Source: an uncultured Acidobacteriota bacterium
Lineage (GTDB): Bacteria > Acidobacteriota > Terriglobia > UBA7540
NCBI GenBank assembly: GCA_963804995.1
Contig: CAWDSK010000001.1
Span: 416,001 to 480,000 of the forward strand
Length of the DNA stretch: 64,000 nt
Direction of reading: 5' to 3'
Part shown: positions 1 through 64,000 of the stretch, one piece after another
Numbering within the stretch: position 1 is the stretch's first letter
Layout: the number at the start of each line of letters is the position of its first letter
Program-made: the position numbers and the translations under genes
The notes under the pieces: model-generated
Databases searched by the model: none
Told to the model about the DNA's origin: nothing
Seen by the model: the letters and a program-made list of their open reading frames with translations, nothing else

Positions 1-616
1 AGGCCGAATCACCGTCGGAGGTGAAGTAGTTGCTGTCTTGAATTTTGCTGTCCATCGTTCCGACCACGGTGAAGCGCATGCCACTGATGCGCACCGTCTC
101 ACCCACCGCCGGCCTGCCGGAAAAGAGCTTCTCGCGCAGACCATGGCCGATAAAGACCACGCGGCGGCGCTCAAGTTCGTCTTCGGCGGTAAGCCAGCGA
201 CCCTGGCTCGCGACTTCATTGCGCATCTCGCCATACTCGGGACACACACCGCGGATGGCGGTTTGGGACATGCGATCACCGTAAGAGATAGGCAGCCAGC
301 GGACGCTTTCCCGGCACACGGTCTTCACCAGCGGGGCTTCCTGCTGAATGTCCTCCACGTCCACTTTCTCAAAGTGCACATGCTTGCCGGCGCGTTCGCC
401 ACCCGCTTGCTCGCTGGTCTGCTGGGGCCAGCAAATCACCGCACCCTTGCCGAAAGCGTCGAACGCCGCGACCACTACGGAGCGCAGGCTGCTGCCGTAG
501 GCGATCAGCAGAGCCACCGCAGCAATCCCCCAGACAATGCCGAGCATGGTAAGGAAACTGCGCGTCGGTTGGCGCTTTATGGAGAGCCAGGATTGTTTTA
601 GGACCTCGGTTAGCAT
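1..616 (-). CDS. ABC transporter permease, MacB/FtsX family (runs off window edge)
   Basis: Minus strand from ATG at 616 reads MLTEVLKQSWLSIKRQPTRSFLTMLGIVWGI, a typical MacB-PCD N-terminus; paralogous to the upstream permease. Confidence 0.85.
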   Translation of the reverse strand, partial: MLTEVLKQSWLSIKRQPTRSFLTMLGIVWGIAAVALLIAYGSSLRSVVVAAFDAFGKGAVICWPQQTSEQAGGERAGKHVHFEKVDVEDIQQEAPLVKTVCRESVRWLPISYGDRMSQTAIRGVCPEYGEMRNEVASQGRWLTAEDELERRRVVFIGHGLREKLFSGRPAVGETVRISGMRFTVVGTMDSKIQDSNYFTSDGDSA

Positions 617-631
617 TTTGGCCCCCTCAGA

Positions 632-870
632 AAGAGCAAGTCAAAAGGCAAAGTGCAAAAGGCAAAATGCAAAAGTAAACGGCCAGGCGGCTTTGGCTTT
701 TGATCGGGGGAATAGCAAGCCTAACTCCTACAAGGGGCATTTGATTGCTGCGTCCAGACCGCACTGCATTGCAAGCCCCTAACTTCTTGTCTTCTTGGCA
801 GGGATTTTCGGGTCTTGGGCTTTTCACTTTTGCCTTTTGCACTTTGCCTTTTGCATTTTGACTTGCTCTT
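632..870. repeat. Inverted pair of heptamer-based arrays (CAAAAGG/CAAAGTG/CAAAATG) enclosing about 140 bp
   Basis: 632-678 aagagcaagtcaaaaggcaaagtgcaaaaggcaaaatgcaaaagtaaa is the near reverse complement of 821-870. Confidence 0.85.
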
Positions 871-890
871 GCGGCCGAAAGCGGCCTCGC

Positions 891-926
<36 letters not shown>

Positions 927-2186
927 TCATCCTCCTGCCTCAAACCGAAGCGCCTCGATCGGATCCACACGGGCGGCGCGCGTAGCGGGGTAGAGCGCGG
1001 AGAGCACGGCCACCGTGCCCAGGACCGCGAAGGAAAGCGTCCCCGCTTGCCAGGTGGGCAGCATGCCCCCGAAGAAGGGCGGCATGGGGATCAGATTGAT
1101 GAGCGCGCAGAGCCCGTACGCGATACCCATCCCTGCGCCGCCGCTCAGGAAAACAATGATCATGGTTTCGACAAAGAACTGTTGCAGGATGGCCCTGGAA
1201 CTCGCGCCTACGGCCTTGCGCACGCCGATTTCTCGGGTGCGCTCACGCACTGCCACCAGCATCACATTCATCACTCCGATGCCGCCCAGCAGCAGCGTAG
1301 TGATACCGATGGCGCCCAGGAAATACTTCATTGCGTCCATCAACTTTTCGAACGCCTTTGATTCCTCCACGGTGTCCCAAATGCTTGCGGCTTCTTTGTC
1401 GTGAGGATCGAAGTTGTGCAGGCGGCCGAGCGCGCGCCTGACCTGCCACTTGCAAGTCTCGTGCTCCGGGAGGGATTTGGGAACCACCAGCAAATGGTCC
1501 AGGGCCGTGGGCAAGGCCGGAGGCTTGGAAGGAAAATTCTGCAAGATGGCGCTGAAGGGGACAAATATCTTGTCCACATCCCAACCGTCGTAACTTGAGT
1601 TCTGGTCCTTGGCGGCCATGACGCCGATGACCGTGAAAGGGATTTCGTTGATGACAATGGTTTCGCCCACGGCCTGGCGTGTCGCGAAAAGTTGCTTCTT
1701 GATGTTGCTACCCAAGAAGGCCACGTGGCGGCCCGCTTGCTCATCGCCCCAGTCGTAAAATCTGCCCGCCTGGATGGTGATGGAGCGGATCTCCGCAAAG
1801 GGAGGGTAGGAGCCGGCAACCTCCGGCGAGGCGTTGTTGTAAAGGCTGCGGACCGGCAGGCTGCTGCGTTCAAGTTCCGGGAGCACGTAGCGGCAGGCGG
1901 TGGCTTCTTCCTGCACAGGCTGGACGTTGGTCGACTGCCAGGTTGTCGCGCGGCCCGCACGCAAACCCCCAGCCTGCATGCTGGTGCGCCCATTGAAGAA
2001 GATCATCAAATCCTTGGCGAAGGTCGCCTGTTGCCTCTCTTGGCCAACGCGCAGGCCTTCGCCCGCGGCCACCATCAGGGTGATGGAAATGATGCCCCAG
2101 GCGATTCCGAACATGGTCAAGAAGGTGCGCAGCTTGTGGGCCCAAAGCGTGCGGAGCGTGTTGAGAAGTAAGTCGCCGAGAATCAT
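927..2186 (-). CDS. ABC transporter permease, MacB/FtsX family
   Basis: LRTFLTMFGIAWG N-terminus; GGIGVMNVMLVAVRERTREIGVRKAVGA; ends YPATRAARVDPIEALRFE. Confidence 0.95.
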   Translation of the reverse strand: MILGDLLLNTLRTLWAHKLRTFLTMFGIAWGIISITLMVAAGEGLRVGQERQQATFAKDLMIFFNGRTSMQAGGLRAGRATTWQSTNVQPVQEEATACRYVLPELERSSLPVRSLYNNASPEVAGSYPPFAEIRSITIQAGRFYDWGDEQAGRHVAFLGSNIKKQLFATRQAVGETIVINEIPFTVIGVMAAKDQNSSYDGWDVDKIFVPFSAILQNFPSKPPALPTALDHLLVVPKSLPEHETCKWQVRRALGRLHNFDPHDKEAASIWDTVEESKAFEKLMDAMKYFLGAIGITTLLLGGIGVMNVMLVAVRERTREIGVRKAVGASSRAILQQFFVETMIIVFLSGGAGMGIAYGLCALINLIPMPPFFGGMLPTWQAGTLSFAVLGTVAVLSALYPATRAARVDPIEALRFEAGG

Positions 2187-2221
2187 GGTAGCGGTCCTGG
2201 TGTTGCGTCCTTGGCCCAGCT

Positions 2222-2297
2222 CTCAGCCATCAGCTTTCAGCGGTCAGCTTGAACCCCCCAGCTTTAGCTGAACGCTGATAGCTGACTGCTGATAGCT
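2222..2297. repeat. Inverted heptamer repeats (TCAGC.. / ..GCTGA)
   Basis: tcagccatcagctttcagcggtcagc followed by gctgaacgctgatagctgactgctgatagc. Confidence 0.7.
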
Positions 2298-2299
2298 CG

Positions 2300-3505
2300 C
2301 TATTGCAGCACCACCTGTTGACCCTCTTTCAATCCACTGAGCAGCTCGGTTTTGACGCCGTTCGAGATGCCCAGCTTCACAGCGAGCTTTTGGCGGCCGG
2401 TCTTCGCATGCGGGTCAGGTGTTTCGACAAAGGTATGGCGGTCCTTGTCGTAAATGACCGCCGCCTCCGGGAGTTGGACCACGTTGTGCTTCTCCTCCAG
2501 GATGATTTCGGCGTTGGCGGTCATGTTGGCTTTGAGTTCGCCGGTGGAATTGGCGATGGAGACCTTCACTTCAAAAGTCGTGACGTTGTCCTTCTCGACG
2601 CCCATGGGGGAAATCTTGGTGACCTTACCCTCGAACTTCTTTTCCTTAAGCGACTCCACCACGATGCGGGCGGGCTGGCCCATATAGACTTTGCTGATGT
2701 CAGCCTCATCGACCTTCCCTTTGACGTAGACTTCGCTCACATCGCCCAATGTCATCACCAGCGTAGCCTGGGAGCCGAGAACCAGGATAGAACTGACGGC
2801 GTCACCCACTTCCACGTCGCGCGAGAGCACCAGCCCTTCCATGGGGCTTACGATCGTCGAATTGCGCAGGTCCTCTTCCGCGCTATCCAGCGCCGCTTGC
2901 ATTTGGGCCACCTGGGCCTTGCTGCGAGCGATTTCAGCCCGGCTCACCGCCAGGTAGCGCTGGGCGGACAACTGCTTGTTCAAGGCCATTTGGTAAGCCT
3001 TCTCGCCGTCATCCAGAACGGAGGCGGAAACCAATCCGTCGGCCCCGAGCTTGCGGTTGCGCTCGACGGTAGACTTCAGAAAAGGCAGGTCGGGCCCTTC
3101 AGCGTCAACCTTGTTGCGCTCGTAGGTAGCTTGTGCGGACTCTACCGCCGCTTGCGAGGCCTTCAAATTGGCCTCCGCTTCCGCCACCCGCGCCCGTAAC
3201 TGCTCCTTGTCAAGTTCCACCAGGACCTGGCCTTGCTTCACGTGGTCGCCATAATCCACAAAGATCTTTTCCACAATCCCGCTCGCCTTGGATTTGACTT
3301 CCACTTTGACGAGCGGCTCGATCTTGCCCGTGGCCACCACCGACCGAGCCAGGTCGGCACGTGTCACGCTCGCGAGCTTCGAAGGATCAATCGTCGTGCT
3401 AGGACGTAAGGCCGCGGCAATGCCCAAGCCGCCACCCACCAGAATTAACGTGCCAATTGCCAAGAGGTACCACTTCTTCCGTTTGCCGTTATGGTTGTTC
3501 GCCAT
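2300..3505 (-). CDS. Efflux transporter periplasmic adaptor subunit (MacA/HlyD family)
   Basis: N-terminal TM, VEVKSKASGIVEKIFVDYGDHVKQGQVL lipoyl half, helical hairpin, IVSPMEGLV; start could be 3511. Confidence 0.93.
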   Translation of the reverse strand: MANNHNGKRKKWYLLAIGTLILVGGGLGIAAALRPSTTIDPSKLASVTRADLARSVVATGKIEPLVKVEVKSKASGIVEKIFVDYGDHVKQGQVLVELDKEQLRARVAEAEANLKASQAAVESAQATYERNKVDAEGPDLPFLKSTVERNRKLGADGLVSASVLDDGEKAYQMALNKQLSAQRYLAVSRAEIARSKAQVAQMQAALDSAEEDLRNSTIVSPMEGLVLSRDVEVGDAVSSILVLGSQATLVMTLGDVSEVYVKGKVDEADISKVYMGQPARIVVESLKEKKFEGKVTKISPMGVEKDNVTTFEVKVSIANSTGELKANMTANAEIILEEKHNVVQLPEAAVIYDKDRHTFVETPDPHAKTGRQKLAVKLGISNGVKTELLSGLKEGQQVVLQ

Positions 3506-3750
3506 TGCCACCCCCGGTAAGCTTGACCGGAACTATCCTCAAGCATCCATACGCGCCCAGCCTCTTAAATGTTCCCTGGCCCGCCCATGCTCCCGGGTAT
3601 CGATACCCTGTCGCGAGTTGGCCGGAGCAGATTGCGGGGACTACACCTGCCAGGGTTAGACGATGGTTCCTAAGAGAGGTTATCAGCCAACAGACGGGGC
3701 CGAGGGAGTGGGACCCGGGCGGATCGGGTCATCGGATCATTGAGTGATCT

Positions 3751-4224
3751 TGCGATTGGGCGATTGACGAGCTTCCATCCGTTGAGTTTGGTTCAGGTTC
3801 GCGTCCCAATCAGCCGATTACCGTAGCGGAGAAGTGTGGCGGGGGATGGCAGTCGGCTTGTGGATTGGACTATCGGTCCATCAGCACAAGGCGAAAATTC
3901 ATAGCCCTCTCCGAGGGGAGAGGGTGGCGCGCTGCCGGCGTACTCACCAACCGGAGCGCGGCGGGTGAGGGGTCACTTCGCGCCTATCGCCCCGACTGCC
4001 CATGGGGCTCATGTTCCGTCGTAAACCCACCGATAAGCGATGTGGGGAAGTGCGGCACAGCGCGGATTGGTTCATTGATTCATCGGGTCATTGAATCATT
4101 GAGTGATCGGGTGATTTGTGATTTGCGATTTGTGGTCTGCGATTGGGCGATTGACGGCTTCAATCCGTTGAGTTTGGTTCAGGTTCGCGTCCCGTCCTGC
4201 CGATAACCGTAGCGGGATAGTGTG
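3751..4224. repeat. About 88-bp imperfect direct repeats (3751-3838, 4138-4224) flanking a REP-like palindrome
   Basis: Both copies contain tgcgattgggcgattgacg..cttc.atccgttgagtttggttcaggttcgcgtccc...ccgat.accgtagcgg. Confidence 0.85.
3900..3978 (+). repeat. REP-like dispersed palindrome (ccctctcc..ggagaggg family), copy 1
   Basis: catagccctctccgaggggagagggtgg...gggtgaggggtcactt; homologous reverse-oriented copy at 57719-57800. Confidence 0.8.
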
Positions 4225-5041
4225 TCAAGGCCGGCGAAGTCGGTCGGTGTTCTCATCCCGCAATTTGGTTCCCTCGTCACTCGTCACTTGTCACTGGTCA
4301 CTGCTTTTGAAGTGTGTCACACGGGGGCAGGGGGATCGGGGTTAGGGATTTGGGCCTTTGGATTAACTGTTAGCTGTCGGCTGTGAGCTGTCAGCACGGA
4401 GACTTGTGTCACGGGCGAGGCTGGACGGATGTCGACTCGGCTGGGAAGCGGGCGCAGCGCCCCTCTGCATCGCGGCGATTCGTCCCCCATCGGCAACAAA
4501 AAGCCGCGGACCTAGGCGACCGGTCCGCGCGACGATTGCTTATTAGGGGAACTGCAACCACACGACGAGCGATTTAATCGCTATGGCGGTGGTGCAAAGT
4601 ATTGGAAGCCACCAGAGCTCGGAATCGGTTACCTTGGTTTTTTGCATTTGCGCATCCGGAAACGGGTCGAGGTCCTCTGGCTCCCGCGCTGTCCCCAAGT
4701 TCCTGATAAGATGCTCCCTTTTCTCCAGACACTGCCTACTGCATCACGGACAGTGCACTTCTGTCCGTGGGCTTTTCTCAGGCCCGATACCCCAGCGGCA
4801 ACCGCACGCCGTCAATCTGGATGGGCATGGCGCTACGGCCGGGAGTATGAAGTTGCTAACCCCGGAGTGATTCACTGCCGATGGGGTTTTGGGCAGCCAC
4901 ACCCTACCGTCAAGTCGTCCGGCTCCGGCGGGACGTCTGGAACAGGGCGTCGCAGAAGCGTCGGGTCAGCCGTAAACACCCCGGACGCGACCACTCGCAC
5001 CATGGCAATAACTTTATGGCAGCGCCTCAGGCCTCCTGGCA

Positions 5042-6439
5042 TTACTCGTAGGTCTCGCAGTTACACCACTTGCCTTCTTCATCGTAATGGGGCCAGGGAC
5101 CGCCCGTGCGGAATCCGGAAACAATGGGATCGTCATACAGGGGCGTAGGCGCGAAGTAACCGGGCCTCCGCAGGTGCGCTTTCACCACCTCATCGTTGAG
5201 TTCAAGGCCGAGTCCAGGCTTCTCCGGAACCGTCACGAAGCCATCCTTGATAATCGGCTTGGGAACGCCGGTCACCAGGTCCTGCCACCACGGCATATCC
5301 AGGGCATGGTTCTCCATGGCCAGGAAGTTGTCTCCGAACGTGGCGGCGCAATGGTATCCCGCGAAGCCGCCGATGGGCGATCCGGCGTGGTGCATGGCCA
5401 CCTGGATGCCCGCCATCTCGGCATAGTCGGCAATTTTCTTGGTCTCCAACAGCCCGCCGGAGGTTTCAATGTCGGGATGAATCACTGCCACCGCGTGGTT
5501 ATCGATCAGCGGCCGGAAACCCTCTTCCAGTCCGAAAATGTCTTCGCCGGTATTGATAGGAGTGGTGGTGGATTCGCTGATTTGCTTGTAACCGCGCCAG
5601 TTTTGCCAGAACCACTGATGGCCTTCCTGGGCCTGCAGGATATCCTCCGCCCAGGCAAGCTGGTATTTCTCGAAGGCCCGGGCGTAGCGGATGGAATCCT
5701 GGATGTTGAGCGGCCCGAAGTGGTCGGCGGCGAGCGGGGCCGACCAGCCGATCACGTCACGGATGGCGGCAATGAATTCGCACAGGTAGCCCAGGCCCTT
5801 GTCGGTGGCCACCCCGCGATCGTTGACGGCGCCCGGCCGGTCCTTCACCAGGTCCGTTTCCAGATCCATCTTGAAGAAGGTCACACCCATCGCCTGGCGC
5901 TTGCGCATGCGTTCCGCGTACGTCTTGACATCCGGGTGAGCGGTGGTATCCGCATAGATGCGAATGCGGTCGTGTTTCTTTCCGCCGATCAGCCGATAGG
6001 CCGGAACGCCTAACACTTTCCCGGCAATATCGTGCAGGGCCATATCTACCGCGCTATACCCTCCGCCCATACGTCCGTGCCCGGCAAAGGGGCGAACCGT
6101 TGCCAGGTTGCCCTCAATGTCCAGAGGGTTCTTCCCCAGCAGGTGCGCCTTGAGGATCAGAGCGATACCTTCCACCCCCGCGTCGCGCACTTCCCCCAGT
6201 CCGTAAACATCCTGGTTGGTGTAAATTTTGATGAGCGGATAGTCATAATTCGCGGCCACCCGGCAGGCGCGCATGTCCGTAATCTTCAGCCCGCTCGGAG
6301 CGGAGTTCCGATTCACCGTTTCCTGCGCGCTCACCGATCCCTGGGTCGCCTGGAACAAGGGACCCCACAGGGCCGCCGCGGCGGCGCTGCGCAGCAGCGA
6401 CCGGCGGGTCATCCTTGCCTTCTCACGATTGCTAACCAT
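5042..6439 (-). CDS. Mandelate racemase/muconate lactonizing enzyme (enolase superfamily) with Tat signal
   Basis: TRRSLL Tat motif; SAVDMALHDIAGK, FFKMDL, ADHFG, WAED, TGED metal-ligand motifs. Confidence 0.9.
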   Translation of the reverse strand: MVSNREKARMTRRSLLRSAAAAALWGPLFQATQGSVSAQETVNRNSAPSGLKITDMRACRVAANYDYPLIKIYTNQDVYGLGEVRDAGVEGIALILKAHLLGKNPLDIEGNLATVRPFAGHGRMGGGYSAVDMALHDIAGKVLGVPAYRLIGGKKHDRIRIYADTTAHPDVKTYAERMRKRQAMGVTFFKMDLETDLVKDRPGAVNDRGVATDKGLGYLCEFIAAIRDVIGWSAPLAADHFGPLNIQDSIRYARAFEKYQLAWAEDILQAQEGHQWFWQNWRGYKQISESTTTPINTGEDIFGLEEGFRPLIDNHAVAVIHPDIETSGGLLETKKIADYAEMAGIQVAMHHAGSPIGGFAGYHCAATFGDNFLAMENHALDMPWWQDLVTGVPKPIIKDGFVTVPEKPGLGLELNDEVVKAHLRRPGYFAPTPLYDDPIVSGFRTGGPWPHYDEEGKWCNCETYE

Positions 6440-6717
6440 ATTCTCCTCCTAGGGGTCGTGTCCCAGCGGGTAGCCACGCTGTCGCCGCGGCTGAAAGTCC
6501 GCCGATCTTAATGGCGGGCGACCTGTCCTGGCGATGGGATTTTCTCACGCCCGATGCCCCAGCGGCAACGCACATCATCAATCTCGATGGGACACCCCGC
6601 CCCAGTTGCCATGCCCAAGGCAGAATCGTTGTAACTCGACCGCCGCCAGAAGAACCCACGGTCAGAAAATCACTGACCGTGGCTACCCCGCTGCCTCGGG
6701 GATATCGGGTATGAGAA

Positions 6718-6933
6718 CTAAGCACGACTAGAATGCCCGGCACTATGGATAACTTGAACCCTGCCGACTTTACCGCTCTGCAGCCTTACCTTGATCCCGT
6801 GCGGGTGGAACGGGGACGTCGTGAGAAGGTCCTGGACGATGCCTCGGGTCTGTTTCCCTGTGGGCTGGTCCTCTTTGAGGACAACTGAAACGTCTGCTCC
6901 ACGCGCCACGTCACTTCGGTTCCGTCCATCCAT
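6718..6933 (-). CDS. YwbE family (DUF2196) small protein
   Basis: MDGRNR..VVLKEDQPTGKQTRGIVQDLLT.SPFHPHGIKVRL.SGKVGRV matches the YwbE pattern. Confidence 0.88.
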   Translation of the reverse strand: MDGRNRSDVARGADVSVVLKEDQPTGKQTRGIVQDLLTTSPFHPHGIKVRLQSGKVGRVQVIHSAGHSSRA

Positions 6934-7072
6934 GGAACTTACCCCCTTCAGACCCTCGTCAAAAACTTCATGCGGGCTACATATCACAATAATCCATGGG
7001 GATAACAAAATCATCCCGGCCTCGGGGCAATCGGTCTACATGGCAGTGCAGCTTCCAGGATGCCTTTCACGG

Positions 7073-7668
7073 TCAGAAGAGGTATTTCAATGCGAACTGA
7101 ACCAGACGAGGGGCGACCGAGGTTTGGGTGATCACACCGAAGTTTGCCGTCCCCAGCGACGTGCCGGGATTCGCGAACTGGGGATGGTTGAGGGAGTTGT
7201 AGAATTCGACGCGAAACGCCAGCTCGGCGTTTTCCCGCAGGCCTCCCACCACAGTTCTCTTTCCCAACGATATATCGGTATTAACCTGTGGCGGCCCGTC
7301 CAGGAGGCTCTGGCCGGCGTTGCCGTACCCCGTTGCGCCATCGGAACCGATCGCGGGCGCAGCGCAGATGGCTGACGTATTGATCCAGCCGCCGAGTCTC
7401 GCTTCCACGCTGCCGGAGGTGGCCAGGGCCGCCCGACCCGGGCAGAGCGTTACGGTTGAGGGCGAAGCCTCACCGTAGACGCTGCCTCCGGCCGGATCGG
7501 TCGGGGTCAGCGGCAATCCGCTTTGCACGATAACCAACCCGGTTGTAGTCCACCCGTTCAACAGTTTCCCCGCCGCGCCCGTGCTGTGGACGGAATTGGG
7601 GAACTGGTAATCGAAGTTGGTAACGATCCGGTGCGTGCGGTCAAAGGACGCGCGCGCCCAATTCCTAG
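7073..7668 (-). pseudogene. TonB-dependent receptor, C-terminal part separated by IS1634
   Basis: RASFDRTHR...FRVEFYNSLNHPQF...FGVITQTSVAPRLVQFALKYLF; joins in frame to the 9684-12676 part once the IS is removed. Confidence 0.9.
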
Positions 7669-9683
7669 CCTGCCTTTCGCACTTCCACCCGCTACCGGGC
7701 TGATTTTGGCAGCTTGCGGTGCACAAGGTCTTTGCCTTCAATGGGCGCGGGTTGAAGAGTGCTTGTAGGCCCGACCTACCCTCTTTTCTGGGGCGCGAAG
7801 GTCTGGCATTCTGGGGCGTGCACCTGAAGATTCATCGACGCAAAAAGGACGGCAAGGAACATCGTTATTTCAGCATCGTCGAGAGTCGGCGCGTGTCGCG
7901 CTCGAAGGTCGTGCATCGGACGGTGCTGTATCTGGGCGAAATCAACGACAGCCAACAATCCGCGTGGCGCAAGACGCTGGAGGTTTTTGACGAGGACCGT
8001 CGCGTCCTCGCGTCCCTGAGCCTCTTCCCGGAGGACCGCGAACTTCCTGCGGATGCTGTGGACGGCGTACAAGTGAAGTTGAGTGAAATGCGCGTTGAGC
8101 GGCCGCGCACCTTCGGTGGCTGTTGGTTGGGCTGCGAGCTGTGGCGCCAGTTGAAGCTGGACGAGTTCTGGCAGGCGAGGTTGCCGGAAGGGCGCGAGGG
8201 AGTTCCGTGGGAGAAGGTGCTACGGCTGCTGGTGGTGAACCGGTTGATCGAGCCGGGCAGCGAATTCCGTGTGCATCGGCACTGGTTCGATCAGACCGCC
8301 ATGGCCGAGTTGCTGGCAGTGAACTTCGCGGTGGCCGAGAAGGACCGGCTCTATCGTTGTCTGGATCGAATACTGGCGCACAAGGCGGAGTTGTTCCAGC
8401 ACCTGCGGCTGCGGTGGCAAGACCTCTTTGCGGCGCGCTTTGATCTGCTCCTCTACGATCTCACCAGCACCTATGTGGAAGGAGAGGCGGAAGCGATTCC
8501 CAAAGCCCGCCACGGTTACAGCCGGGACGGGCGGTTCGACTGTCGGCAGGTGGTGATCGCCCTGGTGCTGACGCCGGAAGGTTTCCCGCTGGCCTACGAA
8601 GTGATGGAGGGGAATACTTCCGACCGGAACAGCTTGCGCGGTTTTCTGGACAAGATCGAGAGCGTGTACGGCAAGGCACGGCGGGTGTGGATGATGGATC
8701 GGGGAGTTCCCAGTGAAGAACTGCTGGCGGAGATGCGCACCCCGGGGCGGGAGATGTTTTACCTGGTGGGGACGCCACGGGGCAAGATCCGGCAGTACGA
8801 AGCGAAGTGGACGGAACTGCCGTGGCGGAAGGTGCGCGAGTCGGTAGAGGTGAAACTGTTCGCGGAGGAAGGCGAGTTGTATGTGCTGGCGAAGAGCGCA
8901 GGCCGCCAGGCGAAAGAGATGGCCATCCGTCGACGCAAGCTGGCACGGCTGTTGTGGAGGCTGCGGGCCTTGCGGCGCGTGTGTCCGACGCGTGATGCGT
9001 TGCTGATGAAGATCGGAGCAGCCAAGAGTGAAGCCGGACGGGCCTTCGGTTTCGTGAAGATCAGCGTGCCCAAGGCCCAGGAAGAAGTGACTCGCCAGAC
9101 CTTCCAGTTCCGGCTCGAGCGCAGCAAGTTGGAGGAAGCGGAGCGGCGCGATGGACATTATCTGTTGCGCACCAATCTGACGGGGGAAAATCCCGAGGTG
9201 TTGTGGGACCGCTACATGCAACTGGCGCAGATCGAAGCGGCCTTTAAGTGTTTGAAGAGTGAGCTGGGAATTCGGCCGATTTATCATCAAATAGAACATC
9301 GCGTCGAGGCCCACATCCTCATTGCCTTTCTGGCGTACGGCTTGTGGGTGACGCTGAAACAGCGTCTGCAGGCCCACGCTCCGGGCCTGACGCCGAAAGC
9401 GGTGCTGGAGAAGCTGGCGGGCATGCAGATGCTCGATGTGTCTTTCCCGACCACGGATGGGCGCCGATTAGTGATGCCCCGCTACACCGAGCCGACACCC
9501 GAACAAAAGCTCCTGTTGCACGAACTGCAGCTCGTGCTCCCCACTCAGCCACCGCCCAGGATCACGGTCCAGCCGGAAATCTTTCCTGCTGGAATGCTGC
9601 GTTTGTAGGCCAGACCTTGGCAATGCCTGTACTGAAAAGAAGCGAGTTAACCCAACTCAACACCCTGAAGTGCGAAAGTTCGG
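7669..9683 (+). mobile_element. IS1634-family insertion sequence
   Basis: Terminal inverted repeats CCTGCCTTTCGCACTTC / GAAGTGCGAAAGTTCGG; CTAG on both flanks (7665-7668, 9684-9687). Confidence 0.92.
7818..9608 (+). CDS. IS1634 family DDE transposase
   Basis: LLYDLTSTYVEG, GYSRDGRFDCRQVV, WMMDRG, IEAAFKCLKSELGIRPIYHQ; GTG start at 7818 inferred. Confidence 0.93.
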   Translation: MHLKIHRRKKDGKEHRYFSIVESRRVSRSKVVHRTVLYLGEINDSQQSAWRKTLEVFDEDRRVLASLSLFPEDRELPADAVDGVQVKLSEMRVERPRTFGGCWLGCELWRQLKLDEFWQARLPEGREGVPWEKVLRLLVVNRLIEPGSEFRVHRHWFDQTAMAELLAVNFAVAEKDRLYRCLDRILAHKAELFQHLRLRWQDLFAARFDLLLYDLTSTYVEGEAEAIPKARHGYSRDGRFDCRQVVIALVLTPEGFPLAYEVMEGNTSDRNSLRGFLDKIESVYGKARRVWMMDRGVPSEELLAEMRTPGREMFYLVGTPRGKIRQYEAKWTELPWRKVRESVEVKLFAEEGELYVLAKSAGRQAKEMAIRRRKLARLLWRLRALRRVCPTRDALLMKIGAAKSEAGRAFGFVKISVPKAQEEVTRQTFQFRLERSKLEEAERRDGHYLLRTNLTGENPEVLWDRYMQLAQIEAAFKCLKSELGIRPIYHQIEHRVEAHILIAFLAYGLWVTLKQRLQAHAPGLTPKAVLEKLAGMQMLDVSFPTTDGRRLVMPRYTEPTPEQKLLLHELQLVLPTQPPPRITVQPEIFPAGMLRL

Positions 9684-12676
9684 CTAGACAGGTAGTTCAG
9701 GTCGTTATAGATGGTAGTGTCGTTCATGGCCTTCGACAGGGTATAGGCAGCTTGAAAACTCAGGCCATGAGAGCTCTGCCGGCGGAGGGTCACCTGAAGA
9801 CCGTTATACCGGGACTCGCCGGTAAACTGGCTGTCGGTCAAGGCGGAGGGCGTCTCTCCCATGAACGGAACGCGCAGTGCCGCGTTGACCGCGGTATTGG
9901 TCGAGATGCAATCGGCAGGCGCTCCCGTGTAGCCACAGTTGACCGGCTTATTGGGACTCGCGAGCAGCGGCTGGTTCAGGCCCACACCGACCAGCAGGTG
10001 GTCACCGTACGAGCCGACATAGCCAACGTCCAGGGTGAAGGCTCGGGGCAGTTTGGTCTGGATGCTCAGGTTGAATTGCTGGAGCTGGGGGATTTTGTAT
10101 TCCGGGCCGGCGATGCGGTCAGAAAGCTGGGAAGTCGGCGTGCGCGCCACAAAGCCCAGCGTGGTCGTCGGAAACGGCTTCGCGAGATCGGACTGGCCAT
10201 TGCTTGAGTCCGTGTTAGTGAAGCCTTGCGCAAACGGCGCCGCGGTGAACAGGGGAGCGCTGGCGGCGTTGGCGCTGAAAGTGGGCGCCTGGTAAAACCA
10301 TCCGTACCCGCCGCGCACCGCCGCGCGCCCGGCGGCTCCGAATGGCTGCCACGCAAAACCAAAACGGGGGGCGAACTTCCCAAGCGGCGTGTTGTTCTGA
10401 TAGAAACTGCGGTTGGGACCGGTCAATACACCCGAGGGCGGTGGACCGAACGGCTTGCCCGTGTACGGATTGATGAGGGCCGGATTGTAGTTCGCCGCCA
10501 CCACGTCGCCGACCAGCGTTCCTGCGGTCGGTGGAATCGGCACTTGCTGCAACAGCGACGGCCAGACGTTCCCGATCGTACCTGCCCTGTCGAACGCGGC
10601 GCCCACATACTCCCAGCGCAGGCCGGCATTGAGCGTAAGCCGCGGCGTCACCTTGAAATCGTCCTGCGCGAACGTGGCCCCGTAATTGTGCCGGTATTGA
10701 TACTGAACCTGGCCCTCCGGCCCCACCCCCTCGTTGGCTCTCACCGTCTCGATGTTGCTGCGGCCGCCGGGGCTTTGGTTATCCGCCGCACTGAGGCCCA
10801 CCAGCAAGTCTTCGAACGTTTCGAACGTGACCTTTCCGCGTGCGGCGCCGGTGTCCAGCCGGTCGTTGTGCTGCATAAGAAAAACTCCACCCACCCGGGC
10901 ATGGTGCCTTCCGTGCACCAAGGAGAGATTGTCCGTCCACGCGAGCGTGTTCGTGTGCGTCGAGAAGTCATTGGCGCCGTTGCCGAAAAAGCGGAACGTT
11001 CCCATGGGGCCCAGCATGGTGACCTCCGGGGGCAGCGGAAACAACGGGTCCACCGGGGTCATGCCGAAGGAACTCGCCGAGGGAGTGCCGACGCCGCGGG
11101 CCGGTTGGAAGGTGCGCGTGTAGGCAAAGCGCGCTTCGTTCGCCACCTTGGGCGTCAGAACCGAGGTTAGCTTGAGGGAGAGCGCCACGTCATGCGCGTG
11201 GAGCGCCTGGGGAGAACCGGCGCCCGGGATCACCGGGGTCACCGTCGCTCCGCCCGGCGCTCCCAGCGATCGGTACTGATTAATTCTTGAAAAGAAGCCG
11301 CGCCACGACAAGGTGTTGACAGACAACGCCACATAGTCGCTGTTCGCCACGAAATGATCCTCGTTGTAATAGGACGGGAAGCTGAAGGACGAGAAACCCA
11401 TGCCCGCATTGCTGCCGGACGGGATGATCGTTTGGGGTACCGGGATCAGGTATGTGCCATCGGGCAGCCGGGTTTGCAGGATGCTCAGGGCCACCGGATT
11501 GATGGGAGCGGTCGTGGCGGTATTCCGGTTCATGCAGTCCAGTTGCTTCCCACCGGCAAAGGTCAGATAGCGTGGGTCGGGCCCGCCCGCACCGGCGCCG
11601 CTTGTCAGCAGATGATTCGCCGGGCAGAACTCGGCCGCCAGCGCCGCCGCCGACCGGTCGCTCGTAAGAGGCGGAAGGATGACCGTGGCCACGGAGGTGG
11701 GGTCCAGACCGTTCACCTGCCGCGTTCCCTGGTAGGAGCCGAAAAAGAACCACTTATCCCGCAGGACCGGGCCGCCCAGCGTCACTCCGAACTGGTTTTG
11801 CTTCAGATTCGGTTTGGGTTGACCGGTGGCATTGCGAAAGAACGCATTGGCGTTGAAGATGTCGTTGCGCACAAATTCCCAGGCGGTGCCGTGATACCGG
11901 CTCTCTCCGCCGCGGGTGATCACGTTGGTGCTCGGCACCATCGCGCCATAGCCGGTGTCGTACTGCGAGGTCTGGATCTTGAACTCGGCGATGGCGTCGG
12001 GATTGGGGACGGTGCTGGGGGAGTAGGCTCCGTCGATGGTGTAGTTGCCTGCCGCCGTGCTTCCATTTACGTTGACCGTCTGGGTTCCTCTGCCCAGGGT
12101 CCCGGCATTGTTCACATCCGCGACCGTGCCCGAGGACATCGAGAGAAGCTGCGCAAAGTTGCGGGTGGTCAGCGGCACGCCGGTGATGGTTTTATGATCC
12201 ACCAGCGTGCCTGACGACGAGGCAGCCAGGCTCAAGCGGCAGTTGCACTCAACCCTCTCCCGGGGGTTGCCGCGTTCCAGGCTGGCATCCAGGGTGGGAT
12301 CTTCCGAAACGTTGATGGCGATCGATGGGGCTTGCGCGGTCTTGAATCCGCGTGCGGAAAAGCTCACACGGTAGACGCCTGGGGCAAGCAACGAGAAGCG
12401 ATAGCTTCCGTCTTCCCCCGAGATCATGGTGAGGGTCTGATTCGTCGCGTTGTTTGTCAGCACGACTTTTGTACCCGGCACGGCTCTGTTTTGGAAGGTG
12501 ATGGTCCCGCCTAACGCTCCCGTGGCGTCAGACTGGGCGCACAGAAAACTCACGCCCCCCATGATCAAGAGGGCTCCGAACGCCGCGCTGAGGAAATTCC
12601 GTCTCCCGCCAAACCCGACTGAGGACCGGTTGCTGCACTCTGCAAAATGAGCGATGTTGCGCCAATGAAATGTCAT
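9684..12676 (-). pseudogene. TonB-dependent receptor with carboxypeptidase-regulatory-like N-domain, N-terminal part (interrupted)
   Basis: DGSYRFSLLAPGVYRV, PNPDAIAEFKIQTS, HGTAWEFVRNDIFNANAFF, FAQDDFKVTPRLTLNAGLRWE; start uncertain. Confidence 0.88.
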
Positions 12677-12921
12677 TAACTGTCCAGGATGAAATGCGTC
12701 ATTCCCCCGGCTCTCCAGGCCGGTAATCGCACAATTGAACTGCGCGTCGCCGTCGGAACCGTCAGATTCGGGGCGGGACATTATTCCTCTTGTTTTGCCA
12801 CCCAACCGTTGTCCCGGTAACGAAGATTGCCGGCCTCGGCACTCTACCGTGGAACATTCTTCGGTGCTGAATTACTGCATGGCGTTGGAACGGGGCGGGC
12901 AAGGTAGAAATTGGCGTCCAA

Positions 12922-13158
12922 TCAGGGTGCCGCTAACCGCAGGTCCGCGGTGACGGGCAATTCAAAGAGGTCGCTCCGCAGCAGGCGCGTGGAGAAGAAC
13001 ATTACTTCCAGGTTCTCCACTTGGCGCGTGGCGGGATTCAGGCGCGCCACCACATCGTCTCCCAATTCTTCCGATTCCTGGGCGGGATAGGGCGGGCACT
13101 TGTCAATGTGCAGGATGTCGGCTTCCCGGTCGTACTTAAAGGTTAACTTCGCGTCCAT
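12922..13158 (-). CDS. DUF2283-like small protein (putative antitoxin)
   Basis: MDAKLTFKYDREADILHI..EELGDDVVAR; overlaps the end of the upstream gene. Confidence 0.7.
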   Translation of the reverse strand: MDAKLTFKYDREADILHIDKCPPYPAQESEELGDDVVARLNPATRQVENLEVMFFSTRLLRSDLFELPVTADLRLAAP

Positions 13159-13463
13159 TCCACGACTCCTTGCCCAAGTTTGCTGACCACGTATGCGGTT
13201 ATCACCCAGTGGCGGCGAGTCCTGCATTCGCTTACGACCACCACAACAACATGCTTACCACCCATGATGTCATCAAACCAGCGTGAGAACAAGCGGGCAT
13301 CTGCGGAGCGGGCGCTCTGCCGGACCTCGTGAGGTTCTGCCAACGTCAAACGGATGCGGTCGCGGATCTTGGGCAAAAGCTCCGGGTGGCGATCCCCGAC
13401 GTGCTTTTCTCGTTCTTCTGTAAGCTCTACTTCGCCCGCCAGGTACGGGCAGGAAAATCGCAC
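13143..13463 (-). CDS. Putative RelE/PBECR-like RNase toxin paired with DUF2283
   Basis: HPEL..LTLAEP..RLFSRWF..KHVVVVV..WVITAY; two-gene TA layout. Confidence 0.55.
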   Translation of the reverse strand: MRFSCPYLAGEVELTEEREKHVGDRHPELLPKIRDRIRLTLAEPHEVRQSARSADARLFSRWFDDIMGGKHVVVVVVSECRTRRHWVITAYVVSKLGQGVVEWTRS

Positions 13464-13614
13464 TCGCTGGTCCCCTCAACATGCCGACATGGCACCACCT
13501 CAACCACTACATGCGCTCCAGTGTATGCGCCGCTCGGGGTGGTCACAAACTGTGACCACCTGTTTCGTGAAGTGCCGTTCCCTAACCCCTAATCCCGAGC
13601 CCCTAACCCCGATC

Positions 13615-13833
13615 TCACCACTCATCGCGCAGCTTTCTCTGCTCTGCGAGGGCGTCACCCTCCCACTGAAGCTTTCCTACCACATCAGCGAAATTGTATT
13701 TGGACCCGTTGGGCTTTGGCGTGCTGCCCACCACCAGGACGAGTTCCACGGCGCCAGCCGGGAGTTCCACCGGCACATCCAGCCGCAACCGCCCGTCCGG
13801 CCCCACCTCACCTTTAGTCTTCACGACCTGCAT
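13615..13833 (-). CDS. Small hypothetical protein, antitoxin-like (orphan)
   Basis: 72 aa ending DALAEQRKLRDEW, typical of PIN-associated antitoxins; flanked by CCCTAA-type heptamer repeats. Confidence 0.55.
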   Translation of the reverse strand: MQVVKTKGEVGPDGRLRLDVPVELPAGAVELVLVVGSTPKPNGSKYNFADVVGKLQWEGDALAEQRKLRDEW

Positions 13834-14293
13834 AGGACGCCCTCCCCGCGCGCGCCAACGGACTCACGCTTGGATTGAGTGTACCACGGGGCCCGGGAAG
13901 TCTATAGTTGACAGTCGAAAGTTGAAAGTCAAGCCGCGCCCTAACCACGAGCCCACCGGGAATGGGATTCGCCCTGTCCACTGCCCCAGTCCCCAGCACC
14001 TCTCCTTCCCGAACCCCTAATCCCGAATCCCTATTCCCTGTATTTCCCATGCTATGAATGTGGATACGCGATGAAGAGCCGCACCGGAACGCAAAATGCG
14101 CGTACCTGTGCGTTACCAACTGCAAGGCATTAGAAAGACTCCCCTCCTGGATCAGGAGGGGTGGCGCGCCGAGCGCCGGGGTGGTCGATCAGAAGAAGGA
14201 GCCTACCGCGTTACCTACTTGCCGGTTGACCGCGAGGGCTGCCTTTCTTGTGTTTAACTATCCACTGACCACTGACAACTAACCACTGCCGTT

Positions 14294-14857
14294 TTGACCG
14301 GCCACAAATTTCATGCGCCGAAAGGCATTGGCGCGCTGTACGTTCGTCGCAAATCGCCATTTTCGCCATTGGTCTACGGCGGGCATCAAGAGCGCAACCG
14401 GCGCGGTGGCACGGAAAGCGTGCCACTAATTGCGGGAATGGGGAAAGCTGCCGAACTGGCCCGCAAACACTTGCCGGACTATGAGCAGAAAGTGCGCCCG
14501 TTGAGGGACGAACTTGAGGAAGGTATCTTAAGTTCTATTCCCAATACGGAATTGAACGGACACAAAACGCAGCGGATTGCCAACACGACAAACATCACTT
14601 TTCACGGCATCGAATCCGAAGCGCTGCTGATCTTGCTCGATAAGGAAGGCATCTGTGCATCGTCCGGCTCAGCGTGCCTTGCCGACTCCGACGAGCCCTC
14701 GCACGTGATTAAGGCGATGAAGCCGGAGGCCATAGCGTCGCGACAAATGATTCGGTTCTCAATTGGTGCCGCCACGGCCAGAGAGGGAATCGAAGTGGTG
14801 GTCAACACCGTAAAGTGCCAGGCGGCTGCTTTGCGCGACGTGTCGTCGCCGCATTGA
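14294..14857 (+). pseudogene. Cysteine desulfurase (DndA/IscS-like), C-terminal fragment
   Basis: Begins at TGHKFHAPKGIGALY (PLP-lysine motif) and contains SSGSAC; N-terminal half missing. Confidence 0.88.
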
Positions 14858-14919
14858 AGGAAGATTAGGGGAGTTATCACCCGGTCGCAGCTCCGGCGAT
14901 TTCTCGCGCCCCGGCATGC

Positions 14920-15993
14920 TCAGCCCTTCGCCATCGCGATTCGGCTCCGCGCCAGCCGGACCGCTTCGTGCAGTTTGCGCTCTAATTCCTTCTTCGGCAA
15001 CAACTCTGTCCAGTAGCTGGCCACGTGAATACCGCTCTTTTCGAGTTCCAGCAGGGCGACGTGCTCCGTACTCTTGCCGGCGCAAAGGATCATTCCCAAC
15101 GGTGCAGCCTCCTGTGGTTCCGCCGCGTACCGTTTCAGCCACCCCAGGTAGAGTTCCATCTGCCCTTTGTCCGCGGCTTCAAACTGCCCGATTTTCAATT
15201 CGATGGCGATCAGGCGACAGAGCTTGCGGTGATAGAAAAGCAGGTCGAGGTGGTAGTCACGGTCGTCAATCTGCATGCGCAACTGGCGGGCTACAAAGCA
15301 GAACCCCACCCCCAGCTCCAAGATGAACGACTCCATCTCCCGCAGAATGGCCGACTCCAAATCCTTCTCCGCATAGGTATCTTTCAACCCCAGAAAATCG
15401 AGGACGTAGGGATCGCGGAAGACCAGGTCGGGTGTGAGCTTGTATTCGTCACGCAACTCCCTAAGCTCACGGCGGATCAGTTTGTCCGGCTTTTTGGAAA
15501 GCGCCGTGCGCTCGTAAAGCATCGACTGGATTTTCTGCTGGAGGGTACGTGTGCTCCAGTTCTCCACCCGGCACATTTCGGTGTAGAAATCCCGCTTGAG
15601 ATGATCCTGAATAGGAATGAGCCGCAGGAAGTGGGTCCAGCCCAATTGTCGTAGCAGCGATACGACAATTTCCCGGTCCGGGTAGGCCTCCGCGAACTGG
15701 ATCATCCGGCGCAGGTTCTTCTCGCCGAATCCCCGGCCGAAATCCCTCTCCAATTGTGCACTCAGTGCGGACACAATCTGTTCGCCATACTCCGCGCGTT
15801 TTTCCTTTAGGATGTCTTGCCGGATGCGCTGCCCCACATGCCAGTAAAGCGTGGTTAGCGCCGCGTCTACCGCGCGGGCGGCGCCTTGGCGGGCTTCTGC
15901 AATCAGTTCCCGCACGTCGGCCAGCAACGCCGCGAGCCCTTGGGGGCGTAAAGCCAGGGCCTTCTTTCTCCCGGGCGGTTTTCGTCCTATCAT
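14920..15993 (-). CDS. YhcG/DUF1016 family PDDEXK nuclease
   Basis: YWHVG, NLRRMIQFA, LGWTHF, RDPYVLDFL, FILELGVGFCFVARQ, DLLFYHRKL..IELK, GQMELYL. Confidence 0.93.
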   Translation of the reverse strand: MIGRKPPGRKKALALRPQGLAALLADVRELIAEARQGAARAVDAALTTLYWHVGQRIRQDILKEKRAEYGEQIVSALSAQLERDFGRGFGEKNLRRMIQFAEAYPDREIVVSLLRQLGWTHFLRLIPIQDHLKRDFYTEMCRVENWSTRTLQQKIQSMLYERTALSKKPDKLIRRELRELRDEYKLTPDLVFRDPYVLDFLGLKDTYAEKDLESAILREMESFILELGVGFCFVARQLRMQIDDRDYHLDLLFYHRKLCRLIAIELKIGQFEAADKGQMELYLGWLKRYAAEPQEAAPLGMILCAGKSTEHVALLELEKSGIHVASYWTELLPKKELERKLHEAVRLARSRIAMAKG

Positions 15994-16268
15994 GGCGCAA
16001 GCTCCAAGCTATAACGCGGCCAGCACCCGGCTTTTGCCAGCGCGGGCTTGCCTTGCAGTTTACCTAATCACCAAACACTAACCACTGTCAACTGCCGTGG
16101 AAGAAGACCCGCACAGGAGCGCGAAATGCGCGCACCCGCGCGCTACAAATTCGGCCCTGGTAACCCCGGGCTACCGGGTTACCTACCTGCCGGTTGACCG
16201 CGAGGGCTTGCTGCTTTCTACCGGTTCAACTGACCACTAACCACTAATCACTGACCACTGCCTTTCCG

Positions 16269-16539
16269 ATGTGGGCGAATAACGAAACGGGTGTGTTGTT
16301 CCCTGTCGAGTCAATCGCGGAAATTTGCCAGTCGCGGGGCGTGCCGTATCACTGCGACGCGGTGCAAGCAGCGGGCAAGGTGGAGATTGATGTGCAAAAG
16401 ATCCCGGCGGACTACCTTTCGCTAACCGGCCACAAGTTCCACGCGCCGAAAGGCATTGGCGCACTCTACGTCCGTCGCAAATCACCATTTTCGCCATTGG
16501 TCTACGGCGGGCATCAAGAACGGAACCGGCGCGGCGGCA
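16269..16539 (+). pseudogene. Cysteine desulfurase (DndA/IscS-like), middle fragment
   Basis: MWANNETG..HCDAVQAAGK..TGHKFHAPKG; 16425-16539 duplicates 14297-14411. Confidence 0.88.
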
Positions 16540-16563
16540 TAGGGGCGGTACCCGGCGAAAAGT

Positions 16564-17088
16564 CTATTTCGACCATTTGAAGGCTAGGACGGTGATCGCC
16601 CAAGGCAATATGGCAAACATCATTGCGGTATAGGCACGCTTCAAGTACTTAAACTTATTATTGATGATCTCTGAATTTCGGTGGCATTGCTCCAAGAGAT
16701 CTTGCAAATGCTGATCAGTCGTTCGGCATGACCAGCACTGACTGAATTCGTTAAACGAGTTGCCAGCGATCGACCCGAAAAACAATAACGATTTAGACGG
16801 ACCTCTGGTGCGTGGGTAGTTGGCGCAGTGAATAAAGGTGAAGCCGGTCGCTAGCATACCTATGGTCGTCGCGAAGGCAACGACCGCCCACCACCTCCAT
16901 TTTTCGGGCTCTGGTGCAAGTGACACTGCAACTCCTAGCATTCCAGTGTGCATTCCCAAGACAACCGAAATTTTGGTGTCCACTTTGCTACCCCACTGAA
17001 GCACTCTATCGAGGTTTTTCTCAGCGTACGCGATCTGTTCGCTCAGGGGCCATCCGGCAACGACTTCGGCATGTACATTATTTTTCAT
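16564..17088 (-). CDS. Pycsar-type transmembrane effector (PycTM/DUF5706-like)
   Basis: W..KVDTK followed by TM helices, YPRT..SLLFFGSIA, DLLEQ..NSEII..KFKYLKRA plus a C-terminal TM. Confidence 0.82.
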   Translation of the reverse strand: MKNNVHAEVVAGWPLSEQIAYAEKNLDRVLQWGSKVDTKISVVLGMHTGMLGVAVSLAPEPEKWRWWAVVAFATTIGMLATGFTFIHCANYPRTRGPSKSLLFFGSIAGNSFNEFSQCWSCRTTDQHLQDLLEQCHRNSEIINNKFKYLKRAYTAMMFAILPWAITVLAFKWSK

Positions 17089-17117
17089 AAGACCAAACTG
17101 ATAGAGCAGTGGGTTTG

Positions 17118-17621
17118 CTAGTCCAATTCTGCGATTCGCTGTCTGAACAATTCCACGAGCTCGTCTGAAATCCAAGCGCCCGCGCGGATCATTTCTTCTA
17201 AGATTCTGATTCCATCGTTCCCCGTAATTTCCCCAATCTCAATTGCGTATTCCAGCACTCCGATTGCGCCGGCGACCGGAATTCCAAATTCCTCCGCGCA
17301 ATTCCGAGCCAGCTTGTCGTTTGTCAAAACAGCGGCCCCTCTAGACCATGCCACCACAATGGCACCAGATTCACCGAGCCCCAGTCCGGGTCTGCCCTCA
17401 CGCAAACGTTGAAATCTCTCCCAGTCCTCCTCGCTGACCAGAGCTACCACCTCCGCACTTGGCATAGCTATGGAAGCACGATCGAGCTCATCTTGCACGA
17501 AGTCGGAAACCAAGAGACGCCCACTAAAAACTCGCTCGAGTGTGTCGAGCGAGCCGGAACGCTGAAAGTCCACGACAACGCTTGAGTCAAGCGACACGCG
17601 GGTTATGCTAAGCCGGTGCAA
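17118..17621 (-). CDS. PIN-domain nuclease (DUF3368-like)
   Basis: LDSSVVVDF, V.DEL, LGLGESGAI, VLTNDKLAR, GAIGVL; TTG start overlapping the upstream stop is inferred. Confidence 0.82.
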   Translation of the reverse strand: MHRLSITRVSLDSSVVVDFQRSGSLDTLERVFSGRLLVSDFVQDELDRASIAMPSAEVVALVSEEDWERFQRLREGRPGLGLGESGAIVVAWSRGAAVLTNDKLARNCAEEFGIPVAGAIGVLEYAIEIGEITGNDGIRILEEMIRAGAWISDELVELFRQRIAELD

Positions 17622-18738
17622 AATCCGTTTCCCTTCTCCATTCCTGGGTCTTAGCCCGCGCTTCGCTGACATTTACGCTAAGTAGTTCGGCGAGTTTTCC
17701 GAGGGACACCATACTGTTGAGAGCGGCCTTTCTCGCGAGATGCGCGAAGCGGCTTGACCTCTCCCAAGCTTCGATCATCGTCTCGTCGAGCGGTACAAAC
17801 TCCTTTCTAGGATCGCTCTGTCGCTTTTCCACCTCCTCCATTAGTCGCCGCTGGTCATCGTCTGAGATTAAGCGGAGGTCCCGAACTCTGCGCAACATCA
17901 TCTGCGCACTGACTTGGAAATATTGCTTCAAGAAAACTATGTCTTCCAAGCCAACGGTCTTGTCCCCAACGTCCCGATGTAAAACGTCTCGAAGTCCCAC
18001 TTCCGGAACTAGAAACGAAGCCGCGAAACAGTCTGCCATCTTCTCGGGCACACTGTCCTTTGGTAGACCGCCGGTCGGTGCGGCACTGCTATACATAGGC
18101 CGATGCATCAGCAGGTGTCCGCATTCGTGCGCTAATGAGAAGACTTGGCGCTCTACCGTGTTGGCGCTGTTGACTAAGATACAGAGACCATAGTTAGAAG
18201 AGTACGCGGATAACGCAAAAACCTCATCTCCCTCCATCTTGTGCCGTAAGATCCTGACCCCCTGCTCATCGAGCAACTTAAAGATGTTTTCAATCGGATC
18301 ACGCTGGCCGAGTCCTAGGCGTTCACGCTCAGAAAGTGCAACTTGGACCGCGTAATCGAACGGCTTCGAATGCGCCCCGGGTCCGCCAGAGTAGTCGGGA
18401 AGCTGGAGTAGATTTTCGGCTCCGACAATTTCCTCTAGCTCACGATACGCTTTGGAATGCCTTTCAAATGATAAGCGGGCGTTCCCGGGAGCGGTCGCCT
18501 CCGCGACAGCCCGGTACAATAACGCCATAGTATCTTGGTCCCCTCTGAAAAAATCAGCGACCGGACAACCAAGAAGGCGAGAAGCTACCAGCAACTTGCT
18601 GCTGTCGATGGCCGTATGACCATTCTCGATGGCGCTGACCGTGGCCCGGGAGAGTCCGATTTTAGCGGCAAACTCCTCTTGGGATAGACCCGCTAACTCC
18701 CTTGCTCTCTTTAGATTTCGTGCGATGATCTCTTTCAA
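17608..18738 (-). CDS. XRE-family HTH fused to ImmA/IrrE (DUF955) Zn-metallopeptidase
   Basis: NLKRARELAGLSQEEFA..SRATVSAIENG HTH; RQVFSLAHECGH (HExxH); EKMADCFAASFLVP; TTG start after GGAGGG (alternative ATG at 18768). Confidence 0.93.
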   Translation of the reverse strand: MKEIIARNLKRARELAGLSQEEFAAKIGLSRATVSAIENGHTAIDSSKLLVASRLLGCPVADFFRGDQDTMALLYRAVAEATAPGNARLSFERHSKAYRELEEIVGAENLLQLPDYSGGPGAHSKPFDYAVQVALSERERLGLGQRDPIENIFKLLDEQGVRILRHKMEGDEVFALSAYSSNYGLCILVNSANTVERQVFSLAHECGHLLMHRPMYSSAAPTGGLPKDSVPEKMADCFAASFLVPEVGLRDVLHRDVGDKTVGLEDIVFLKQYFQVSAQMMLRRVRDLRLISDDDQRRLMEEVEKRQSDPRKEFVPLDETMIEAWERSSRFAHLARKAALNSMVSLGKLAELLSVNVSEARAKTQEWRRETDFAPA

Positions 18739-18760
18739 TTTCCCTCCAGTGTATAAAATC

Positions 18761-18798
18761 CTTGACATATAATTGATCTACTTGTTGTGATTGTCAAG
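18761..18798. promoter_or_regulatory. Divergent promoter region with inverted CTTGACA...TGTCAAG
   Basis: cttgaca at 18761-18767 and tgtcaag at 18792-18798 in an AT-rich spacer; AGGAG RBS before 18823. Confidence 0.6.
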
Positions 18799-18822
18799 TT
18801 AATTCGACATTAGGAGTATCTT

Positions 18823-20367
18823 ATGTCTTGGAACTTTGATCGAAGCAAGAAACGAGTCGAGGCAGAAGCGAAGCGCCTAGCGCATGCGGGCATCAGCGTC
18901 AAGCCCCTCACCCGCGAAATGGACTTAACCAACCTCTCTCCCACAGAAGCTAGGCAAGTTAACGGCGTCCATCTCTATTCAAACGTGGAGAATCTGGAAG
19001 AACTGCTAACGTCCGAGGCCCTTCGAAAGAATAATTTCAGGGCATTGCACAGATTCTTTCAAGTCTTCAGGAGTGAACAGCGCCGCATCATTCAAAACGT
19101 CTTCGAAGGGGACAAGATCCAAGTTCAGGGCCCAAAGTTTCACGGGCTAATTTTCAAGCCTTATGGGAAGGACTCTGAGATCGCTTGGCGCTCCATTCTC
19201 TGCTCAAGTGCTTTACACCTTTTAGCGGTAAGGGCGCTTCCCGAGGTGTTTCCGGGATACCCACCGATCGTCTCTGCTGCAGGTCTAGAGCTGGGAAAAA
19301 CCGTCGTAGCAAACATCGGGATGCGGGGCGAGAGAGAGCTCATCAGCGTTGGTCGACCAGCAAATTACGCAGCTAAGATTTTCGATAAAGACGCGCCAAT
19401 CACCGTCGGCGAGAACCTCTACTCAACGCTCACGAAGGACCGGCAGTCCTTATTCGGGGCAGCCGAAGGGGTTTATCGGCTAGACCAGTCAGCCGTTGAT
19501 TCCCTAGGGGACGTGCTTCGGGACGAGGGATTCTCCTGGAGTGTCGAATCGTCCGTTAGGCGCCTCAGCCGTGAGATTGAGGTGCTTCCACTTGACAACA
19601 TCTTGGTGGAGGAAGCCCGTGAGAAAATCAATCTCGAAAGGCTCGGGCCGAAGCGCGCAAAGGTTTGCGTGGGCGCAACAGTATTTGTGGACATTGACGG
19701 CTACACCCGATTTGTCGATTCCCTGTTGGACGATGTCGACAAACTTGGGAAGGCTGTTCAGTTGCTGCATCTATTCCGCTATGAGTGGCGCGAAGTAACC
19801 GAGAATGATTTCGACGCGATCGAAATTCAGCATCAAGGGGACCGCTTGCAAGCATTGTTGCACGTACCTACGGATGACGAAGAACTAATGATGGAGAGGG
19901 CTGTTGATTTAGCCATCAGCTACAACTCTTCGGTCGATGAGGTTTTGAGTAAACACTGCGAGAAAGACCGGGCACTGCGTGTGGCGATTGGCTGTGATAT
20001 CGGTAAGGCGTTGGTGTCGAGAATTGGCGTACGGGGTGATCTAGACGCGACATGCCTCGGTAGGTCGGCACTGCGTGCAGAGATTTTGCAGGTTGGATCT
20101 AAGAGTGGCGAGATTTCGATAACCGAGAAGCTTCGCCACGCAATCAGCGAGCAGTCCATCTCAGAGTTATTCAAATACTGTGAGTCGACCGATGCATACG
20201 TAGCAAAGGACGTTACCTGGACAACAATTGAAGACGCGGAGCACGTCCGAGCGTATAAGTCCAGGTCTGCTGCGGTCGTAACGGGGGCCGGTGCAATTGC
20301 GTTCAGGGTCCCAGCGGAGGCGACGGACCGGCCACTCAAGATCACGCGTCCGTGGTCCGATTTATGA
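18823..20367 (+). CDS. Class III nucleotidyl cyclase with two tandem cyclase domains (PycC-like)
   Basis: Domain 2 has VFVDIDGYT and QHQGD; domain 1 has LYSNVEN, QVQGP and SVGRPANYAAK. Confidence 0.85.
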   Translation: MSWNFDRSKKRVEAEAKRLAHAGISVKPLTREMDLTNLSPTEARQVNGVHLYSNVENLEELLTSEALRKNNFRALHRFFQVFRSEQRRIIQNVFEGDKIQVQGPKFHGLIFKPYGKDSEIAWRSILCSSALHLLAVRALPEVFPGYPPIVSAAGLELGKTVVANIGMRGERELISVGRPANYAAKIFDKDAPITVGENLYSTLTKDRQSLFGAAEGVYRLDQSAVDSLGDVLRDEGFSWSVESSVRRLSREIEVLPLDNILVEEAREKINLERLGPKRAKVCVGATVFVDIDGYTRFVDSLLDDVDKLGKAVQLLHLFRYEWREVTENDFDAIEIQHQGDRLQALLHVPTDDEELMMERAVDLAISYNSSVDEVLSKHCEKDRALRVAIGCDIGKALVSRIGVRGDLDATCLGRSALRAEILQVGSKSGEISITEKLRHAISEQSISELFKYCESTDAYVAKDVTWTTIEDAEHVRAYKSRSAAVVTGAGAIAFRVPAEATDRPLKITRPWSDL

Positions 20368-21035
20368 ATGTGCTTCCATGGTACAGAATCTCGCGTCATC
20401 GGCTTGAATCCGAACGCACCCTGCTGCGTAGCCTTCGATACTTCATTCCTGAAAGGCAGTACTTCGACACTCTAAAAAGACTAAACGTTGTTGGCATACT
20501 CATTTACTCTCGAATGCGTTCCGGCAGGGTCGAGCGGTTTCGGGTCCGCATAGAATACCCCGCTAGGTTTCCAAACTTTCCACAGCAGGTCTATGATCAT
20601 GACAAGGTGTTTCAGCCTGGGCACGAGGGCCACTTGCCCGACCACCGCCTCTGTCTGACCCTCCCCGAACGGCGAGAGTTTTCGACTGGTACCGAAGGGC
20701 TAACTGAAGAGGTTTTGGGCGCATCCTTAATCTGGCTTGATAAGCGTCTTATATTCGAGCGAAATGGTGGTAAATGGCCTGGGCTTGACGAGCGCCACGG
20801 CCTCTTTGCGAAAATCGATTTTATACTTGAGGCGACGGGTCTTTCGGAGGATGGACGGGCACGGAGCTGGATGGAGGACACTCTCGCGGCTGCGGCGGCG
20901 AGACGCGGGTTCGATATCGAATTGTATTCGCCGTGTCCGTGCGGCAGCGGCGAGAAAATGAAGTTCTGCCATTTCGACGGGTTCCGTCCCCTGATTAAAT
21001 TACTTCGAGAAGTCTCTCGTCAGGCGAATGGCTAG
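20364..21035 (+). CDS. Prokaryotic E2/UBC-like fold protein with C-terminal SEC-C motif
   Basis: FRVRIEYPARFP..P.V..H...DHRLCL; SPCPCGSGEKMKFCH; ATGA overlap with the cyclase stop. Confidence 0.65.
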   Translation: MNVLPWYRISRHRLESERTLLRSLRYFIPERQYFDTLKRLNVVGILIYSRMRSGRVERFRVRIEYPARFPNFPQQVYDHDKVFQPGHEGHLPDHRLCLTLPERREFSTGTEGLTEEVLGASLIWLDKRLIFERNGGKWPGLDERHGLFAKIDFILEATGLSEDGRARSWMEDTLAAAAARRGFDIELYSPCPCGSGEKMKFCHFDGFRPLIKLLREVSRQANG

Positions 21036-21973
21036 GGCGACTGGAAACTGTGGCGCTGGCGGTGCCATGTGAGAGATTCTCGGTCGGGCAAGTAATGCTG
21101 GTTTAGTGGGCGGAGAATTGACTTACCCGCACGTGGCTTCAGGAGATGCGCTGCATCTCCACGTTCATCAAAGCGATCCTCTGCCACGAGTATTGTGTAA
21201 TCGTTGCTGATCGACCAAAACCCGTGATCGAAAAGCCAGTGGGCTGTTTTTGAAAGCGCGATGCCATTCGTGGGGTGGTTGCTGCCACCTTGAGTGAGCT
21301 GATGGATGTGGGCGGCGTCTAGGGCCGTCTTGCCGTTCAGCGCGATCATCCGGTATTGGGTTAGGGCACAGGTGTAATCGTATGCCGGAAGCACGCGCAC
21401 TGCGAACTTCGCATCCCGTTGACTCTCGGTCTCGTGCCGCGGCATAAAGCGGGTGGCATCCGCTCCAATTACGTCATCGGGAGGAACTGGGAGATCGACA
21501 AGACTGTAAAGCTCCGCCCTTTCTTCCGGCCGAAAATATTTTGCGATCAGAGTACGCCGGGCCAGCGAACGAAACTCCCCCCACCCCAGACAAACGAGAA
21601 AAGATACGTCCAACTGGGCGATTACAGCCGCGTGCCGATCGGGAGCGGGCCGCCCTGCAGCATCAAGCGCTTGCCAGAAGCCTTCAGACTTGAGGTGATA
21701 AAAAGGGAAGTTTATATCAGGCTTGGTCTTCCTGCGGGGCGCTACTACTCGCCAATAGGAGCTGTAGCGGAAAGCCAGATCACCATCTTTTCTGAGAAGC
21801 GCGCCGTCGAGTTTGCCTTGTTCCACAATATCGCAGACGACGAGAAGCAAAAGGGGTTTCTGCGGCGCGTCCCCGAGCGCCGGATGTGCTTTGTCTGGTC
21901 GCAGAGAATTCAGCCGCTCAAGCCAACGCGTCCATTCGGGGGATGAGGTTGAGAGGAGAGCACCCGTGGCCAT
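21032..21973 (-). CDS. SBD-HNH endonuclease (phosphorothioate-dependent restriction enzyme-like)
   Basis: APQKPLLLL and FPFYHLKSEGFW sulfur-binding-domain-like motifs; CALT..LDAAHI..NGIALSKTAHWLFD HNH domain. Confidence 0.8.
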   Translation of the reverse strand: MATGALLSTSSPEWTRWLERLNSLRPDKAHPALGDAPQKPLLLLVVCDIVEQGKLDGALLRKDGDLAFRYSSYWRVVAPRRKTKPDINFPFYHLKSEGFWQALDAAGRPAPDRHAAVIAQLDVSFLVCLGWGEFRSLARRTLIAKYFRPEERAELYSLVDLPVPPDDVIGADATRFMPRHETESQRDAKFAVRVLPAYDYTCALTQYRMIALNGKTALDAAHIHQLTQGGSNHPTNGIALSKTAHWLFDHGFWSISNDYTILVAEDRFDERGDAAHLLKPRAGKSILRPLNQHYLPDRESLTWHRQRHSFQSP

Positions 21974-22792
21974 TTACCTCTCCATTGCGGAGGTCCGATT
22001 TAAATCGTCCTTCAGGATATTCAGCAAATCGCCGGGGAGGCCGTGGGCGCGGTGGCTTTCGCTGTATTCCTCCACCTTGGCAACCATGCGCCGCAGAGTT
22101 TCAACATTAATGCCTTTCTCGGCGGCGACTTTGTTTTCAATTTCTCGCAAACGGCCGAGTTCAGTCAAGTCGGCGTTCATCATCACACCCTTCTGCCGGT
22201 TGACGATGCGCGCCACGCCGCGCCCATCGTCCGGGTCGCGTGCGGCTTTCCACATTTGCTGGATCAGTAGGAGCTCCTCGGGACTGATGAGCTGTAATTG
22301 AACCTCTTCCTGCAACTTTAGTAATTGGGTCAGCAGTTCACGACGGGCGGTGATCAAGAGTGGCCCGGAACCCTGATTACCGTTCATACGGCGGGTGTCG
22401 CGCTTGCCGTTGGCGGGATCGCGGTAGAACAGTAGCGTTTCGCGGAATTCGATCAGTTTCTCCATGCGCTCGTCGCCCGAAGCCAGCAATCCTTCGCTGG
22501 CCCGGTCACGGTCAACCACGGTGCACGTCCAGCACCCGAAACGGCTGTTGCCACAACTGGGGGTGCTGGTGTCAATCTGGATGGGGTACTCGCCGTTCGA
22601 GGCGCTGGCGTAAAGCTTGTAGAGGGGGCGATTGCCTCGGGGGTTGGGGTTCTGTCGGCCCAAACGTCCTCGGTCGAGAGGAATTCATTCGATACCCAGA
22701 CGCGGGGCAAGTCAGGATGCCTCCGCAATCCATTGCGCGTTTGGCGGGCCGCCATGGTTTGGGCGCGGGTGGAGCTTTCGGCGCGGCGCGCG
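21974..22792 (-). pseudogene. dndC: DNA phosphorothioation sulfurtransferase DndC, C-terminal fragment (frameshifted)
   Basis: LYKLY.SAS.GE..IQIDTSTPSCGNSRFGCWTCTVV.RD; preceded out of frame by LGARRAES. Confidence 0.85.
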
Positions 22793-22908
22793 CCGAGGAC
22801 TAGGATCGCCTCGGGCGCGGTCAACGCGTAAATTCGAGAATTTGGCAAGCCAGTAATCAGGTCTGGTCATGGGGGTCGCCGCGGCGACCGCTCGGCCATG
22901 GGGCATTT

Positions 22909-23217
22909 CTAGAGCCCCTGGGTCAATATCCCTGCTACATCACGGCTGCCGTGCAAAATGGTGACCACTTGCAAGGGCTTGGTTTCAGGCCGGTAGACGA
23001 TCAGGTAGGAGTACACAGAAAAGAAGCGCACATTGGCAGAGGTCAAATCATGCCGCCAGTGGCCCGCGCCGGGGAAACTGGCCAGGTAGACACACTTGGT
23101 TCGAATGACGGATTCAACACGGTCGGCTGCTTCGAGGCTGACTTGCTGCTTGACGTAACGCCAGATATCCACCAGGTCACGGGCAGCCTGAGGGGCCAGG
23201 ACATATCGCGCGGTCAT
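22909..23217 (-). CDS. RelE/ParE family toxin
   Basis: YVLAPQAARDLVDIWRY..LASFPGAGH.R.DL..YLIVYR..VTILHGSRDV. Confidence 0.9.
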   Translation of the reverse strand: MTARYVLAPQAARDLVDIWRYVKQQVSLEAADRVESVIRTKCVYLASFPGAGHWRHDLTSANVRFFSVYSYLIVYRPETKPLQVVTILHGSRDVAGILTQGL

Positions 23218-23474
23218 TCCGGTTGAGCTTTCAGTCGATCGAGGTGCTCGTCCAGTTGGTCCTCGGGAATCCCTTCCCCCCGATCAAGTTCTCCGATTCC
23301 GGTTTGGATCTTGGCGTCCACGGCTTGGCGATTGGCCATTAACCATTCATCCCGCTCATGCAGCACTTCCAGCGCCCTTTCGATTACATCGTCGGGGCTT
23401 TGATAAGCTCCGGAACGCAGGGCCTCCGCGATGCGGTTTTCCTGTTCGGGCTTCAGTTGAATCGTCATGGCCAA
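23214..23474 (-). CDS. ParD-like antitoxin
   Basis: L.PEQE..I...LRSGAYQSPDDVI..AL..L; ATGA overlap with the toxin. Confidence 0.82.
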   Translation of the reverse strand: MAMTIQLKPEQENRIAEALRSGAYQSPDDVIERALEVLHERDEWLMANRQAVDAKIQTGIGELDRGEGIPEDQLDEHLDRLKAQPE

Positions 23475-23520
23475 TTCTCCCTGTGACCACTACTCTAACA
23501 CAACGCGTAAAAGAACTCCT

Positions 23521-24232
23521 TCTGGATGGGGCACTCGCCGTTCGAGGCGCTGGCGTAAAGCCTGTAGAGGGGGCGATTGCCTCAGGGGTTGGGGTTCTGT
23601 CGGCCCAAACGTCTTCGGTTGAGAGGAATTCAATGGGATTCGATACCCAGACACGGGGCAAGTCAGGATGCCGCCGCAAGCCGTTGCGCGTTTGGCGGGC
23701 CGCCATGGTTTGGGCGCGGGTGGAGCTTTCGGCGCGGCGCGCTCCCAGGTGCAGAATGGCCTCGCCCCAATGTCCAACCCGCTGCTTCACCAGGGCGTTC
23801 ACCGGGTCAATCTTCATCCTCTGCGTGCACCAGCGGAAGGTGCGGTTGGGGGGTGGGTAGCCGCGTCCAATGATGTTCACCCAAAAGGATTCTTCCATGA
23901 GCGGCTTCAGCAGGTTGGCGTCAATGTTCAGGCTGTGCTGCTCGGAGCACTTGCGCATGCGGTCCAGCGTGCCTTCAATCATTTCGGCAATGGCGGGAAT
24001 CTCCACGCGCGTGTCCGTGCAAAGGACCGAGATGGGCTTCTTGCGCTGCTCGGCGGGAATGGATAGGACGGCGTCAAAAATCAGCGACGCCGGCATGGTG
24101 CCGTTCCTTCGCGGGATTTACCCTGAGTGAAACGAATGGGCTCAGGACAGGCTCTTGCCACCGCTAAAGCCGACCAGCCAGGGCCGCTCGTCTTCCGGGT
24201 AGAGTTGGCGGAGGGAAGTCTTGAAAAACATC
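23521..24232 (-). pseudogene. dndC: DndC N-terminal and middle fragments
   Basis: LY..DERPWLVGFSGGK (24142-24232), TDTRVEIP, FWVNIIGRGYPPP.RTFRWCTQRMKIDP, LGARRAES; discontinuous. Confidence 0.85.
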
Positions 24233-24334
24233 GTCACTCCCGTCGCGGGGAGTATACACCCCCCCCTTTGATTTTCAAGTAATGGCATCAATGGCGGCTG
24301 GCGGAAAAGCGCGGCGCCGGCGAAGACCCAATCC

Positions 24335-24490
24335 AAAAAGGTTTTCATGGTTATGGATATGGAGGGCGTGGACGGCGTCTTTAATGAGGATTTGCAGGTC
24401 ACGCCCAACAAGAGCCCGCGCTGGGAAGAGTGCTTGGAGATGTTTACGGATGAGATCAACGCGCCGGTGGCGGGGCTGCCTCAATCTGGT
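24335..24490 (+). pseudogene. M55 (DppA-like) D-aminopeptidase N-terminal fragment
   Basis: KVFMVMDMEGVDGV...FTDEINA matches the M55 DxEG motif; similarity is lost afterwards. Confidence 0.6.
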
Positions 24491-24884
24491 TGGGGTGCGA
24501 GCCGGAAGTGGGAAATCGGCACGTCCGGTCGGGCGTGGGGCGCAGAAGGCAGGCTCGGCGAGGGGCCCGAAGGTAGGGCTCGGCCCCGCGTTTGCCCCCG
24601 CTCTAATCTTGTAGATCCACGACTTTTTGTCGTGGTGGGACATGTCCCACATGTTGCTCTCCGCGGGGCATAGCGAGCGAGGTCCCACTTAATTCCCCAC
24701 CTTCATGCGTTATTTTCCCATGACTTTTCGCATGCCAATTTGCCGGGTTGCGCTTCTAGTCTTCGATTGGTAAATCGTACTTTTCCCCAAACATACCGAG
24801 CGCGGCTTTCACCATTTCGTCCTCAGCTTCCGGCGCCCAACCCACCGGACATCCAAACTGAATCTGGATCACCTGCGCCTGGTA

Positions 24885-25116
24885 AGCGGTCTCGCGCTGG
24901 CGACCGCCCCCGTATTGCCTTCCGCCTGCTCTGACGGCGTCGGCGCCCGGAAGCGCTGGATTTCGGAGCTGAATACCCTGCCTGCGGATGCCCTCTCCCA
25001 CGCTTCAAGTGCGGCCTCGCGACCGCCCTCGCAGGGCTGTGGGCCAGGGTGGCTCGCTATGCCTTCCCTGTACGACTCTTGCATTCGCAACTCCCTGCCG
25101 GTTTATCCCGGCGCTA
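24885..25116 (-). mobile_element. Group II intron 5' (domain I) remnant; no RT ORF and no 3' end
   Basis: Minus strand gcgccgggataaaccggcagggagttgcgaatgcaagagtcgtacagggaaggcatagcgagccaccctggccc...gccgacgccgtc..gcggaaggcaatac resembles bacterial group II intron 5' ends. Confidence 0.72.
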
Positions 25117-25331
25117 TCCAGAGCAAGCTCAGCTCTGCGATTCCCCTGTTCGAAAAGGCGTGGATGAATCGAGAAGGCGGGGGCATGAACAGAGGGGTGG
25201 ATCGCCCCGACCAGTCGGGGCGCCAGCCAGGCCGGGAGTCACGCCTAAGAAACGAGAAGGCGCTGAGACGCAGAGAGTAGAGCAAATCTCAGCGCCTCTG
25301 CGGTGAGAATTCGTTTTCGGCGGGGCGCCCC

Positions 25332-26303
25332 TCAGGAGAGCAGGGCCAGCAGAATGGCTTTCTGAATGTGTAGGCGGTTTTCGGCCTGGTCGTAGACGAT
25401 GGAGCGGGGTGAATCCATGACCTCATCGGTTACTTCTTCGCCCCGTCGCGCCGGCTGGCAATGCATAAACAGGGCTTGGGGCCCCGCCACGCGCATGAGT
25501 TGGGAATTCACCTGGTAAGAGCGGAAGACCTCCTGGCGGGTTTCCGCCTCGTCCTCCTGGCCCATACTCGTCCAAACGTCCGTATAGACGATGTCCGCGC
25601 CAGCCACGGCTTCGGCGGGATTATGGGTCAGCATGATTTCACCGCCCTCCCGCTTGACTTCCGCCACGGCAGACCGGTCCGGTTCGTAACCCGGAGGTGT
25701 GGCCATGCGCATCCGCACGCCCAGGCGCGCCGCGCCGTACATCAAGGAATGCGCTACGTTGTTGCCGTCGCCCACCCAGGCCAGCGTCAGGCCCACCAGC
25801 GTTCCCTTGTGCTCGAGCAGCGTCAGGTAATCGCCCAGTGCCTGGCAGGGATACTCAAAATCGGAAAGTCCGTTAATCACCGGGATGGAGGCGTGTTCGG
25901 CCAGTTCCAGCAGGGTTTGATGCGAGTAGACGCGCACGACCAGGGCGTCGACCCAGCGCGAGAAGTTTCGTGCCACGTCTTTCACAGATTCGCGCTTGCC
26001 CAGCCCCACTTCGTTCGAGCTCAGGTAGAGTGAGCGGCCTCCCAACTGGCCGATGGCCAATTCAAACGTCACGCGGGTACGCAAACTCGGTTTCTCAAAA
26101 ACCATGGCCAGCGTCACGTCCTCCAACGCGTGCTTGTAGGGGGCGGGAGAGGCTTTGACGTATTGCGCGAGCTTCAGCAGGAAATCAATCTCCGGCGGCG
26201 TCAGGTCGTGGATTGAAACCAGGTGCCGATGCGCCATAGTGGCAGGGCGAATCGGCGGTGGAGATTCGATCTCTGCGTTGGGAACGACATTGAGCTTGCG
26301 CAT
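25332..26303 (-). CDS. argF: Ornithine carbamoyltransferase (with atypical motif residues)
   Basis: FEKPSLRTR.TFE, INGLSD, GDGNNV, YTDVWTSMGQE, QAENRLH; HPCQ reads YPCQ and HCLP reads HCQP. Confidence 0.9.
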   Translation of the reverse strand: MRKLNVVPNAEIESPPPIRPATMAHRHLVSIHDLTPPEIDFLLKLAQYVKASPAPYKHALEDVTLAMVFEKPSLRTRVTFELAIGQLGGRSLYLSSNEVGLGKRESVKDVARNFSRWVDALVVRVYSHQTLLELAEHASIPVINGLSDFEYPCQALGDYLTLLEHKGTLVGLTLAWVGDGNNVAHSLMYGAARLGVRMRMATPPGYEPDRSAVAEVKREGGEIMLTHNPAEAVAGADIVYTDVWTSMGQEDEAETRQEVFRSYQVNSQLMRVAGPQALFMHCQPARRGEEVTDEVMDSPRSIVYDQAENRLHIQKAILLALLS

Positions 26304-26810
26304 GAAACTTCCTCGGTTCTGAGGGTTCTGTGTCGGGGCCTGCTCCGATGTTCTGGAACGGGGGCCTTGGCAGTAAATCTCGACACCTTACATGGCCGGT
26401 CTTCCAAGCCGCCCTATGGCGAGGTAAACTCGCCGCTACGATATCGAACTGACTAGCTAACCGAAGTCCACTCGTCTCCACTTTGTGCCGCTGAGTGTGC
26501 ACCCACCGGCCTTTGGCTCGACTGAGCTGACACGCTCAAACTGGAGCAAGAGTTGGGCCACGAATTTAGTGGGGGCTCATAGTGCCTATAACCAACTCAT
26601 TCTAAAGGTCTAAGCTATTGTAGCGGGCTGACTGCTGGCGTGGTAAATCGCAATATGTGGGTTATGACACGGTGCGATTAATCCTGACGAGGGAGGGCAA
26701 TGAAATCCAACAGGCATGCCCGCGGCAAAGCTTCCTGATAATGTCGGACTTTTTTACTTTGTCACAGCGCCATTTTGGATGTAAATATGAAGATCAGGTG
26801 GGAGGTCAAA

Positions 26811-27944
26811 ATGAATATTAGTCGGCGTGGATGCATGAAGGTGATCGGTGGAGGGCTGGCAGCCGGGATGGTAGCTGGGAGCGCCAAGGGGCTGGCTCTC
26901 GCCGCGCAATCGCAGTCAAAAATCGAAGCCAGTAAGCTTGCCATGCCGGGGCTTTACCCAGGGCGAGTTTGCGCCATTCAGAATCCCGGGGCGATCCTGG
27001 GCGGCCAGTACCAGGCTGAGGCGGTTCGCGGCATGATGCAACGGGGAATGATGGAATTGACCGGGGCGGACGGGTGGGTTGACGCCTGGCGCCACTTCTT
27101 TGAGCCGGGGGACGTGGTAGGGATCAAGCTCAACCCGGTGGGCCAGCCGCTCGTCAAGTCGGATGCGACCGTGGTGCGCGAGATCATTGCGGGCCTGGAA
27201 GCGGCAGGGGTGCGGCGGCGGGACATCGTCGCCTACGACCGTTACCGCGACCAGTTCTATGAAGCCGGATATGACAAGTGGCTGCCGGAGGGCGTCCGGG
27301 TCTCCTGCGCCACCAAAGACGTCGACGACACCCAGCAGAAGATCGAAGGCTATGATCCGGACCACTACATGGACATGGCGCTGACCCTGCCGGGCTATGG
27401 TCTTGACAACCTTACGGCGCGCCGTTCCTACGCGGCAGTCTTCATCACGCGCGAGGTCAATAAGCTCGTCAACGTTCCGGTGCTGAAGGATCACCAGTCG
27501 GCAGGAGTCACGCTGGCGCTGAAGAACCTGTCACACGGCCTGGTCAACAACGTCAACCGCAGCCATTCCAGTCCCAGCCTGAATGCCTGCAACGCTTTCA
27601 TCCCCGCCGCCGTGTCCATTCCCATCATCCGCAACAAGGTCGTGCTGAATATCCTGGATGGGGTCAAGGGCCTTTACCACGGCGGGCCCAGCGGGCAACC
27701 GCAATTCGTCTGGGAGCACCAGACCCTCTACTTCTCGACCGACCCGGTGGCGCTTGACCACATTGGCTGGGAAGTGATCGACGCTAAACGCCTCTCCGTG
27801 GGGATGAAGAAACTGGTTGAAGATACCCCCGACCAATTCAGCACCTTCGTCCACCGCCAACCCGAGCACATCGAAATCGCCGGGGCACTGGGCCTGGGCG
27901 TGTGGGACCGGAAGAAAATCGACTTCCGGCAAGTTAAATTGTAG
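26811..27944 (+). CDS. DUF362 domain protein with Tat-like signal
   Basis: SRRG..K; GDVVGIKLN, NVPVLKDH..AGVTLALKN, STDPVALD; GGAGG RBS. Confidence 0.85.
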   Translation: MNISRRGCMKVIGGGLAAGMVAGSAKGLALAAQSQSKIEASKLAMPGLYPGRVCAIQNPGAILGGQYQAEAVRGMMQRGMMELTGADGWVDAWRHFFEPGDVVGIKLNPVGQPLVKSDATVVREIIAGLEAAGVRRRDIVAYDRYRDQFYEAGYDKWLPEGVRVSCATKDVDDTQQKIEGYDPDHYMDMALTLPGYGLDNLTARRSYAAVFITREVNKLVNVPVLKDHQSAGVTLALKNLSHGLVNNVNRSHSSPSLNACNAFIPAAVSIPIIRNKVVLNILDGVKGLYHGGPSGQPQFVWEHQTLYFSTDPVALDHIGWEVIDAKRLSVGMKKLVEDTPDQFSTFVHRQPEHIEIAGALGLGVWDRKKIDFRQVKL

Positions 27945-28671
27945 CGGGCTCTGGCAACTCAATCTGCATGGTCAGATTCATGAGCGGCGTGACTTCGCGG
28001 AAGACGGCGAGCATCGATTCCACCAGGTCGATGCCTGTGGCGCTGCGGACTTCCTCCTCCGTCATGGGGTAGAAGAGCTGAAAGCCCGCCCAATGATTCC
28101 CGGGGGCGGCGTCAAGCAGGCGGCGCAATTTCGTAACTCCGGGAAGATTCTCCTTCGTAAACTGCGACATTTCCGTTTCCCAACTGCCGGCGTAAAGGCC
28201 GAAGCCTTCGCGCAAAACCAGCCGGCGCAGTTCCCGCTCGATGGGTGTCCCGGGCCGCAGCCCCTTCATCAGCCGATGCCAATCCCAATCCTCCTTCAGT
28301 TGGCATTCGCGGAACGAACGGGGCGCCTTTACGTAGCCACGCTCAATCTGTAATCCGCACTTGAAGAGCTTCTCCTCCACCGAAATGAAGAACTTGGCGC
28401 AGCCGAAACTGACGTGTGAAGAAAGCGGTTTGGCCTCGCGATTGGCGCGCGGCAGGAAGGCAATCCACTGCCAGAAGACGCCGCGGCCCCAACGCTCCGT
28501 GACGAAACCTTGCTGGTAACGAGCTTCGAGCGCGAGTTTCAGGATGCGCGTAATGCGCTCGTTTTCCTCGAGATTGCCCACGTGAATGCCGCGGCGGAAA
28601 TCCAGGAATTCCGGCCGGAATCCGATGGCCACGGTGGGCAACGGCAAGTTAGCAGGAAGTTTTGGAGCCAT
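27934..28671 (-). CDS. Hypothetical protein
   Basis: Long ORF from MAPKLP with a GGAG upstream; no recognised motif. Confidence 0.65.
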   Translation of the reverse strand: MAPKLPANLPLPTVAIGFRPEFLDFRRGIHVGNLEENERITRILKLALEARYQQGFVTERWGRGVFWQWIAFLPRANREAKPLSSHVSFGCAKFFISVEEKLFKCGLQIERGYVKAPRSFRECQLKEDWDWHRLMKGLRPGTPIERELRRLVLREGFGLYAGSWETEMSQFTKENLPGVTKLRRLLDAAPGNHWAGFQLFYPMTEEEVRSATGIDLVESMLAVFREVTPLMNLTMQIELPEPATI

Positions 28672-28867
28672 AGGTTTTCTCCGGGAGGCCGCAATCTGTG
28701 CCACCGGTGGCTCAAGCCTACGCCTTGAAACTTCCGAGGTCAACCTCAGCTCCTTCACTCCGGTGCCTATAGGCAGCGGGTCAGTTTGCTGGCGCCGCGA
28801 GTTTGCCTTAGGGCTGTCCAAATTAGCGGGACACGCTGGCATTTGATGGGCTTCGCCCCCTGCTGTG

Positions 28868-29020
28868 CGGAAGGGCTCTGCCCTTCCCTGGGGTTTCTAC
28901 ATTTTGTATGCGAACTCCCCCCGCGCCAGGCCCCCGATTCCCGCAGGGCGACAGAAGAGCGGTTTGGCGACTATACGTCAAAGTGAGCACTCGGATTGTT
29001 TCCGAGTGGCCGACCATACG
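28868..29020. repeat. About 150-bp element with REP-like hairpin; inverted copy at 35090-35230
   Basis: cggaagggctctgcccttccctggggtttctacatttt...gtttccgagtgg is the reverse complement of cactcggaaac...aaatgtagaaactccagggaagggctctgcccttccg. Confidence 0.8.
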
Positions 29021-29260
29021 CGCGGAACCACCGTGCGCCACATCCGAGCATATCGCGGACGGCCATGTGAACGGGCGGCTGCCCTGGGCCTATGCTAGGC
29101 CTAGGCAGCATTCTCGGTGCGGGTAAGGATGGAGCCCAAGAAGTCGGGCATTCTTGGGATGTTCCGTAGGTCCCGGTTCAATCTTCGCGCCAGATCGAAG
29201 GCGCCACGTCTCGAAATCAGCCGAAATTCCGGCACGCCATTACCAATAACACCGGCAACC

Positions 29261-29327
29261 TCAACCAATATTCCTTCGCGGTTTTGGCGGGAGCGGCATT
29301 TCGATCTGAATCAAACAGGATGCGCAA
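29261..29327 (-). pseudogene. Internally deleted PIN-like (DUF5615-type) toxin stub
   Basis: TTG-RILFD start overlapping the DUF433 stop, joined directly to an out-of-frame tail IQIEMPLPPKPRR. Confidence 0.5.
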
Positions 29328-29538
29328 AGCGGTGACTCTGGGCGTAAGTTAAAATCGCCTCGACTCGTTCGGGCGGGATTTCAAACTGTTCGGCGATTTC
29401 AGCGGCGCTGACCCCATAATCGAAGTTGTTGACAATGGCGTCGACCGGCATCCGCGTGCCGCGCAGCACAGGGGCGCCGCTTTGCACTCCCGGCTTCACC
29501 TTGACGAGAGGGCAGTCCGACCAATCAATTTTTTCCAT
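29311..29538 (-). CDS. DUF433 domain antitoxin
   Basis: PGVQSGAPVLRGTRMPV..I......EIAEQF. Confidence 0.88.
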   Translation of the reverse strand: MEKIDWSDCPLVKVKPGVQSGAPVLRGTRMPVDAIVNNFDYGVSAAEIAEQFEIPPERVEAILTYAQSHRFAHPV

Positions 29539-29565
29539 GGCCGCCATAGCGACCTCCCAATCGAC

Positions 29566-29763
29566 TCATTCCGCTTGCAGACGCGCGGATTCCGCTTGCA
29601 ATTCTTCGGAAGAAACCTCGACCACTTTGCCTTCACGCCAGATATAAATTGGCAGGCCTTGGCGCGCATGCTCAACAATCACTTCCTCAACGGCGGCTTT
29701 GAACGCCAACTCAGCCCGTTGTTCCAATGGCAATTCGAGAACGTTTGCAGGTGGTTTTGTCAT
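29566..29763 (-). CDS. Small protein partnering the zeta-like ATPase
   Basis: AVEEVI.EHARQGLPIYIWREGKVV; start overlaps the upstream stop. Confidence 0.65.
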   Translation of the reverse strand: MTKPPANVLELPLEQRAELAFKAAVEEVIVEHARQGLPIYIWREGKVVEVSSEELQAESARLQAE

Positions 29764-30338
29764 TATCCCCCGTAGCGATCAATCAGCGTCTCATAAACCT
29801 CTCGTTTCATTATACGGGACTTACCCTCTTTCTCAAAGGCAATGACGGCCGGCGTCCCGCCGGAATTGTCAAATATGATCCACGAATCTCCAAGCTGGCG
29901 ATAGTCGGCAAAGAAGTTGCGTAGGGAGCGGCCAAAGCGCCGACGAACCGTAGACTCGGGAATATCGTGACCGCCTTCCAAGACTCGTCCTCTGATTCTC
30001 GTCAGGGCAAGATCAACGGTCGGCACCATCACATAGAAGAAATGCACCTGGTATCCGCGCTTCTTGAGACGGCGAATCAGGCCGAGATAACTCCGGCCTG
30101 CAAGCGTCGTCTCGAAACCCAAATCCTCGCCACGCTTCACGTAGCGATCGATTTCATCCAGCATCAGGCGTCCAGCGCGCCAAGCAACCGCTTCCGGTGA
30201 AAAAGGCGCTACCCCTTTTGCAATCAAATCGGCGTTGATGAAATTCTTACAATCGGCATAGGTCGGCAAGAATTTCGTTGCAAAAGTCGTTTTACCTGCA
30301 CCGTTTGGTCCGGCAATGATGTAGAGATTGGGGCTCAT
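29763..30338 (-). CDS. Zeta-toxin-like P-loop ATPase (COG4185 type)
   Basis: IIAGPNGAGKTT, FINADLIA, FETTLAG, RV.EGGHDIP...RRF.RSL.N, DNS. Confidence 0.88.
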   Translation of the reverse strand: MSPNLYIIAGPNGAGKTTFATKFLPTYADCKNFINADLIAKGVAPFSPEAVAWRAGRLMLDEIDRYVKRGEDLGFETTLAGRSYLGLIRRLKKRGYQVHFFYVMVPTVDLALTRIRGRVLEGGHDIPESTVRRRFGRSLRNFFADYRQLGDSWIIFDNSGGTPAVIAFEKEGKSRIMKREVYETLIDRYGG

Positions 30339-30520
30339 AAGTATCGAAGAGCGGTCATCGTCGGATATTATCTCACAGTGTTACGACGTTTCTCGTCACG
30401 AACATGAAGTGAAAAGCCGCACAGGTATCCGTCGGTTTACAGATACCTGTGGCTAACCGCTACCTGGCAGGGTGGCGTATTGCGGGATTAAAAATTTAGC
30501 GAGAGCATCGAGAGAATGCA

Positions 30521-30955
30521 TCAAGAGCGCAACTGCTTGATCAAAGCGGTGTCGTCCATCACAGCAATTCCGAGCTTATGAAGGAACACCGAAGCGGGCG
30601 GTTGGAAGAAATCCTGATCCGTTGTGCAAATCACGTCCGCTTCGCCGATAACGGCTGTTTGCAAAACGATCAGGTCGTTTACGTCGCGGATGGGCGCTGT
30701 AAACACCGGGTTAAGCGGAATTATCTCGGCAGTCTCCCGCAGGAATTCGACGAAATCGTATATCTGCGTTTCCGGCAACCTGTGGATGGCCATCACACGC
30801 GGGTAGCGCAACACCTTGGCAAGTTCATGAAGCATTTCATTCGAGAGGATTAACGGATGTTTGGCGGTGATGATGGCGAGTAACAGATGACGAGCCAGCC
30901 CATGAGGGCTTGCGCCTGCCCGAACGAGGATCGTGGTATCGAGAACAACTCTCAC
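30521..30955 (-). CDS. PIN-domain toxin (PIN_3 type)
   Basis: VVLDTTILV, E..EL..VL.YP, RD.ND..VL.TA..G.AD.I.T.D.D. Confidence 0.88.
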   Translation of the reverse strand: MRVVLDTTILVRAGASPHGLARHLLLAIITAKHPLILSNEMLHELAKVLRYPRVMAIHRLPETQIYDFVEFLRETAEIIPLNPVFTAPIRDVNDLIVLQTAVIGEADVICTTDQDFFQPPASVFLHKLGIAVMDDTALIKQLRS

Positions 30956-31224
30956 TGGTGGGGAGCGTAATGCGGCCGCGTACTACGCATGGCCTCAGTA
31001 ATGGCCTGTTCCGCTTCTTGGGCGGAAACCGATCTGCTGTTAGCATCTACTTGCGCAAAATAAGACTTAAGCGAATCGACGATTTCCTGCCGCCGTTGGT
31101 CGGAGAGGACCGGGGGCTCGAATGCACGTACACTCACGGCCTCGCCTTCAAGTATTTGGCGTCCGAGCAGGCTCTCAACAGCAGCCTTCTGGTCGGGGGA
31201 GAGATCCTTTGCCTTGTGTATCAT
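30952..31224 (-). CDS. Putative antitoxin
   Basis: 90 aa; GTGA overlap with the PIN gene. Confidence 0.65.
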   Translation of the reverse strand: MIHKAKDLSPDQKAAVESLLGRQILEGEAVSVRAFEPPVLSDQRRQEIVDSLKSYFAQVDANSRSVSAQEAEQAITEAMRSTRPHYAPHQ

Positions 31225-31471
31225 AGATTTCGCCTTACTGCTGTACGCTCACCCTAAGCTTACGATTTTAGCGCGCCATTGTCACGCGCTATCCTTGCAA
31301 AAACATCCAAAGTGACCTCCCCATAACCGGAATCGCAGAACTTCGTTCTGCGCCAGCGCAGATTTGGGCGTAGTTTGCCCTACTCTGCTCCCAGTAATCC
31401 TCAAAGGGGCAGGGGGTAGCCGAACATAAAGGACGTTATGTGTGGCTATGGTCGGAAGGGTTGCTGCATAC

Positions 31472-31501
31472 TTGACTTCCGGGGGTGGGAATTAGTATAC
31501 T
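31472..31501 (+). promoter_or_regulatory. Sigma70-like promoter
   Basis: TTGACT-18 nt-TATACT upstream of the 31528/31534 start. Confidence 0.5.
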
Positions 31502-31533
31502 GGGGATGCTAATTTACCATCGGGGGATTGAAA

Positions 31534-31842
31534 ATGACTAACACCAGGAAGCGCAAAACTCCGGCTGAAGTGGCAAACATTCTCGCAAAGATTTACGGAA
31601 AGGAGTTTGGTGGGAAGGATCGAGGTCGGTTCCAAATTTCGCGGGAAGGTCTGCGCGAGATTTCCGGGAAGAAGCGGCTAGAGGACCCTATAATAGCGGA
31701 AACAATCAATGAAAGTTACGAGCGCGGTTTCGTAGTGACTGATCTCGGCGAGGATTTCTCCGTGATCGAGGAGAGCGTCATGCGAAATTATCGGAAGGTT
31801 CCGAAGCAAATAATTGGCGAGTTCAGTCCAAAAGGCCGTTAG
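31534..31842 (+). CDS. Hypothetical protein
   Basis: Low-GC ORF with its own promoter; no recognised family. Confidence 0.6.
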   Translation: MTNTRKRKTPAEVANILAKIYGKEFGGKDRGRFQISREGLREISGKKRLEDPIIAETINESYERGFVVTDLGEDFSVIEESVMRNYRKVPKQIIGEFSPKGR

Positions 31843-32031
31843 CCGGAAAGCGCAGTGTTGGGCGTAGTTTGCCCTACTCTGCGGTACGTAAATTGGCAAT
31901 ACCAATGTGCGAATTTTGTGAATGGATGAGAGCCGCAGAGTAGTTCCAAAAAACGGAACAACTCTGCGCTACCGCTACCCGCTCCGGAAGGTCTTCGGGG
32001 ATGAAACTCGGGCTCGCCCCATGGAGGAAAC

Positions 32032-32316
32032 ATGGTAAAGATCGAAAATGTTGAGAGGAAGATTTTGAAAGTTGAAGCCTTCAAAGTTTGTTTCCGTCAC
32101 ATCAGTGGCCGAAATGTACGGGATGATAGGAAAGGCATTCCCCAGTATTCATACAAAAGTGCTGCTAGGGATTCATGGACAGTCGAGGATTGGAAAGCAA
32201 AACGATTCCGGCCACACTATCCAGGTTTTGAGGTGGATGTCAAATTCGGCTACGATCGGATAGCGTATGGGCACACCAAGCTGACAACCGTCCGCGATTC
32301 GTACCGTAGACAATAG
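32032..32316 (+). CDS. Hypothetical protein
   Basis: GGAGG RBS; 94 aa; low GC. Confidence 0.65.
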   Translation: MVKIENVERKILKVEAFKVCFRHISGRNVRDDRKGIPQYSYKSAARDSWTVEDWKAKRFRPHYPGFEVDVKFGYDRIAYGHTKLTTVRDSYRRQ

Positions 32317-32383
32317 GTGAACATCAACGCATCCACACCAGCCCTGCCCCTCGACTAAGAACTATGGTATCGCAGGAGGCGAA

Positions 32384-32731
32384 ATGAAAACCACGAGCTG
32401 GGAACTTTGCGAAAAACCAATTCGTTGCGCACCGGGAATTAAAGTCAATTACATCGAGCATTTCGACGCACGCGGTATGCGTCTAGTTTTTGGTCGGGGC
32501 GATCATTATGGCGGAGGTCGCACATTCAATATGCATGTTTGGCTCACGCGAGGTGGGCGTCTGCTAGCCCGATTTTGGTCACGCTCATCCGAGGTCGACG
32601 GGATGTCTCTTGAGGTTGTCGGGTTCTCTCCCACGATACCAGCAAGGAAAAAAGAGGCTCCTTTGGACGCGAGATGGGTGCCACAACTCCTTCGGGACGA
32701 ATATGACTATTGGATCGAGCACGAATGGTAA
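32384..32731 (+). CDS. Hypothetical protein
   Basis: AGGAGG RBS; 115 aa. Confidence 0.6.
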   Translation: MKTTSWELCEKPIRCAPGIKVNYIEHFDARGMRLVFGRGDHYGGGRTFNMHVWLTRGGRLLARFWSRSSEVDGMSLEVVGFSPTIPARKKEAPLDARWVPQLLRDEYDYWIEHEW

Positions 32732-32931
32732 ATTGAGTTAATCATATGCGTTCCTTGTATGAATAGACTGCCACCCTGCGGACTTCTGTCTCGGACAGTC
32801 TGAATCGCGCTCAAGTCCAGGTGTGCTGGGAAGGCTGGCTGCGACTTAGGCATCGACGCACATTGGTCGCCCGAGTCGCAGATCGTTGCTCTGCCCCAAC
32901 CCGCCCTCACACCCGAATAGGAGTCGAACCC

Positions 32932-33816
32932 ATGAATTATTGGAAGGTGTACTGTATGGAGGACTACTGGCCGGGTCTGTGGCAGCGCTGGTTCAAGAAC
33001 CAATGCGTTGCTGTCGGGTGGAATCCAGCGGAGGGTTGGACGCTAAACGGCGGAGCTGGGGGTGAAGGATGGGCGGCGGCGCGCAATGGGCTAAAACTGA
33101 TATCGAAGGGCGACCTCATCGTAGTCCAGCTCAAAGACAGCCGGGTCGGGCGAATTGGCGAGGTGGTCTGCAAACGAGTTCGGGACAACGAATGGGATCC
33201 CTTGGTTCCTCGAAGTGAGACGATGCCTGACGGCGAAATGGGACGACGCGTAATTGTGCGTTGGGATCTCAACGTTGGGCCAAGCGACCCGGGCACGGTT
33301 GTCAAGCTGCCCGTGGCGAAGCGCCTTCCGAGGGGGGCGTTGCTAGGGACAATAAGGCGGCTGAGTCCAACAGTGTTCAAGTCCGTCGAGCTTGCCATGA
33401 ACGACGAGGCGAACTGGGTCCCCCTGTTTGCACAGTTCGGCCATGAGAGCGCGCTCTCAGATTATATTGGAACATATCCCCAAAAACTCGAAGATGGGCT
33501 GCAACCCTACCCCTCCGCGAAGGTCCGCGAACGTGTTTTCCATGATAGGTCGCGTTCCGACGTTTTATTGATTGACCGGAACGAGAGGCCAGTGGTGGTC
33601 GAATGCAAGCAGGACGCGCCTACTCTGAGCCACGTGCGGCAGATTCGGAAATACCTGAAGAATCTTGGCCGTGAGACCCACTCGAAACCACGCGGCATCC
33701 TTGTTCATGGAGGAGCTCGAAAGCTCCGTCGCGACGTGCGTCGCGCCATCAATCAGAAACCGCAAATCGAAGTGGTGCAGTATTCGTTCAAGGTTGATTT
33801 CGCGCCGTGCAACTGA
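32932..33816 (+). CDS. NucS/DUF91-like PD-(D/E)xK endonuclease with an N-terminal EVE/PUA-like domain
   Basis: YWKV..VAVGW..KGDLIVV N-domain; ESALSDYI, RSDVLLID..VVVECK, QIRKY, RGILV. Confidence 0.75.
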   Translation: MNYWKVYCMEDYWPGLWQRWFKNQCVAVGWNPAEGWTLNGGAGGEGWAAARNGLKLISKGDLIVVQLKDSRVGRIGEVVCKRVRDNEWDPLVPRSETMPDGEMGRRVIVRWDLNVGPSDPGTVVKLPVAKRLPRGALLGTIRRLSPTVFKSVELAMNDEANWVPLFAQFGHESALSDYIGTYPQKLEDGLQPYPSAKVRERVFHDRSRSDVLLIDRNERPVVVECKQDAPTLSHVRQIRKYLKNLGRETHSKPRGILVHGGARKLRRDVRRAINQKPQIEVVQYSFKVDFAPCN

Positions 33817-34157
33817 GACGGGTAAGGACATTCCGCCAGATGCCGGAATTGTTGGAGCGCCTCGTTCGCGCCTTTGACAACCGCGGCTTTTCATCCAATA
33901 TCGAGCCTTTCATTTTCAAATCCGCGTGCGCCCATCAATGGCCCAGAGTGCGCGATCGTTGCCAAGCCACATCGGTCACATTGAAACGGTGGGTTCCGAC
34001 GTCACACCGCGATAATCTACGTGGCTCCGCCGCGGGGCACAAGGCCAAAAAGCCGTGGACCTCGCGAAGCAGGTCCGCACTACTTGCTTAGTCTAATGTT
34101 TAGCTAAAATGCCGGATATAACCTCCTCAATGTAAAAGAAGTATTATCACGATGTGT

Positions 34158-34188
34158 TTGACATGATGGGGGAAAACATATGTATAAT
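34158..34188 (+). promoter_or_regulatory. Promoter of the AbiE-like operon
   Basis: TTGACA-19 nt-TATAAT. Confidence 0.5.
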
Positions 34189-34205
34189 TTCCCCCGGGAG
34201 ATGGC

Positions 34206-34799
34206 ATGGATTCCGTCGCAGGTTCGGTTCTCAAGCGAATTCGGGTGCACGGGCGCCGGTGGGTATTTACGCCTCGGGACTTCCTCGCTTTGGGCACGCG
34301 CCGGGCGGTTGATCGCGCGTTAGCGCGATTGACACAAGACAAGACCATCCGTCGCCTAGCCCACGGTCTTTATGATTATCCCCGCGTTCACAAGAAGCTG
34401 GGCATTCTTGCTCCAAACCCGGATGATGTGGCCGCGGTACTGGCTGCGAAGACGGGAAGCCGGGTACAGGTGTCGGGCGCGCGCGCGGCGAACTTGCTGG
34501 GGCTCACCGACCAAGTCCCCGCTCAGTTGGTGTATCTCACTGACGGCCCCGCCCATCGCGTTAAGATCGGCGCCCAAACGATTCAGTTGAAACCCGCCAG
34601 GCCATCGCGGTTCCCCGGAGCAGGCACGCCGGCAGGGCTGGCTCTCCAGGCGATCCGCGCGGCCGGGCCCCATGCGAACCAAGACTTCGTGGTTCGACAG
34701 TTGTCCCGCGCCCTGAGCGCTCGCGACCGCGCACAACTTGCCAAACTAATAAAACACGCCCCCGCCTGGAGTCATGAGATCATACGGCAATTGACATGA
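34206..34799 (+). CDS. DUF6088/AbiEi-like type IV TA antitoxin
   Basis: VFTPRDFL..GTRRAVDRALARL, RLAHGLYDYP, GA.AANLLGLTDQVP, YLTDGP. Confidence 0.85.
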   Translation: MDSVAGSVLKRIRVHGRRWVFTPRDFLALGTRRAVDRALARLTQDKTIRRLAHGLYDYPRVHKKLGILAPNPDDVAAVLAAKTGSRVQVSGARAANLLGLTDQVPAQLVYLTDGPAHRVKIGAQTIQLKPARPSRFPGAGTPAGLALQAIRAAGPHANQDFVVRQLSRALSARDRAQLAKLIKHAPAWSHEIIRQLT

Positions 34800-35069
34800 A
34801 AACATCCCCGCGGCCTTCGCGCGGTTGAGGATCTCAATCTGCTGGAGCAAGTCGTGGAGCATAAGCAGCACTTTTTCCGGGAGGGCGGGGCGCGGTATGA
34901 ACTCGCTAAGAAGGGAACTCTCCGCCTTGCGCCCGGCCCCCAGCTCGAAGCGGCCCTCCGCAGGGACTACGAGAAAATGCGAGAGATGTACTTTGGTCAG
35001 GAACCCGACTTCAACGCCGTGATGACCGACATCCGCGAGCTTGAAAAAGCGTTTAACGCGCGAGAATAG
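34796..35069 (+). pseudogene. AbiEii nucleotidyltransferase toxin, C-terminal remnant
   Basis: DLNLLEQVVEHKQHFF..ARYELAK.GTLRLAP..LRRDY.KM.EM.FG..PDF; catalytic N-terminal part absent. Confidence 0.8.
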
Positions 35070-35089
35070 AGTGTCTGAGGGTCAAGCCT

Positions 35090-35230
35090 GGATGACGGGT
35101 CACTCGGAAACCATCCACTTGGCTGATAAACGCCCGAACCGCGCTTCTGGGGTGGCCCGTGATGGGGGCCGAGGCGGCGTAATGCACATCCGAAATGTAG
35201 AAACTCCAGGGAAGGGCTCTGCCCTTCCGA
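35090..35230. repeat. Inverted copy of the 28868-29020 element
   Basis: See 28868-29020. Confidence 0.8.
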
Positions 35231-35249
35231 CCCATCGCCCACATTTTCT

Positions 35250-35300
35250 CCTCCTCCGCGCCGCCTGGAAGGATGTACCTTCCAGGCGGCGCGGAGGAGG
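35250..35300. repeat. Perfect 23-bp-stem hairpin
   Basis: cctcctccgcgccgcctggaagg-atgta-ccttccaggcggcgcggaggagg. Confidence 0.9.
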
Positions 35301-35510
35301 TTATGGGTGGTCTCCCGCAACGGAAAGGCGCAGCCTTTCCGCACAGCGAGCGGCGGAGCCGCAGGGTACCCCTCGGTGAGCGGATCGTAGATTTGACGAC
35401 CCTGAGCTTACCTCTCCAAATGGCGGCGTAATGCCGCCACTACATACAATTGACGCCCCCGGGACAGGTTGCTAAGATGGCAGGTTAAGCATTCGGAAGG
35501 AGCCCAGACT

Positions 35511-36239
35511 GTGGATCGCCTGACGCGGCATCAACTCAAGCAAGACGAATTTCGCGATACCCTCGAGCAATTTGAGGACTATTTCAAAAAGCACTACAAG
35601 GAAATCCTGAACGTCTCGATTATGGTCGTGGTGGTGGTGGGATTGGCCGGCGGCCTGAAGTATTACACCGACCGTCAGGAAGCCCAAGCCAACGCCGATC
35701 TGGGCGCCGCGCTAACGACGTTTCGCTCCTACGTGGGCCAGCCTGAGCCAGGCGCTGCGGAGGCCGGTGCAACCTCCTTCACCAACGCCCAGGATAAATA
35801 CAAGAAAGCGCTCGGGGAGTTCGAAGCCATCCTAAATAAATATAAGATGTTTCCACGCCCCAAGGCAGTTGAGATCGCGCGCTACCAGGCAGGAGTGTGC
35901 CAGGCGCTCCTGGGGGATCACGCCGCCGCCGTGCAGTCGCTCGAAGAGGCCGGCCGCGACCGCGATGCGGAAGTCGCTTCGCTCGCCAAGTTTGCTCTGG
36001 CAGGTGAGCTGGCGAAGGCGGGTAAGACCTCCGACGCAGCCAAGCTCTACCAGGAACTGGCAGACCATCCCACGGTGTCGGTGCCGAAAGCGAGTGCCTT
36101 GCTGGCCCTGGCGGATTCGTATCGCGTTTCGCAGCCCGCCCAGGCACGCCAGATTTACGAGCGGCTGGGGAAAGAATACGCCACCAACGCCGCGATATCC
36201 CAGAGCATCAAGCAGCAGATGGCCCTCCTCGCGCCCTAG
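35511..36239 (+). CDS. Membrane-anchored TPR protein (YfgM-like)
   Basis: RLTRHQLKQDEF, one TM, helical repeats; GTG after a GGAG RBS. Confidence 0.8.
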   Translation: MDRLTRHQLKQDEFRDTLEQFEDYFKKHYKEILNVSIMVVVVVGLAGGLKYYTDRQEAQANADLGAALTTFRSYVGQPEPGAAEAGATSFTNAQDKYKKALGEFEAILNKYKMFPRPKAVEIARYQAGVCQALLGDHAAAVQSLEEAGRDRDAEVASLAKFALAGELAKAGKTSDAAKLYQELADHPTVSVPKASALLALADSYRVSQPAQARQIYERLGKEYATNAAISQSIKQQMALLAP

Positions 36240-36446
36240 GGTGACCGGCGCGGGGGTCGCCTGAATTTCGAGCCCAGGGATTTCTGCGCACCGGCACACC
36301 CAGAATTTGCATAGGGTTTTCCGGCCCGCCCTGAACGGGCCCAGCCCTGCCGATTGCCCTGAAGGAGTTCCGTTCGTGCTGCAAGTTGAACCTGCAACGC
36401 CTGACCCTTATTTGTATATCCTTAAATTGTTATTATGGTGTAATGA

Positions 36447-38450
36447 ATGAACCTACAATTAATCAGGGAAAACTCCCGGATACTTGCCCTCATCGTGCTC
36501 GCGTTCCTGGTCGCCTTCTTTGTGGGCGGCCTTGAGCGGGCAACCTTCATCGTCATCTCGATTACCAGTGTATGGCTCTTCTTCAAAACCGTTAATCGCC
36601 GCCTTTTTTCAAAATTTCCGAAGCACGGTGATCTTCCTCACGACCATATCCTGAAGCGGCTGTGGCGGGTTTTTGTGGAAGTCATCCTGCAATACCGGGT
36701 GGTGCGCGAGCGGCCGGTGGTGGGCATCCTGCACGCCGCCGTCTTGTGGGGATTTTTTGCTTTCGTATGGGTGAGCGCGAATCACATGCTGCTGGGCCTG
36801 CGCGGGCTGGACAAGGCCACCGGGGAACGGACCTGGTATGGCGCGTTTGTCGCCGTCTGGGCCGTCGCCGTCTTGGTGGGAATGATCGGCCTGTCGTTCC
36901 GGCGCTTCGTGTTAAGACCCAAGCCTCTCGGTGAACTCTCCGCAACCTCCGGGATCGTGGCGTTCTTGATCTCGGCGCTCATGGTGACCTATCTGCTAGG
37001 TTGGGGAGTGTTCCCCGTCGCCAGCCCGGCTTGGAAAGTAAACTGGTGGGCCCACACGCTGTCGTTCTTTTTGCTGCTCGTGGTCATCCCCATCACGAAG
37101 CACCTGCACTTGGTGCTGGCTCCCTTTACGATCTTTTTTCGCTCCGAAAACACCAGCTCCATGCGCGCGCTGCGGGAAGACGGCGACAACTTGGGGATGA
37201 TTCACTTCAAGGATCTGGGCCGCAAGGACGTTCTGGACGTCAACGCCTGCGTTGAGTGTGGCCGCTGCACTGAGTACTGCCCCGCCAACCTGGCGGGAGG
37301 GTCGCTCAGTCCCAAGGAAATCATTCTGGACATGCAACACGGCTTGCTCTCCGGCGGAGATGTCATCGCCGGAACCGCCGCGGAAAAGAAACAGGGTCAA
37401 GCCTTCATCGCTGAGGAAGACCTTTTCCAATGTTTTTCCTGCGGCGCCTGCGAGCAGGTGTGTCCCGTGGGCATCGAGCATGTGGGCAGGAAGATTCTCG
37501 ACCTCCGGCGGGGACTGGTAAGCGAAGGCCGCATCACGAGCGACAAGGTGAACCAGCTCTTTACTACCATGGAACGCGCGCCGCACAATCCCTGGGGCAT
37601 CGCTCACGACACGCGACAGAAGTTGATTGAGTCGAAGCAGTTTCCGATTTTCGATGGCAGCCAGGAATGGCTGTTCTGGCTGGGCTGCGGGTTGAGTTTC
37701 GATCAGCACGGCCAGGCAGTGGCGCACGCCATGCAACAGATTCTGGATGCCGCGGGAGTTTCCTGGGGCGTGCTCGCGCGGGAAACCTGCTGCGGTGAGC
37801 CAGCCCGGCGCGCGGGGAACGAATACCTCTTCCTTGAACTTTCTGGAAAAGTCGTCGAGACCTTTGAGAACGCGCGGGTGAAGAAGGTCCTGACCTGCTG
37901 CCCGCACTGCACCACGATGTTGGATAAGGACTACCGGCAGATTGCTTCCTACGCGAAGCTTGACTTGAAGATTGTCCACCACACGGAACTGCTGGCGGAA
38001 CTCGCGCCCATGCTCAACCTCCAGTCCTCAGCTTTGCAGGCCACCTATCATGACCCTTGTTACTTGGCGAGAGGACGTGGCATTACCGCTGAGCCCCGGG
38101 ATATCCTGCGCGCTGTCGGGGTATCGATCACCGAGGCGGCGCACCATGGCCGGAACACGCGCTGCTGCGGAGCCGGCGGGGCGCAGCTTTTCGTAGCGGA
38201 TGATACACGCGAGCACGGCAAGGAACGCGTGAATCAACAGCGCGTCGCCGAGCTTCTGGCTACCCAGGCCACGACGGTTGCGGTGGCATGCCCGTATTGC
38301 CCCATCATGCTGCGCGACGCTGCGAATGCCCTCAAGCGCGATGATGTGGAGATCCTGGACGTCGCAGAAATCGTGGCCAGGAACCTCGTGCCGAGGCCGG
38401 GGGTCGGGGGCAACGGCTCGTCGGAGATTGCTCCCACGGCATCCTCCTGA
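36447..38450 (+). CDS. Membrane Fe-S oxidoreductase (FadF/HdrD-like, CCG domains)
   Basis: N-terminal TMs, CVECGRCTEYCP, CFSCGACEQVCP, ETCCG, YHDPCYL, CCGAGG, ACPYC. Confidence 0.92.
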   Translation: MNLQLIRENSRILALIVLAFLVAFFVGGLERATFIVISITSVWLFFKTVNRRLFSKFPKHGDLPHDHILKRLWRVFVEVILQYRVVRERPVVGILHAAVLWGFFAFVWVSANHMLLGLRGLDKATGERTWYGAFVAVWAVAVLVGMIGLSFRRFVLRPKPLGELSATSGIVAFLISALMVTYLLGWGVFPVASPAWKVNWWAHTLSFFLLLVVIPITKHLHLVLAPFTIFFRSENTSSMRALREDGDNLGMIHFKDLGRKDVLDVNACVECGRCTEYCPANLAGGSLSPKEIILDMQHGLLSGGDVIAGTAAEKKQGQAFIAEEDLFQCFSCGACEQVCPVGIEHVGRKILDLRRGLVSEGRITSDKVNQLFTTMERAPHNPWGIAHDTRQKLIESKQFPIFDGSQEWLFWLGCGLSFDQHGQAVAHAMQQILDAAGVSWGVLARETCCGEPARRAGNEYLFLELSGKVVETFENARVKKVLTCCPHCTTMLDKDYRQIASYAKLDLKIVHHTELLAELAPMLNLQSSALQATYHDPCYLARGRGITAEPRDILRAVGVSITEAAHHGRNTRCCGAGGAQLFVADDTREHGKERVNQQRVAELLATQATTVAVACPYCPIMLRDAANALKRDDVEILDVAEIVARNLVPRPGVGGNGSSEIAPTASS

Positions 38451-38551
38451 GTGCCACACCCGCCACTGGCCTCACGTGCCATACAATGGGGTCAAATGAT
38501 ATGCTCGGTGCTGCATACGAATTCACTAAGCCTGTATGCGCGGAGTATATA

Positions 38552-38770
38552 ATGCGCACCACCTTGAATATCGACGATGACATGCTGCGAATCGTACAGG
38601 AAGAAACCGGGGCCCGAACCAAGACCCAGGCCGTCCACGAAGTCCTGAAAGACTATGGAAGATCGAGAAGCTGATTCAACTTGGAGGTAAAGTTCGATTC
38701 TCCTCCGACGCCAGGATTCTGCGGAAAGGCTGGGAGCCCCATCAACGTGGTTCTCGTTGACACCTCTCGA
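38552..38770 (+). pseudogene. VapBC remnant: short VapB-like antitoxin plus VapC start stub
   Basis: MRTTLNIDDDML..TGARTKTQAV (38552-38674); GTG-VLVDTS at 38747 then loses similarity. Confidence 0.65.
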
Positions 38771-38851
38771 ACGGATTCCCCGCCTCCGGCTCTTCCGAAG
38801 GCTGAGCCCCTGACGGAGTAACCCATTTCAGGCCCCGAGGATGTCCAGCGC

Positions 38852-39619
38852 ATGCGCGCCACCGACTTTGAATTCCGCCACCGCTTCTGGTTTATTACTC
38901 TGATTTATTTGCTGGCCTTCAGTTGCTACAGGTTTGACCACCAGAACGCTTCCGGTGCGTTGCTCAAGCTGCTGACGGACCACGGATTTGCCATAAATTC
39001 CTTGACGCCTCGGCTGGGAGTTCAGGCCCTGTTAGGAATATCGGCCGCCTTGGTCATCGCTGCCGCCTGGATGCGCACTTGGGGAAGCGCTTACTTGCGG
39101 GCCGAGGTGGTTCACGACTCCAAGGTGCGCACAGAAAGGCTCGTGGCCGACGGCCCTTTCCGGCACGTCCGCAATCCCCTCTATTTCGGCAATCTGCTCA
39201 TGGCTGCCGGAATCGCGATGTTCTCCAGTCGAACTGGTTGGTTCGTTCTGGTCGTCGGGCAGACGCTTTTCATCCATCGCCTGATCGGCCGGGAAGAAGC
39301 CGCGCTGCGGGAGACGCAGGGCGAAGCCTATCTAGCTTACCTCGCTGTCCTGCCCCGCCTCTGGCCGTCGCTTACCCCCCGAGTGCCGGCGGGTGGCACC
39401 AAGCCGAAGTGGGTCCAAGGCTTTCTGAGTGAAGGTTGGTTGTGGATCTTGGGGTTGGATGGCGCCTATCTCGCCTGGAAGCTGAATACCCCGCTTTACT
39501 ACCGTATCCTGTGGGCCAGCGCTGCTGCTTATTTCCTGCGGGGGATCGTGCTGGCGAGGTGGCGACGCCACCAGGCATCGGGCGCCAGGCGGAACGAGCC
39601 ATCTCCGCCGACCCCCTGA
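38852..39619 (+). CDS. Isoprenylcysteine carboxylmethyltransferase-family membrane protein
   Basis: LVADGPFRHVRNPLYFG, REE..L...G..Y..Y...PR. Confidence 0.87.
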   Translation: MRATDFEFRHRFWFITLIYLLAFSCYRFDHQNASGALLKLLTDHGFAINSLTPRLGVQALLGISAALVIAAAWMRTWGSAYLRAEVVHDSKVRTERLVADGPFRHVRNPLYFGNLLMAAGIAMFSSRTGWFVLVVGQTLFIHRLIGREEAALRETQGEAYLAYLAVLPRLWPSLTPRVPAGGTKPKWVQGFLSEGWLWILGLDGAYLAWKLNTPLYYRILWASAAAYFLRGIVLARWRRHQASGARRNEPSPPTP

Positions 39620-39784
39620 CGGGATTTCTTACCTTGCGGAGGAGGGCGACCCGAAAGAAGATTCACCATGGCGAGCCGGCGGGGCTGGACCTGCTTGCCC
39701 TCATCGGTCCCCTATGGCAATCTTCTCTCAGGTGTCGATGTGCGGCAGCGGGATGCCGTTGAAAGTAGAGATTGCTTCCCTCAG

Positions 39785-40549
39785 ATGACTGACGAAGGTG
39801 TGAACCACAAGACGGTGATTGAAACTGGCGAGCCCGTTTTGCCAGACGAATCCCAGCGCCTCTTAGGTGTGGGTCAGCGCAATTTTACGCGCCGGCAACG
39901 CGTCCAGCTATTTCTGGCGGACTGGATTGGTTATTTGGTGGTGCTGTTGATCGGCCGCAGCCTGCGCTGGGAAGTTTTTGGCAAACAGAACTATGATGAG
40001 GCAGTGCGGCGCGGAAAAAGCTTCATCGTCACCTTCTGGCATCGCGAAATCTTTCCGGCCGTCTGGTACTGGCGTCAGCGGGGAATGGTGGTCATGGTCA
40101 GCCAGAATTTCGATGGCGAGTTCATTGCGCGGGTCATTCATCGGCACGGCTATGCGACTTCGCGCGGCTCCAGCAGCCGGGGGGCCGCCCGGGTCCTGGT
40201 GGAAATGGTCCGGACTCTGCGCCAGGGTCTGGAGGCCGCGGTAACTCCCGACGGACCCCGTGGCCCCCGGTTCGTGGCCAAGCCCGGCGTCGTGCAGCTT
40301 GCCCGGCTGAGTGGCGCCTGTATCCTTTGCTTCCACATTGTTCCCCGCCGCGCCTGGGTGTTCCGGAAAAGTTGGGATCAGACGGAGTTTCCCAAACCCT
40401 TCACCCGCACGGCAATCTTTATCGCTCCGCCCATCGAGGTACCGCGACACGCCGACGAGAAGCAGCAAGCAGAGTACCTGCAAACCGTCCAGTCAACGCT
40501 CGATCAACTTGTCGCGCGCGGTAAGGAGTGGTTGAAGGAAGAAGGTTGA
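39785..40549 (+). CDS. DUF374 lysophospholipid acyltransferase family protein
   Basis: FWH, S..FDGE, RGSSSRG, TPDGPRGP, SWD..PKPF. Confidence 0.88.
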   Translation: MTDEGVNHKTVIETGEPVLPDESQRLLGVGQRNFTRRQRVQLFLADWIGYLVVLLIGRSLRWEVFGKQNYDEAVRRGKSFIVTFWHREIFPAVWYWRQRGMVVMVSQNFDGEFIARVIHRHGYATSRGSSSRGAARVLVEMVRTLRQGLEAAVTPDGPRGPRFVAKPGVVQLARLSGACILCFHIVPRRAWVFRKSWDQTEFPKPFTRTAIFIAPPIEVPRHADEKQQAEYLQTVQSTLDQLVARGKEWLKEEG

Positions 40550-40600
40550 AGGTAGATGGTCCAGCACAGACTTGGTCTGTAGGTATTGCGCTGGAGCGTG

Positions 40601-41224
40601 CTAACCCTGCCGGGCAAGCCTTTGCAATTCCGGATAGAGTTCCTCCGCCTGCCGACGAGTTTCTTCCTTGCTCCCCGAGCAATCGATGAGGTAGTCAGCG
40701 CGGCGGCATTTTTCTTCCACAGGCATCTGGGCGCGGATGCGGCGCTCGGCCTCCTCGCGTGAAACACCCAGTTTCGCCATCAGCCGCTCCACCTGCTGTT
40801 CCGGCCGGCACCAGGCCACCATCACCTTCTGGAGAGTGCCGCCGATTCCCGACTCAAAGATCAGTGCGGCGTCGACGATCACGACTGCATGCGGGTCGCG
40901 GGCGTGGTAATCCCGTGCCAGCTCATCCACGCGCGCGATGATGCGGGGATGAAGTATGGCGTTGAGGTGGAGAAGCTGTTGCGCGTCTCGAAAGACTTTG
41001 GCGCCGAGCTTCTGGCGGTCGATGACGTCGGTGGGTCCGAGGATTGCTTCTCCAAAGCGCTCGAGGATTTCCTGGTAAGCGGCTTGGCCCGGTTCGATCA
41101 ACTGGTGCCCGATCCCGTCCGCGTCAATGATGTGGGCGCCCAGGTCCTGGAAGAATCGCGCCACCGTGCTCTTTCCGCTGGCGACGCCCCCGGTCAGACC
41201 GAAAGTGGGTAAGGGCTGAGGCAT
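40601..41224 (-). CDS. coaE: Dephospho-CoA kinase
   Basis: GLTGGVASGKSTV, IIDAD, IDRQKLG, LN.ILHP. Confidence 0.95.
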   Translation of the reverse strand: MPQPLPTFGLTGGVASGKSTVARFFQDLGAHIIDADGIGHQLIEPGQAAYQEILERFGEAILGPTDVIDRQKLGAKVFRDAQQLLHLNAILHPRIIARVDELARDYHARDPHAVVIVDAALIFESGIGGTLQKVMVAWCRPEQQVERLMAKLGVSREEAERRIRAQMPVEEKCRRADYLIDCSGSKEETRRQAEELYPELQRLARQG

Positions 41225-42160
41225 TCAATGAGCTGCAAGGCGCGACCCGCGGCGCAGGTGCGCGGCCTGGATGGTGTTCGACATCAGCATGACAATCGTC
41301 AAGGGGCCGACGCCGCCCGGCACCGGGGTGAAGGCGCCCGCCTTTTCTCGCACGTCTTCCGGTTGCACATCACCCACCAGCACCGAACCCTTTTTTTGGA
41401 GGGTCTCAAGAGGACCCGCGGGATTGTGGAATATCCTTCGCACTTCCTCTTCCGTCGTCAGGCGGTTGATGCCCACGTCGATGACGGTCGCACCGGGTTT
41501 TATGAAATCTCCGGTCACGAAGGCAGGTTTGCCCATCGCGGCCACCAGGATGTCGCCTTCGCGCGCCACGGCGGGCAGATCGCGGGTGCGTGAGTGGCAA
41601 ATCGTGACCGTGGCATGCTCATGGAGCAGCAGCATGGCCACCGGCTTCCCCACGATGTCGCTGCGGCCGATCACCACGGCGCGTGCGCCTTTGATCGGAA
41701 TCTTCGAGCGTTTGAGGATTTCGAGTATTCCCGCCGGGGTGCAGGGGCGAAACCCCGGCCGTCCCGCCACCAGATTCCCCACGTTGATTGGGTGCAAACC
41801 GTCCACATCCTTCGCGGGGTCCACGGCGAGCAGCACGCGCTTAGTATCAATCTGCGGCGGCAGGGGGAGCTGCACCAGGATGCCATCAATTTCCTCATTC
41901 CCGTTGAGGCTGTTGACTAATTCCAGAAGTTCTTCCGTCGTGGTTTCACTGGGGCGCTCGATCTTTTCGCTGTACAGCCCTAGCGCACCGCAGGTTTTCA
42001 CCTTGCTCCGGACATAACTCTGCGACGCAGGATTATCGCCCACCAGAACCGCTGCCAAGCCCGGAGTGATACCGGAACGCCTCAAAGCCGCAATCTGCTC
42101 CAGGAGTTCTGACTGGATTTCATCTCGAATCTTATTGCCGTTGAGTATGCTTGCGGTCAC
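41225..42160 (-). CDS. folD: Methylenetetrahydrofolate dehydrogenase/cyclohydrolase
   Basis: YVRSK, GILVQLPLP, KDVDG, PCTP, GRSDIVGKP, DVGIN, TPVPGGVGP. Confidence 0.96.
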   Translation of the reverse strand: MTASILNGNKIRDEIQSELLEQIAALRRSGITPGLAAVLVGDNPASQSYVRSKVKTCGALGLYSEKIERPSETTTEELLELVNSLNGNEEIDGILVQLPLPPQIDTKRVLLAVDPAKDVDGLHPINVGNLVAGRPGFRPCTPAGILEILKRSKIPIKGARAVVIGRSDIVGKPVAMLLLHEHATVTICHSRTRDLPAVAREGDILVAAMGKPAFVTGDFIKPGATVIDVGINRLTTEEEVRRIFHNPAGPLETLQKKGSVLVGDVQPEDVREKAGAFTPVPGGVGPLTIVMLMSNTIQAAHLRRGSRLAAH

Positions 42161-42360
42161 CGTGATTCTCCCAAGGGGTTTATGAATCGAAGCGAGTTTA
42201 GCACAATCGGACCGACCCGAAACCCTCCGTACAGCACGAACACATAGATTTGCGTCGCCGCCGACATCGGCGTACAATCAGCGCCGTTTAGCTTTCTCCG
42301 GAGTGGATGGATCCCAAGGGGATTAGCTTCTGAAAGGCACGCCTACTCCGATTCGCGACC

Positions 42361-42669
42361 ATGAGTACATCTCCTGCGGTTCTCCCTGGCCCTCCTCCCC
42401 TTGAACTCGCTTCAGTTCGGGAGGACTTTCCAATTGCCGAAGCCTTTGCGTGGGCGCCCGCGGTGTGGGGGTCCGTTCTGCTAGTGCTCTCCGGCCTCCT
42501 TTTCTTTGGTCGGCCGGAGTGGTCGAAGCCTCTTTGGTACGGTCTCGCGACCTTATTTGCGGCCGCCGGCCTGGCGTTGATTCGGCATGAGTTTAAGCGC
42601 CGGCAACAGCCCACCGTGCTGGTGCCGATTACCGGTGCGGACGGCAGCCGGGAGGTCGCACTTTGGTGA
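42361..42669 (+). CDS. Small two-TM hypothetical protein (possibly truncated)
   Basis: Two hydrophobic segments; TTGCGT-17-TACAAT upstream. Confidence 0.45.
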   Translation: MSTSPAVLPGPPPLELASVREDFPIAEAFAWAPAVWGSVLLVLSGLLFFGRPEWSKPLWYGLATLFAAAGLALIRHEFKRRQQPTVLVPITGADGSREVALW

Positions 42670-42910
42670 AGCGAATCTTTCAATGACGCGCTTCGGTTTC
42701 GGGCTTTCCGAAGCTCTGCCGGCCCCATTGTCCAAGGCTTTTTGAAAGGTGGTATCCCAGCTTTAATGTGAGAGTCTGACTTTCGTCAAGCTGCGGGCGG
42801 TCCAGCATTATTCCTTTGTATGCCTTTTGGAAAACATGTATAAACGAACTCAGGAATCAAATAGCCCGAGACCAATCTCGACCCTAATCTAGCACGCGAG
42901 AGGTGAGAGT

Positions 42911-43496
42911 ATGAGCGGCTCCAGCCCCGTTATCATCGGAGTCTTGATCACGGCAAGTATCCTATCGGCAGGAGTCGCCAGCGCCCAGCAACAGCAACTG
43001 ACGACTGACCGCAAGCTTTTCCCCAAGGATTGGGTGAGTGGCTTTGTTGATTTCGCTGTTGCCCCACCTCACAACGAGCCGGATTTGAATCGGTGCGCGG
43101 CTTCGACCGGCGCAACCGGGGGGGCTGGCGCCTTGCGCAGCATTTGCCCGCTACGTGGGTAGCGGCTATGTGGAGCTCCGCCCCATCGCCTTCGGGTCGC
43201 TTCACCGGGTCTTTGTGTTTATGGAACCGCATGCCTATATGGGCCGGAACATTCCGCAGATAGAATATACCGATTCCATGACCCCGATTGCTCTGGAGCG
43301 CGCCGGCGGCATCGGGGTGAATGTGACACGAAACCTCGAACTCCGACTGACCAACCACCGGGTAGACTGGCTCGGGAAGTACCAGAATAATCTGGGAGTG
43401 GCCGACCTCGGAAAGAATGGTCCCCTGAGCGCCTACACCACCGTTTCAGCGCGATGGTACTTTGGCGGATATGGGCGACGTAGCTGGGCGTATTAG
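42911..43496 (+). pseudogene. Secreted/outer-membrane hypothetical protein with one frameshift
   Basis: Signal peptide; frame changes near the G7 run at 43118-43124; C-terminus VSARWYFGG. Confidence 0.6.
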
Positions 43497-43676
43497 GAAT
43501 GTGGGGCGCGGCTGGTGCATCCTACTCGGTCGTTCAGTATCTCTCCGGGTGAAACCCCAGGCGGGGAGCAGCGAAGTCTCCCGGAGGGAGTCTTCTCGTG
43601 TTCACTGCACAGTTCTTGAAATGCCTCGGCGGTCCTGATACTTTAACCGCGACAATTTCTCTTGAAAGGATTCCCC

Positions 43677-44171
43677 ATGAAGCGATCGATTCTCATTTCC
43701 TTAATCCTGTATCTGCTTTCGGCTGCCATCCTTCTGGCACAGACGGGAACACCTCAGGTCTCCCCCCCGGCCGCCACCACCAAGAAGGCGACTACCACCA
43801 AGAGCACCGCGCATCCGGCCGCCCCTGCCGCGGCGTGGACGACCACGCCCTCGGGTTTGAAGTTTCAGGACGTGGTTGTAGGTAAAGGCGTACAGCCCAA
43901 GGTGGGCGATACCGTGGTCGTCAACTACACGGGAAAATTCACCAACGGAAAAGTTTTTGATACTTCTGTGGGCAAGCGGCCGTTTGAGTTTGCGCTGGGG
44001 CGCGGTCAAGTCATTAAAGGCTGGGACGAGGGCGTGGGCTCGATGCACGTGGGCGGCAAGCGCAAGCTCGTCATCCCTCCTGATCTCGCCTACGGTACGG
44101 GCGGCTACCCAGGCGTGATCCCCCCGAATTCCACCCTGACCTTTGATGTCGAGCTGCTCAAGATTAAGTAA
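43677..44171 (+). CDS. FKBP-type peptidyl-prolyl isomerase with signal peptide
   Basis: [42 protein letters not shown]. Confidence 0.95.
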
Positions 44172-44339
44172 GCGAAGAAGCCTGCGTCCTGCCGCCGCAG
44201 TCCCGCCGGGTGGAATCGCAGCAGGGAAGCTGTCGGCTTAGGCCTTCACTTTTGGCTTCGGTGTGCAGGTCTCTCGCGCTGTAATACTTTCCGGAAGGTT
44301 GGTTCGGACCGCAAAGGTTCCCATCGCCTGTGTTCGGGT

Positions 44340-45122
44340 TTATTTCCGCATGATTCTCTGAATGGAAAGCGCCCGCCCAGTCTCCGGGTCGGCATCCAGG
44401 AGCGCGGCCGAGAGGCGAACATCGCCCTTGGCGACCTCAAACCGTGCGGGGAGTTGGTCGAGGAATTTCTGAATGACCGCTTGCCGCTCTATGCCGATGA
44501 CCGACTCGAACGGGCCGGTCATGCCAAGATCGGTAAGGTAGGCTGTCCCCTGGGGGAGTACGGTCTCGTCAGCCGTAGGAATATGCGTGTGCGTGCCCAA
44601 GACGGCCGTCACACGCCCGTCGAGATACCACCCCAAGGCTTGTTTCTCGGAAGTCGCCTCGGCGTGTATGTCCACAACGCGGATCTTCACATCAGACGGA
44701 AGGCTCGCAAGAAGAGCATCCGCTTTCCGAAAGGGGCATTCAATCGTCGGCATAAAGACGCGCCCTTGCAAATTGATGACGGCGTATCCGATACCCGTTG
44801 CGGTTTTCCCCACGTAAAGGCCTTGACCGGGCGCACCGTCGGGATAGTTGGCGGGCCGCAACAGGCGTCCATCCTGGTGATCACGGAGGTAAGAATAAAT
44901 TTCCTTCTTATCCCAGATGTGATTGCCTGAAGTCAGGACGGCAATGCCCTGATCAAGCAGTTCTTCGACCAGGGAGGGAGTGATCCCGAAACCCGCGGCG
45001 GCATTTTCAGCATTGGCTAAAACAAGTTCCGGCTGGAACTCCTCCCGGAGAAGCGGCAGAGTTTCTTTCACAATGCGCCGTCCGGGCTGTCCAAAAATGT
45101 CACCGATAAATAGAATTCGCAT
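44340..45122 (-). CDS. ymdB: YmdB-family metallophosphoesterase
   Basis: MRILFIGDI.G, NAEN, GNH.WD, HAEATSEK, GTHTH, TDLGMTG. Confidence 0.93.
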   Translation of the reverse strand: MRILFIGDIFGQPGRRIVKETLPLLREEFQPELVLANAENAAAGFGITPSLVEELLDQGIAVLTSGNHIWDKKEIYSYLRDHQDGRLLRPANYPDGAPGQGLYVGKTATGIGYAVINLQGRVFMPTIECPFRKADALLASLPSDVKIRVVDIHAEATSEKQALGWYLDGRVTAVLGTHTHIPTADETVLPQGTAYLTDLGMTGPFESVIGIERQAVIQKFLDQLPARFEVAKGDVRLSAALLDADPETGRALSIQRIMRK

Positions 45123-45151
45123 ATTATTGATTTCCCGTGCGGGGACGTTTG

Positions 45152-45315
45152 GGGTCCCCGTCCGTACTTCCAACTGCACCCGACTCAACCAGCTGTCCAC
45201 TGTTAAGGTCTCAGGAGTGATTTTCTCAGGGGGGCAGACTGTTCCGGAGAAACGAAGAAACCTTTCCGGCAAATCCGCGCAGCTCCGGCTCTTCAAGTCC
45301 GTGCCGGCGGGGGCG
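45152..45315 (-). ncRNA. ssrS: Putative 6S RNA
   Basis: Canonical position downstream of zapA; 5' ccccgccggcac can pair with 3' gtacggacgggg; about 165-190 nt gap. Confidence 0.55.
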
Positions 45316-45321
45316 CAGATT

Positions 45322-45621
45322 TCAAACCGCTTCCTTCAAAATCTGATCAAGAGCCTCCGAGCACTCGACCACCTTCTGGTCCACGTGTTGGGTAACTTCC
45401 TCGTACCTGGCCTTAAGCTGATGGTACTCATCGGCGACGTTGAGCGCCGCCAGCATGGCCACGCGCAGCGTGTCAACGGTTCGGGTGCGCTCGGCAATGG
45501 AACGCATCTTGGCGTCCAGGTATTGAGCGAGTTTCTGAATGTATTCCTCGTTGAGATCACCCCGCATGAAGTATTCCTGGTCGTAGATGATCACTCGGAT
45601 GCCGTGGGGTTCTTTTGCCAC
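45322..45621 (-). CDS. zapA: Cell division protein ZapA
   Basis: V.IYDQEY..LAQYLDAKM..RVAMLAALNVADE. Confidence 0.92.
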   Translation of the reverse strand: MAKEPHGIRVIIYDQEYFMRGDLNEEYIQKLAQYLDAKMRSIAERTRTVDTLRVAMLAALNVADEYHQLKARYEEVTQHVDQKVVECSEALDQILKEAV

Positions 45622-45696
45622 GATGGTCAGAAGCCTCCTTGGATCACATTATCCTGCCAACCAGATTTTTCCCCCAGGAAATCAACCCTGCGGCCA

Positions 45697-45963
45697 TTAT
45701 CCCTCGGAGCGCGGACTTGTCAACATCTCTACCCTCTCCAGCAACTTCTCGACGCGCTCCCGCACATCTTCGCGCTCCCGCCGCAAAGCAATGACCTCTC
45801 GCTCCATGGCGCTGATCTGTTGGGCGCGCCCCTTCGTCTCCGCCCTGATCTTTTCCAGGTTCTGCTCCAGCGCACGCTTCTCCGCCTGAGTCTGCTTGAA
45901 GATCTCGATCGCTTTCAAGAGTTTTTCTTCCAGTCTCTGAAACTGGTCGTTCGAGTCCGTCAT
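45697..45963 (-). CDS. ZapB-like coiled-coil protein
   Basis: Heptad pattern LEEK..AI..ER..VR.RVE.LL; immediately upstream of zapA. Confidence 0.75.
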   Translation of the reverse strand: MTDSNDQFQRLEEKLLKAIEIFKQTQAEKRALEQNLEKIRAETKGRAQQISAMEREVIALRREREDVRERVEKLLERVEMLTSPRSEG

Positions 45964-46035
45964 GCGTCCCCCAAGAATCTCGTATCAACGCCCCACGTTG
46001 AGCGGCGCCGCCAAAGATAAAGGGTGAAGAGTAGT

Positions 46036-48084
46036 CTAACTCCGCAGGCGCACCCCCAGGGGCGCCAGCGCGGCCAATACGCGTTCGCTCAACTGGCCGA
46101 CCTCTTCGCTGGTGAGCGTGTGCGTCAGGCTCTGGAGATCGACACGCAGCAAAAGCCCATAGTGGCCTGTGGGGAGTGTGGCCACGGTGGATGGGTCGGC
46201 CCGGTCAACGGGACGAAAGCCCTGAATCTCTTCCATTGCCAAGGCGGCAATTGCTACTGAGAGGCGGGCATAGGGCACCTCGTCCGGCACAATCAGTGAG
46301 AAGTCTCGCTCCACAGCCGGAAACTTTGAGAACGTCTGGAACTGCCGGGAGCGAAGTGAGAAAGTGAGGAGTTGTTCAAAATCGATTTCCGCTATCCACA
46401 CCGCCGGCCGTAACTTGTATTCGCGCGCCACGTCCTGCCGGAGTTGCCCAAAAACCGCCAACGGCTCTCCCCGCGAAGTCAGGCGCGCACTGAGCCTGGC
46501 ATCGTAATATGCGCTCCCTGGGGATTCAAAGTCCAAGCCTGGCAGGTCGAAAGCTGCAAGGATCGTCTCGACGTCGCCCTTTAAGTCGAAAAAGTCGAGT
46601 GTCTTTTCGGTATCGTGAGTCGACGCCGGCCGCTGATGCCCCGTGCTGCCGAGGGTGAGAACGCGGCGTTCTTCCGGAGCTCCCTGCGCATCTAGGTTGT
46701 AGGTCTTCCCGATCTCAAAAAACCTCATGTCCACCAGGTCTCGGTCCAGATTCCAGCGAATCGCCCGAAGCATACTGGGGACTGCGGAGGCGCGCATGGC
46801 AGATGCATCCTGGCTCAGTGGATTGGCCAGCACCACCGAAGGACGATTCGCGAAGCGCTCGTTCTCAGCAGGGTCGACCATAGCCGGCGCGATGATTTCA
46901 TAGTATCCCAGCCCCACCAGCCGGGAAGACACCGTCAGGATCTTATCGCGGTCCGTGTCCCTTTCGATGCGCGGCGGCGCGGGGCGAACGCGTGCGGGCA
47001 GACGGTCGTAACCGAATTGCCGAGCCACTTCTTCGACCAAATCAACTTCCCGGGAGACATCCAGCCGAAAGGAAGGCACAGAAACCTGCCAGCCTTCTGT
47101 ACCTCGTCGCTCGGGCTGGAATCCCAAGCCGCGCAAGATGCGCTCCACCTCATCGTCTGGGACCTCGGCACCCAGCATGCGGGCGATCTCGATTTTCCGA
47201 AACAACAGGTCTTCTCTGCGCGCCGGGCGCGGATAGACGTTGATCACACCTCGCAGAATCTCTCCGCCGGCAAGTTCCTGAATCAAGTCCGTAGCGCGGT
47301 CCAGGGCCAGGGGGGCCATCTCGATGTCAGCGCCGCGCTCGAAGCGGTGTGAAGCTTCCGTGTGCATCCCCTGAGCCTTGGACGTCCGGCGAATCGAGAG
47401 GGGCTCGAACCACGCACTTTCGAGCAGCACAGAGCGAGTGCTCGTGGAAATCTCGGACTCCTCTCCGCCCATAACCCCCGCCAGAGCCACAGGGCGCACA
47501 CCATCCGCTATGACCAGGTTCTCGCGGGTCAAGGTGCGCTCGACGCCGTCGAGAGTGCGCAACGGCTCACCGGGTCTGGCGCGCCGCACGATGATCTTCT
47601 GCTGTCTGAGCCGGGACAAATCGAAGGCATGAAGAGGATGGCCCAGCTCCATCAACACGTAGTTTGTGATGTCAGCCACGTTGTTGATGGGGCGCTGGCC
47701 AATCGCTTCCAAGCGTTTCACCAACCAGGCCGGTGAGGGCTTTACCTGGACGTTCTGCACAACCCGCCCGCAATACCGCGCGCAAAGGTCGGGATCAGCA
47801 ATTTCAATGGTGGCCGCATCCGTTGAGGACCCACCGGACTCCTTCACCTGCACTTCTATTTTCCTCAGGGGCAGGCGATAGAGCGTAGCAAGTTCTCTCG
47901 CAGTACCGAAATGGCTCAGGCAGTCGGGGCGATTGGTGGTGACTTCCACGTTGAGAACCCAGTCATCGCCCACCTGCGCCAGCGCCTCCGTGTTCAGGCC
48001 GATCATCGTCAGGTCGGACTTGAGCTGACGTGCGTTACTCGGAACATCCACGAATTCTTTGAGCCAGTTTAGAGATATCTTCAT
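46036..48084 (-). CDS. pheT: Phenylalanine-tRNA ligase beta subunit (short form)
   Basis: MKISLNWLKEFV, NRPDCLS, INNVADITNYV, ALAGVMGG, RFERG, DLVEEVAR, SKFP..ERD. Confidence 0.96.
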   Translation of the reverse strand: MKISLNWLKEFVDVPSNARQLKSDLTMIGLNTEALAQVGDDWVLNVEVTTNRPDCLSHFGTARELATLYRLPLRKIEVQVKESGGSSTDAATIEIADPDLCARYCGRVVQNVQVKPSPAWLVKRLEAIGQRPINNVADITNYVLMELGHPLHAFDLSRLRQQKIIVRRARPGEPLRTLDGVERTLTRENLVIADGVRPVALAGVMGGEESEISTSTRSVLLESAWFEPLSIRRTSKAQGMHTEASHRFERGADIEMAPLALDRATDLIQELAGGEILRGVINVYPRPARREDLLFRKIEIARMLGAEVPDDEVERILRGLGFQPERRGTEGWQVSVPSFRLDVSREVDLVEEVARQFGYDRLPARVRPAPPRIERDTDRDKILTVSSRLVGLGYYEIIAPAMVDPAENERFANRPSVVLANPLSQDASAMRASAVPSMLRAIRWNLDRDLVDMRFFEIGKTYNLDAQGAPEERRVLTLGSTGHQRPASTHDTEKTLDFFDLKGDVETILAAFDLPGLDFESPGSAYYDARLSARLTSRGEPLAVFGQLRQDVAREYKLRPAVWIAEIDFEQLLTFSLRSRQFQTFSKFPAVERDFSLIVPDEVPYARLSVAIAALAMEEIQGFRPVDRADPSTVATLPTGHYGLLLRVDLQSLTHTLTSEEVGQLSERVLAALAPLGVRLRS

Positions 48085-48107
48085 GGTTGGGTAACGCCGG
48101 GAGAAAT

Positions 48108-49238
48108 TCAGAATTGCTGCAAGAAACGAAGATCGCTCTGAAAGAAGAGCTGAATGTCATTGATGTCGTACTTCATCATCGCGAATCGGTCCACGCCCAG
48201 CCCGAAAGCCCAGCCGGAATATATTTCGGGATCGATCCCGCCGTTGCGCAGGACCGTAGGATGGACCATACCGCAACCCATCACTTCAATCCAGCCGCTT
48301 TCTTTGCACACCCTGCAACCCTCACCCCCGCAGAAAATACAACTTATGGCCACCTCGCCGCTGGGTTCGGTGAAGGGGAAAAAGCTGGGTTGAAAACGCG
48401 TGCGAATCTTTTCGCCAAAGAGCTTCTTGGCAAAGAAGTTGAGCGTCCCTTTCAGATCGGCGAACGTAATATCTTTCGCAATGGCCAGGCCTTCGATTTG
48501 ATGAAACATCGGCGAGTGGCTGGCGTCAGGATTGTCGTGCCGGTAGCACTTCCCGGGAATGATGATATGGAGCGGCGCGCCGTATTTTTCCATCGACCGG
48601 ATTTGCACGGGGGAGGTGTGGGTGCGCAAAACAGTTTTCGAGTCGATGTAGAGCGTGTCCCAGTCATCCCGCGAGGGGTGACTTTCCGGAATGTTCAGCG
48701 CGTCGAAGTTGTAATAGACGGATTCAATCTCCGGTCCCGTCTCGATGTGAAACCCGAGATTGAGGAAGATCTCTTCAATTTCGCGCTGCATTTGTGTAAC
48801 CGGATGCAGCGAGCCGAGCGGGCGGCGGTTACCGGGAAGGGTAAGATCCGGGGGCGGGACAATTTCCGCCGCGAGCTTTAGGTATTGGGCCTGGGTTACT
48901 TGAACTTCCCTCAGCAACAACTCGACCTCTAATGTCTCAGCCGCCTGCCGAAGAGTATTGAAGCTCCGGCCAACATTCGGTTTCAGTTCTTTTGATGAAG
49001 CCTTCAGCCAATGTTCATCGATCAGTGATAGCAGTCCGTTCTTGCGCGCCAGCCAGCGGTCGCGAAGGTCTTTGCAAAGTTTGCCGCGCTCGGCTTCACT
49101 TGAGGTGCCGCGCGAGACCAGGCTGCTCCTCTCCTGATCCATCGCCGCGCGCACCTCCGCAAAGAGCGTTTCCACGCCTGAAGCGTCGGTAACGCCGAGT
49201 TCGGCAAGCGTCTTCCGAACTTTTTCATCGAGGGTCAT
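48108..49238 (-). CDS. pheS: Phenylalanine-tRNA ligase alpha subunit
   Basis: NFDALN, LRTHTSPVQIR, FHQIEG, FPFTEP, GCGMVHP, FGLGVDR. Confidence 0.96.
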   Translation of the reverse strand: MTLDEKVRKTLAELGVTDASGVETLFAEVRAAMDQERSSLVSRGTSSEAERGKLCKDLRDRWLARKNGLLSLIDEHWLKASSKELKPNVGRSFNTLRQAAETLEVELLLREVQVTQAQYLKLAAEIVPPPDLTLPGNRRPLGSLHPVTQMQREIEEIFLNLGFHIETGPEIESVYYNFDALNIPESHPSRDDWDTLYIDSKTVLRTHTSPVQIRSMEKYGAPLHIIIPGKCYRHDNPDASHSPMFHQIEGLAIAKDITFADLKGTLNFFAKKLFGEKIRTRFQPSFFPFTEPSGEVAISCIFCGGEGCRVCKESGWIEVMGCGMVHPTVLRNGGIDPEIYSGWAFGLGVDRFAMMKYDINDIQLFFQSDLRFLQQF

Positions 49239-49315
49239 GGCGAGGATTTGCACTTGCTAGAGGCGGTTGCCTTGGCGACCGCCCCTGCATAAAGCCTTGC
49301 CCGGAAAACTCGGCC

Positions 49316-49690
49316 CTAAGTTGTCGGCGCCGGGCTGCTCAGCGTCTGCTTCACCTTGCCGACCAGATCAGCGAACCCGGTCTGATCCTTCACGGCCATT
49401 TCCGCAAGCATCTTGCGGTCCAGTTCCACTCCCAGGATCTTTAGTCCGTGAATGAGCTGGCTGTAAGTGACGTTGTGCAGACGGGCGGCGGCGCCGATGC
49501 GCAGGATCCAGAGGCGGCGGAAATCGCGTTTGCGACGCCGCCGGTCGCGGTAAGCATAACGACCGGACTTATCCGCGGCCTCCTGCATCGCTCGATAGAG
49601 CTTGCTTTTGTTGAGGAAAAATCCTTTGGTGAGCTTGGCGAGCTTCTTCCGATTGGCGCGGCGGACTGTGCCACGCTTAACTCGAGGCAT
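49316..49690 (-). CDS. rplT: 50S ribosomal protein L20
   Basis: MPRVKRG, YAYRDRRRRKRDFRRLWI.RI, LDRKMLA. Confidence 0.97.
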   Translation of the reverse strand: MPRVKRGTVRRANRKKLAKLTKGFFLNKSKLYRAMQEAADKSGRYAYRDRRRRKRDFRRLWILRIGAAARLHNVTYSQLIHGLKILGVELDRKMLAEMAVKDQTGFADLVGKVKQTLSSPAPTT

Positions 49691-49772
49691 GGGTTTATCT
49701 CCTTTACTGGAATTTGTGGGGCAGTGAAGGCACCCTATGGGCCTCGGTAAAGCCTTCCCGCACCCTGAACAG

Positions 49773-49876
49773 TAGGGAACAGGTTACAGGGAACAGGTAA
49801 CAGACTGCCGTCCCAGGGAGTTCGGTTGGCTGTTCCCTCTGACCTCTTCCCTGTTCCCTATTCCCTGTTCCCTATT
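49773..49876. repeat. Inverted heptamer arrays (AGGGAAC / GTTCCCT) between rpmI and rplT
   Basis: agggaacaggttacagggaacaggtaacag ... ctgttccctattccctgttccct. Confidence 0.75.
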
Positions 49877-49888
49877 ACCACCTCGCGC

Positions 49889-50110
49889 TTATCTCCCGTA
49901 GGGGAGCATGCGGCGAACCTGTGCCACGTCGGCGGGCGACAACTCAACGGCCTTAGCCAGCCGTCGCTTCCGCTTGCTAGGCTTGGAAGTGAGAATGTGA
50001 CGGGCGAACGAGTGATGACGCATAACCTTGCCGCTGCCGGTTATCTTGAACCGCTTGGCGGCTCCCTTGTGAGTCTTGAGCTTCAATTTAACTTTCTTAA
50101 CCTTGGCCAA
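49889..50110 (-). CDS. rpmI: 50S ribosomal protein L35
   Basis: [32 protein letters not shown] start. Confidence 0.96.
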
Positions 50111-50112
50111 AT

Positions 50113-50736
50113 CTATCCTCCTGAAGAACCGTGCGAGCCTGCGGGCTTGGCTTGAGCCGTCAGGGGCGCGTTGGGCTGGGTGGTCGCCGCTGGACGCGCC
50201 GCTGGCGCCGCGGATTTGCCCGCCGACTTTTTGGGCGCCATGATGGCAGTCAGGTTCGGACCCTCGAGCCGGGGTCGAGCCTCCACTTGGCCAGCTTCAC
50301 CTACCTCCTGAATCAGGCGCTCGATCATGTTGAAACCTAAATCCCGATGAGCCATCTCCCGCCCACGAAACATGATCGTGACTTTGACTTTTGCCCCCTC
50401 TTGCAGAAAATCAACGACCTTATTCCGTTTCGTCTCGAAATCGTGCGCGGAAGTCCGGGGCCGCATTTTGACTTCCTTCAGCCCAATTGACTTCTGATGC
50501 TTCCGGGCCTCGTGTTGTCGCTTGCTAAGCTGGTAGAGGTACTTCCCGTAGTTGATGATGCGGCAAACCGGAGGGTTTGCGGTCGGTGCAACTTCTACCA
50601 GGTCCAGGCCCTGACTCTTGGCTAGTTTTAGTGCCTCAACCGGAGGCATGATTCCCAGTTGCCCGCCTGCCTCATCAATAACCCGAATTTCGCGGGCACG
50701 AATCCTCTCATTTACTCGAACGAATCGATCGGCGAT
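50113..50736 (-). CDS. infC: Translation initiation factor IF-3 (non-canonical ATC start inferred)
   Basis: [48 protein letters not shown] just upstream of an in-frame ATC. Confidence 0.95.
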
Positions 50737-50825
50737 AAATCTTCCCTCCCAGCCCCCACGGGGGCCAAAAAAACGCAAGTTCCTTTTAGGACTGGGAACG
50801 ACCCGGTCCACAGGTTTCGCTTAGC

Positions 50826-52763
50826 TTACCATTTCGCAGCCCGAGTGTCGATAAGCTGTTGAGCCCAATTGATGAACTCCCCAACCGGGCGGGAACCGGC
50901 ATCGCCGGAGTCTCTACGCCGAACCGCTACGCTGTGGGTCTGGGCCTCGCGGTCGCCCACGACGAGCATGAAGGGAACCTTCTGCAATTGGGCGTCCCGG
51001 ATGCGCGAATTCAACTTCTCGTTGCGGTTGTCCAGTTGTACACGCAGCTTCGCCCCGCGGAGTTCCTCGAAAACCGTCTGAGCATAAGACAGATGTTTGT
51101 CGCTAATGGGCAAAACTACGGCTTGAACCGGCGCTAACCACACGGGAAAGGCTCCGGCATAGTGCTCAATCAGAACTCCAAAGAACCTTTCAATGGACCC
51201 GAGTAGCGCGCGATGCACCATGACCGGAGTGTGGGGATGGCCGTCCGATCCCGCGTACTCCAAACCGAAACGCCGCGGCAGGTTGAAATCAAACTGCACA
51301 GTGGTAAGTTGCCAGGGGCGCCCGATGGCGTCCACCAGCTTGATATCGATCTTCGGCCCGTAAAACACCGCTTCCCCTGGCATGTATTTGAAGGGGATGT
51401 CCATGCGCTTCAGCGTGTTCATCAAAGCGCCTTCTGACTGCGCCCATTCTTCCTCGGTGCCCGCGTAATGTGCGGGATCTCCCGGATCGCGGGCCGAAAG
51501 CTCGACTTGGTAGTGGTCGAAGCCGAACGTCTTGAGCACCAGGAAAGCGAAATCCACACAAGCCTGAACTTCGGACTCGAGCTGTTCGGGCATGCAAAAA
51601 ACGTGGGCGTCATCCTGCGTGAACCCGCGCACGCGTAGTAGTCCGTGCATGACGCCCGAGCGCTCGTAGCGGTATACCGTGCCGAGCTCCGCCAACCTCA
51701 TGGGCAGCTCGCGATAACTGCGCGCCCGCGACTTGTAGATCAGGATGTGCCCGGGGCAGTTCATGGGCTTGAGCTGATACTGGTCGTTTTCTACTTCCAT
51801 CGCCCCGAACATGTTCTCGCGATAAAAGTTCGTGTGGCCGCTGGTTTCCCAAAGATGCAAGCGCATGGCATGCGGAGTAAAAACCAGATCGTACCCGCGA
51901 GCCGTCAACTCATCGCGCAGCCAATCCTCTATTTCCCTGCGAATCACCCCACCCTTGGGGTGCCAGAAAATCAGCCCTGGCCCCGCATCGTCCTGAATGC
52001 TGAAAAGATCGAGGTCCTTGCCCAGGCGGCGATGGTCACGCTTTTTGGCCTCCTCGATCTGCTGGAGAAATGCATCCAGGTCCTTTTGGGTGAAGAAGGC
52101 GGTCCCGTAAATACGCTGCATGGGGTGCGATTTCTCATCACCCTTCCAGTGAGCTCCCGCCACGCTCAGCAGCTTGAACGCCTTGATTCGACCGGTGGAG
52201 GGAACGTGCGGCCCGCGGCAGAAGTCCAGGAACTTGCCGGTGCGGTACGCGGAAAACACCGGGTCGGCTTTTTCCTCGATCAGTTGGCACTTCAGGAATT
52301 CGCCCATCTGGTCAAAGATCTTCAGGCCTTCTTCTTTGGGATAATAGACACGCTCGTTGGGCAAATCAGCCTTGACGAGCTCCCGCATCTTCGCCTCGAT
52401 CTTTTCGAGATCCTCTTCCGTGAAGGGCTTCTCGCGGTAGAAATCGTAAAAGAAGCCGGTCTCGGTGGGTGGCCCGATGCCCGGATGAGCGTCCGGAAAG
52501 AGGTCCGTGACCGCCGCGGCCAGCAAGTGCGCGGAGGAGTGGCGAAAAATCTCCAGGCCTTCGGGAGATGCGGGGGTGATGAACTGAATGGGCCCGCCCG
52601 CCTCGAGCTTCGTCGAAAGATCGATGAGCTGGTCGCCCACCTTCGCGGCCACCGCATCAGCAGCCAGACGTGGGCCGATCGATTTCGCAACCTCTAGCGC
52701 CGTAGTGCCCTGGGAATATTCTCGGGATGCCCCATCCGGGAAACTTACTTGAATGTTAGCCAT
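50826..52763 (-). CDS. thrS: Threonine-tRNA ligase
   Basis: RHSSAH, DFCRGPH, RDHRRLG, KPMNCPGH, GLLRVRGFTQDD, FYGPK, HRA..GS.ERF. Confidence 0.97.
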   Translation of the reverse strand: MANIQVSFPDGASREYSQGTTALEVAKSIGPRLAADAVAAKVGDQLIDLSTKLEAGGPIQFITPASPEGLEIFRHSSAHLLAAAVTDLFPDAHPGIGPPTETGFFYDFYREKPFTEEDLEKIEAKMRELVKADLPNERVYYPKEEGLKIFDQMGEFLKCQLIEEKADPVFSAYRTGKFLDFCRGPHVPSTGRIKAFKLLSVAGAHWKGDEKSHPMQRIYGTAFFTQKDLDAFLQQIEEAKKRDHRRLGKDLDLFSIQDDAGPGLIFWHPKGGVIRREIEDWLRDELTARGYDLVFTPHAMRLHLWETSGHTNFYRENMFGAMEVENDQYQLKPMNCPGHILIYKSRARSYRELPMRLAELGTVYRYERSGVMHGLLRVRGFTQDDAHVFCMPEQLESEVQACVDFAFLVLKTFGFDHYQVELSARDPGDPAHYAGTEEEWAQSEGALMNTLKRMDIPFKYMPGEAVFYGPKIDIKLVDAIGRPWQLTTVQFDFNLPRRFGLEYAGSDGHPHTPVMVHRALLGSIERFFGVLIEHYAGAFPVWLAPVQAVVLPISDKHLSYAQTVFEELRGAKLRVQLDNRNEKLNSRIRDAQLQKVPFMLVVGDREAQTHSVAVRRRDSGDAGSRPVGEFINWAQQLIDTRAAKW

Positions 52764-52942
52764 TGCTTAGGTTGTTTCCTGCCTTCAAAGTGCAAACTCT
52801 AACTATAACAATGAGTGTACCAATTGGTCAAACGTGAGGCTTCACTAGGGTGCGCGACATAAATGTAACGCTCTGGGCTGGCTCTTTTTTTGTCGCTTAT
52901 ATCCTAACGTATATGATACGTTAGGATAGAGGAGGCCTTAAC

Positions 52943-53348
52943 ATGCCCCAATCCCTTGAACGTCCTGGAGAACCAACGGGCGGAGTTGATCCGCCAGATC
53001 GCCCAACTGGGTGACCTCCGCAGTGGTTCGATCACCAGCATTACCGCCCGCTGCGGCAAGTCCAACTGTCACTGTCATCAGCCCCATCATCCCGGCCACG
53101 GCCCTAACTTCCGGCTCACTTACAAGGTGCAGGGCCGGACCGTCAGCGAAACCTTCCCCAGCCCTGCCGCCCGGCACCAGGCGGAACGACAGATTGCCGA
53201 GTTCCGCAGGTTTCAACAACTGCGCCGGGCCTTCGTGGAGGTGAACGAAAAAATCTGCCGTCAGCGCCCCCTCCCCCAGGAGGCCGAAGCGGCGGAGCAG
53301 GAAAAAAAACGGCGGAAGCCATTCAGCGGGAAGTGGCGCGAGAAGTAG
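52943..53348 (+). pseudogene. IS accessory protein (DUF6788-like), frameshifted near its start
   Basis: LRSGSI..CGK.NCHC..GHGP; the RBS-led ATG at 52943 is out of frame with the body by one extra C. Confidence 0.75.
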
Positions 53349-54661
53349 AGTCCCTGCTGGCGGTGATCTTTGCTGGGCGGCGCAAGTCCGGGACGCTGGA
53401 TTTGGAAGCCGTTGAGATGGCCACACGCGCGGCCATGCACCGGGCGGGGGCGGCGGTGCTGGAGGAGTTGCTGGCCGCCCCGGACGAGTGCCCTCGCCAA
53501 GTTCCCTGCGGCTGTGGTCGGGGGGCCCCCTACCGTGGCAGGCGTCGGAAGCAACTGCTGACCGTGCTGGGGCGGGTTGAGACCGAGCGTCCCTATTACG
53601 TTTGTCCGGCCTGTCACCGGGGACAGAGTCCCCGCGATCAGGAACTGGATGTGGAGGGCACGGAATATTCTCCTGGGGTGCGACGGATGATGGCGGTGGT
53701 GGGCAGCGAAACCTCCTTTGCGCTCGGTTGAGAACAACTGCAACTGCTGGCCGGGTTGGAGGTGACCACCAAGGCCGTGGAACGGCAGGCAGAGGCTCTG
53801 GGCGCCGAGATTGCCGCCCAGGAACAAGCCTCGATCCAGCAAGGCCTGCAACGGAACTTGCCGCAGGTGAGGGGACCGGAAATTCCGGTACTCTATGTGG
53901 AGATGGATGGGACGGGAGTACCGGTGGTGAGTTCGGAAACCGAGGGTCGAGCGGGGAAACAGAGCGAGCAAGCGCGCCCGCGGGAAGTGAAATTAGGTTG
54001 TGTCTTCGCCCAGACGACACGGGATGCCCGGGGCCGACCGGCGCGCGAAGAAGGCTCCACCACCTACACGGGAGGCATCGAAACGGCCGAGGTTTTTGGG
54101 CGACGCATCTACCTCGAAGCATATCGTCGGGGCTGGAACCGGGCCCAAAAGAAAGTGGTGATCGGCGATGGTGCTCCTTGGATTTGGAACCTCACCGCCG
54201 AGCACTTTCCGGGAGCCATTCAGATTGTGGATCTTTATCATGCCCGACAGCACTTATGGGAGCTGTCGGGCCAGCTCTGGCCCACCGACGAGCGCCACCG
54301 CCGAAGGTGGACCAGAAAACGGGAGGAGAAGTTGGAGAGCGGGCGGATCGAATCCCTAGTGCGCGATTTGCGCTCGCTGTTCCCAGCCACGCCCGAAGCC
54401 GCCGAACTCTTGCGCCACGCGGCAGATTATTTTACCGTCAACGCCCAACGGATGCGCTATCCGACCTTTCGGCGTCAGCATCTGTTCGTAGGTTCCGGGG
54501 TTGTCGAAGCCGGCTGCAAAACCCTCATCGGCACTCGGCTGAAGCGCTCCGGTATGTTCTGGAGGGTCCGCGGGGCCAATGCCATCATCGCCCTTCGCTG
54601 CCATCGCTTGAGCGGCAAATTCGAGGATTACTGGGAGAACCGTCGCCCCCGCGCGGCCTGA
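53333..54661 (+). pseudogene. ISKra4/UPF0236-type transposase with an internal TGA
   Basis: CGCG, YYVCPAC, YVEMDGTGVP, GDGAPWIW, DLYHA, GSGVVEAGCK, RLKRSGMFW; in-frame TGA at 53729-53731. Confidence 0.85.
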
Positions 54662-55352
54662 CCCACACAGATTTGTCGCACACCCCTTCACTACACAAAC
54701 CTAATAATCCCGTTTCTGATTCCTCCGGGCAGGCGAATGGGTGGTTGCGTTCTTCCGCTTGACAACACCCCATTACCCATTATTTCCCTATCATAAGTAT
54801 AAATTAAGGCTGCTGTCCCACAGTCCGACCTTCCTACCTTGGGATGCGGTCAGAATGACCGTCTGGCACTGCTGGGACGGGTCTCTGGTACCGCTTAATG
54901 CGACACCTTACCCTCATACTTGGCCAAGTAATGTGACAGGCGTCAGCTAGTAAATTGCCCAACACGTTGATTTTCAAGCGATTGACATTACCCGTTCACG
55001 TGACTTTTTGTGCCGTACAACCGGTCAAAACGACACTTCAGCGCAATCTCCTTAACCTTAACTCCTCTAACTCGTATCATTTGCACGCGAAACTCTGGGG
55101 CCTCGGACCATCGTGGGTTTCACCTGTGGTGGTCTCCGCGACACCAAATTTGGGTGCGCTAGCACTGATTCGTATGTTCCGGCGCAGGGAGAGGCGTGAG
55201 GTGGCTTGCCATCCACGTTTTTGCCACAAAGCGCCAAGTTGAGAAACTCGGGTTCAGGTCCGTCCCAGACCCGGCGACTCGGGGGTTCGAGGGCAAGCGC
55301 GCACCGCTCCGCGGGGAGCGATCGTCATTTTAGGGGGAGAGGATAAATCACT

Positions 55353-57440
55353 ATGCCGAGAATCAGAGGTCAGCGGCTCATGAAGTACGTGGACCAAGGT
55401 GTATGCTCGACCGCCACCGTCCTATACGATACCATTCAGTTCTTCAATAAATACCGCCCCGGTCCGACCTTCATTCCCAGGTGGTCTGACAAGCCACTGC
55501 TGAAATCCTGGCAGAAGACCAAGCCGCAGCTGGGCTGGCCCCGCCAGACCGACTCGCTGTGCCCGGAGTGTGTGAAGGAGGCGCGCGAGCGGATTCTGAA
55601 CGGAGACCAGAACTGGCAAACTCTGCTCTCTGAAAAGGTGGGCGAGATCAAGGCCAACATTGTTGAGCGTGACGGCCAGATCTGGATGGTAAAGGATTGC
55701 CCCATCCACGGCCACTTCGAAGACATGATGGCCGTCGATTCCCACTTCCTCGAATGGATTGAGAAGAACTTTCCCGGCCGCGACATTCGCGCCCACAACG
55801 ATGAGGGCCTGCACAATCACGGCTTCAGCTCGATCAAGCACGGCCGCGGCTCCGTGCTGACCGTGGACCTCACCAACCGCTGCAACATGATGTGCGACCC
55901 CTGCTTTATGGACGCCAACCAGGTGGGCTTTGTCCACGAATTGACCTGGGAAGACGTGAAGGAAATTCTCGACAACGCCATCACCATCAAGCCGCGGCGC
56001 CAGATGTCGGTGCAGTTCTCCGGTGGCGAGCCCACCATGTCGCCGTACTTCATCGACGCCATCCGCTACGCGCGCAAGCTGGGTTACAACAGCGTGCAGG
56101 CTGCGACCAATGGCATCGAGTTTGCCAAGAGCAAGGAATTCTGCCGACGCGCTTTTGAAGCGGGCCTGCGTTATGCCTACCTGCAATTTGACGGGATCGG
56201 CAACGACGCCAACAACCACCGCCAGGTGGGCAACCTGTTCGACGTCAAGTTGCGCGCCATTGAGAACATGCACGAGGCCGGCATTGAGATCATCCTGGTA
56301 GTAACCATTGTCAACAATGTAAACAATGACCAGGTCGGTCCCATCGTCAACTTCGCCCGCAACAACCCCAAGAAAGTTGCCTTTGTAGCCTTCCAACCGG
56401 TTTCGTTCACCGGCCGGGATGAGGACATCACTCCGCAGCGCCGGCTGCGTCAGCGCTATACCCTGGCGCATCTTGCCAGCGACGTGAAGAAGCAGACCGG
56501 CATCACTGAGCCCACGCGCGATTGGTTCCCCATTTCGCTGATGGGCGCTTTCGCGGATTTTGCCGACCTGGTGCACGGGCCGGAGGCGCAGTGGGGCCAG
56601 GTAAGCTGCGGCTGCCATCCGAACTGCGGCGTGGGCACCGCCCTGATGATCAACAAGGAAACCAAGGAATGGGCGCCCGTCCCGCAATTTCTTGACATCC
56701 CCCAGCTCGTGAAGGATATGCAGGGCATCACGGACGCGGCGCGGGGCAAGACGTTTTCAAACCTCATGATGGGTCTGGCCCTGCTCAAGAACTACAAGCC
56801 GATGCGGGCTCCCAAGAGCCTGGCGCTGATCGACCTCCTGAAGAAATTCGACAAATCCTTCGCGCTCACCGGCGAGGCGCGCGCCCGCAAGAAGTATGGC
56901 GCCTCGGACCCCAACCGCACGCTGGAAGACGCCATGAAGCGCCGTTCCGATCCCTGGAACTTCCTCTTCATCGCCGGCATGTGGTTCCAGGACCTTTTCA
57001 ACTATGACTTCCGCCGCACCGAGATGTGCATCATTCCTTACGCCACGCAGCAGGGTGAAATCTCCTTCTGCGCTTACAACACCGGCATCGGCTGGCGGAA
57101 GATTCTGGAAAATATGTACAAGAACGCGTCGGTCGCCGAGTGGTACAAGACCCACGGCAAGCACGAAATCTACGCGAAAGGCAAGGAAGTGAAGCTGGAT
57201 ACGACCCAGCATTCCCTTTACGTGAATGCCGAGGACGCGGCGCGCGTTCGCAGCCTTGACCACGATGTTCCTCATACCGCGGCGGAAGAAGATAAAGCCC
57301 GCCGCAAGGCCGCGTGGGAAGCCCAACAGGCCGCGCAAGCCCGGCAGGTCTATGAGGAAATGGTTCTCAAGAAGCCCAAAGCGGAGCTGGTGCAGATCGG
57401 CGCCACAGCCAAACCCGAGGAAGAAAAAATTACTGTCTAG
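55353..57440 (+). CDS. Radical SAM protein, tetraether lipid synthase (Tes)-like
   Basis: TDSLCPEC and KDCPIHG N-terminal metal site, DLTNRCNMMCDPCF, FSGGEPT, YLQFDG, CHPNCG, GMWFQD.FNYD..R...C.I, FCAYN. Confidence 0.85.
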   Translation: MPRIRGQRLMKYVDQGVCSTATVLYDTIQFFNKYRPGPTFIPRWSDKPLLKSWQKTKPQLGWPRQTDSLCPECVKEARERILNGDQNWQTLLSEKVGEIKANIVERDGQIWMVKDCPIHGHFEDMMAVDSHFLEWIEKNFPGRDIRAHNDEGLHNHGFSSIKHGRGSVLTVDLTNRCNMMCDPCFMDANQVGFVHELTWEDVKEILDNAITIKPRRQMSVQFSGGEPTMSPYFIDAIRYARKLGYNSVQAATNGIEFAKSKEFCRRAFEAGLRYAYLQFDGIGNDANNHRQVGNLFDVKLRAIENMHEAGIEIILVVTIVNNVNNDQVGPIVNFARNNPKKVAFVAFQPVSFTGRDEDITPQRRLRQRYTLAHLASDVKKQTGITEPTRDWFPISLMGAFADFADLVHGPEAQWGQVSCGCHPNCGVGTALMINKETKEWAPVPQFLDIPQLVKDMQGITDAARGKTFSNLMMGLALLKNYKPMRAPKSLALIDLLKKFDKSFALTGEARARKKYGASDPNRTLEDAMKRRSDPWNFLFIAGMWFQDLFNYDFRRTEMCIIPYATQQGEISFCAYNTGIGWRKILENMYKNASVAEWYKTHGKHEIYAKGKEVKLDTTQHSLYVNAEDAARVRSLDHDVPHTAAEEDKARRKAAWEAQQAAQARQVYEEMVLKKPKAELVQIGATAKPEEEKITV

Positions 57441-57504
57441 TGTAGTGTTCAGGAAATGGCTGGACAACTGGGTTGGCCGTAGCGCCGGCATCCTGCCGGC
57501 AAAT

Positions 57505-57530
57505 GCCGCCAAGGCGGCCCTTTTTGTTTT
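57505..57530 (+). terminator. Possible intrinsic terminator
   Basis: gccgc-caag-gcggc followed by tttttgtttt. Confidence 0.45.
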
Positions 57531-57718
57531 GCGTCAGAATGAATCAGGTAGCCACGGCAGGAGGCCGCAAGCAAAACGAACCTCTCCGCACTACTAAAGG
57601 CCAAAATATTTGCGGCTTGCACAAATTTTCCAGGTCTGTTTGGTTGTAGCTATGCCGCGCTGTATTGCAATACCGTAAAATCTTGTTTTTTTTAGCAAGG
57701 ATATTGTGCTACTTCCCG

Positions 57719-57800
57719 AAAGTGACCCCTCACCCGTCCCGCGCCGGCTGGTGAAAACGCCGGCCGCGGTCCACCCTCTCCCCTGCGGAGAGGGCTATGA
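57719..57800 (-). repeat. REP-like dispersed palindrome, copy 2
   Basis: Reverse-complement homologue of 3900-3978. Confidence 0.8.
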
Positions 57801-58023
57801 TTCTCTTTTGGTTGTGGCTATGCCGCGCTGTGATCTCTGTGGTGAATAGGTTGTTCCGTTTCGGTGACAGGATGCGGGATGCTTAGCGAAAGAACGGATT
57901 CGTCACAGCGGCAATAGGCGCAGAGTTGAAAAGCAAAAGGATTTCTCTCAGCGACTCCGTGCCTCTGTGGTAGCAATGGCGAGCCGGCCAAGTTCTGCGA
58001 TTTAGTCAAGCCGGTAGCCACCG

Positions 58024-58539
58024 TCAATTTGGACTTTGATGCGAAGGGAGCAGGGTTTCGAGGTCTGGCATGCGGCGCCGCACCAGCTCAGTTTGCTCCG
58101 GAGTGAACAGATTGGTTTTCAGCGATTCGGCGAGCTTCTGGGTAGCATCGAGCTTGGCGCGTGGTGAGGCGTCCGGATCAACCAGAATTCTCTTCCAATT
58201 GTCACGGGCGTTTTCCGCCTCGCGGATTTGCGCGGCGGCTTTGCAAGTCAAGACGAACTCTTGTGTGGAAAGCCCGTGACTCTTGATAACTTTCTGGATC
58301 TTGGGTTGCTTCTTCAAACTGGCGATCTCAGACTCCGTGCTGCCCGTGCCAATGTTGATGGGAAGATTCTTGGATCGCAAATCGTTCAGGACGCCCAGCG
58401 TCTTGTTGAGAGCCTCTTCCGTGAGAACATAATTCGAAGTGTCATCAGCAGAAGCGTTGCCTCCCCAGGCCGCAGCCAGTAACACGATTGAGGCAAGGAT
58501 TGACGTAAGAATGAGTGGACGCCTCGCAGGATCACGCAT
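58024..58539 (-). CDS. Hypothetical secreted protein
   Basis: Signal peptide ending ASA; GAGGGG RBS. Confidence 0.7.
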   Translation of the reverse strand: MRDPARRPLILTSILASIVLLAAAWGGNASADDTSNYVLTEEALNKTLGVLNDLRSKNLPINIGTGSTESEIASLKKQPKIQKVIKSHGLSTQEFVLTCKAAAQIREAENARDNWKRILVDPDASPRAKLDATQKLAESLKTNLFTPEQTELVRRRMPDLETLLPSHQSPN

Positions 58540-58632
58540 GGATACCCCTCTCAGCGCTGGGCCGGGATCGAAAGTTTTACCCTCAGCCCTTTCCGGCCAC
58601 CCTCCTACCTAAGCCTTAGCGGTCAACTCCGT

Positions 58633-58980
58633 TTAATCGGAATCATCCACCAGAGGTACCAGCGGTTTCATGCGAAGCTCAGCGCAGATTTCTCGCAGGA
58701 GTTGCTGGCTGGCTGGTTCGGTATCGTGGAATGACAACCCTGCCTGGCCTTGGGGGCTATTCCAAGCGACCACGGCAGGAGTCCGGAATTCCCGGCCTTT
58801 CCATTCCATAGTGAGTTCACACGCTTGGTGAACATGCAGCGAAGCGGCGTAATCCAGCAAGCAGCCGAGCACGCACAGATCTACCACGACCACCGCAAGG
58901 GTAGTGTTTTCCGCAGGCACGCCGAGGCTGGCCTTCAGATGAGCCGAGTAACGAGGAACTTGCCGTCGCTCCTTAATCAT
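58633..58980 (-). CDS. PilZ domain protein
   Basis: ERRQVPRY (RxxxR), DLCVLG (degenerate DxSxxG), AVVAW, GLSF. Confidence 0.8.
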   Translation of the reverse strand: MIKERRQVPRYSAHLKASLGVPAENTTLAVVVVDLCVLGCLLDYAASLHVHQACELTMEWKGREFRTPAVVAWNSPQGQAGLSFHDTEPASQQLLREICAELRMKPLVPLVDDSD

Positions 58981-59244
58981 GCCCGGAGTGTAATTCCTCC
59001 TCTTTGAAATCGCAATGGCGTTGGGAAACTCCAGGCCATCACCCCCCACGAATTTTCCAAGACCACCCCTACCTGTGGTGCCTCCCCGTTATTTGCACAA
59101 CAAGTTGAAAAATTCTCCCATTCGAAGATAATCGTTTGAGGAGCGTCCACATGTTTGAAGTGCCGCCCAAAGTTGCGGGTTAACGCTGGCAAGCCGGCCC
59201 AATGTTAAGGGAATAGAACGGGTATTCCAAAAGGAAGATCAGAG

Positions 59245-60596
59245 ATGACGGCTACACCTCGAATTCGATTTGCTGAACCACCACCGGCGAAGTGCGTGCT
59301 CGGCCTGGGCGTGATTGGCCTGGGCACGGTCGGAACCGGGACCTTGAAGGTTTTGCCTCGAGCATCGCCGCGAAATCCAGCGACGGGTGGGATGCGAACT
59401 GCAACTCAAGGTCATTTGCTCGCGCACGGTGCACAAGCGCGATCTTTCCTGGCTGGGCACATCCGTGAAGCTGACCTCCGACTGGAAGCAGGTGGTCCGC
59501 GACCCGGAAGTCGATATCGTGGTCGAGTTGGTCGGGGTTCTCTCGACGGCCCGTGCCATCGCCTTTGCCGTGCTCAACGCGGGCAAGCACTTGATCACCG
59601 CCAACAAGCAACTGGTAGCCGAACACGGGGTGGAGCTGGTGGAGCGCAGCCGCGCCCATCACGTCGGACTGGGCATCGAGGCTTGTGTGGCCGGTGGCAC
59701 ACCCGTGCTGCACGCTGTCCGCGAGGGACTGGCGGGCGAAAACTTTAATGCCGTGTACGGCATCCTGAACGGCACCACCAACTACATCTTGACGGAGATG
59801 GAGCGCCGGGGTTGTTCGTTCGCGGAAGCGCTTGCCGAGGCTCAGGAGAAAGGCTACGCCGAACCTGATCCCACCTTCGATGTGGAAGGCTTTGATGCGC
59901 GTTACAAGATTGCCATCCTGGCGATGATGTGCTTTGGCCAGGCCGTGCGTGTGCGCGACATTCCCGTGGAAGGCATCACGCGGATCGAGCAGGTGGATTT
60001 TACCTACGCGCGGCGGCTGGATCATACCTTGCGTCTGGTGGCTGGGGCGCGGCGCCGCACGAGCGACCGCCTGGAAATCTTTGTTCGCCCCATGATCATC
60101 CCTGCGGCTTCGCGCCTGGCCAGCGTGCGAGGGGCAACCAACAGCGTGTTGCTGGTGGGCAACAAGGGCGGCAACACCAGCATCACTGGGAGGGGCGCGG
60201 GCGGTGAGCCCACGGGCGTCGCCGTGCTCTCCGACGTGGTTCAGGTGGCGCGCTCCATCGCAGCAGGTGGCTCAGGCTCGAACGCCGTTCGGGTACGAGA
60301 GTTGGCACCCTTCCAGGATTGCGCCGCCGGATGAAAACGTGGTCGCCACCTACCTTCGACTGGTGGTCCGCGACCGGCCCGGCATCCTGGGGCGCGTGTG
60401 CACCATCCTGGGAAAGCACCGCATCAATATCGACTCGGTTATGCAGGAGCCGGGCTGCACCAAGGGCCACTTGCCGTTCGTCATGACGCTTGAGGCCACT
60501 CAGGAGAAGCACGTGGCGCGCGCCGTCCGGGAGATTTCCCGCCTGTCCTTCCTGGCACAACCTCCGTTCCTCCTCCCCTTTGCCGAGTTGCCGTGA
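59245..60596 (+). pseudogene. hom: Homoserine dehydrogenase with ACT domain; two frameshifts (real or sequencing errors)
   Basis: GLGTVG, ITANK, GILNGTTNYIL, GYAEPDP..DVEG.D, GRGAG..PT, DRPGIL ACT; frame changes at about 59356 and 60270. Confidence 0.9.
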
Positions 60597-60701
60597 CTAT
60601 ACAGGGCGCCATAAATTGTAGCGGCGGTCTATGACCGCCGGTCGGCGCTCATAGAGCGCCGCTACAGCCGAATGCGCAAACACTTATGGCGCTGTGTATA
60701 G
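60597..60701. repeat. Nested palindromic REP/REPIN-like element
   Basis: Outer ctatacagggcgccataa / ttatggcgctgtgtatag; inner tgtagcggcg...cgccgctaca containing two hairpins. Confidence 0.85.
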
Positions 60702-60816
60702 CTTCGCACCAGAACATCGCTTCCGCCACCGCGCTTGACTTCGCATCCGAACGCCTCTAGAGTTGCTCCGAATTTGTCACACCCTGCAATTTCGGTGTCA
60801 GGAGGTAAGTGCGCCT

Positions 60817-61116
60817 ATGATTCCAGTCTTTCACGCCGTACTTGCTGCCATTTTGGGTTCGGGAGGGAGCGCCGCGCCGGCGCATCAATCACGAATCCCC
60901 GTCATAACCTACGGTGCCAATGCCCTTGTGCAGGCGAGCGGCGCCGTGAAGGAATCATCCAACAAGAACCTTAAGGTCACCCACAAGGAAGATTTGAAGA
61001 CGAACAGCAAGGTAATCAAAAACACTGACAAGACCATCAAGAACGAGGGCAAGTTTAATAAAACAGTGAAGGAAGACAAGGTCACTCCTGCGTATAAGGA
61101 AAGCACCATTAAGTAA
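60817..61116 (+). CDS. Small protein with hydrophobic leader and Lys-periodic C-terminal half (candidate precursor peptide)
   Basis: GGAGGT RBS; 99 aa; 15 Lys in the last 56 aa, mostly spaced 3-4 apart. Confidence 0.75.
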   Translation: MIPVFHAVLAAILGSGGSAAPAHQSRIPVITYGANALVQASGAVKESSNKNLKVTHKEDLKTNSKVIKNTDKTIKNEGKFNKTVKEDKVTPAYKESTIK

Positions 61117-61167
61117 GACCTCGGCGGCCATTCGGGGTCTCCCGGATGGCCGCCCCCTCTTCCTGAG

Positions 61168-62268
61168 ATGATCATGGATGTACCTTCCTCACTTCCCCCT
61201 CTTTACGCACATTGGATGAACGACCTCCTGCCCGGGCCTCTGCCCGCGGAAACCAAAGCTACCTGTCAGACTTGCCCCATGCTGGGACGCGAGGAGCGTC
61301 CGGGACCGGGTGTGGTCTTCTTCCATAACAAGATCAAGTGCTGTGCTTACCTCCCGCGGCTTTACAACTTTCTGGTGGGCCGCATTCTGGCGGATGAGGA
61401 TCCCGCTGCCGCGGCGGGCCGCGCCACAGTGGAAGCGCGCCTTAAGGCCGGTGTCGCCGTGACGCCGCTCGGACTTGAGCAGACTCGCACCTTCGTGCTT
61501 CTCTATGAGAACAGCTCCGCCGCGTTCGGCCGCAACCGGGCGTTGAAGTGCCCGCATTACCTGGAGGAGACGGGCGGCTGCGGTGTCTGGCGGCACCGCG
61601 AATCCACCTGCGCCACCTGGTTCTGCAAGCATGAGCGCGGTGCGGCCAGCCAGGCTCTCTGGCGAGAGTTCGTGCACCGGCTGCTCGGTAACGTGGAGCA
61701 CGAGCTCGCCCGCTGGTGCCTGCTCAAGCTGGACGTGGAGGATGAGGTTCTGCGTTCGCTTCTCGCGCCCTCCCTGGGAAGCGGCGGGGGGCCGATTCAC
61801 GGCGAGGAACTCAACGGCAAGATTGATTCCGCTGAGTATCAAAAGAACTGGGGTAAGTGGCGGGGGCGTGAAGGTGAGTTCTACCGCGCCTGTGGCCGGT
61901 TGGTTTCCGCTCTCGAGTGGCAGGAAGTTCTGGACATTTGCGGGCCGGAGACGAAGCTTCTTGCCGCTCTAACTCGCCAGGCATACCAACGATTCATTTC
62001 CGAAGAAAAACCACCGCGCTTGCAGGCGGGTTCGCTACAACTGGTTCGCATCGGGCATGAGACCACGCGGCTCTCCACCTACAGCGAGTTCGATCCGCTC
62101 AACATTCCCAATCCCGTGCTGAAAGTGCTGCATTACTTTGATGGGCGCCCCACGGCTGATGTCGTCGCAGAAATTACCACCAAAGAAAACATCGGCCTGG
62201 AACCCGCCCTGATCCGCAAGCTGTCGGACTTTCGTATCCTTGTTCCCCCGCCGGATGACGCGAAGTGA
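61168..62268 (+). CDS. YkgJ/FliB-like cysteine-cluster protein with C-terminal PqqD/RRE-like domain
   Basis: CQTC..KCC, CPHY..GGCGVWRHRESTCATWFC; tail VLHYFDGRPTADV..LIRKL.DFRILV. Confidence 0.65.
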   Translation: MIMDVPSSLPPLYAHWMNDLLPGPLPAETKATCQTCPMLGREERPGPGVVFFHNKIKCCAYLPRLYNFLVGRILADEDPAAAAGRATVEARLKAGVAVTPLGLEQTRTFVLLYENSSAAFGRNRALKCPHYLEETGGCGVWRHRESTCATWFCKHERGAASQALWREFVHRLLGNVEHELARWCLLKLDVEDEVLRSLLAPSLGSGGGPIHGEELNGKIDSAEYQKNWGKWRGREGEFYRACGRLVSALEWQEVLDICGPETKLLAALTRQAYQRFISEEKPPRLQAGSLQLVRIGHETTRLSTYSEFDPLNIPNPVLKVLHYFDGRPTADVVAEITTKENIGLEPALIRKLSDFRILVPPPDDAK

Positions 62269-62269
62269 A

Positions 62270-62445
62270 TCAGAGCATATGACGCATGTGCAGGAAGAGG
62301 GCGACGCCACCCACGATAAGCCCCACACCGATGATGACCATCAGGACCGCCTTTAGGCGCAGGCTACTCTCGATCTGTTTTTCGGTCTTGGTGGTGATCA
62401 GGTAGGTCTTCTCATTCTCGCCCTTCTTGATGAGGTTGTATTCCT
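62270..62445 (-). pseudogene. C-terminal membrane-anchor fragment, GIDE-domain-protein-like
   Basis: IKKGENEKTYLITTKTEKQI followed by a TM; no credible start. Confidence 0.45.
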
Positions 62446-62459
62446 CGCGCCCCTGTGGC

Positions 62460-64000
62460 CTACTTCCTTCCCAGCAAGCGAATGCGTCCGGTGATGGCGC
62501 GGCCCTGGACACCCGTGAAGGTGAGGAAATTTGGCGAGTCGACGTTGGAATTCACGAAGGAAGCATTGGCGCGGTTGGTGATGTCGTCCATGCCACCACG
62601 CAGCGCCCACTGAAGTCCCAAAATGGTGAAGCGCCGTTCCAGGCTAAGGTCGAGCGAGAAATAAGGGGGGAAGCGCCGCGAGCCCGGAGCCCCCACCACC
62701 TGTTGGGAATCATTCTGTAAAGTGAAGGGAAAACCGTCGTGCCAGTCAAGTGTATAAGCCAGGTCGACTTTGTGGGTAAGTGGGAGCCACGCCCAGGAAA
62801 GGAAGCGATCAGGCGTGTCCCAGGCCAGCGGCCCGCCGGCCTGGGGGCTGAAGAGCACGGTGTCGATGTTGTAGCCGAAGACAGCATCGGAATGCGCGCG
62901 CGAGCGCGTGTAGGAGGCGAACACCACGTGATTCGGCTTAAAGACGTGCCGGAGGGTCAGTTCCGCGGCGTCGTAACGATCGTGGCGGTCGTTGGTCAGG
63001 ATGAAATCTCCCGTGAACGGCCCCGTGGGTGAAGTGGAAGCGCCGGGGTTGATAAAGGTCCAGATATCGCGTCCGCGCTTTTCCAGAAATTGCAGGTGCA
63101 AATAGGTGGACTGCGGCAGCTTCTGGTCGATCGCCACGCTCCAGTTCGTCACGTGCGGAAATCGCAGCGCGCGCTCGTTGATCGTAAAGGTGCTGACCAC
63201 CGGCGGCTGGATCAGGTTAAGACCCGTCGCGTCATAAAAGGAATCCGTGCGCGTGCCGGTAAGTGAACGCGTGAGGATGTCAAGATTACTCGGGTCGCGA
63301 TAGATACCGACTCCCCAGGAGATTTTAGTGTTGCCATTGCGCTTCACCAGGTACGTGGACGCGAGGCGCGGCGAAGGGGCCAAGCCATGGATCACATCGT
63401 CCCAATCCAGGCGCAGGCCGGGTTCCAGCAGCCAGCGGCCGGTCACCGACCAGCGGTCCTGCGCGTAGGCGCTCGCTTCCACCAGGTCGCGGGTAAAAGG
63501 CGCGGCGTTGGTGAAATCGACGCGGCGTGAAAGCGTGCCGTCGTTGCGCTCCACCAGGTAAGGTCGCCGGTTGAATTCCTGGTGGTCATTGACCCGGTCG
63601 GTATCAAGGCCCACCTTGACCTCGTGCTTGCCAGCCCATTTGAAGGGGGGCAGAAACAGGTTGCCGATCTCCTCGATACGCTCGGCGTAGCCGTGGTTAG
63701 CCTCGTAGTAGTTGCCGCTGGTTCCGTTCGGAGTGATGAGGTAGGTCTGAGGACCCAAGGGGGAGGAATCGTTGTTGAAGCGGCTGGCCGCAAAACCCAG
63801 TTCCCCGAGCGCCCCGTTGTGAAAAAGGTGCTGGTCCCTGACTGTAAACATGAAACTGTCCGTGGTCACGTTCTGGGTGGTGGAGACGGGGTCGAGCGGG
63901 TCCAAGCCGGTATGGGGGGAGCGAAAGAAGTTCGCGAGAAAACTGGTCGTCAAGTTGTTGCGCGGCTCGAGGTTAATCTGCACTTTGGAAAGGTTGCTGA
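62460..64000 (-). CDS. TonB-dependent receptor (start lies beyond the window)
   Basis: YAQDRW, GLRLDWD, SPRL, SYTRS, terminal beta-strand GRIRLLGRK. Confidence 0.85.
   Translation of the reverse strand, partial: SNLSKVQINLEPRNNLTTSFLANFFRSPHTGLDPLDPVSTTQNVTTDSFMFTVRDQHLFHNGALGELGFAASRFNNDSSPLGPQTYLITPNGTSGNYYEANHGYAERIEEIGNLFLPPFKWAGKHEVKVGLDTDRVNDHQEFNRRPYLVERNDGTLSRRVDFTNAAPFTRDLVEASAYAQDRWSVTGRWLLEPGLRLDWDDVIHGLAPSPRLASTYLVKRNGNTKISWGVGIYRDPSNLDILTRSLTGTRTDSFYDATGLNLIQPPVVSTFTINERALRFPHVTNWSVAIDQKLPQSTYLHLQFLEKRGRDIWTFINPGASTSPTGPFTGDFILTNDRHDRYDAAELTLRHVFKPNHVVFASYTRSRAHSDAVFGYNIDTVLFSPQAGGPLAWDTPDRFLSWAWLPLTHKVDLAYTLDWHDGFPFTLQNDSQQVVGAPGSRRFPPYFSLDLSLERRFTILGLQWALRGGMDDITNRANASFVNSNVDSPNFLTFTGVQGRAITGRIRLLGRK

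Follow-up and report, generated by a model that had tools for sequence, protein, structure and literature searches.

Gene content of the locus

The window (the whole 64,000-nucleotide stretch that was analysed, from an uncultured Acidobacteriota bacterium) carries a five-gene cassette arranged as two divergent operons. On the plus strand, a two-domain (pseudo-heterodimeric) PycC cyclase with a conserved C-terminal tail (18823..20367) is followed by an E2-like protein (20364..21035) that combines a predicted UBC fold with a SEC-C zinc motif at its C-terminus. The minus strand encodes a fused regulator, comprising an XRE-type HTH, a Peptidase_M78 domain (ImmA/IrrE, CapP-like) and a UPF0175-like tail (17608..18738), then a COG2405/DUF3368-type PIN-like nuclease (17118..17672) and a PycTM protein (16564..17088). 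A shared control region containing an inverted repeat (18739..18822) separates the operons.

The first-pass annotation had described five apparently intact genes of lower GC content among pseudogenes. That description was borne out: all five open reading frames are present and uninterrupted, the five identities are upheld by Pfam, PADLOC or profile matches, the GC content is 0.49-0.56 over 16.5-21 kb versus 0.57-0.64 in the flanks, and the cassette is flanked by two incomplete stretches of DndA/cysteine desulfurase (Aminotran_5 positions 198-370 and 146-229 of 371) and partial DndC pieces. Also present among these broken genes are duplicated pieces and a ParDE pair that was inserted.

The dnd/HNH neighbours are common to the window and two related loci (L049 and L025), and all five cassette genes recur in a further locus (L013) with different surroundings. 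An HNH gene (21032-21973) was considered as a sixth member and rejected; it matches a phosphorothioate-dependent restriction model (1.5e-32, below the cut-off) and adjoins DndC in L049, and an unrelated small HNH gene occupies that spot in L013. Comparison of the window with L013 and L049 gave pN values of 0.15-0.24 and pS values of 0.58-0.84 for all five genes, each of which is under purifying selection across the three loci.

The cyclase and its E2-like partner

The cyclase matches the PADLOC PycC model PDLC00765 over residues 1-512 (2.4e-90) and no Pfam family at an E-value of 0.01. Its family profile matches PDB 6yii over residues 2-493 (E 1.3e-54), and the window enzyme is a class III-type, PycC-family cyclase of the kind by which Pycsar is recognised. 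Invariant residues were found in the C-terminal half (D290, D292 and D340), in the N-terminal half (N181 and K185) and in the tail (T508). The PDB record for 6YII is titled 'Transcriptional regulator'; this two-domain cyclase is reportedly PaPycC, of clade A (Tal et al. 2021). The two share a length class (514 aa), two cyclase halves per chain and a PycTM or PycTIR effector, but are only roughly 25-30% identical (judged by eye from the alignment rather than computed), and the window's cyclase family nearly always has an E2 gene directly downstream.

The ATGA overlap noted in the first-pass annotation between the cyclase stop codon and the E2-like gene is present. The 223-aa E2-like protein consists of a UBC core and a SEC-C motif, and matches the PADLOC CBASS-type E2 model (6.3e-13). 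Its H90, C97 and CxC...CH residues are invariant. The SEC-C motif was recognised by a match of the E2 family profile to SecA zinc peptides (E 1.8e-4); when the PDB was searched by sequence with this profile, only the SEC-C peptide and no E2 was returned. The E2 fold was found by structure search, in which the best Foldseek matches of the structure model (pLDDT 86.1) were eukaryotic E2 enzymes (5hpt_F, E 1.5e-4).

A modelled complex of the cyclase and the E2-like protein scored 0.76, compared with 0.01 for the best control; among solved complexes 116 of 157 attain this level, as do 2 of 215 mismatched pairs. Between runs, at least 90% of contacts agree, and partner pLDDT values are at least 86. 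The modelled interface comprises cyclase residues 465-493 and 503-514 and E2 residues 86-100, including H90 and C97, and the cyclase tail is predicted to sit at the E2 catalytic cysteine. Resemblance to CdnG-E2 complexes of solved structure may account for the score. The cyclase tail lacks the terminal glycine used in E2-CBASS.

The fused regulator, the PIN nuclease and PycTM

The regulator is a single fused open reading frame of 376-386 aa, with Pfam matches to HTH_3 (4.6e-16) and Peptidase_M78 (2e-16) and an intact HExxH motif (HECGH, residue 217 in stop-to-stop numbering). Its best PADLOC match is RmrA (2.1e-38), and the likeness to CapH/CapP proposed in the first-pass annotation was recovered as matches to capP (2.5e-17) and capH (5.6e-5). 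The NCBIfam spr1629 repressor/antitoxin model also matched, below its cut-off (3.8e-24). The frame is open from 17608 to 18768; translation most likely begins at TTG 18738 rather than ATG 18768, since the corresponding codon of locus L017 is an ATG start and a GGAGG is conserved ahead of it. This makes the control region 84 nt instead of 54 nt.

Judged from profile alignment, the C-terminal tail of the regulator resembles UPF0175, an antitoxin family partnered with the window's PIN family. The tail aligned to UPF0175 antitoxins over 35 columns (hhalign 94.3%, E 1e-7) in a comparison of two small profiles (7 and 5 sequences), and a Pfam search with the window tail alone (100 residues) gave no family at E-values up to 1. 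Distant relatives of the PIN protein in the phylum are paired with RHH-UPF0175 antitoxins in all three cases tested (Pfam UPF0175 1.5e-9, 1.7e-6 and 1.6e-10). Viral contigs yielded no confirmed relatives of the tail among 69 pattern matches, and none of the PIN protein among 32. The tail homology, which is new here, would make the HTH-peptidase and PIN proteins a three-component toxin-antitoxin-like controller, and makes PIN as a putative second effector a more concrete idea.

The PIN gene overlaps the 3' end of the regulator gene by 65 nt. Its product matches PADLOC PDC-S70 (2.5e-17) and, weakly, Pfam DUF3368 (1.2e-4; 22.3 bits, under the cut-off of 27.3), and its family profile matches the solved PIN structure 1o4w (E 0.0016). 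Residues D29, E62, E101 and D119 are invariant among 13 sequences. The PADLOC RmrT models did not match the window PIN, and the PIN-regulator pair is therefore not RosmerTA in the narrow sense.

The product of 16564-17088 was confirmed as PycTM (Pfam 4.3e-14; 53.2 bits, above the 27.2 cut-off), with PADLOC matches to the 2TM effector (3.6e-46) and PycTM (3.9e-31) models and three hydrophobic helices readable from the translation. Copies at the same position are 68% identical in L013 and 65% identical in L049. The frame is open over 16564-17175, and the likely start is ATG 17088, from homology and the ATG chosen in the first-pass annotation, 29 nt beyond the PIN stop. PycTM is the adjacent effector by which Pycsar is recognised, here on the opposite strand and 1.7 kb from the cyclase start. 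There is no terminator-like site between the PIN stop and the PycTM start; the nearest on the minus strand (17348..17333) is inside the PIN gene. Given this and the 29-nt gap, the window's only Pycsar effector is most likely on the regulator's transcript.

The control region

The 84-nt region contains an inverted repeat formed by TTGACA (18762-18767) and TGTCAA (18793-18798) with 25 nt between them, and a third element, GACA, at 18806-18809, after which comes the AGGAG of the cyclase gene. An alignment of ten regulator-bearing loci showed TTGAC in 10/10, GTCAA in 9/10 and the third GAC in 9/10, with spacers of variable length. A promoter-like site on the minus strand (TTGACA, a 17-nt spacer and AATTAT) spans 18797..18769. 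Promoter-like sites are not in excess across 16.3-21.3 kb, where two were seen and 2.6 were expected from shuffled sequences.

Related loci

Of 56 related loci in which the 3' end of the cyclase is complete and at least 600 nt lie downstream (the window included), 55 have an E2 gene directly after the cyclase. PycTM follows E2 on the cyclase strand, in the order cyclase-E2-PycTM, in 39 of 48. Of the 52 loci whose upstream sequence spans 700 nt or more, 14 have a divergent HTH-M78 regulator, and PIN comes next after the regulator in all nine that extend upstream by 2000 nt or more. In 36 of 52 there is neither this regulator nor CapH/CapP, and the Pycsar-E2 core can therefore do without a regulator of this kind. 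In two loci only, that divergent position is taken by separate CapH and CapP genes (L008 and L015; capP 8.3e-35 in L015). The loci are not independent: 46 full-length cyclases fall into 35 clusters at 95% identity.

PycTM lies behind PIN only in the window, L013 and L049, and PycTIR does so in L002 and L016. The earlier placement of the effector on the opposite strand, behind the HTH-peptidase and PIN genes, was upheld, and the proposed survey of cyclase neighbourhoods recovered the same trio beside homologous cyclases in L013 and L049. A divergently split Pycsar is present in these three loci; as a general layout it is not supported, being an exception among loci that are co-directional in 39/48 cases. 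For the same reason, and because the regulator pair is a minority feature (14/52), a five-gene, Pycsar-specific layout was rejected as the ancestral state. A ribonucleotide reductase upstream of the L003 cyclase was likewise dismissed as a component, being a housekeeping neighbour; L004, L009 and L010 have open reading frames of similar size at that place.

The regulator tree and the cyclase tree (the latter a quick tree) contain the same three groups, with co-divergence down to about 50% identity. The pair is also found in other settings. In L108 the regulator and PIN genes lie ahead of a type III restriction-modification pair; in L109 the PIN gene contains a stop and no family cyclase is present on the divergent side within about 1.2 kb of contig; and in L059 and L069 the pair is kept beside cyclases whose homology ends at profile positions 262 and 137, with no E2 gene after them. 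These cases are compatible with a toxin-antitoxin unit that is autonomous. The L049 cyclase is split over two frames.

Comparison with known systems

The first-pass annotation did not recognise the architecture as described. Its parts are known: a 6yii-type cyclase, E2-associated Pycsar, CapH+CapP control and HTH-M78-PIN toxin-antitoxin units. None is new in kind, and the value of the locus is in their combination and in the tail homology. An HTH-M78 and PIN pair with Pycsar was not found in the literature covered, which lay largely outside subscription papers.

In the accessible text of two reports, E2-associated Pycsar appears as the 'Pycsar-like-4' subclade, for which a preference for ATP is predicted (bioRxiv 10.64898/2026.08.12.744502), and as 'Type II Pycsar', in which a fused E2-E1 lies beside a Pycsar-type cyclase (PMC11601596); both propose conjugation as the means of regulation. 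Pycsar in general is defined by cCMP or cUMP production on infection and by protection against phage. As far as those texts go, the window is like these systems in having a Pycsar-type cyclase, an E2-like gene beside it and an effector of the TM or TIR kind, but differs in that its E2 is stand-alone with a SEC-C motif and its regulator is an HTH-M78 protein with PIN. The adjacent E2 is present without the E1 and/or JAB of such systems: PADLOC E1 and JAB models matched none of 8 window proteins and none of 145 proteins from 17 loci, bar a few weak 'E1-E2' matches to E2 proteins.

In the E2-CBASS system SmCdnG-SmE2, the C-terminal region of the signalling enzyme recruits a stand-alone E2 and its tail enters the catalytic site (PMC12948482). 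The window likewise has a stand-alone E2 beside a signalling enzyme whose C-terminal region and tail are modelled in contact with E2 near C97; the enzyme, however, is a class III cyclase rather than a CD-NTase, and its tail lacks the terminal glycine. By analogy the cassette would at most work like E2-CBASS, of which, having no CD-NTase, it is not a member.

CapH+CapP are described as regulating adjacent operons, including Pycsar (Lau et al. 2022, as cited in the accessible text of PMC13373217 and PMC11601596). As there described, they resemble the window's controller in combining an HTH repressor with an M78-type protease and in being encoded upstream of, and divergently from, a defence operon; the window has a conserved inverted repeat. 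In CapH+CapP, single-stranded DNA activates the protease, which then cleaves the repressor. The divergent HTH and M78 domains are present but the two separate genes are not, both being fused in one protein with an extra UPF0175-like tail and with a PIN gene always following.

HTH-COG2856(DUF955)-PIN units have been predicted to be three-component toxin-antitoxin systems (Makarova 2009, PMC2701414; Matelska 2017, PMC5499597), and RosmerTA is reported to defend by itself (Millman 2022 preprint). The accessible portions of these sources fit the window's fused Xre-Zn-peptidase with its RmrA match and apparently co-transcribed, toxin-type COG2405/DUF3368 PIN gene, and make no mention of a UPF0175-like tail. 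The window pair differs from them as described in being back-to-back with a Pycsar-E2 operon and in having an effector gene after PIN.

A proposed function for the cassette

We favour, with a probability of about 0.6, the explanation that the five genes form one co-inherited anti-phage cassette in which two modules are joined, an E2-type Pycsar and its controller. The gene identities, the conserved layouts and repeat, the tail homology and the modelled cyclase-E2 interface are what the analysis shows; each biochemical step, the signal and the nucleotide made are those that we infer. The two-domain cyclase would fold on itself to form a single active site and make a cyclic mononucleotide that opens PycTM, a membrane protein of three helices, causing the infected cell to die. 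The E2-like protein would bind the C-terminal region of the cyclase with the tail at its catalytic cysteine and tune the enzyme, in the manner of the stand-alone E2 of E2-CBASS. The fused XRE repressor and M78 protease would bind the inverted repeat and keep both overlapping promoters down, and its UPF0175-like tail would hold the PIN protein in antitoxin-toxin fashion. A stress or infection signal would cause the protease to cut the regulator, both operons would be raised, and PIN would possibly be freed. In the window's lineage the PycTM gene would have been relocated from its place after E2 to one after PIN, which puts effector production on the controller's transcript.

Two independent neighbours, a Pycsar-E2 system and a self-contained HTH-M78/PIN toxin-antitoxin or RosmerTA-like unit regulating only itself, would be a somewhat unlikely but substantial alternative. 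Such a unit would be kept as an addictive or self-defending element, hitch-hiking in the island, and the position of PycTM behind PIN would have no regulatory meaning. The best PADLOC match of the regulator to RmrA, its NCBIfam repressor/antitoxin family, the pair's other cargo in L108, its occurrence apart from a family cyclase on the available L109 sequence, its survival beside the truncated cyclases of L059 and L069 and the 36/52 Pycsar-E2 loci that lack it all agree with independence, as do the stand-alone predictions and the RosmerTA report, so far as their accessible text goes. However, the same divergent position and conserved repeat recur in three cyclase clades with co-divergence, separate CapH+CapP genes substitute at that very position in L008 and L015, and the effector most likely shares the regulator's transcript; the PIN, moreover, matches no RmrT model. 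We regard as very improbable that the genes are a decaying, non-working remnant in a degraded island that looks intact by chance. The broken DndA/DndC genes on both sides, the duplicated fragments, the inserted ParDE pair and the two-frame cyclase of L049 would suit such decay, whereas the five open frames, the retained catalytic residues (HExxH, the PIN acidic residues, the E2 cysteine and the cyclase aspartate pair), non-synonymous change far below synonymous change in all five genes and the recurrence of the five genes in the different neighbourhood of L013 argue against it.

A bolder form of the cassette reading is that the regulator is a three-in-one switch, whose infection- or damage-triggered self-cut derepresses the cyclase-E2 and PIN-PycTM operons and frees PIN as a second effector that does not depend on cyclic nucleotides. 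This is a speculative extension that we think improbable. Were it true, infection could be aborted even after a phage had destroyed the Pycsar signal, and the manner in which the toxin is held in the long-predicted HTH-M78-PIN three-component systems would be explained.

How suicide-type immune systems are silenced and fired is an open question, for which the cassette would be a compact natural case: a fused CapH/CapP-like repressor-protease with a putative antitoxin tail, on a conserved, putative operator shared by the signal-making and signal-receiving genes of a Pycsar system. It makes testable the ideas that HTH-M78-PIN units may control neighbouring defence cargo, beyond toxin-antitoxin pairing, that the UPF0175-like tail may be the element that holds PIN, and that an E2 without an E1 may act on the tail of a class III cyclase to regulate it, in the fashion of E2-CBASS.

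Gene content and surroundings of the cassette

Between positions 16564 and 21035, five open reading frames run without interruption and are arranged as two divergent groups. The innermost gene on the minus strand (17608..18738) encodes a regulator in which an XRE helix-turn-helix domain (HTH_3, 4.6e-16) is fused to an M78 zinc peptidase (Peptidase_M78, 2e-16), with PADLOC matches to RmrA (2.1e-38), capP (2.5e-17) and capH (5.6e-5). It is overlapped by 65 nt by a PIN-like gene (PADLOC PDC-S70, 2.5e-17), which scored 22.3 bits against Pfam DUF3368, under the cut-off of 27.3. A 29-nt gap, in which no terminator-like site was found, separates PIN from a PycTM gene (PADLOC 2TM effector, 3.6e-46), the sole effector in the window. 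The plus strand carries a 514-residue cyclase (PADLOC PycC, 2.4e-90), which matched no Pfam family at E 0.01, and an E2-like gene (PADLOC E2, 6.3e-13) that shares an ATGA overlap with the cyclase stop codon. The gene identities proposed in the first-pass annotation were borne out by Pfam, PADLOC and Foldseek matches. This includes the minus-strand effector, whose Pfam PycTM score of 53.2 bits exceeds the cut-off (27.2).

The GC content of the cassette is 0.49-0.56, against 0.57-0.64 in its flanks, which are made up of degraded phosphorothioation (dnd) genes; the earlier description of five intact, lower-GC genes among pseudogenes stands. The flanks contain two incomplete DndA pieces (198-370 and 146-229 of the 371 Aminotran_5 positions), partial pieces of DndC, and an HNH gene whose match to a phosphorothioate-dependent restriction model (1.5e-32) lies under the model cut-off. 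Two pairs of direct repeats (14203-14411 / 16171-16539 and 22576-22813 / 23521-23764; 112-127 nt, 91-96% identity) are duplicated DndA and DndC pieces, one pair bracketing a YhcG/DUF1016 nuclease gene (14920-15993) and the other the genes for ParE and ParD (22909-23474). Disruption of the dnd genes came with partial duplication of the target. Short repeats of CCCTAAC/CCCGAGC-like heptamers (13578-13624 and 14006-14038) were also observed, in a stretch without a convincing gene.

The five genes were compared with their counterparts in L013 and L049, two related loci with the same five-gene layout. Non-synonymous proportions were 0.15-0.24 and synonymous proportions, at sites near saturation, were 0.58-0.84; the ratios were 0.04-0.16 where dS was computable, two comparisons giving no dS. 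It is very improbable that the cassette is a remnant, as the non-synonymous proportions are well under the synonymous ones for all five genes. By its substitution pattern, the cassette reads as maintained, not decaying.

Layout in related loci

A scan with the cyclase alignment gathered 63 metagenome loci and 11 more in species genomes whose titles all name Acidobacteriota, and profiles made from PADLOC-named members were searched over all six-frame ORFs. The family cyclase was found in 73 of 75 sources (the 74 loci and the window); locus counts here include the window and near-copies, the 46 full-length cyclases forming 35 clusters at 95% identity. E2 lay immediately 3' of the cyclase in 55 of the 56 loci with a complete 3' end and at least 600 nt downstream, the exception being L002. 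Where at least 700 nt were available upstream, a divergent HTH-M78 regulator was present in 14 of 52 loci, separate CapH and CapP genes took its place in two (L008 and L015), and neither was found in 36. PIN followed the regulator in all nine loci with at least 2000 nt upstream.

The first-pass annotation had placed the effector with the regulator, divergent from the cyclase. This arrangement, with PycTM behind PIN, recurs in L013 and L049, but PycTM usually follows E2 on one strand, as it does in 39 of the 48 loci with at least 1400 nt downstream. PycTM does not follow E2 in nine loci: five have PycTIR in the locus (L002, L009, L019, L056 and L066), three are the window, L013 and L049, and in the ninth, L025, the upstream sequence is too short to tell. 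The dnd/HNH neighbours are common to the window, L049 and L025, and these three probably represent one locus sampled in related genomes; the neighbourhood of L013 differs. In L013 the spot held by PycTM in other loci, just 3' of E2, is occupied by a gene (10377-10841) whose 154-residue product combines an HNH domain (2.9e-6) with a glycine-zipper membrane segment.

Many loci carry a second Pycsar beside the cyclase-E2-PycTM set (L020, L021/L022, L029, L031/L032, L036, L040, L062, L047/L048, L002 and L011). It consists of PycTIR, of a single-domain cyclase or of the two together. The two genes are adjacent or overlapping wherever both occur, and L011 has the second cyclase only; this suggests paired cyclic-nucleotide systems. 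Directly upstream of the L003 cyclase, on the same strand, lies a class II ribonucleotide reductase gene (4145-7531; barrel domain 3.5e-133), and ORFs of comparable size (1108-1119 residues) occupy that spot in L004, L009 and L010. The spot is probably a shared insertion site.

The cyclase and its E2-like partner

The cyclase family profile (32 members) gave a match (E 1.3e-54) over residues 2-493 to the solved 514-residue chain 6yii, which is reported to be a Pseudomonas aeruginosa Pycsar cyclase of clade A (Tal et al. 2021). The two halves of the cyclase are alike; in many loci, tblastn matched one to the other at 22-32% identity. The family alignment retains the FxDxDGYT and GD aspartates (D290, D292 and D340) in the C-terminal half, and N181 and K185 within a GxxANxAAK stretch in the N-terminal half. 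By comparison with class III cyclase motifs, the cyclase would have a single active site formed by two unlike halves.

In the E2-like protein H90 and C97 were invariant among 13 sequences, as was a CxC...CH motif that matches SecA zinc peptides (E 1.8e-4). Its structure model (mean pLDDT 86.1, pTM 0.74) ranked eukaryotic E2 enzymes first in Foldseek (5hpt_F, E 1.5e-4), and ten matches at E <=0.001 had target-normalised TM-scores of ~0.5-0.57.

A predicted cyclase-E2 complex passed with a score of 0.76 (best control 0.01); 116 out of 157 solved complexes attain that mark, as do 2 out of 215 mismatched pairs, although these benchmark counts apply only roughly because our own alignments were used as input. 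The runs shared at least 90% of contacts, with a partner pLDDT of at least 86. The modelled interface takes in cyclase residues 465-493 and the tail, 503-514, with E2 residues 86-100 among the contacts. In E2-CBASS, according to PMC12948482, the enzyme uses its C-terminal region to recruit E2, and its tail enters a covalent linkage. The modelled cyclase would likewise contact E2 through its C-terminal region and tail; its tail differs in lacking a terminal glycine, and has a conserved T-R-P-W stretch with T508 invariant. The likeness to solved E2-CBASS complexes means that the pass may owe something to them.

The regulator, PIN and the control region

Among 401 genomes of the phylum, relatives of PIN (E <=1e-5) were present in 25 besides the window's, all at <=37% identity; the 29 loci fetched, with flanks of only 1.5 kb, gave no cyclase, E2 or PycTM match. 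The regulator profile matched small ORFs directly upstream of five distant PINs, always through positions ~295-380, and the three tested were all RHH-UPF0175 proteins (Pfam UPF0175; 1.5e-9, 1.7e-6 and 1.6e-10). When profiles of seven regulator tails and five RHH-UPF0175 antitoxins were aligned with hhalign, the probability was 94.3% (E 1e-7, 35 columns), centred on a common SLGKLAE stretch; the tail of the window's regulator alone had no Pfam match at E <=1. According to Matelska et al., UPF0175 occurs only with COG2405 PINs, for which co-transcription with HTH and DUF955 is possible, and Makarova et al. predicted that Xre, a COG2856 protease and either PIN or RelE make up a three-component system. 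The homology between tail and UPF0175 connects these descriptions: like an antitoxin, the regulator would probably keep hold of PIN.

Residues D29, E62, E101 and D119 of PIN were kept in 13 of 13 aligned sequences, the PIN profile matched the solved PIN 1o4w (E 0.0016), and HExxH is retained in the regulator. Regulator residues 19-309 aligned with PDB 9vzy_A, a solved 393-residue 'HTH cro/C1-type domain-containing protein' (E 3.3e-5), so that structural data are available for a relative with fused HTH and M78 domains.

In the inter-operon region of ten aligned loci, TTGAC is kept in 10/10, GTCAA, at a distance of 25 nt and on the opposite strand, in 9/10 and a third GAC in 9/10, and the spacers vary. 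The two repeat halves read as putative -35 boxes, one for each of two divergent promoters that overlap completely. A scan placed a minus-strand promoter-like site, TTGACA/17/AATTAT, at 18797..18769, in a 5-kb stretch where such sites were not above shuffles (2 observed vs 2.6). The likely regulator start was assigned to TTG 18738 from a conserved GGAGG and an ATG at the equivalent codon of L017.

Relationship of the regulator-PIN pair to the Pycsar-E2 genes

When 35 cyclases were placed in a quick tree, those with the regulator formed three well-supported groups. The regulator label requires 3 changes, only 1 of them enforced by strongly supported branches; with shuffled labels the mean was 8.1, and 0 of 500 shuffles were as low as 3. 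As kin share labels, this result is evidence of clustering and not of function. For 12 regulators, FastTree recovered three groups identical to those of the cyclase tree. The matching groups argue against the regulator-PIN pair and Pycsar-E2 being two independent neighbours, as do the conservation of the inter-operon repeat over variable spacers and the effector genes behind PIN, which are PycTM in the window and PycTIR in L002 and L016.

Independence would nonetheless fit the absence of the pair from most related loci, and its occurrence in other company. Among 401 genomes of the class, the window's included, a close PIN (E <=1e-15) was found in two others (53% and 43% identity). In one (L108, G529:C52, 2-5981), close relatives of the regulator and PIN precede a type III methylase gene (2.5e-207) and its restriction counterpart (1.1e-145), all on one strand, the divergent side being interrupted by the contig end. 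In the other, no family cyclase was found in the ~1.2 kb remaining beyond the regulator; there is a stop inside this PIN and a cNMP-binding fragment nearby. The pair is also kept where cyclase homology is shortened: in L059 (1357-2142) and L069 (8001-8411) it ends at profile positions 262 and 137, and no E2 was found, though 2.5 kb and 0.9 kb follow the cyclase remnant. The regulator is whole in both, and PIN in L069. Independent neighbours are a possible but rather doubtful explanation, and an integrated, regulator-controlled cassette is favoured, with a probability of about 0.6. The position of the type III genes behind PIN in L108 parallels that of PycTM in the window. The regulator-PIN pair is read as a portable controller, like CapH and CapP, able to persist alone.

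Comparison with known systems

E2 adjoining Pycsar-type cyclases has been named 'Pycsar-like-4' in a comparative-genomics preprint of 2026, and 'Type II Pycsar' uses a fused E2-E1, according to another preprint. In the literature, CapH and CapP are said to regulate adjoining operons, Pycsar among them, and RosmerTA is described as pairing a Zn-peptidase antitoxin with a toxin whose function is not known. Literature searches on Pycsar with E2 or CapH and CapP returned no HTH-M78-PIN pair joined to Pycsar, no effector gene sited in the regulator's operon and no UPF0175-like tail. The first-pass annotation had not recognised the architecture as a described one; the cassette is a variant, new in its combination of known modules, and not a new kind of system.

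Follow-up and report, generated by a model that had tools for sequence, protein, structure and literature searches.

A tandem Pycsar cyclase with one probable complete active site, encoded beside an E2-like protein in an acidobacterial genome

We consider it probable that the gene pycC of an acidobacterial contig encodes a tandem Pycsar nucleotide cyclase, in which all catalytic residues meet at only one inter-domain site and which turns UTP into cUMP during phage infection. The gene lies in a window of 64,000 nucleotides, which is the whole stretch of DNA that was analysed, and the features of its locus are collected in Table 1. The reading frame is open over its full length. The PADLOC PycC model PDLC00765 matches the protein with E 2.4e-90, pairing residues 1-512 with profile positions 1-476 of 477, and two further PycC models follow (PDLC02366, 9.4e-85; PDLC00762, 3.1e-57). 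Its PDB sequence match is 6yii_A (E 2.9e-35, residues 2-492), that is, PaPycC, the clade A Pycsar uridylate cyclase of Pseudomonas aeruginosa (PDB 6YII; PMC11224242, PMC12489823). According to PMC11224242, clade A PycC proteins carry two consecutive cyclase domains per chain. Why then did the cyclase look unannotated? The reason is that PF00211 misses it; no Pfam family matched the ORF at or below E 0.1. An AlphaFold2 model of the protein (pLDDT 88.5, pTM 0.85) has 6yii as its top Foldseek match (E 2.8e-35, 497 columns, TM 0.75/0.81, 22% identity), and the next-best are human soluble adenylyl cyclase and AC9, single-chain C1-C2 cyclases of about 12% identity. The ORF is thus assigned to the clade A type of PycC by homology to PaPycC (E 2.9e-35, 22% identity) and by its tandem architecture, and at such a distance it is placed in a diverged acidobacterial subfamily.

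Table 1. Features of the pycC locus, in positions of the window.
Feature	Position	Strand	Length	Basis or remark
PycTM membrane effector	16564..17175	-		Pfam PycTM PF18967 E 4.3e-14, above cut-off
PIN-like / DUF3368 protein	17118..17672	-		PADLOC PDC-S70, E 2.5e-17
XRE-HTH fused to M78 (ImmA/IrrE) zinc peptidase	17608..18768	-		RmrA-like, CapH/CapP-like
Divergent intergenic region, HTH-peptidase gene/pycC	18769..18822		54 nt	AGGAG ribosome-binding site before pycC
PycC, tandem (clade A type) Pycsar nucleotide cyclase	18823..20367	+	514 aa	PADLOC, PDB, Foldseek
Domain 1 of PycC (residues 1-260), cyclase fold	18823..19602	+		metal Asp pair lost (N54, P104); N181 and K185 kept
Domain 2 of PycC (residues 261-464), cyclase fold	19603..20214	+		metal pair D290/D340 kept; Asn/Lys replaced by L417/I421
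C-terminal module of PycC (residues 465-514)	20215..20364	+		helix, short strands, conserved tail; predicted E2-docking region
E2-like (UBC-fold) protein with C-terminal SEC-C zinc motif	20364..21035	+	223 aa	PADLOC and SEC-C motif

The first-pass annotation had described the protein as a single-chain pseudo-heterodimer with complementary half-sites, one site complete and the other degenerate, and this description is borne out. All six motifs on which it was based are present in the translation. In domain 1 they are LYSNVEN (residues 51-57), QVQGP (100-104) and GRPANYAAK (177-185); in domain 2, FVDIDGYT (288-295), QHQGD (336-340) and GRSALRAE (413-420). That the halves are paralogues is seen from BLASTP, in which residues 1-260 match 261-514 with E 4e-13 (22% identity, 193 aa aligned); the alignment pairs LYSNVEN with FVDIDGY, QVQGP with QHQGD, and GRPANYAA with GRSALRAE. 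The pseudo-heterodimer is supported by the internal duplication, by the confidence of the model and by its matches to the folds of 6YII, soluble adenylyl cyclase and AC9. The comparison with AlphaFold that the annotation had proposed was run, and PycC (6YII) came out as the best fold match of the model, ahead of the mammalian single-chain cyclases.

Is the split of residues a feature of this one protein or of its family? The homologue set consists of 104 full-length sequences among the 120 matches listed, the 16 shorter than 480 aa being left out, and the split holds in 104/104. D290, D340 and N181 are each found in 104/104 and K185 in 103/104. At the P104 position, the second Asp site of domain 1, none of the 104 has D or E; at the L417/I421 positions, the Asn/Lys sites of domain 2, N never occurs and K occurs once. 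The pattern is far above chance expectation. Note that the loss of the first Asp in domain 1 is only partial across the family, the N54 position being D in 53/104 homologues. A mis-called fusion of two genes was ruled out by the open frame and by the same length in the 104 homologues. The invariant residues of domain 1 also include K98, Q100 and Q102, and domain 2 additionally has D292 and R341. On this basis domain 2 supplies the invariant Asp290 and Asp340, and domain 1 the invariant Asn181 and Lys185, of one complete site. The residues assigned to the other, degenerate pocket (H50, Y52, N57, Q336, Q338, E420, Q423) are all invariant among the 104 homologues; the assignment was made by homology. 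Speculatively, such a conserved pocket could bind a regulatory ligand, and its invariant residues give a defined mutant set for probing infection sensing by Pycsar cyclases.

For Pycsar, complementary half-sites in one chain are not new, as both the tandem clade A PycC and the 6YII structure were already described in 2020-2021 (the PDB release year of 6YII is 2020). Like the protein of the window, PaPycC is a Pycsar member of 514 aa with two cyclase domains in one chain, it has the Asp pair in the C-terminal domain and the Asn-x-x-x-Lys motif in the N-terminal domain, and it is the best structural match. The two differ in their low identity and in the presumed base-contact positions. The best PADLOC model also differs, being PDLC00765 for the PycC of the window and PDLC00762 for a PaPycC-like protein at a locus that we call L018. 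Complementary half-sites on their own are ordinary, and textbook knowledge for the mammalian cyclases. In the mammalian adenylyl cyclases, C1 gives the Asp pair. The membrane and soluble mammalian enzymes resemble the PycC of the window in that one chain holds two class III domains with one catalytic and one degenerate site, but in PycC the domains stand in the opposite order, with Asn/Lys in the N-terminal one and the Asp pair in the C-terminal one. As the identity to the mammalian cyclases is about 12%, an independent duplication is likely. The single-domain PycC proteins (BcPycC 7R65 of clade B, AnPycC 8JSZ, EaPycC 8JSF) share the cyclase core and the ANxAAK and DxD / GD motifs; in contrast to the tandem protein, they form homodimers whose two active sites are symmetric, as PMC11224242 describes them, and they align to only one of its domains. 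The alignment of BcPycC 7r65 is limited to residues 273-429, and the best stretch of the single-domain model PDLC00766 is residues 151-207.

Which nucleotide does the enzyme make? The first-pass annotation had suggested that it is not cAMP and had named a cyclic pyrimidine as an example. That proposal fits the family, since cUMP is the product reported for PycC clades A-D (PMC11224242), but its argument from Gln in place of Lys is suggestive only, as PaPycC, a reported maker of cUMP, has Asp there and not Gln in the alignment. A more direct indication comes from a relative's locus, L007, with the gene order tandem PycC, E2, PycTIR. Of the ORFs of at least 100 aa in its 6-kb flanks, none matched PycC in phmmer at E 1e-3 or better. 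In the alignment its PycTIR keeps G86, E87, A89, R97, S98, R138 and the uracil-specifying N143 of PsPycTIR, whose roles in cUMP contact are taken from PMC11224242. As these uracil-reading residues are kept, cUMP is indicated for the subfamily. The same architecture might nevertheless carry another signal, with the E2-linked subfamily making cAMP or another non-pyrimidine cyclic nucleotide instead of cUMP. By AlphaFold3 ligand scores, ATP is stated to be preferred in the E2-associated 'Pycsar-like-4' cyclases (10.64898/2026.08.12.744502, a 2026 preprint), 6YII was deposited under the title 'adenylyl cyclase-like ATP-binding protein', and the presumed base-contact positions are Q100 and Q102 in the PycC of the window versus D and H in PaPycC. 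We consider this alternative improbable: the L007 effector beside the E2 has every cUMP-contact residue of PsPycTIR, PaPycC is reported to make cUMP only (PMC12489823), and the subfamily of the window is only a candidate member of 'Pycsar-like-4', to which it is likened by its E2 neighbourhood.

The ATP-binding wording of the 6YII title would also suit a tandem protein that acts mainly as a nucleotide-binding sensor or scaffold, in relay with a second, single-domain cyclase. In 4 of the 12 relatives' loci a second cyclase gene does adjoin the tandem one (L001, L010, L016 and L017; in L016 it is a CNBD-cyclase fusion), and the preprint 10.64898/2026.08.12.744502 raises relay-like signalling for multi-cyclase loci. 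A sensor without catalysis is nevertheless hard to reconcile with catalytic Asp, Asn and Lys residues that are invariant in 103-104 of the 104 homologues, or with the reports of PaPycC as an active cUMP synthase (PMC11224242, PMC12489823). What is more, the model of single-domain Pycsar cyclases matches, genome-wide, only pycC itself and four other ORFs (three of 555-662 aa and one of 276 aa), all four elsewhere in the genome and none at or beside the locus. We therefore regard a mere sensor as very improbable and keep to the tandem protein as the cyclase itself.

The gene that follows pycC encodes an E2-like protein, and its ATG overlaps the pycC stop codon as ATGA; the mechanical ORF begins at GTG 20352. 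The assignment as E2 is made from PADLOC, an invariant Cys and fold matches that are weak but consistent. The best of the PADLOC E2 models has E 6.3e-13, and E1-E2 models match weakly, covering the E2 part only. Cys97, His90 and a CxC..CH motif are invariant in 36 sequences (Cys in 36/36). The AlphaFold2 model has a pLDDT of 87.5, and among its listed Foldseek matches all are E2 enzymes but one, the Tsg101 UEV domain, which has an E2-like fold; the best E is 1.7e-3, so that no match reaches E 0.001, and the TM to target is 0.38-0.57. A profile search against PDB sequences gave only SEC-C peptides and weak UBE2L3 matches (E about 0.008).

Is the neighbourhood of cyclase and E2 kept among relatives? 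A query with the PycC protein alone gave 72 pattern matches and 0 confirmed loci, and an alignment query gave confirmed loci. At 12 informative loci, an E2-only gene stands directly 3' of the tandem PycC in 10, an E1-E2 fusion in 1 and neither in 1. Directly after the E2, the 10 E2-only loci have PycTM in 7 cases and PycTIR in 2. The order in the subfamily is almost always PycC, a lone E2-like/SEC-C gene and then PycTM or PycTIR. The link is not universal. The L001 genome has a tandem PycC with the same tail, and a search of that genome for an E2-like gene or remnant found SEC-C motif matches only; thus the E2 is not always required. The gene link between a Pycsar cyclase and an E2 had already been noted in print, in the 2026 preprint 10.64898/2026.08.12.744502. 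There 'Pycsar-like-4', and in 10.1101/2024.11.21.623953 'Type II Pycsar', resemble the locus of the window in that an E2 gene neighbours a Pycsar-related cyclase, both works being comparative genomics only. Type II Pycsar differs in its Cap2-like E1-E2 fusion and JAB peptidase, the partner here being a lone E2 with SEC-C. Likewise, an E1-E2 fusion and a JAB-CNBD-TIR protein come after the PaPycC-like gene of L018, whereas the pycC of the window has a lone E2 behind it and none of 8 neighbouring proteins was recognised as a JAB. Tandem Pycsar cyclases appear as a branch tied to ubiquitin-like enzymes, with E1-E2 and JAB in the PaPycC-like case and a lone E2 in the acidobacterial subfamily. A literature search for bench tests of PycC with E2 found none; the Ledvina preprint (10.1101/2022.03.31.486616) does not mention Pycsar, and neither PMC13069673 nor 10.64898/2025.12.03.692087 treats PycC together with an E2.

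How might an E2 act on the cyclase? The C-terminal module, where the pLDDT of the AlphaFold2 model falls, ends in a tail with the consensus PLK-x-TR-(P/N)-(W/Y) and 2-4 variable residues. The complex prediction of PycC with the E2-like protein scored 0.75 (median of three runs) against 0.00 for the best control. This mark was reached by 116/157 solved complexes and 2/215 mismatched pairs, a calibration that holds only roughly, as our own alignments were used. At least 93% of contacts agree between runs, and the pLDDT of the partner is at least 86. The predicted interface joins PycC residues 465-493 and 503-514 to E2 residues including 89-90 and 97-100, so that the C-terminal module and tail are predicted to lie in the region of the E2 active site. 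What the score expresses is the confidence of a model, and as a solved CBASS cyclase-E2 complex exists, likeness to it could explain part of the pass.

In E2-only CBASS (SmCdnG-SmE2), the gene of a signalling cyclase likewise precedes that of a lone E2 with a catalytic Cys, and the E2 acts through the cyclase C-terminus, as described in 10.1101/2022.05.25.493364 and PMC12948482: a C-terminal helix-plus-strand module recruits the E2 and the tail enters it, and the same geometry is predicted for the PycC of the window. There are differences as well. The cyclase here has the class III fold and is not a CD-NTase, and its E2 has a SEC-C zinc motif. The cyclase-E2 link is covalent in CBASS and the interface predicted here is non-covalent. 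According to PMC12948482, the tails of CBASS CD-NTases require a conserved Gly for ligation, and no conserved Gly was found in the PycC C-terminal tail among the 104 homologues. By analogy, the E2-like Cys enzyme would bind the helix-strand module of PycC, take the conserved tail into its active-site region and process or ligate it, and so control cyclase activity. A fuller reading is that the lone SEC-C E2 grips the C-terminal module, threads the LK-x-TRPW tail into its Cys site, cuts the last 2-4 residues and ligates the cyclase to itself or to targets, arming cUMP synthesis without an E1 and without a C-terminal Gly, the degenerate pocket reading a phage cue or a relay nucleotide. We put it forward tentatively, as a whole that is somewhat doubtful. 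If it is true, priming of the ubiquitin-like kind has evolved on two unrelated cyclase folds. If the interface alone is true, E2-only priming is not peculiar to CD-NTases, and the Gly-less tail motif points to a different chemistry. What is new in this analysis is the predicted PycC tail/E2 interface, together with the uracil-reading residues in a relative's PycTIR, and the prediction, separated from its controls, gives a concrete interface between cyclase residues 465-514 and the E2 catalytic region.

There is a further question of which protein receives the signal. The PycTM protein is the likely receiver. It matches PADLOC models of a 2TM effector (3.6e-46) and of PycTM (3.9e-31), and its gene is the sole PycTM match in the 7.55-Mb genome. 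The nucleotide would open this membrane effector, and infection would be aborted. The arrangement is unusual for the subfamily. The pycTM gene stands 1.6 kb upstream of pycC, on the opposite strand and behind two other genes, whereas the effectors of relatives come directly after the E2 (7 PycTM and 2 PycTIR in 10 E2-only loci), where the window has an HNH gene on the opposite strand. The protein is also of a different subtype: it matches the relatives' post-E2 PycTMs with E 1e-4 to 1e-6, and the PycTM of L017, which is paired with a single-domain PycC, with E 4.8e-26. The region moreover has duplicated gene fragments flanking inserted cassettes. These observations would fit an orphan PycC-E2 pair in a mosaic region, its own effector lost, with a PycTM that comes from another Pycsar system or belongs to the HTH-peptidase/PIN pair, so that the locus signals to nothing. 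Yet the five ORFs of the locus are all intact and of family-typical length. No remnant of a single-domain PycC beside this PycTM was found in a genome-wide search, and this PycTM is the only one of the genome, the tandem PycC the only Pycsar-type cyclase at the locus. Even a borrowed effector would respond if both cyclase types make cUMP. An orphan pair is thus unlikely in our view, and PycTM is kept as the candidate effector.

The two genes between pycTM and pycC may serve in control. The HTH-peptidase (Pfam HTH_3 4.6e-16, Peptidase_M78 2e-16; PADLOC RmrA 2.1e-38, capP 2.5e-17) is likely a repressor or antitoxin, and the PIN-like protein, on which DUF3368 scores 1.2e-4, below the Pfam cut-off, is likely its toxin partner. 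Together they could switch transcription in the manner of CapH/CapP, or else be a toxin-antitoxin pair of their own, like RosmerTA. The divergent region before pycC has one sigma-70-like site on the minus strand (18797-18769), which is weak, 2 such sites being found in the region against 2.6 expected. Both the HTH-peptidase and the PIN-like protein are conserved beside the tandem PycC in L001.

PycC, the tandem Pycsar cyclase of the window, matches no Pfam family at E 0.1 or better, and it matches PADLOC PycC models end to end; with PDLC00765 (E 2.4e-90), its residues 1-512 align to positions 1-476 of a 477-position profile. Its top match among PDB sequences is 6yii_A, the uridylate cyclase PaPycC of Pseudomonas aeruginosa, which is likewise 514 aa long (E 2.9e-35 over residues 2-492) at only 22% identity, while BcPycC (7r65), a single-domain cUMP synthase, aligns with domain 2 only. 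The AlphaFold2 model built from 43 homologues is confident (pLDDT 88.5, pTM 0.85). Its best Foldseek match is again 6YII (E 2.8e-35, TM 0.75/0.81, 497 columns), released in 2020 as 'Class III adenylyl cyclase-like ATP-binding protein from Pseudomonas aeruginosa', followed by human soluble AC and the AC9 soluble domain, both single-chain C1-C2 cyclases. By these matches domain 1 is predicted to have a cyclase fold, as the reading of the first-pass annotation demands.

That reading was of a pseudo-heterodimer in one chain with complementary half-sites. Is it borne out? All six motifs that it quoted are found in the translation: LYSNVEN (51-57), QVQGP (100-104) and GRPANYAAK (177-185) in domain 1, and FVDIDGYT (288-295), QHQGD (336-340) and GRSALRAE (413-420) in domain 2. 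BLASTP of residues 1-260 against 261-514 (E 4e-13, 22% identity over 193 aa) pairs the motifs just as had been assumed, and the halves are, judged by sequence, paralogues. Conservation was counted in 104 full-length homologues, namely the 120 listed of 128 matches minus 16 shorter than 480 aa. Among these listed matches D290, D340 and N181 are retained in 104/104 and K185 in 103/104; P104, the domain-1 equivalent of the second Asp, is acidic in none; L417 and I421, the domain-2 equivalents of Asn and Lys, are variable, with Asn in 0/104; and N54, equivalent to the first Asp, is Asp in 53. Therefore the complementary half-sites are real and a property of the whole family.

The architecture itself is not new. 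The 6YII paper reportedly describes a pseudo-heterodimer. Mammalian cyclases have the opposite order of halves; since the Asn/Lys half comes first in PycC, at the N-terminus, its domain order is reversed. PaPycC belongs to clade A, and clades A-D convert UTP to cUMP (PMC11224242); P. aeruginosa PycC is reported to make cUMP as sole product and to activate PycTIR (PMC12489823), with Tal et al. 2021 cited in both. Thus the annotation was largely right about an architecture already established for clade A, and what is added is the residue-level counts. Assigned by homology, the degenerate pocket would be lined by N54 and P104 of domain 1 and Q336, Q338, L417 and I421 of domain 2. Near it H50, Y52, N57, Q336, H337, Q338, E420 and Q423 are invariant or almost so in the 104 homologues among matches listed, therefore the putative pocket is under constraint.

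There is a further question, which nucleotide is the product? The family assignment and a PycTIR effector after the E2 gene of a relative (L007) would favour cUMP. This PycTIR aligns without gaps to PsPycTIR (8jsk) and retains G86, E87, A89, R97, S98, R138 and N143, the last being the uracil-specifying residue of PsPycTIR (PMC11224242); no ORF of at least 100 aa in the 6-kb flanks of L007 has a phmmer match to PycC. Against cUMP, the presumed base-contact residues are Q100 and Q102 in the window subfamily versus D and H in PaPycC, and AlphaFold3 ligand scores favour ATP for the E2-associated subclade 'Pycsar-like-4' (10.64898/2026.08.12.744502). On such mixed evidence, the earlier argument that Gln in place of Lys speaks for a product other than cAMP is suggestive and not decisive. 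The effector-based argument for cUMP is new here.

The E2-like gene starts with an ATG overlapping the pycC stop codon (ATGA). In its product of 223 aa, Cys97 and His90 are invariant and a SEC-C zinc motif (CxC..CH) is present; the protein matches PADLOC E2 models (6.3e-13). Foldseek with its predicted fold (pLDDT 87.5) gave E2 enzymes in all rows listed but one, the E2-like fold of the Tsg101 UEV domain, with a best E of only 1.7e-3, and its relatives come close to the Pfam prokaryotic E2 domain 'E2-ntca'. In E2-only CBASS the cyclase is activated by the E2, which processes the cGAS C-terminus and forms linkages involving Cys and Lys (10.1101/2022.05.25.493364), and E2-associated CD-NTases carry an additional C-terminal helix and three-stranded sheet that recruit the E2 (PMC12948482). 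PycC resembles them in having an E2 alongside and a C-terminal module after domain 2, in which a helix (residues 466-479) is followed by short strands and then by a flexible, sequence-conserved tail that reads PLK-x-TR-(P/N)-(W/Y) with a further 2-4 variable residues. Two points stand against CBASS-like chemistry: the tail lacks a conserved Gly, and L001, the locus of the closest genome-borne relative (CAWHOT010000002.1, 53% identity), has a tail-bearing PycC and no E2-like gene at the locus or elsewhere in the whole genome searched (G401). Prediction of the PycC-E2 complex, with both family alignments as input, scored 0.75 (median of three runs) against 0.00 for the best control, a score to be read with the caveat that a solved CBASS cyclase-E2 complex exists. 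The score mark was passed by 116/157 solved complexes and 2/215 mismatched pairs, a calibration that is only rough because our own alignments were used. At least 93% of contacts agree between runs, partner pLDDT is at least 86, and PycC residues 3-6, 369, 373, 465-493 and 503-514 face E2 residues including 89-90 and 97-100. The prediction supports binding, short of demonstration. E2 association of Pycsar-related cyclases is already in print (10.64898/2026.08.12.744502; 10.1101/2024.11.21.623953), a literature search found no bench test of PycC with E2, and our addition is the specific predicted interface.

How widespread is this arrangement? Close relatives of the window's PycC, at 43-73% identity, are found in metagenomes from soil and in MAGs of Acidobacteriota, and window-type PycC occurs in 4/401 genomes sampled from the phylum, the window's own included. 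G+C at 16-22 kb is 0.52-0.56 versus about 0.59, other parts of the window being mostly 0.57-0.63; for the Pycsar/E2/HTH-peptidase block (16001-22000) this is consistent with horizontal acquisition, and with the patchy occurrence it fits a mobile defence gene. Twelve loci were informative (L001-L005, L007-L010, L016-L018), leaving out L006, which ends within the gene, and L011 (27% identity). An E2-only gene lies directly 3' of the cyclase in ten, followed by PycTM in seven and PycTIR in two, with nothing recognisable in L016. In L018 the cyclase is PaPycC-like (6yii E 3.1e-169) and is followed by an E1-E2 fusion (PDLC00855, E 1.4e-185) and a JAB-CNBD-TIR protein of 500 aa, a complete 'Type II Pycsar'. 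The division of tandem cyclases into an E1-E2/JAB-linked and an E2-only branch is added here. Split ORFs in three loci may be frameshifts, decay or MAG assembly errors. Four of the 12 loci have a second cyclase gene nearby, with its own PycTIR or PycTM in L001 and L017; such pairs could be relay signalling or merely stacked systems.

Then what receives the signal in the window? No effector follows the E2 gene there; a converging HNH gene, directly downstream of a DndC fragment, overlaps its end by 4 nt. Three minus-strand genes, whose mechanically called ORFs overlap, diverge from pycC at 54 nt. Two of them, for an XRE-HTH/M78 peptidase and a PIN-like protein, also adjoin tandem PycC in L001, and their configuration is similar to RosmerTA, a Zn-peptidase antitoxin with a toxin (10.1101/2022.05.11.491447). 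The third, PycTM, is likely the receiver, because it is the sole PycTM of the 7.55-Mb genome and the single-domain Pycsar cyclase model has no other match at or beside the locus; its subtype differs from the relatives' post-E2 PycTMs. Elsewhere in the window, a nuclease gene between two desulfurase-like fragments sharing a direct repeat looks like an inserted cassette with partial target duplication (14294-16580). DndC is also in two pieces with repeats, between which two small overlapping ORFs look like a putative toxin-antitoxin pair.

Coordinates of features in the window and in relatives' loci
Locus	Feature	Position	Strand	Remark
Window	Cysteine-desulfurase-like fragments	14294-14857, 16269-16580		IscS/DndA-like by eye
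Window	Direct repeat of these fragments	14297-14411, 16425-16539		115 nt, 91%
Window	YhcG/DUF1016 PD-(D/E)xK nuclease	14920-15993		PADLOC PDC-S02
Window	XRE-HTH/M78 peptidase	upstream of pycC	-	RmrA-like, CapP- and CapH-like
Window	PIN-like DUF3368 protein	upstream of pycC	-	PDC-S70
Window	PycTM	upstream of pycC	-	third of the three overlapping called ORFs
Window	PycC	18823-20367	+	open frame, 514 aa
Window	HNH endonuclease	21032-21973	-	Pfam HNH_2 1.9e-8; PADLOC HNH 1e-11
Window	DndC pieces	21974-22663, 23356-24096		first piece PADLOC DndC E 2.2e-40
Window	Direct repeat, DndC region	22576-22813, 23521-23764		about 240 nt, 91-96%
Window	Small overlapping ORFs	22909-23217, 23214-23474
L001	Second cyclase	2425-4054
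L008	E2-like gene	7544-8153		two ORFs
L009, L010	Tandem PycC	6001-7546 (both)		two ORFs
L010	Second cyclase	8859-10254
L016 (G099:C4)	Second cyclase	7848-8933		cNMP-binding-domain/cyclase fusion, PDLC00734 4e-46
L017	Second cyclase	9125-10351
L018 (G134:C1)	'Type II Pycsar'	2597-7363

Follow-up and report, generated by a model that had tools for sequence, protein, structure and literature searches.

Two adjacent genes on the plus strand lie near the end of the window (the whole 64,000-nucleotide stretch of DNA analysed here, from the genome of an uncultured Acidobacteriota bacterium, G000): P0001, which codes for a Lys-rich peptide, and P0002, which codes for a putative enzyme with eight cysteines and a predicted C-terminal RRE (Table 1). 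The original prediction, made from the DNA letters, had described a 99-aa frame behind a strong ribosome-binding site and a core of 15 Lys placed mostly every 3–4 residues, and both were recovered: the frame runs from 60817 to 61116 (+) with AGGAGGT at 60800–60806, and the 56-aa core holds 15 Lys, 11 of the 14 Lys–Lys gaps being 3–4 residues long (shuffle p=1e-4, for a statistic picked post hoc). Genome-wide, only 4 of 23,506 short ATG-started frames reach a density of at least 13 Lys in 56 aa. A TTG at 60763 was considered as an alternative start for the peptide and discarded, because the homologues and the ribosome-binding site both favour 60817. Neither Pfam nor NCBIfam gave a match to P0001 that reached a curated cut-off, and Atlas gave no usable match to the peptide. 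In RNA run X1 a single 240-nt contig spans 60784–61023 with 1 mismatch, and the enzyme gene is matched by no contig; we do not take this contig as evidence of expression, because contigs cannot rank genes and DNA was possibly present.

Table 1. Features of the peptide–enzyme locus (positions in the window).
Feature	Position	Strand	Basis
Precursor gene P0001, 99 aa, type-A family: signal-like N-terminus, conserved leader motif, Lys-periodic core	60817–61116	+	ORF call, profile search
Strong Shine-Dalgarno sequence AGGAGGT, 10 nt 5' of the peptide start	60800–60806	+	Sequence
Sigma-70-like promoter candidate, 9/12 matches, weak, near chance level	60735–60763	+	1 found vs 0.6 expected in shuffles
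Putative hydrophobic Sec-signal-like segment, residues ~1–22 of P0001	60817–60882	+	
Leader motif G-A-x-A-[LI]-[VA]-Q-x-x-G-[GA], residues 33–43 of P0001; likely RRE-binding strand	60913–60945	+	
Hypervariable core of 56 aa with 15 Lys and a net charge of +7; Lys periodicity peak at 100 degrees (one helix face)	60946–61113	+	
GC hairpin of 14 bp without U-tract; likely stabiliser of the peptide mRNA or reducer of read-through toward the enzyme gene	61123–61154	+	Folding, locus comparison
Enzyme gene P0002, 366 aa: 8-Cys YkgJ/CxxCxxCC-like domain fused to C-terminal RRE	61168–62268	+	ORF call, homologue alignment, model
Putative catalytic domain, residues 1–280, with C33, C36, C58, C59, C128, C138, C148, C153	61168–62007	+	Model, pLDDT 94
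RRE-like domain, residues 281–363, predicted three strands and three helices	62008–62256	+	Model vs solved structures
Accessory cassette extent: one contig of a related organism joins 60586 to 62276	60587–62275	.	Run X3, single contig, flanks ~90% identical
REP-like nested inverted repeat at the left edge of the cassette, probably outside the system	60597–60701	.	45 blastn hits in genome

P0001 belongs to a family of 61 members from a profile search, none of them informatively named, which we refer to as type A. Its members share one order of parts: an N-terminal hydrophobic segment, found in all, then the motif G-A-x-A-[LI]-[VA]-Q-x-x-G-G, in which G42 is invariant and G33, A34 and Q39 are conserved in at least 90% (49 sequences), and then a core that varies freely. 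Within the subfamily of P0001 the median identity is 0.79 in the leader and 0.31 in the core (17 comparisons). Type-A cores contain 20.7% Lys and almost no Cys or Trp; many are also rich in His/Arg runs, and certain ones are scarcely more than a run of Lys (L007, L009, L011). In the subfamily of the window, Lys pairs 4, 7 or 11 residues apart are in excess (z 7.4, 3.5 and 4.3, in this order) and pairs 1–2 residues apart are depleted, a spacing that would therefore place the Lys on one face of a helix. Seven of the 61 members carry a twin-arginine signal instead, matched by Tat models below cut-off, and these signals together with the hydrophobic N-termini make export, which had been proposed as possible secretion, probable. 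Because the leader motif lies within the apparent signal peptide of the twin-arginine members, signal peptidase could act as leader protease, and we regard export with removal of the leader by signal peptidase as fairly likely. At L002, L003 and L005, type-A genes with His/Arg-rich cores often stand in 2–3 tandem copies 3' of a sensor kinase and NarL-type regulator pair.

The GC hairpin without a U-tract that had been placed at about 61124–61153 is present, with arms at 61123–61136 and 61141–61154 (−33.5 kcal/mol, z −3.8). It is kept in the three closest loci and in one more, with no two-sided compensatory change. Since only 4 of 21 loci reach z ≤ −2.6, an RNA element common to the whole family was rejected, so that of the proposed precursor–hairpin–enzyme layout the pairing of precursor and enzyme holds, while the hairpin does not extend beyond local loci. 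A ‘terminator’ at 61296–61313 was discarded, being inside the enzyme gene and at chance level.

P0002 indeed carries the predicted pattern CxxC..CC..CP...C......R..C...C in its 366 aa (C33, C36, C58, C59, C128 followed by Pro, C138, R144, C148 and C153). The eight Cys are near-invariant, being found in 145 of 149 aligned homologues, as are E28, K57, N67, R144, T150, R157, E177 and several Trp. The family (528 matches among 8000 candidates; 1130 clusters at 50% identity with E≤1e-30) is widespread, with members in uncultured Acidobacteriota, Gemmatimonadota, Myxococcota, Methylomirabilota and others, and phage and plasmid collections yielded no matches. With CxxC..CC, CP..C..R..C and a distal Cys, the family has the pattern of the 8-Cys superfamily; its second Cys motif aligns with a YkgJ-like set (hhalign 92.6%, E 4.6e-7, 31 columns), and the enzyme HMM matches 12 of 12 YkgJ-like sequences and DpdM, a set whose choice by Cys pattern favours matches. 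Atlas lists a YkgJ cluster for the enzyme at 0.82, which serves as a lead only. The match to PF03692 is weak, 15 bits against a gathering cut-off of 23 (E 0.041), and PF03692 is weakly matched by 23 of 43 family members, the best with E 0.0082. The FliB model NF038110 (cut-off 85 bits) has no match to P0002 at E≤1 and none in G000, and hhalign against FliB-like proteins is not significant (E 0.23; full-length E 0.29). The first motif reads CX2C-X21-CC in P0002, with a spacer of 17–35 in 147 homologues, and not CX4CX3CC as in FliB. Because the PF03692 match is weak and an NF038110 match is lacking, the proposed membership in the YkgJ/FliB group stands for the YkgJ-type superfamily and falls for the FliB family proper: judged from its sequence, P0002 represents a branch of the 8-Cys YkgJ-type group that has diverged and lies outside the FliB family.

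Sequence searches of the PDB found nothing. When the catalytic-domain model was compared with the structures in pdb, pdb_via_wide (best Z 5.0) and viral libraries, no clear fold match emerged, which does not amount to a new fold, and no SAM-binding fold was recognised. A search for longer fused forms of the enzyme (717–2045 aa) found none, which is weak evidence.

The C-terminal part had been described as PqqD-like or RRE-like. Pfam PqqD does not match the C-terminus of P0002, and it is the RRE fold that is borne out, in a predicted model (pLDDT 80.7 at full length). The best structural matches of residues 281–363 are TigE (Z 7.7, rmsd 2.6, 80 aligned), MibB (7.5) and MccB (7.3), followed by PKMT2 (6.5), TbtB, MadB, PbtF, TbiB1 and PqqD; the RiPP RREs among them (TigE, MibB, MccB, PbtF, TbiB1, PqqD) span a moderate Z of 4.8–7.7, and the Foldseek rows agree with these matches and are not significant. 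One enzyme homologue (P0264) bears extra PqqD domains. We note that the RRE-like winged fold also occurs outside RiPP enzymes, as shown by PKMT2 and by YcfD among the Foldseek rows. Rickettsia PKMT2 (5doo) and M. tuberculosis Rv2067c (8hkr), whose C-terminal winged fold matches with Z 6.5 and 5.0, are both Lys methyltransferases; their catalytic domains are of the Rossmann type and unrelated to the 8-Cys domain. The predicted RRE would very probably bind the conserved leader motif of the peptide.

The two genes are strictly linked, as the proposed precursor–enzyme pairing demands. The enzyme and peptide profiles match the same 2 of 133 family genomes, always side by side, and among 401 sampled genomes of the phylum the enzyme occurs in 10 and the type-A peptide in 2 (G000 and G141), each time directly upstream of the enzyme; a third peptide-profile match in this sample is weak, spurious and antisense to another gene. 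Across 18 type-A loci the gap between peptide and enzyme is 30–166 nt, and in the genomes searched a type-A peptide was never found without an adjacent enzyme. The 1.5 kb around the homoserine dehydrogenase gene was free of the cassette in all 24 genus relatives. This patchy yet linked occurrence, together with the contig that joins 60586 to 62276, indicates that the pair behaves as an accessory cassette, in which we found no dedicated protease or exporter and no partner gene supplying an acyl or other donor.

We collected 146 distinct enzymes from genome and metagenome loci and counted the 94 with at least 1 kb on each side. Within 1.5 kb, 11 loci had a type-A precursor, 33 a precursor with a double-Gly leader (type B) and 5 a precursor with a peptidoglycan-binding domain (type C); the other 45 had no precursor by this automated test. 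By eye, several precursors were seen among these 45, and true orphan enzymes remain in Chloroflexota, Caulobacteraceae and multi-copy genomes. None of 300 random windows scored with the precursor profiles, a control that speaks to specificity only because the profiles were built partly from the same loci. Type-B loci contain peptide cleavage/export ABC transporters, HlyD, PpiC-like maturation proteins, and RiPP radical SAM or lanthipeptide enzymes; the neighbours of enzyme homologues include NHLP export genes as well as a methyltransferase of the RiPP radical SAM kind, and several of these neighbours score higher than the curated cut-offs. Type-C precursors join a peptidoglycan-binding domain (PF01471, above cut-off) to a Gly/Lys tail, and the domain may possibly be a folded ‘leader’ or mark a cell-wall-anchored substrate. 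On an enzyme tree (FastTree; precursor labels set by a regex that missed some, no order of events drawn) the precursor types cluster, with 37 changes against 63 when shuffled, which is a statement about clustering only, because kin share labels. The named nearest homologues on this tree make Acidobacteriota the probable phylum of G000.

What the three unrelated leader types have in common is Lys in the core. Lys is present in 61 of 61 type-A cores (5.7-fold enriched), in 141 of 144 type-B cores (11.3% Lys; 75 expected from background) and in 5 of 5 type-C tails; in types A and B it is the most enriched residue and the sole one found in at least 98% of the cores of both. In 17 double-Gly cores from enzyme-free genomes, a small control set, Lys makes up 5.7% and is present in 12. 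These enrichments are tempered by the small control, by the cationic character that many exported bacterial peptides have in any case, and by the non-independence of related cores. The suggestion that Lys is the target is thus favoured, and we consider Lys likely to be the modified residue.

Several features of these loci deserve mention in their own right. Type-B precursors form hypervariable libraries of up to ~12 per locus, whose cores resemble fragments of other proteins (library members include L061:9648-9968, L033:9676-9849, L039:6037-6285, L047:11953-12159, L039:10736-10954, L039:8157-8360 and L047:12462-12695). In Pfam, type-B cores match an N-terminal fragment of Hcp (26.7 bits) and a fragment of DUF1559 (24 bits), both above cut-off, and weakly a PATR repeat; further cores bear putative resemblances of this kind. 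At L032, L042, L056, L063, L076 and L107 the gene immediately 5' of the enzyme codes for a peptidoglycan-binding domain with a Gly-rich tail and scattered Lys. Possible substrates, in the form of larger proteins whose tandem repeats are centred on Lys, are encoded beside ‘orphan’ enzymes at L206:930-1400 (−) and L210:325-1275 (−), and four genomes of one family (G173, G189, G216 and G240; L206–L224) have 3–4 enzyme-profile matches each and no detectable short precursors.

Taken together, our results point to a genuine system of RRE-dependent peptide modification that had gone undescribed and whose enzyme class had not been seen linked to RiPPs. No paper or curated family describing such a peptide and enzyme was found in the open-access literature, Pfam or NCBIfam, and open-access searches found nothing linking YkgJ, FliB or PF03692 enzymes to RiPPs; these terms are absent from the main text and readable supplements of the RRE-Finder paper (PMC7470986) and of PMC12710340. 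Our best reading, to which we give about an even chance, makes P0002 an Fe-S lysine N-methyltransferase that is guided by its RRE and modifies an exported cationic peptide iteratively. Against it weigh the enzyme loci, about half, with no detectable precursor. The predicted RRE would grip the leader motif; by analogy with FliB, the enzyme would N-methylate many Lys of the core, probably with SAM and an iron-sulfur cluster; and the peptide would then leave the cytoplasm via its signal sequence, the strong ribosome-binding site and the hairpin likely keeping it more abundant than the enzyme. The product would be a cationic peptide of the cell envelope or secreted, with a stripe of methyl-lysine that would keep its charge while being more hydrophobic and more protease-resistant.

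The chemistry in this reading leans on two characterised relatives. FliB has eight conserved Cys and one [4Fe-4S] cluster, needs SAM and a reductant, and methylates most surface Lys with no sequence consensus (PMC8598068). DpdM of phage phiSM, described as a YkgJ homologue, has 8 Cys and is reported to methylate preQ1 at its primary amine in vivo (bioRxiv 10.1101/2023.04.13.536721). The amine-rich, consensus-free cores and the lack of a donor partner in the cassette make iterative Lys N-methylation the most economical proposal; two relatives do not fix the chemistry, because most YkgJ-type proteins are without known function, and if Lys is the target, methylation would be a reasonably probable modification. 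The foremost alternative keeps the pair and its Lys target and has the metal centre hydroxylate, oxidatively deaminate, cross-link or otherwise derivatise Lys, which we hold to be unlikely. The Cys spacing of P0002, unlike that of both FliB and DpdM, the conserved polar and aromatic residues particular to the family and the unrecognised SAM-binding fold all speak for it, and an i+4/i+7 spacing of Lys would suit helix cross-linking. Yet FliB and DpdM, the two characterised relatives found, are amine N-methyltransferases that also have no Rossmann or SET fold, the type-A cassette supplies no donor, and poly-Lys and single-Lys cores offer no conserved cross-link partner.

It seems improbable to us that the target lies outside the Lys side chain (in Thr/Ser, backbone amides or a terminus, for example) and that Lys richness reflects only a cationic product: in types A and B Lys exceeds every other residue in enrichment by a wide margin, and some type-A cores hold little beyond their Lys run. 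In favour of such a target, Thr and Ser are enriched 1.3–1.7-fold in each of the three core types, Lys is missing from 3 of 144 double-Gly cores and the control cores are not Lys-free. We give a similarly low chance to a substrate encoded elsewhere, such as flagellin or a Lys-rich surface protein, with the small frame as a co-inherited periplasmic cationic protein or adaptor. G000 has two flagellin-domain genes, many enzyme homologues are orphans and Lys-repeat proteins stand beside some enzymes (L206, L210), but in the genomes searched the type-A peptide always comes with an enzyme next to it, it combines a conserved leader with a variable core, and the enzyme has an RRE-like domain not seen in FliB-like matches. 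A non-catalytic role for P0002, in which it would bind Zn or Fe and serve a cationic, membrane-active peptide as chaperone or immunity factor, is very improbable, since the protein's eight invariant Cys and many invariant polar residues resemble an active site and it occurs among tailoring enzymes in RiPP clusters with unrelated cores, even though PF03692 is annotated only as zinc- or iron-chelating and the cores are cationic.

With FliB, P0002 shares the eight Cys, the second motif CP..C....C, the lack of a recognised Rossmann or SET fold, a proposed substrate with many Lys and action in the cytoplasm before export (proposed for P0002; shown or proposed for FliB). It differs from FliB in having no NF038110 match, in its first motif (CX2C-X~22-CC), in a different C-terminal half with the RRE, and in its proposed substrate, a small leader-bearing peptide and not flagellin. 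With DpdM it has in common the YkgJ-type eight Cys with an identical C-x9-C-x9-C spacing, although the similarity is marginal (HMM E 1.6e-4, one sequence; hhalign 4.9%) and the eighth Cys follows the seventh after 5 residues in P0002 and after 38 in DpdM. DpdM, of 217 aa and without an RRE, methylates a primary alkyl amine, and does so on a DNA base. The second Cys motif aligns with YkgJ/PF03692, whereas the score below cut-off, an insertion of ~20 residues in the first motif and the fused helical domain and RRE set P0002 apart. RRE-dependent maturases (TigE, MibB/NisB, MccB, TbiB1, PqqD) resemble it in the predicted RRE fold, the upstream position of the precursor, the conserved leader and the variable core; unlike theirs, its catalytic domain falls in no NCBIfam or Pfam RiPP enzyme class, its RRE is C-terminal, its type-A leader doubles as a Sec/Tat-like signal and its cassette has no dedicated protease or exporter.

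More tentatively, and with somewhat less than an even chance in our view, the whole family may consist of portable Fe-S lysine methyltransferases guided by an RRE, which would make it the first case of the FliB/DpdM type in the biosynthesis of ribosomal peptides. It would then have been recruited to three leader types unrelated to one another (embedded in a Sec/Tat signal, double-Gly with hypervariable core libraries, and peptidoglycan-binding domains), and its products at this locus would be exported poly-methyl-lysine peptides, a new class in which the leader also serves as export signal. To our knowledge the mechanism of FliB-type enzymes has only been proposed, and we found no solved structure of a FliB-type domain. 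If the reading is right, a 366-aa enzyme with its own small leader-tagged substrate would make the Fe-S methylation mechanism directly testable, and would provide a new enzyme class for RiPP biosynthesis and a leader-directed, sequence-tolerant tool for Lys methylation. Because no Pfam or NCBIfam model covers the family, profile-based mining would miss it.

Around the cassette, the homoserine dehydrogenase gene at 59245–60596 (+) is split over three frames, which points to a pseudogene or to assembly errors; the matching frame has 458–552 codons in 23 of 24 genus relatives. On the other side, 62270–62512 (−) is what is left of the 3' part of a GIDE-domain gene; in G020 (L085:8519-9502) this gene stands whole beside the cassette and encodes 327 aa, and G000 lacks its 5' part and the next gene before the TonB-type receptor gene. 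Further upstream in the window, 55353–57440 (+) encodes a 695-aa radical SAM protein related to the tetraether lipid synthase Tes (323.7 bits, below the cut-off of 450), and transposase-like frames at 52956–54661 (+) lie in pieces, presumably an insertion sequence.
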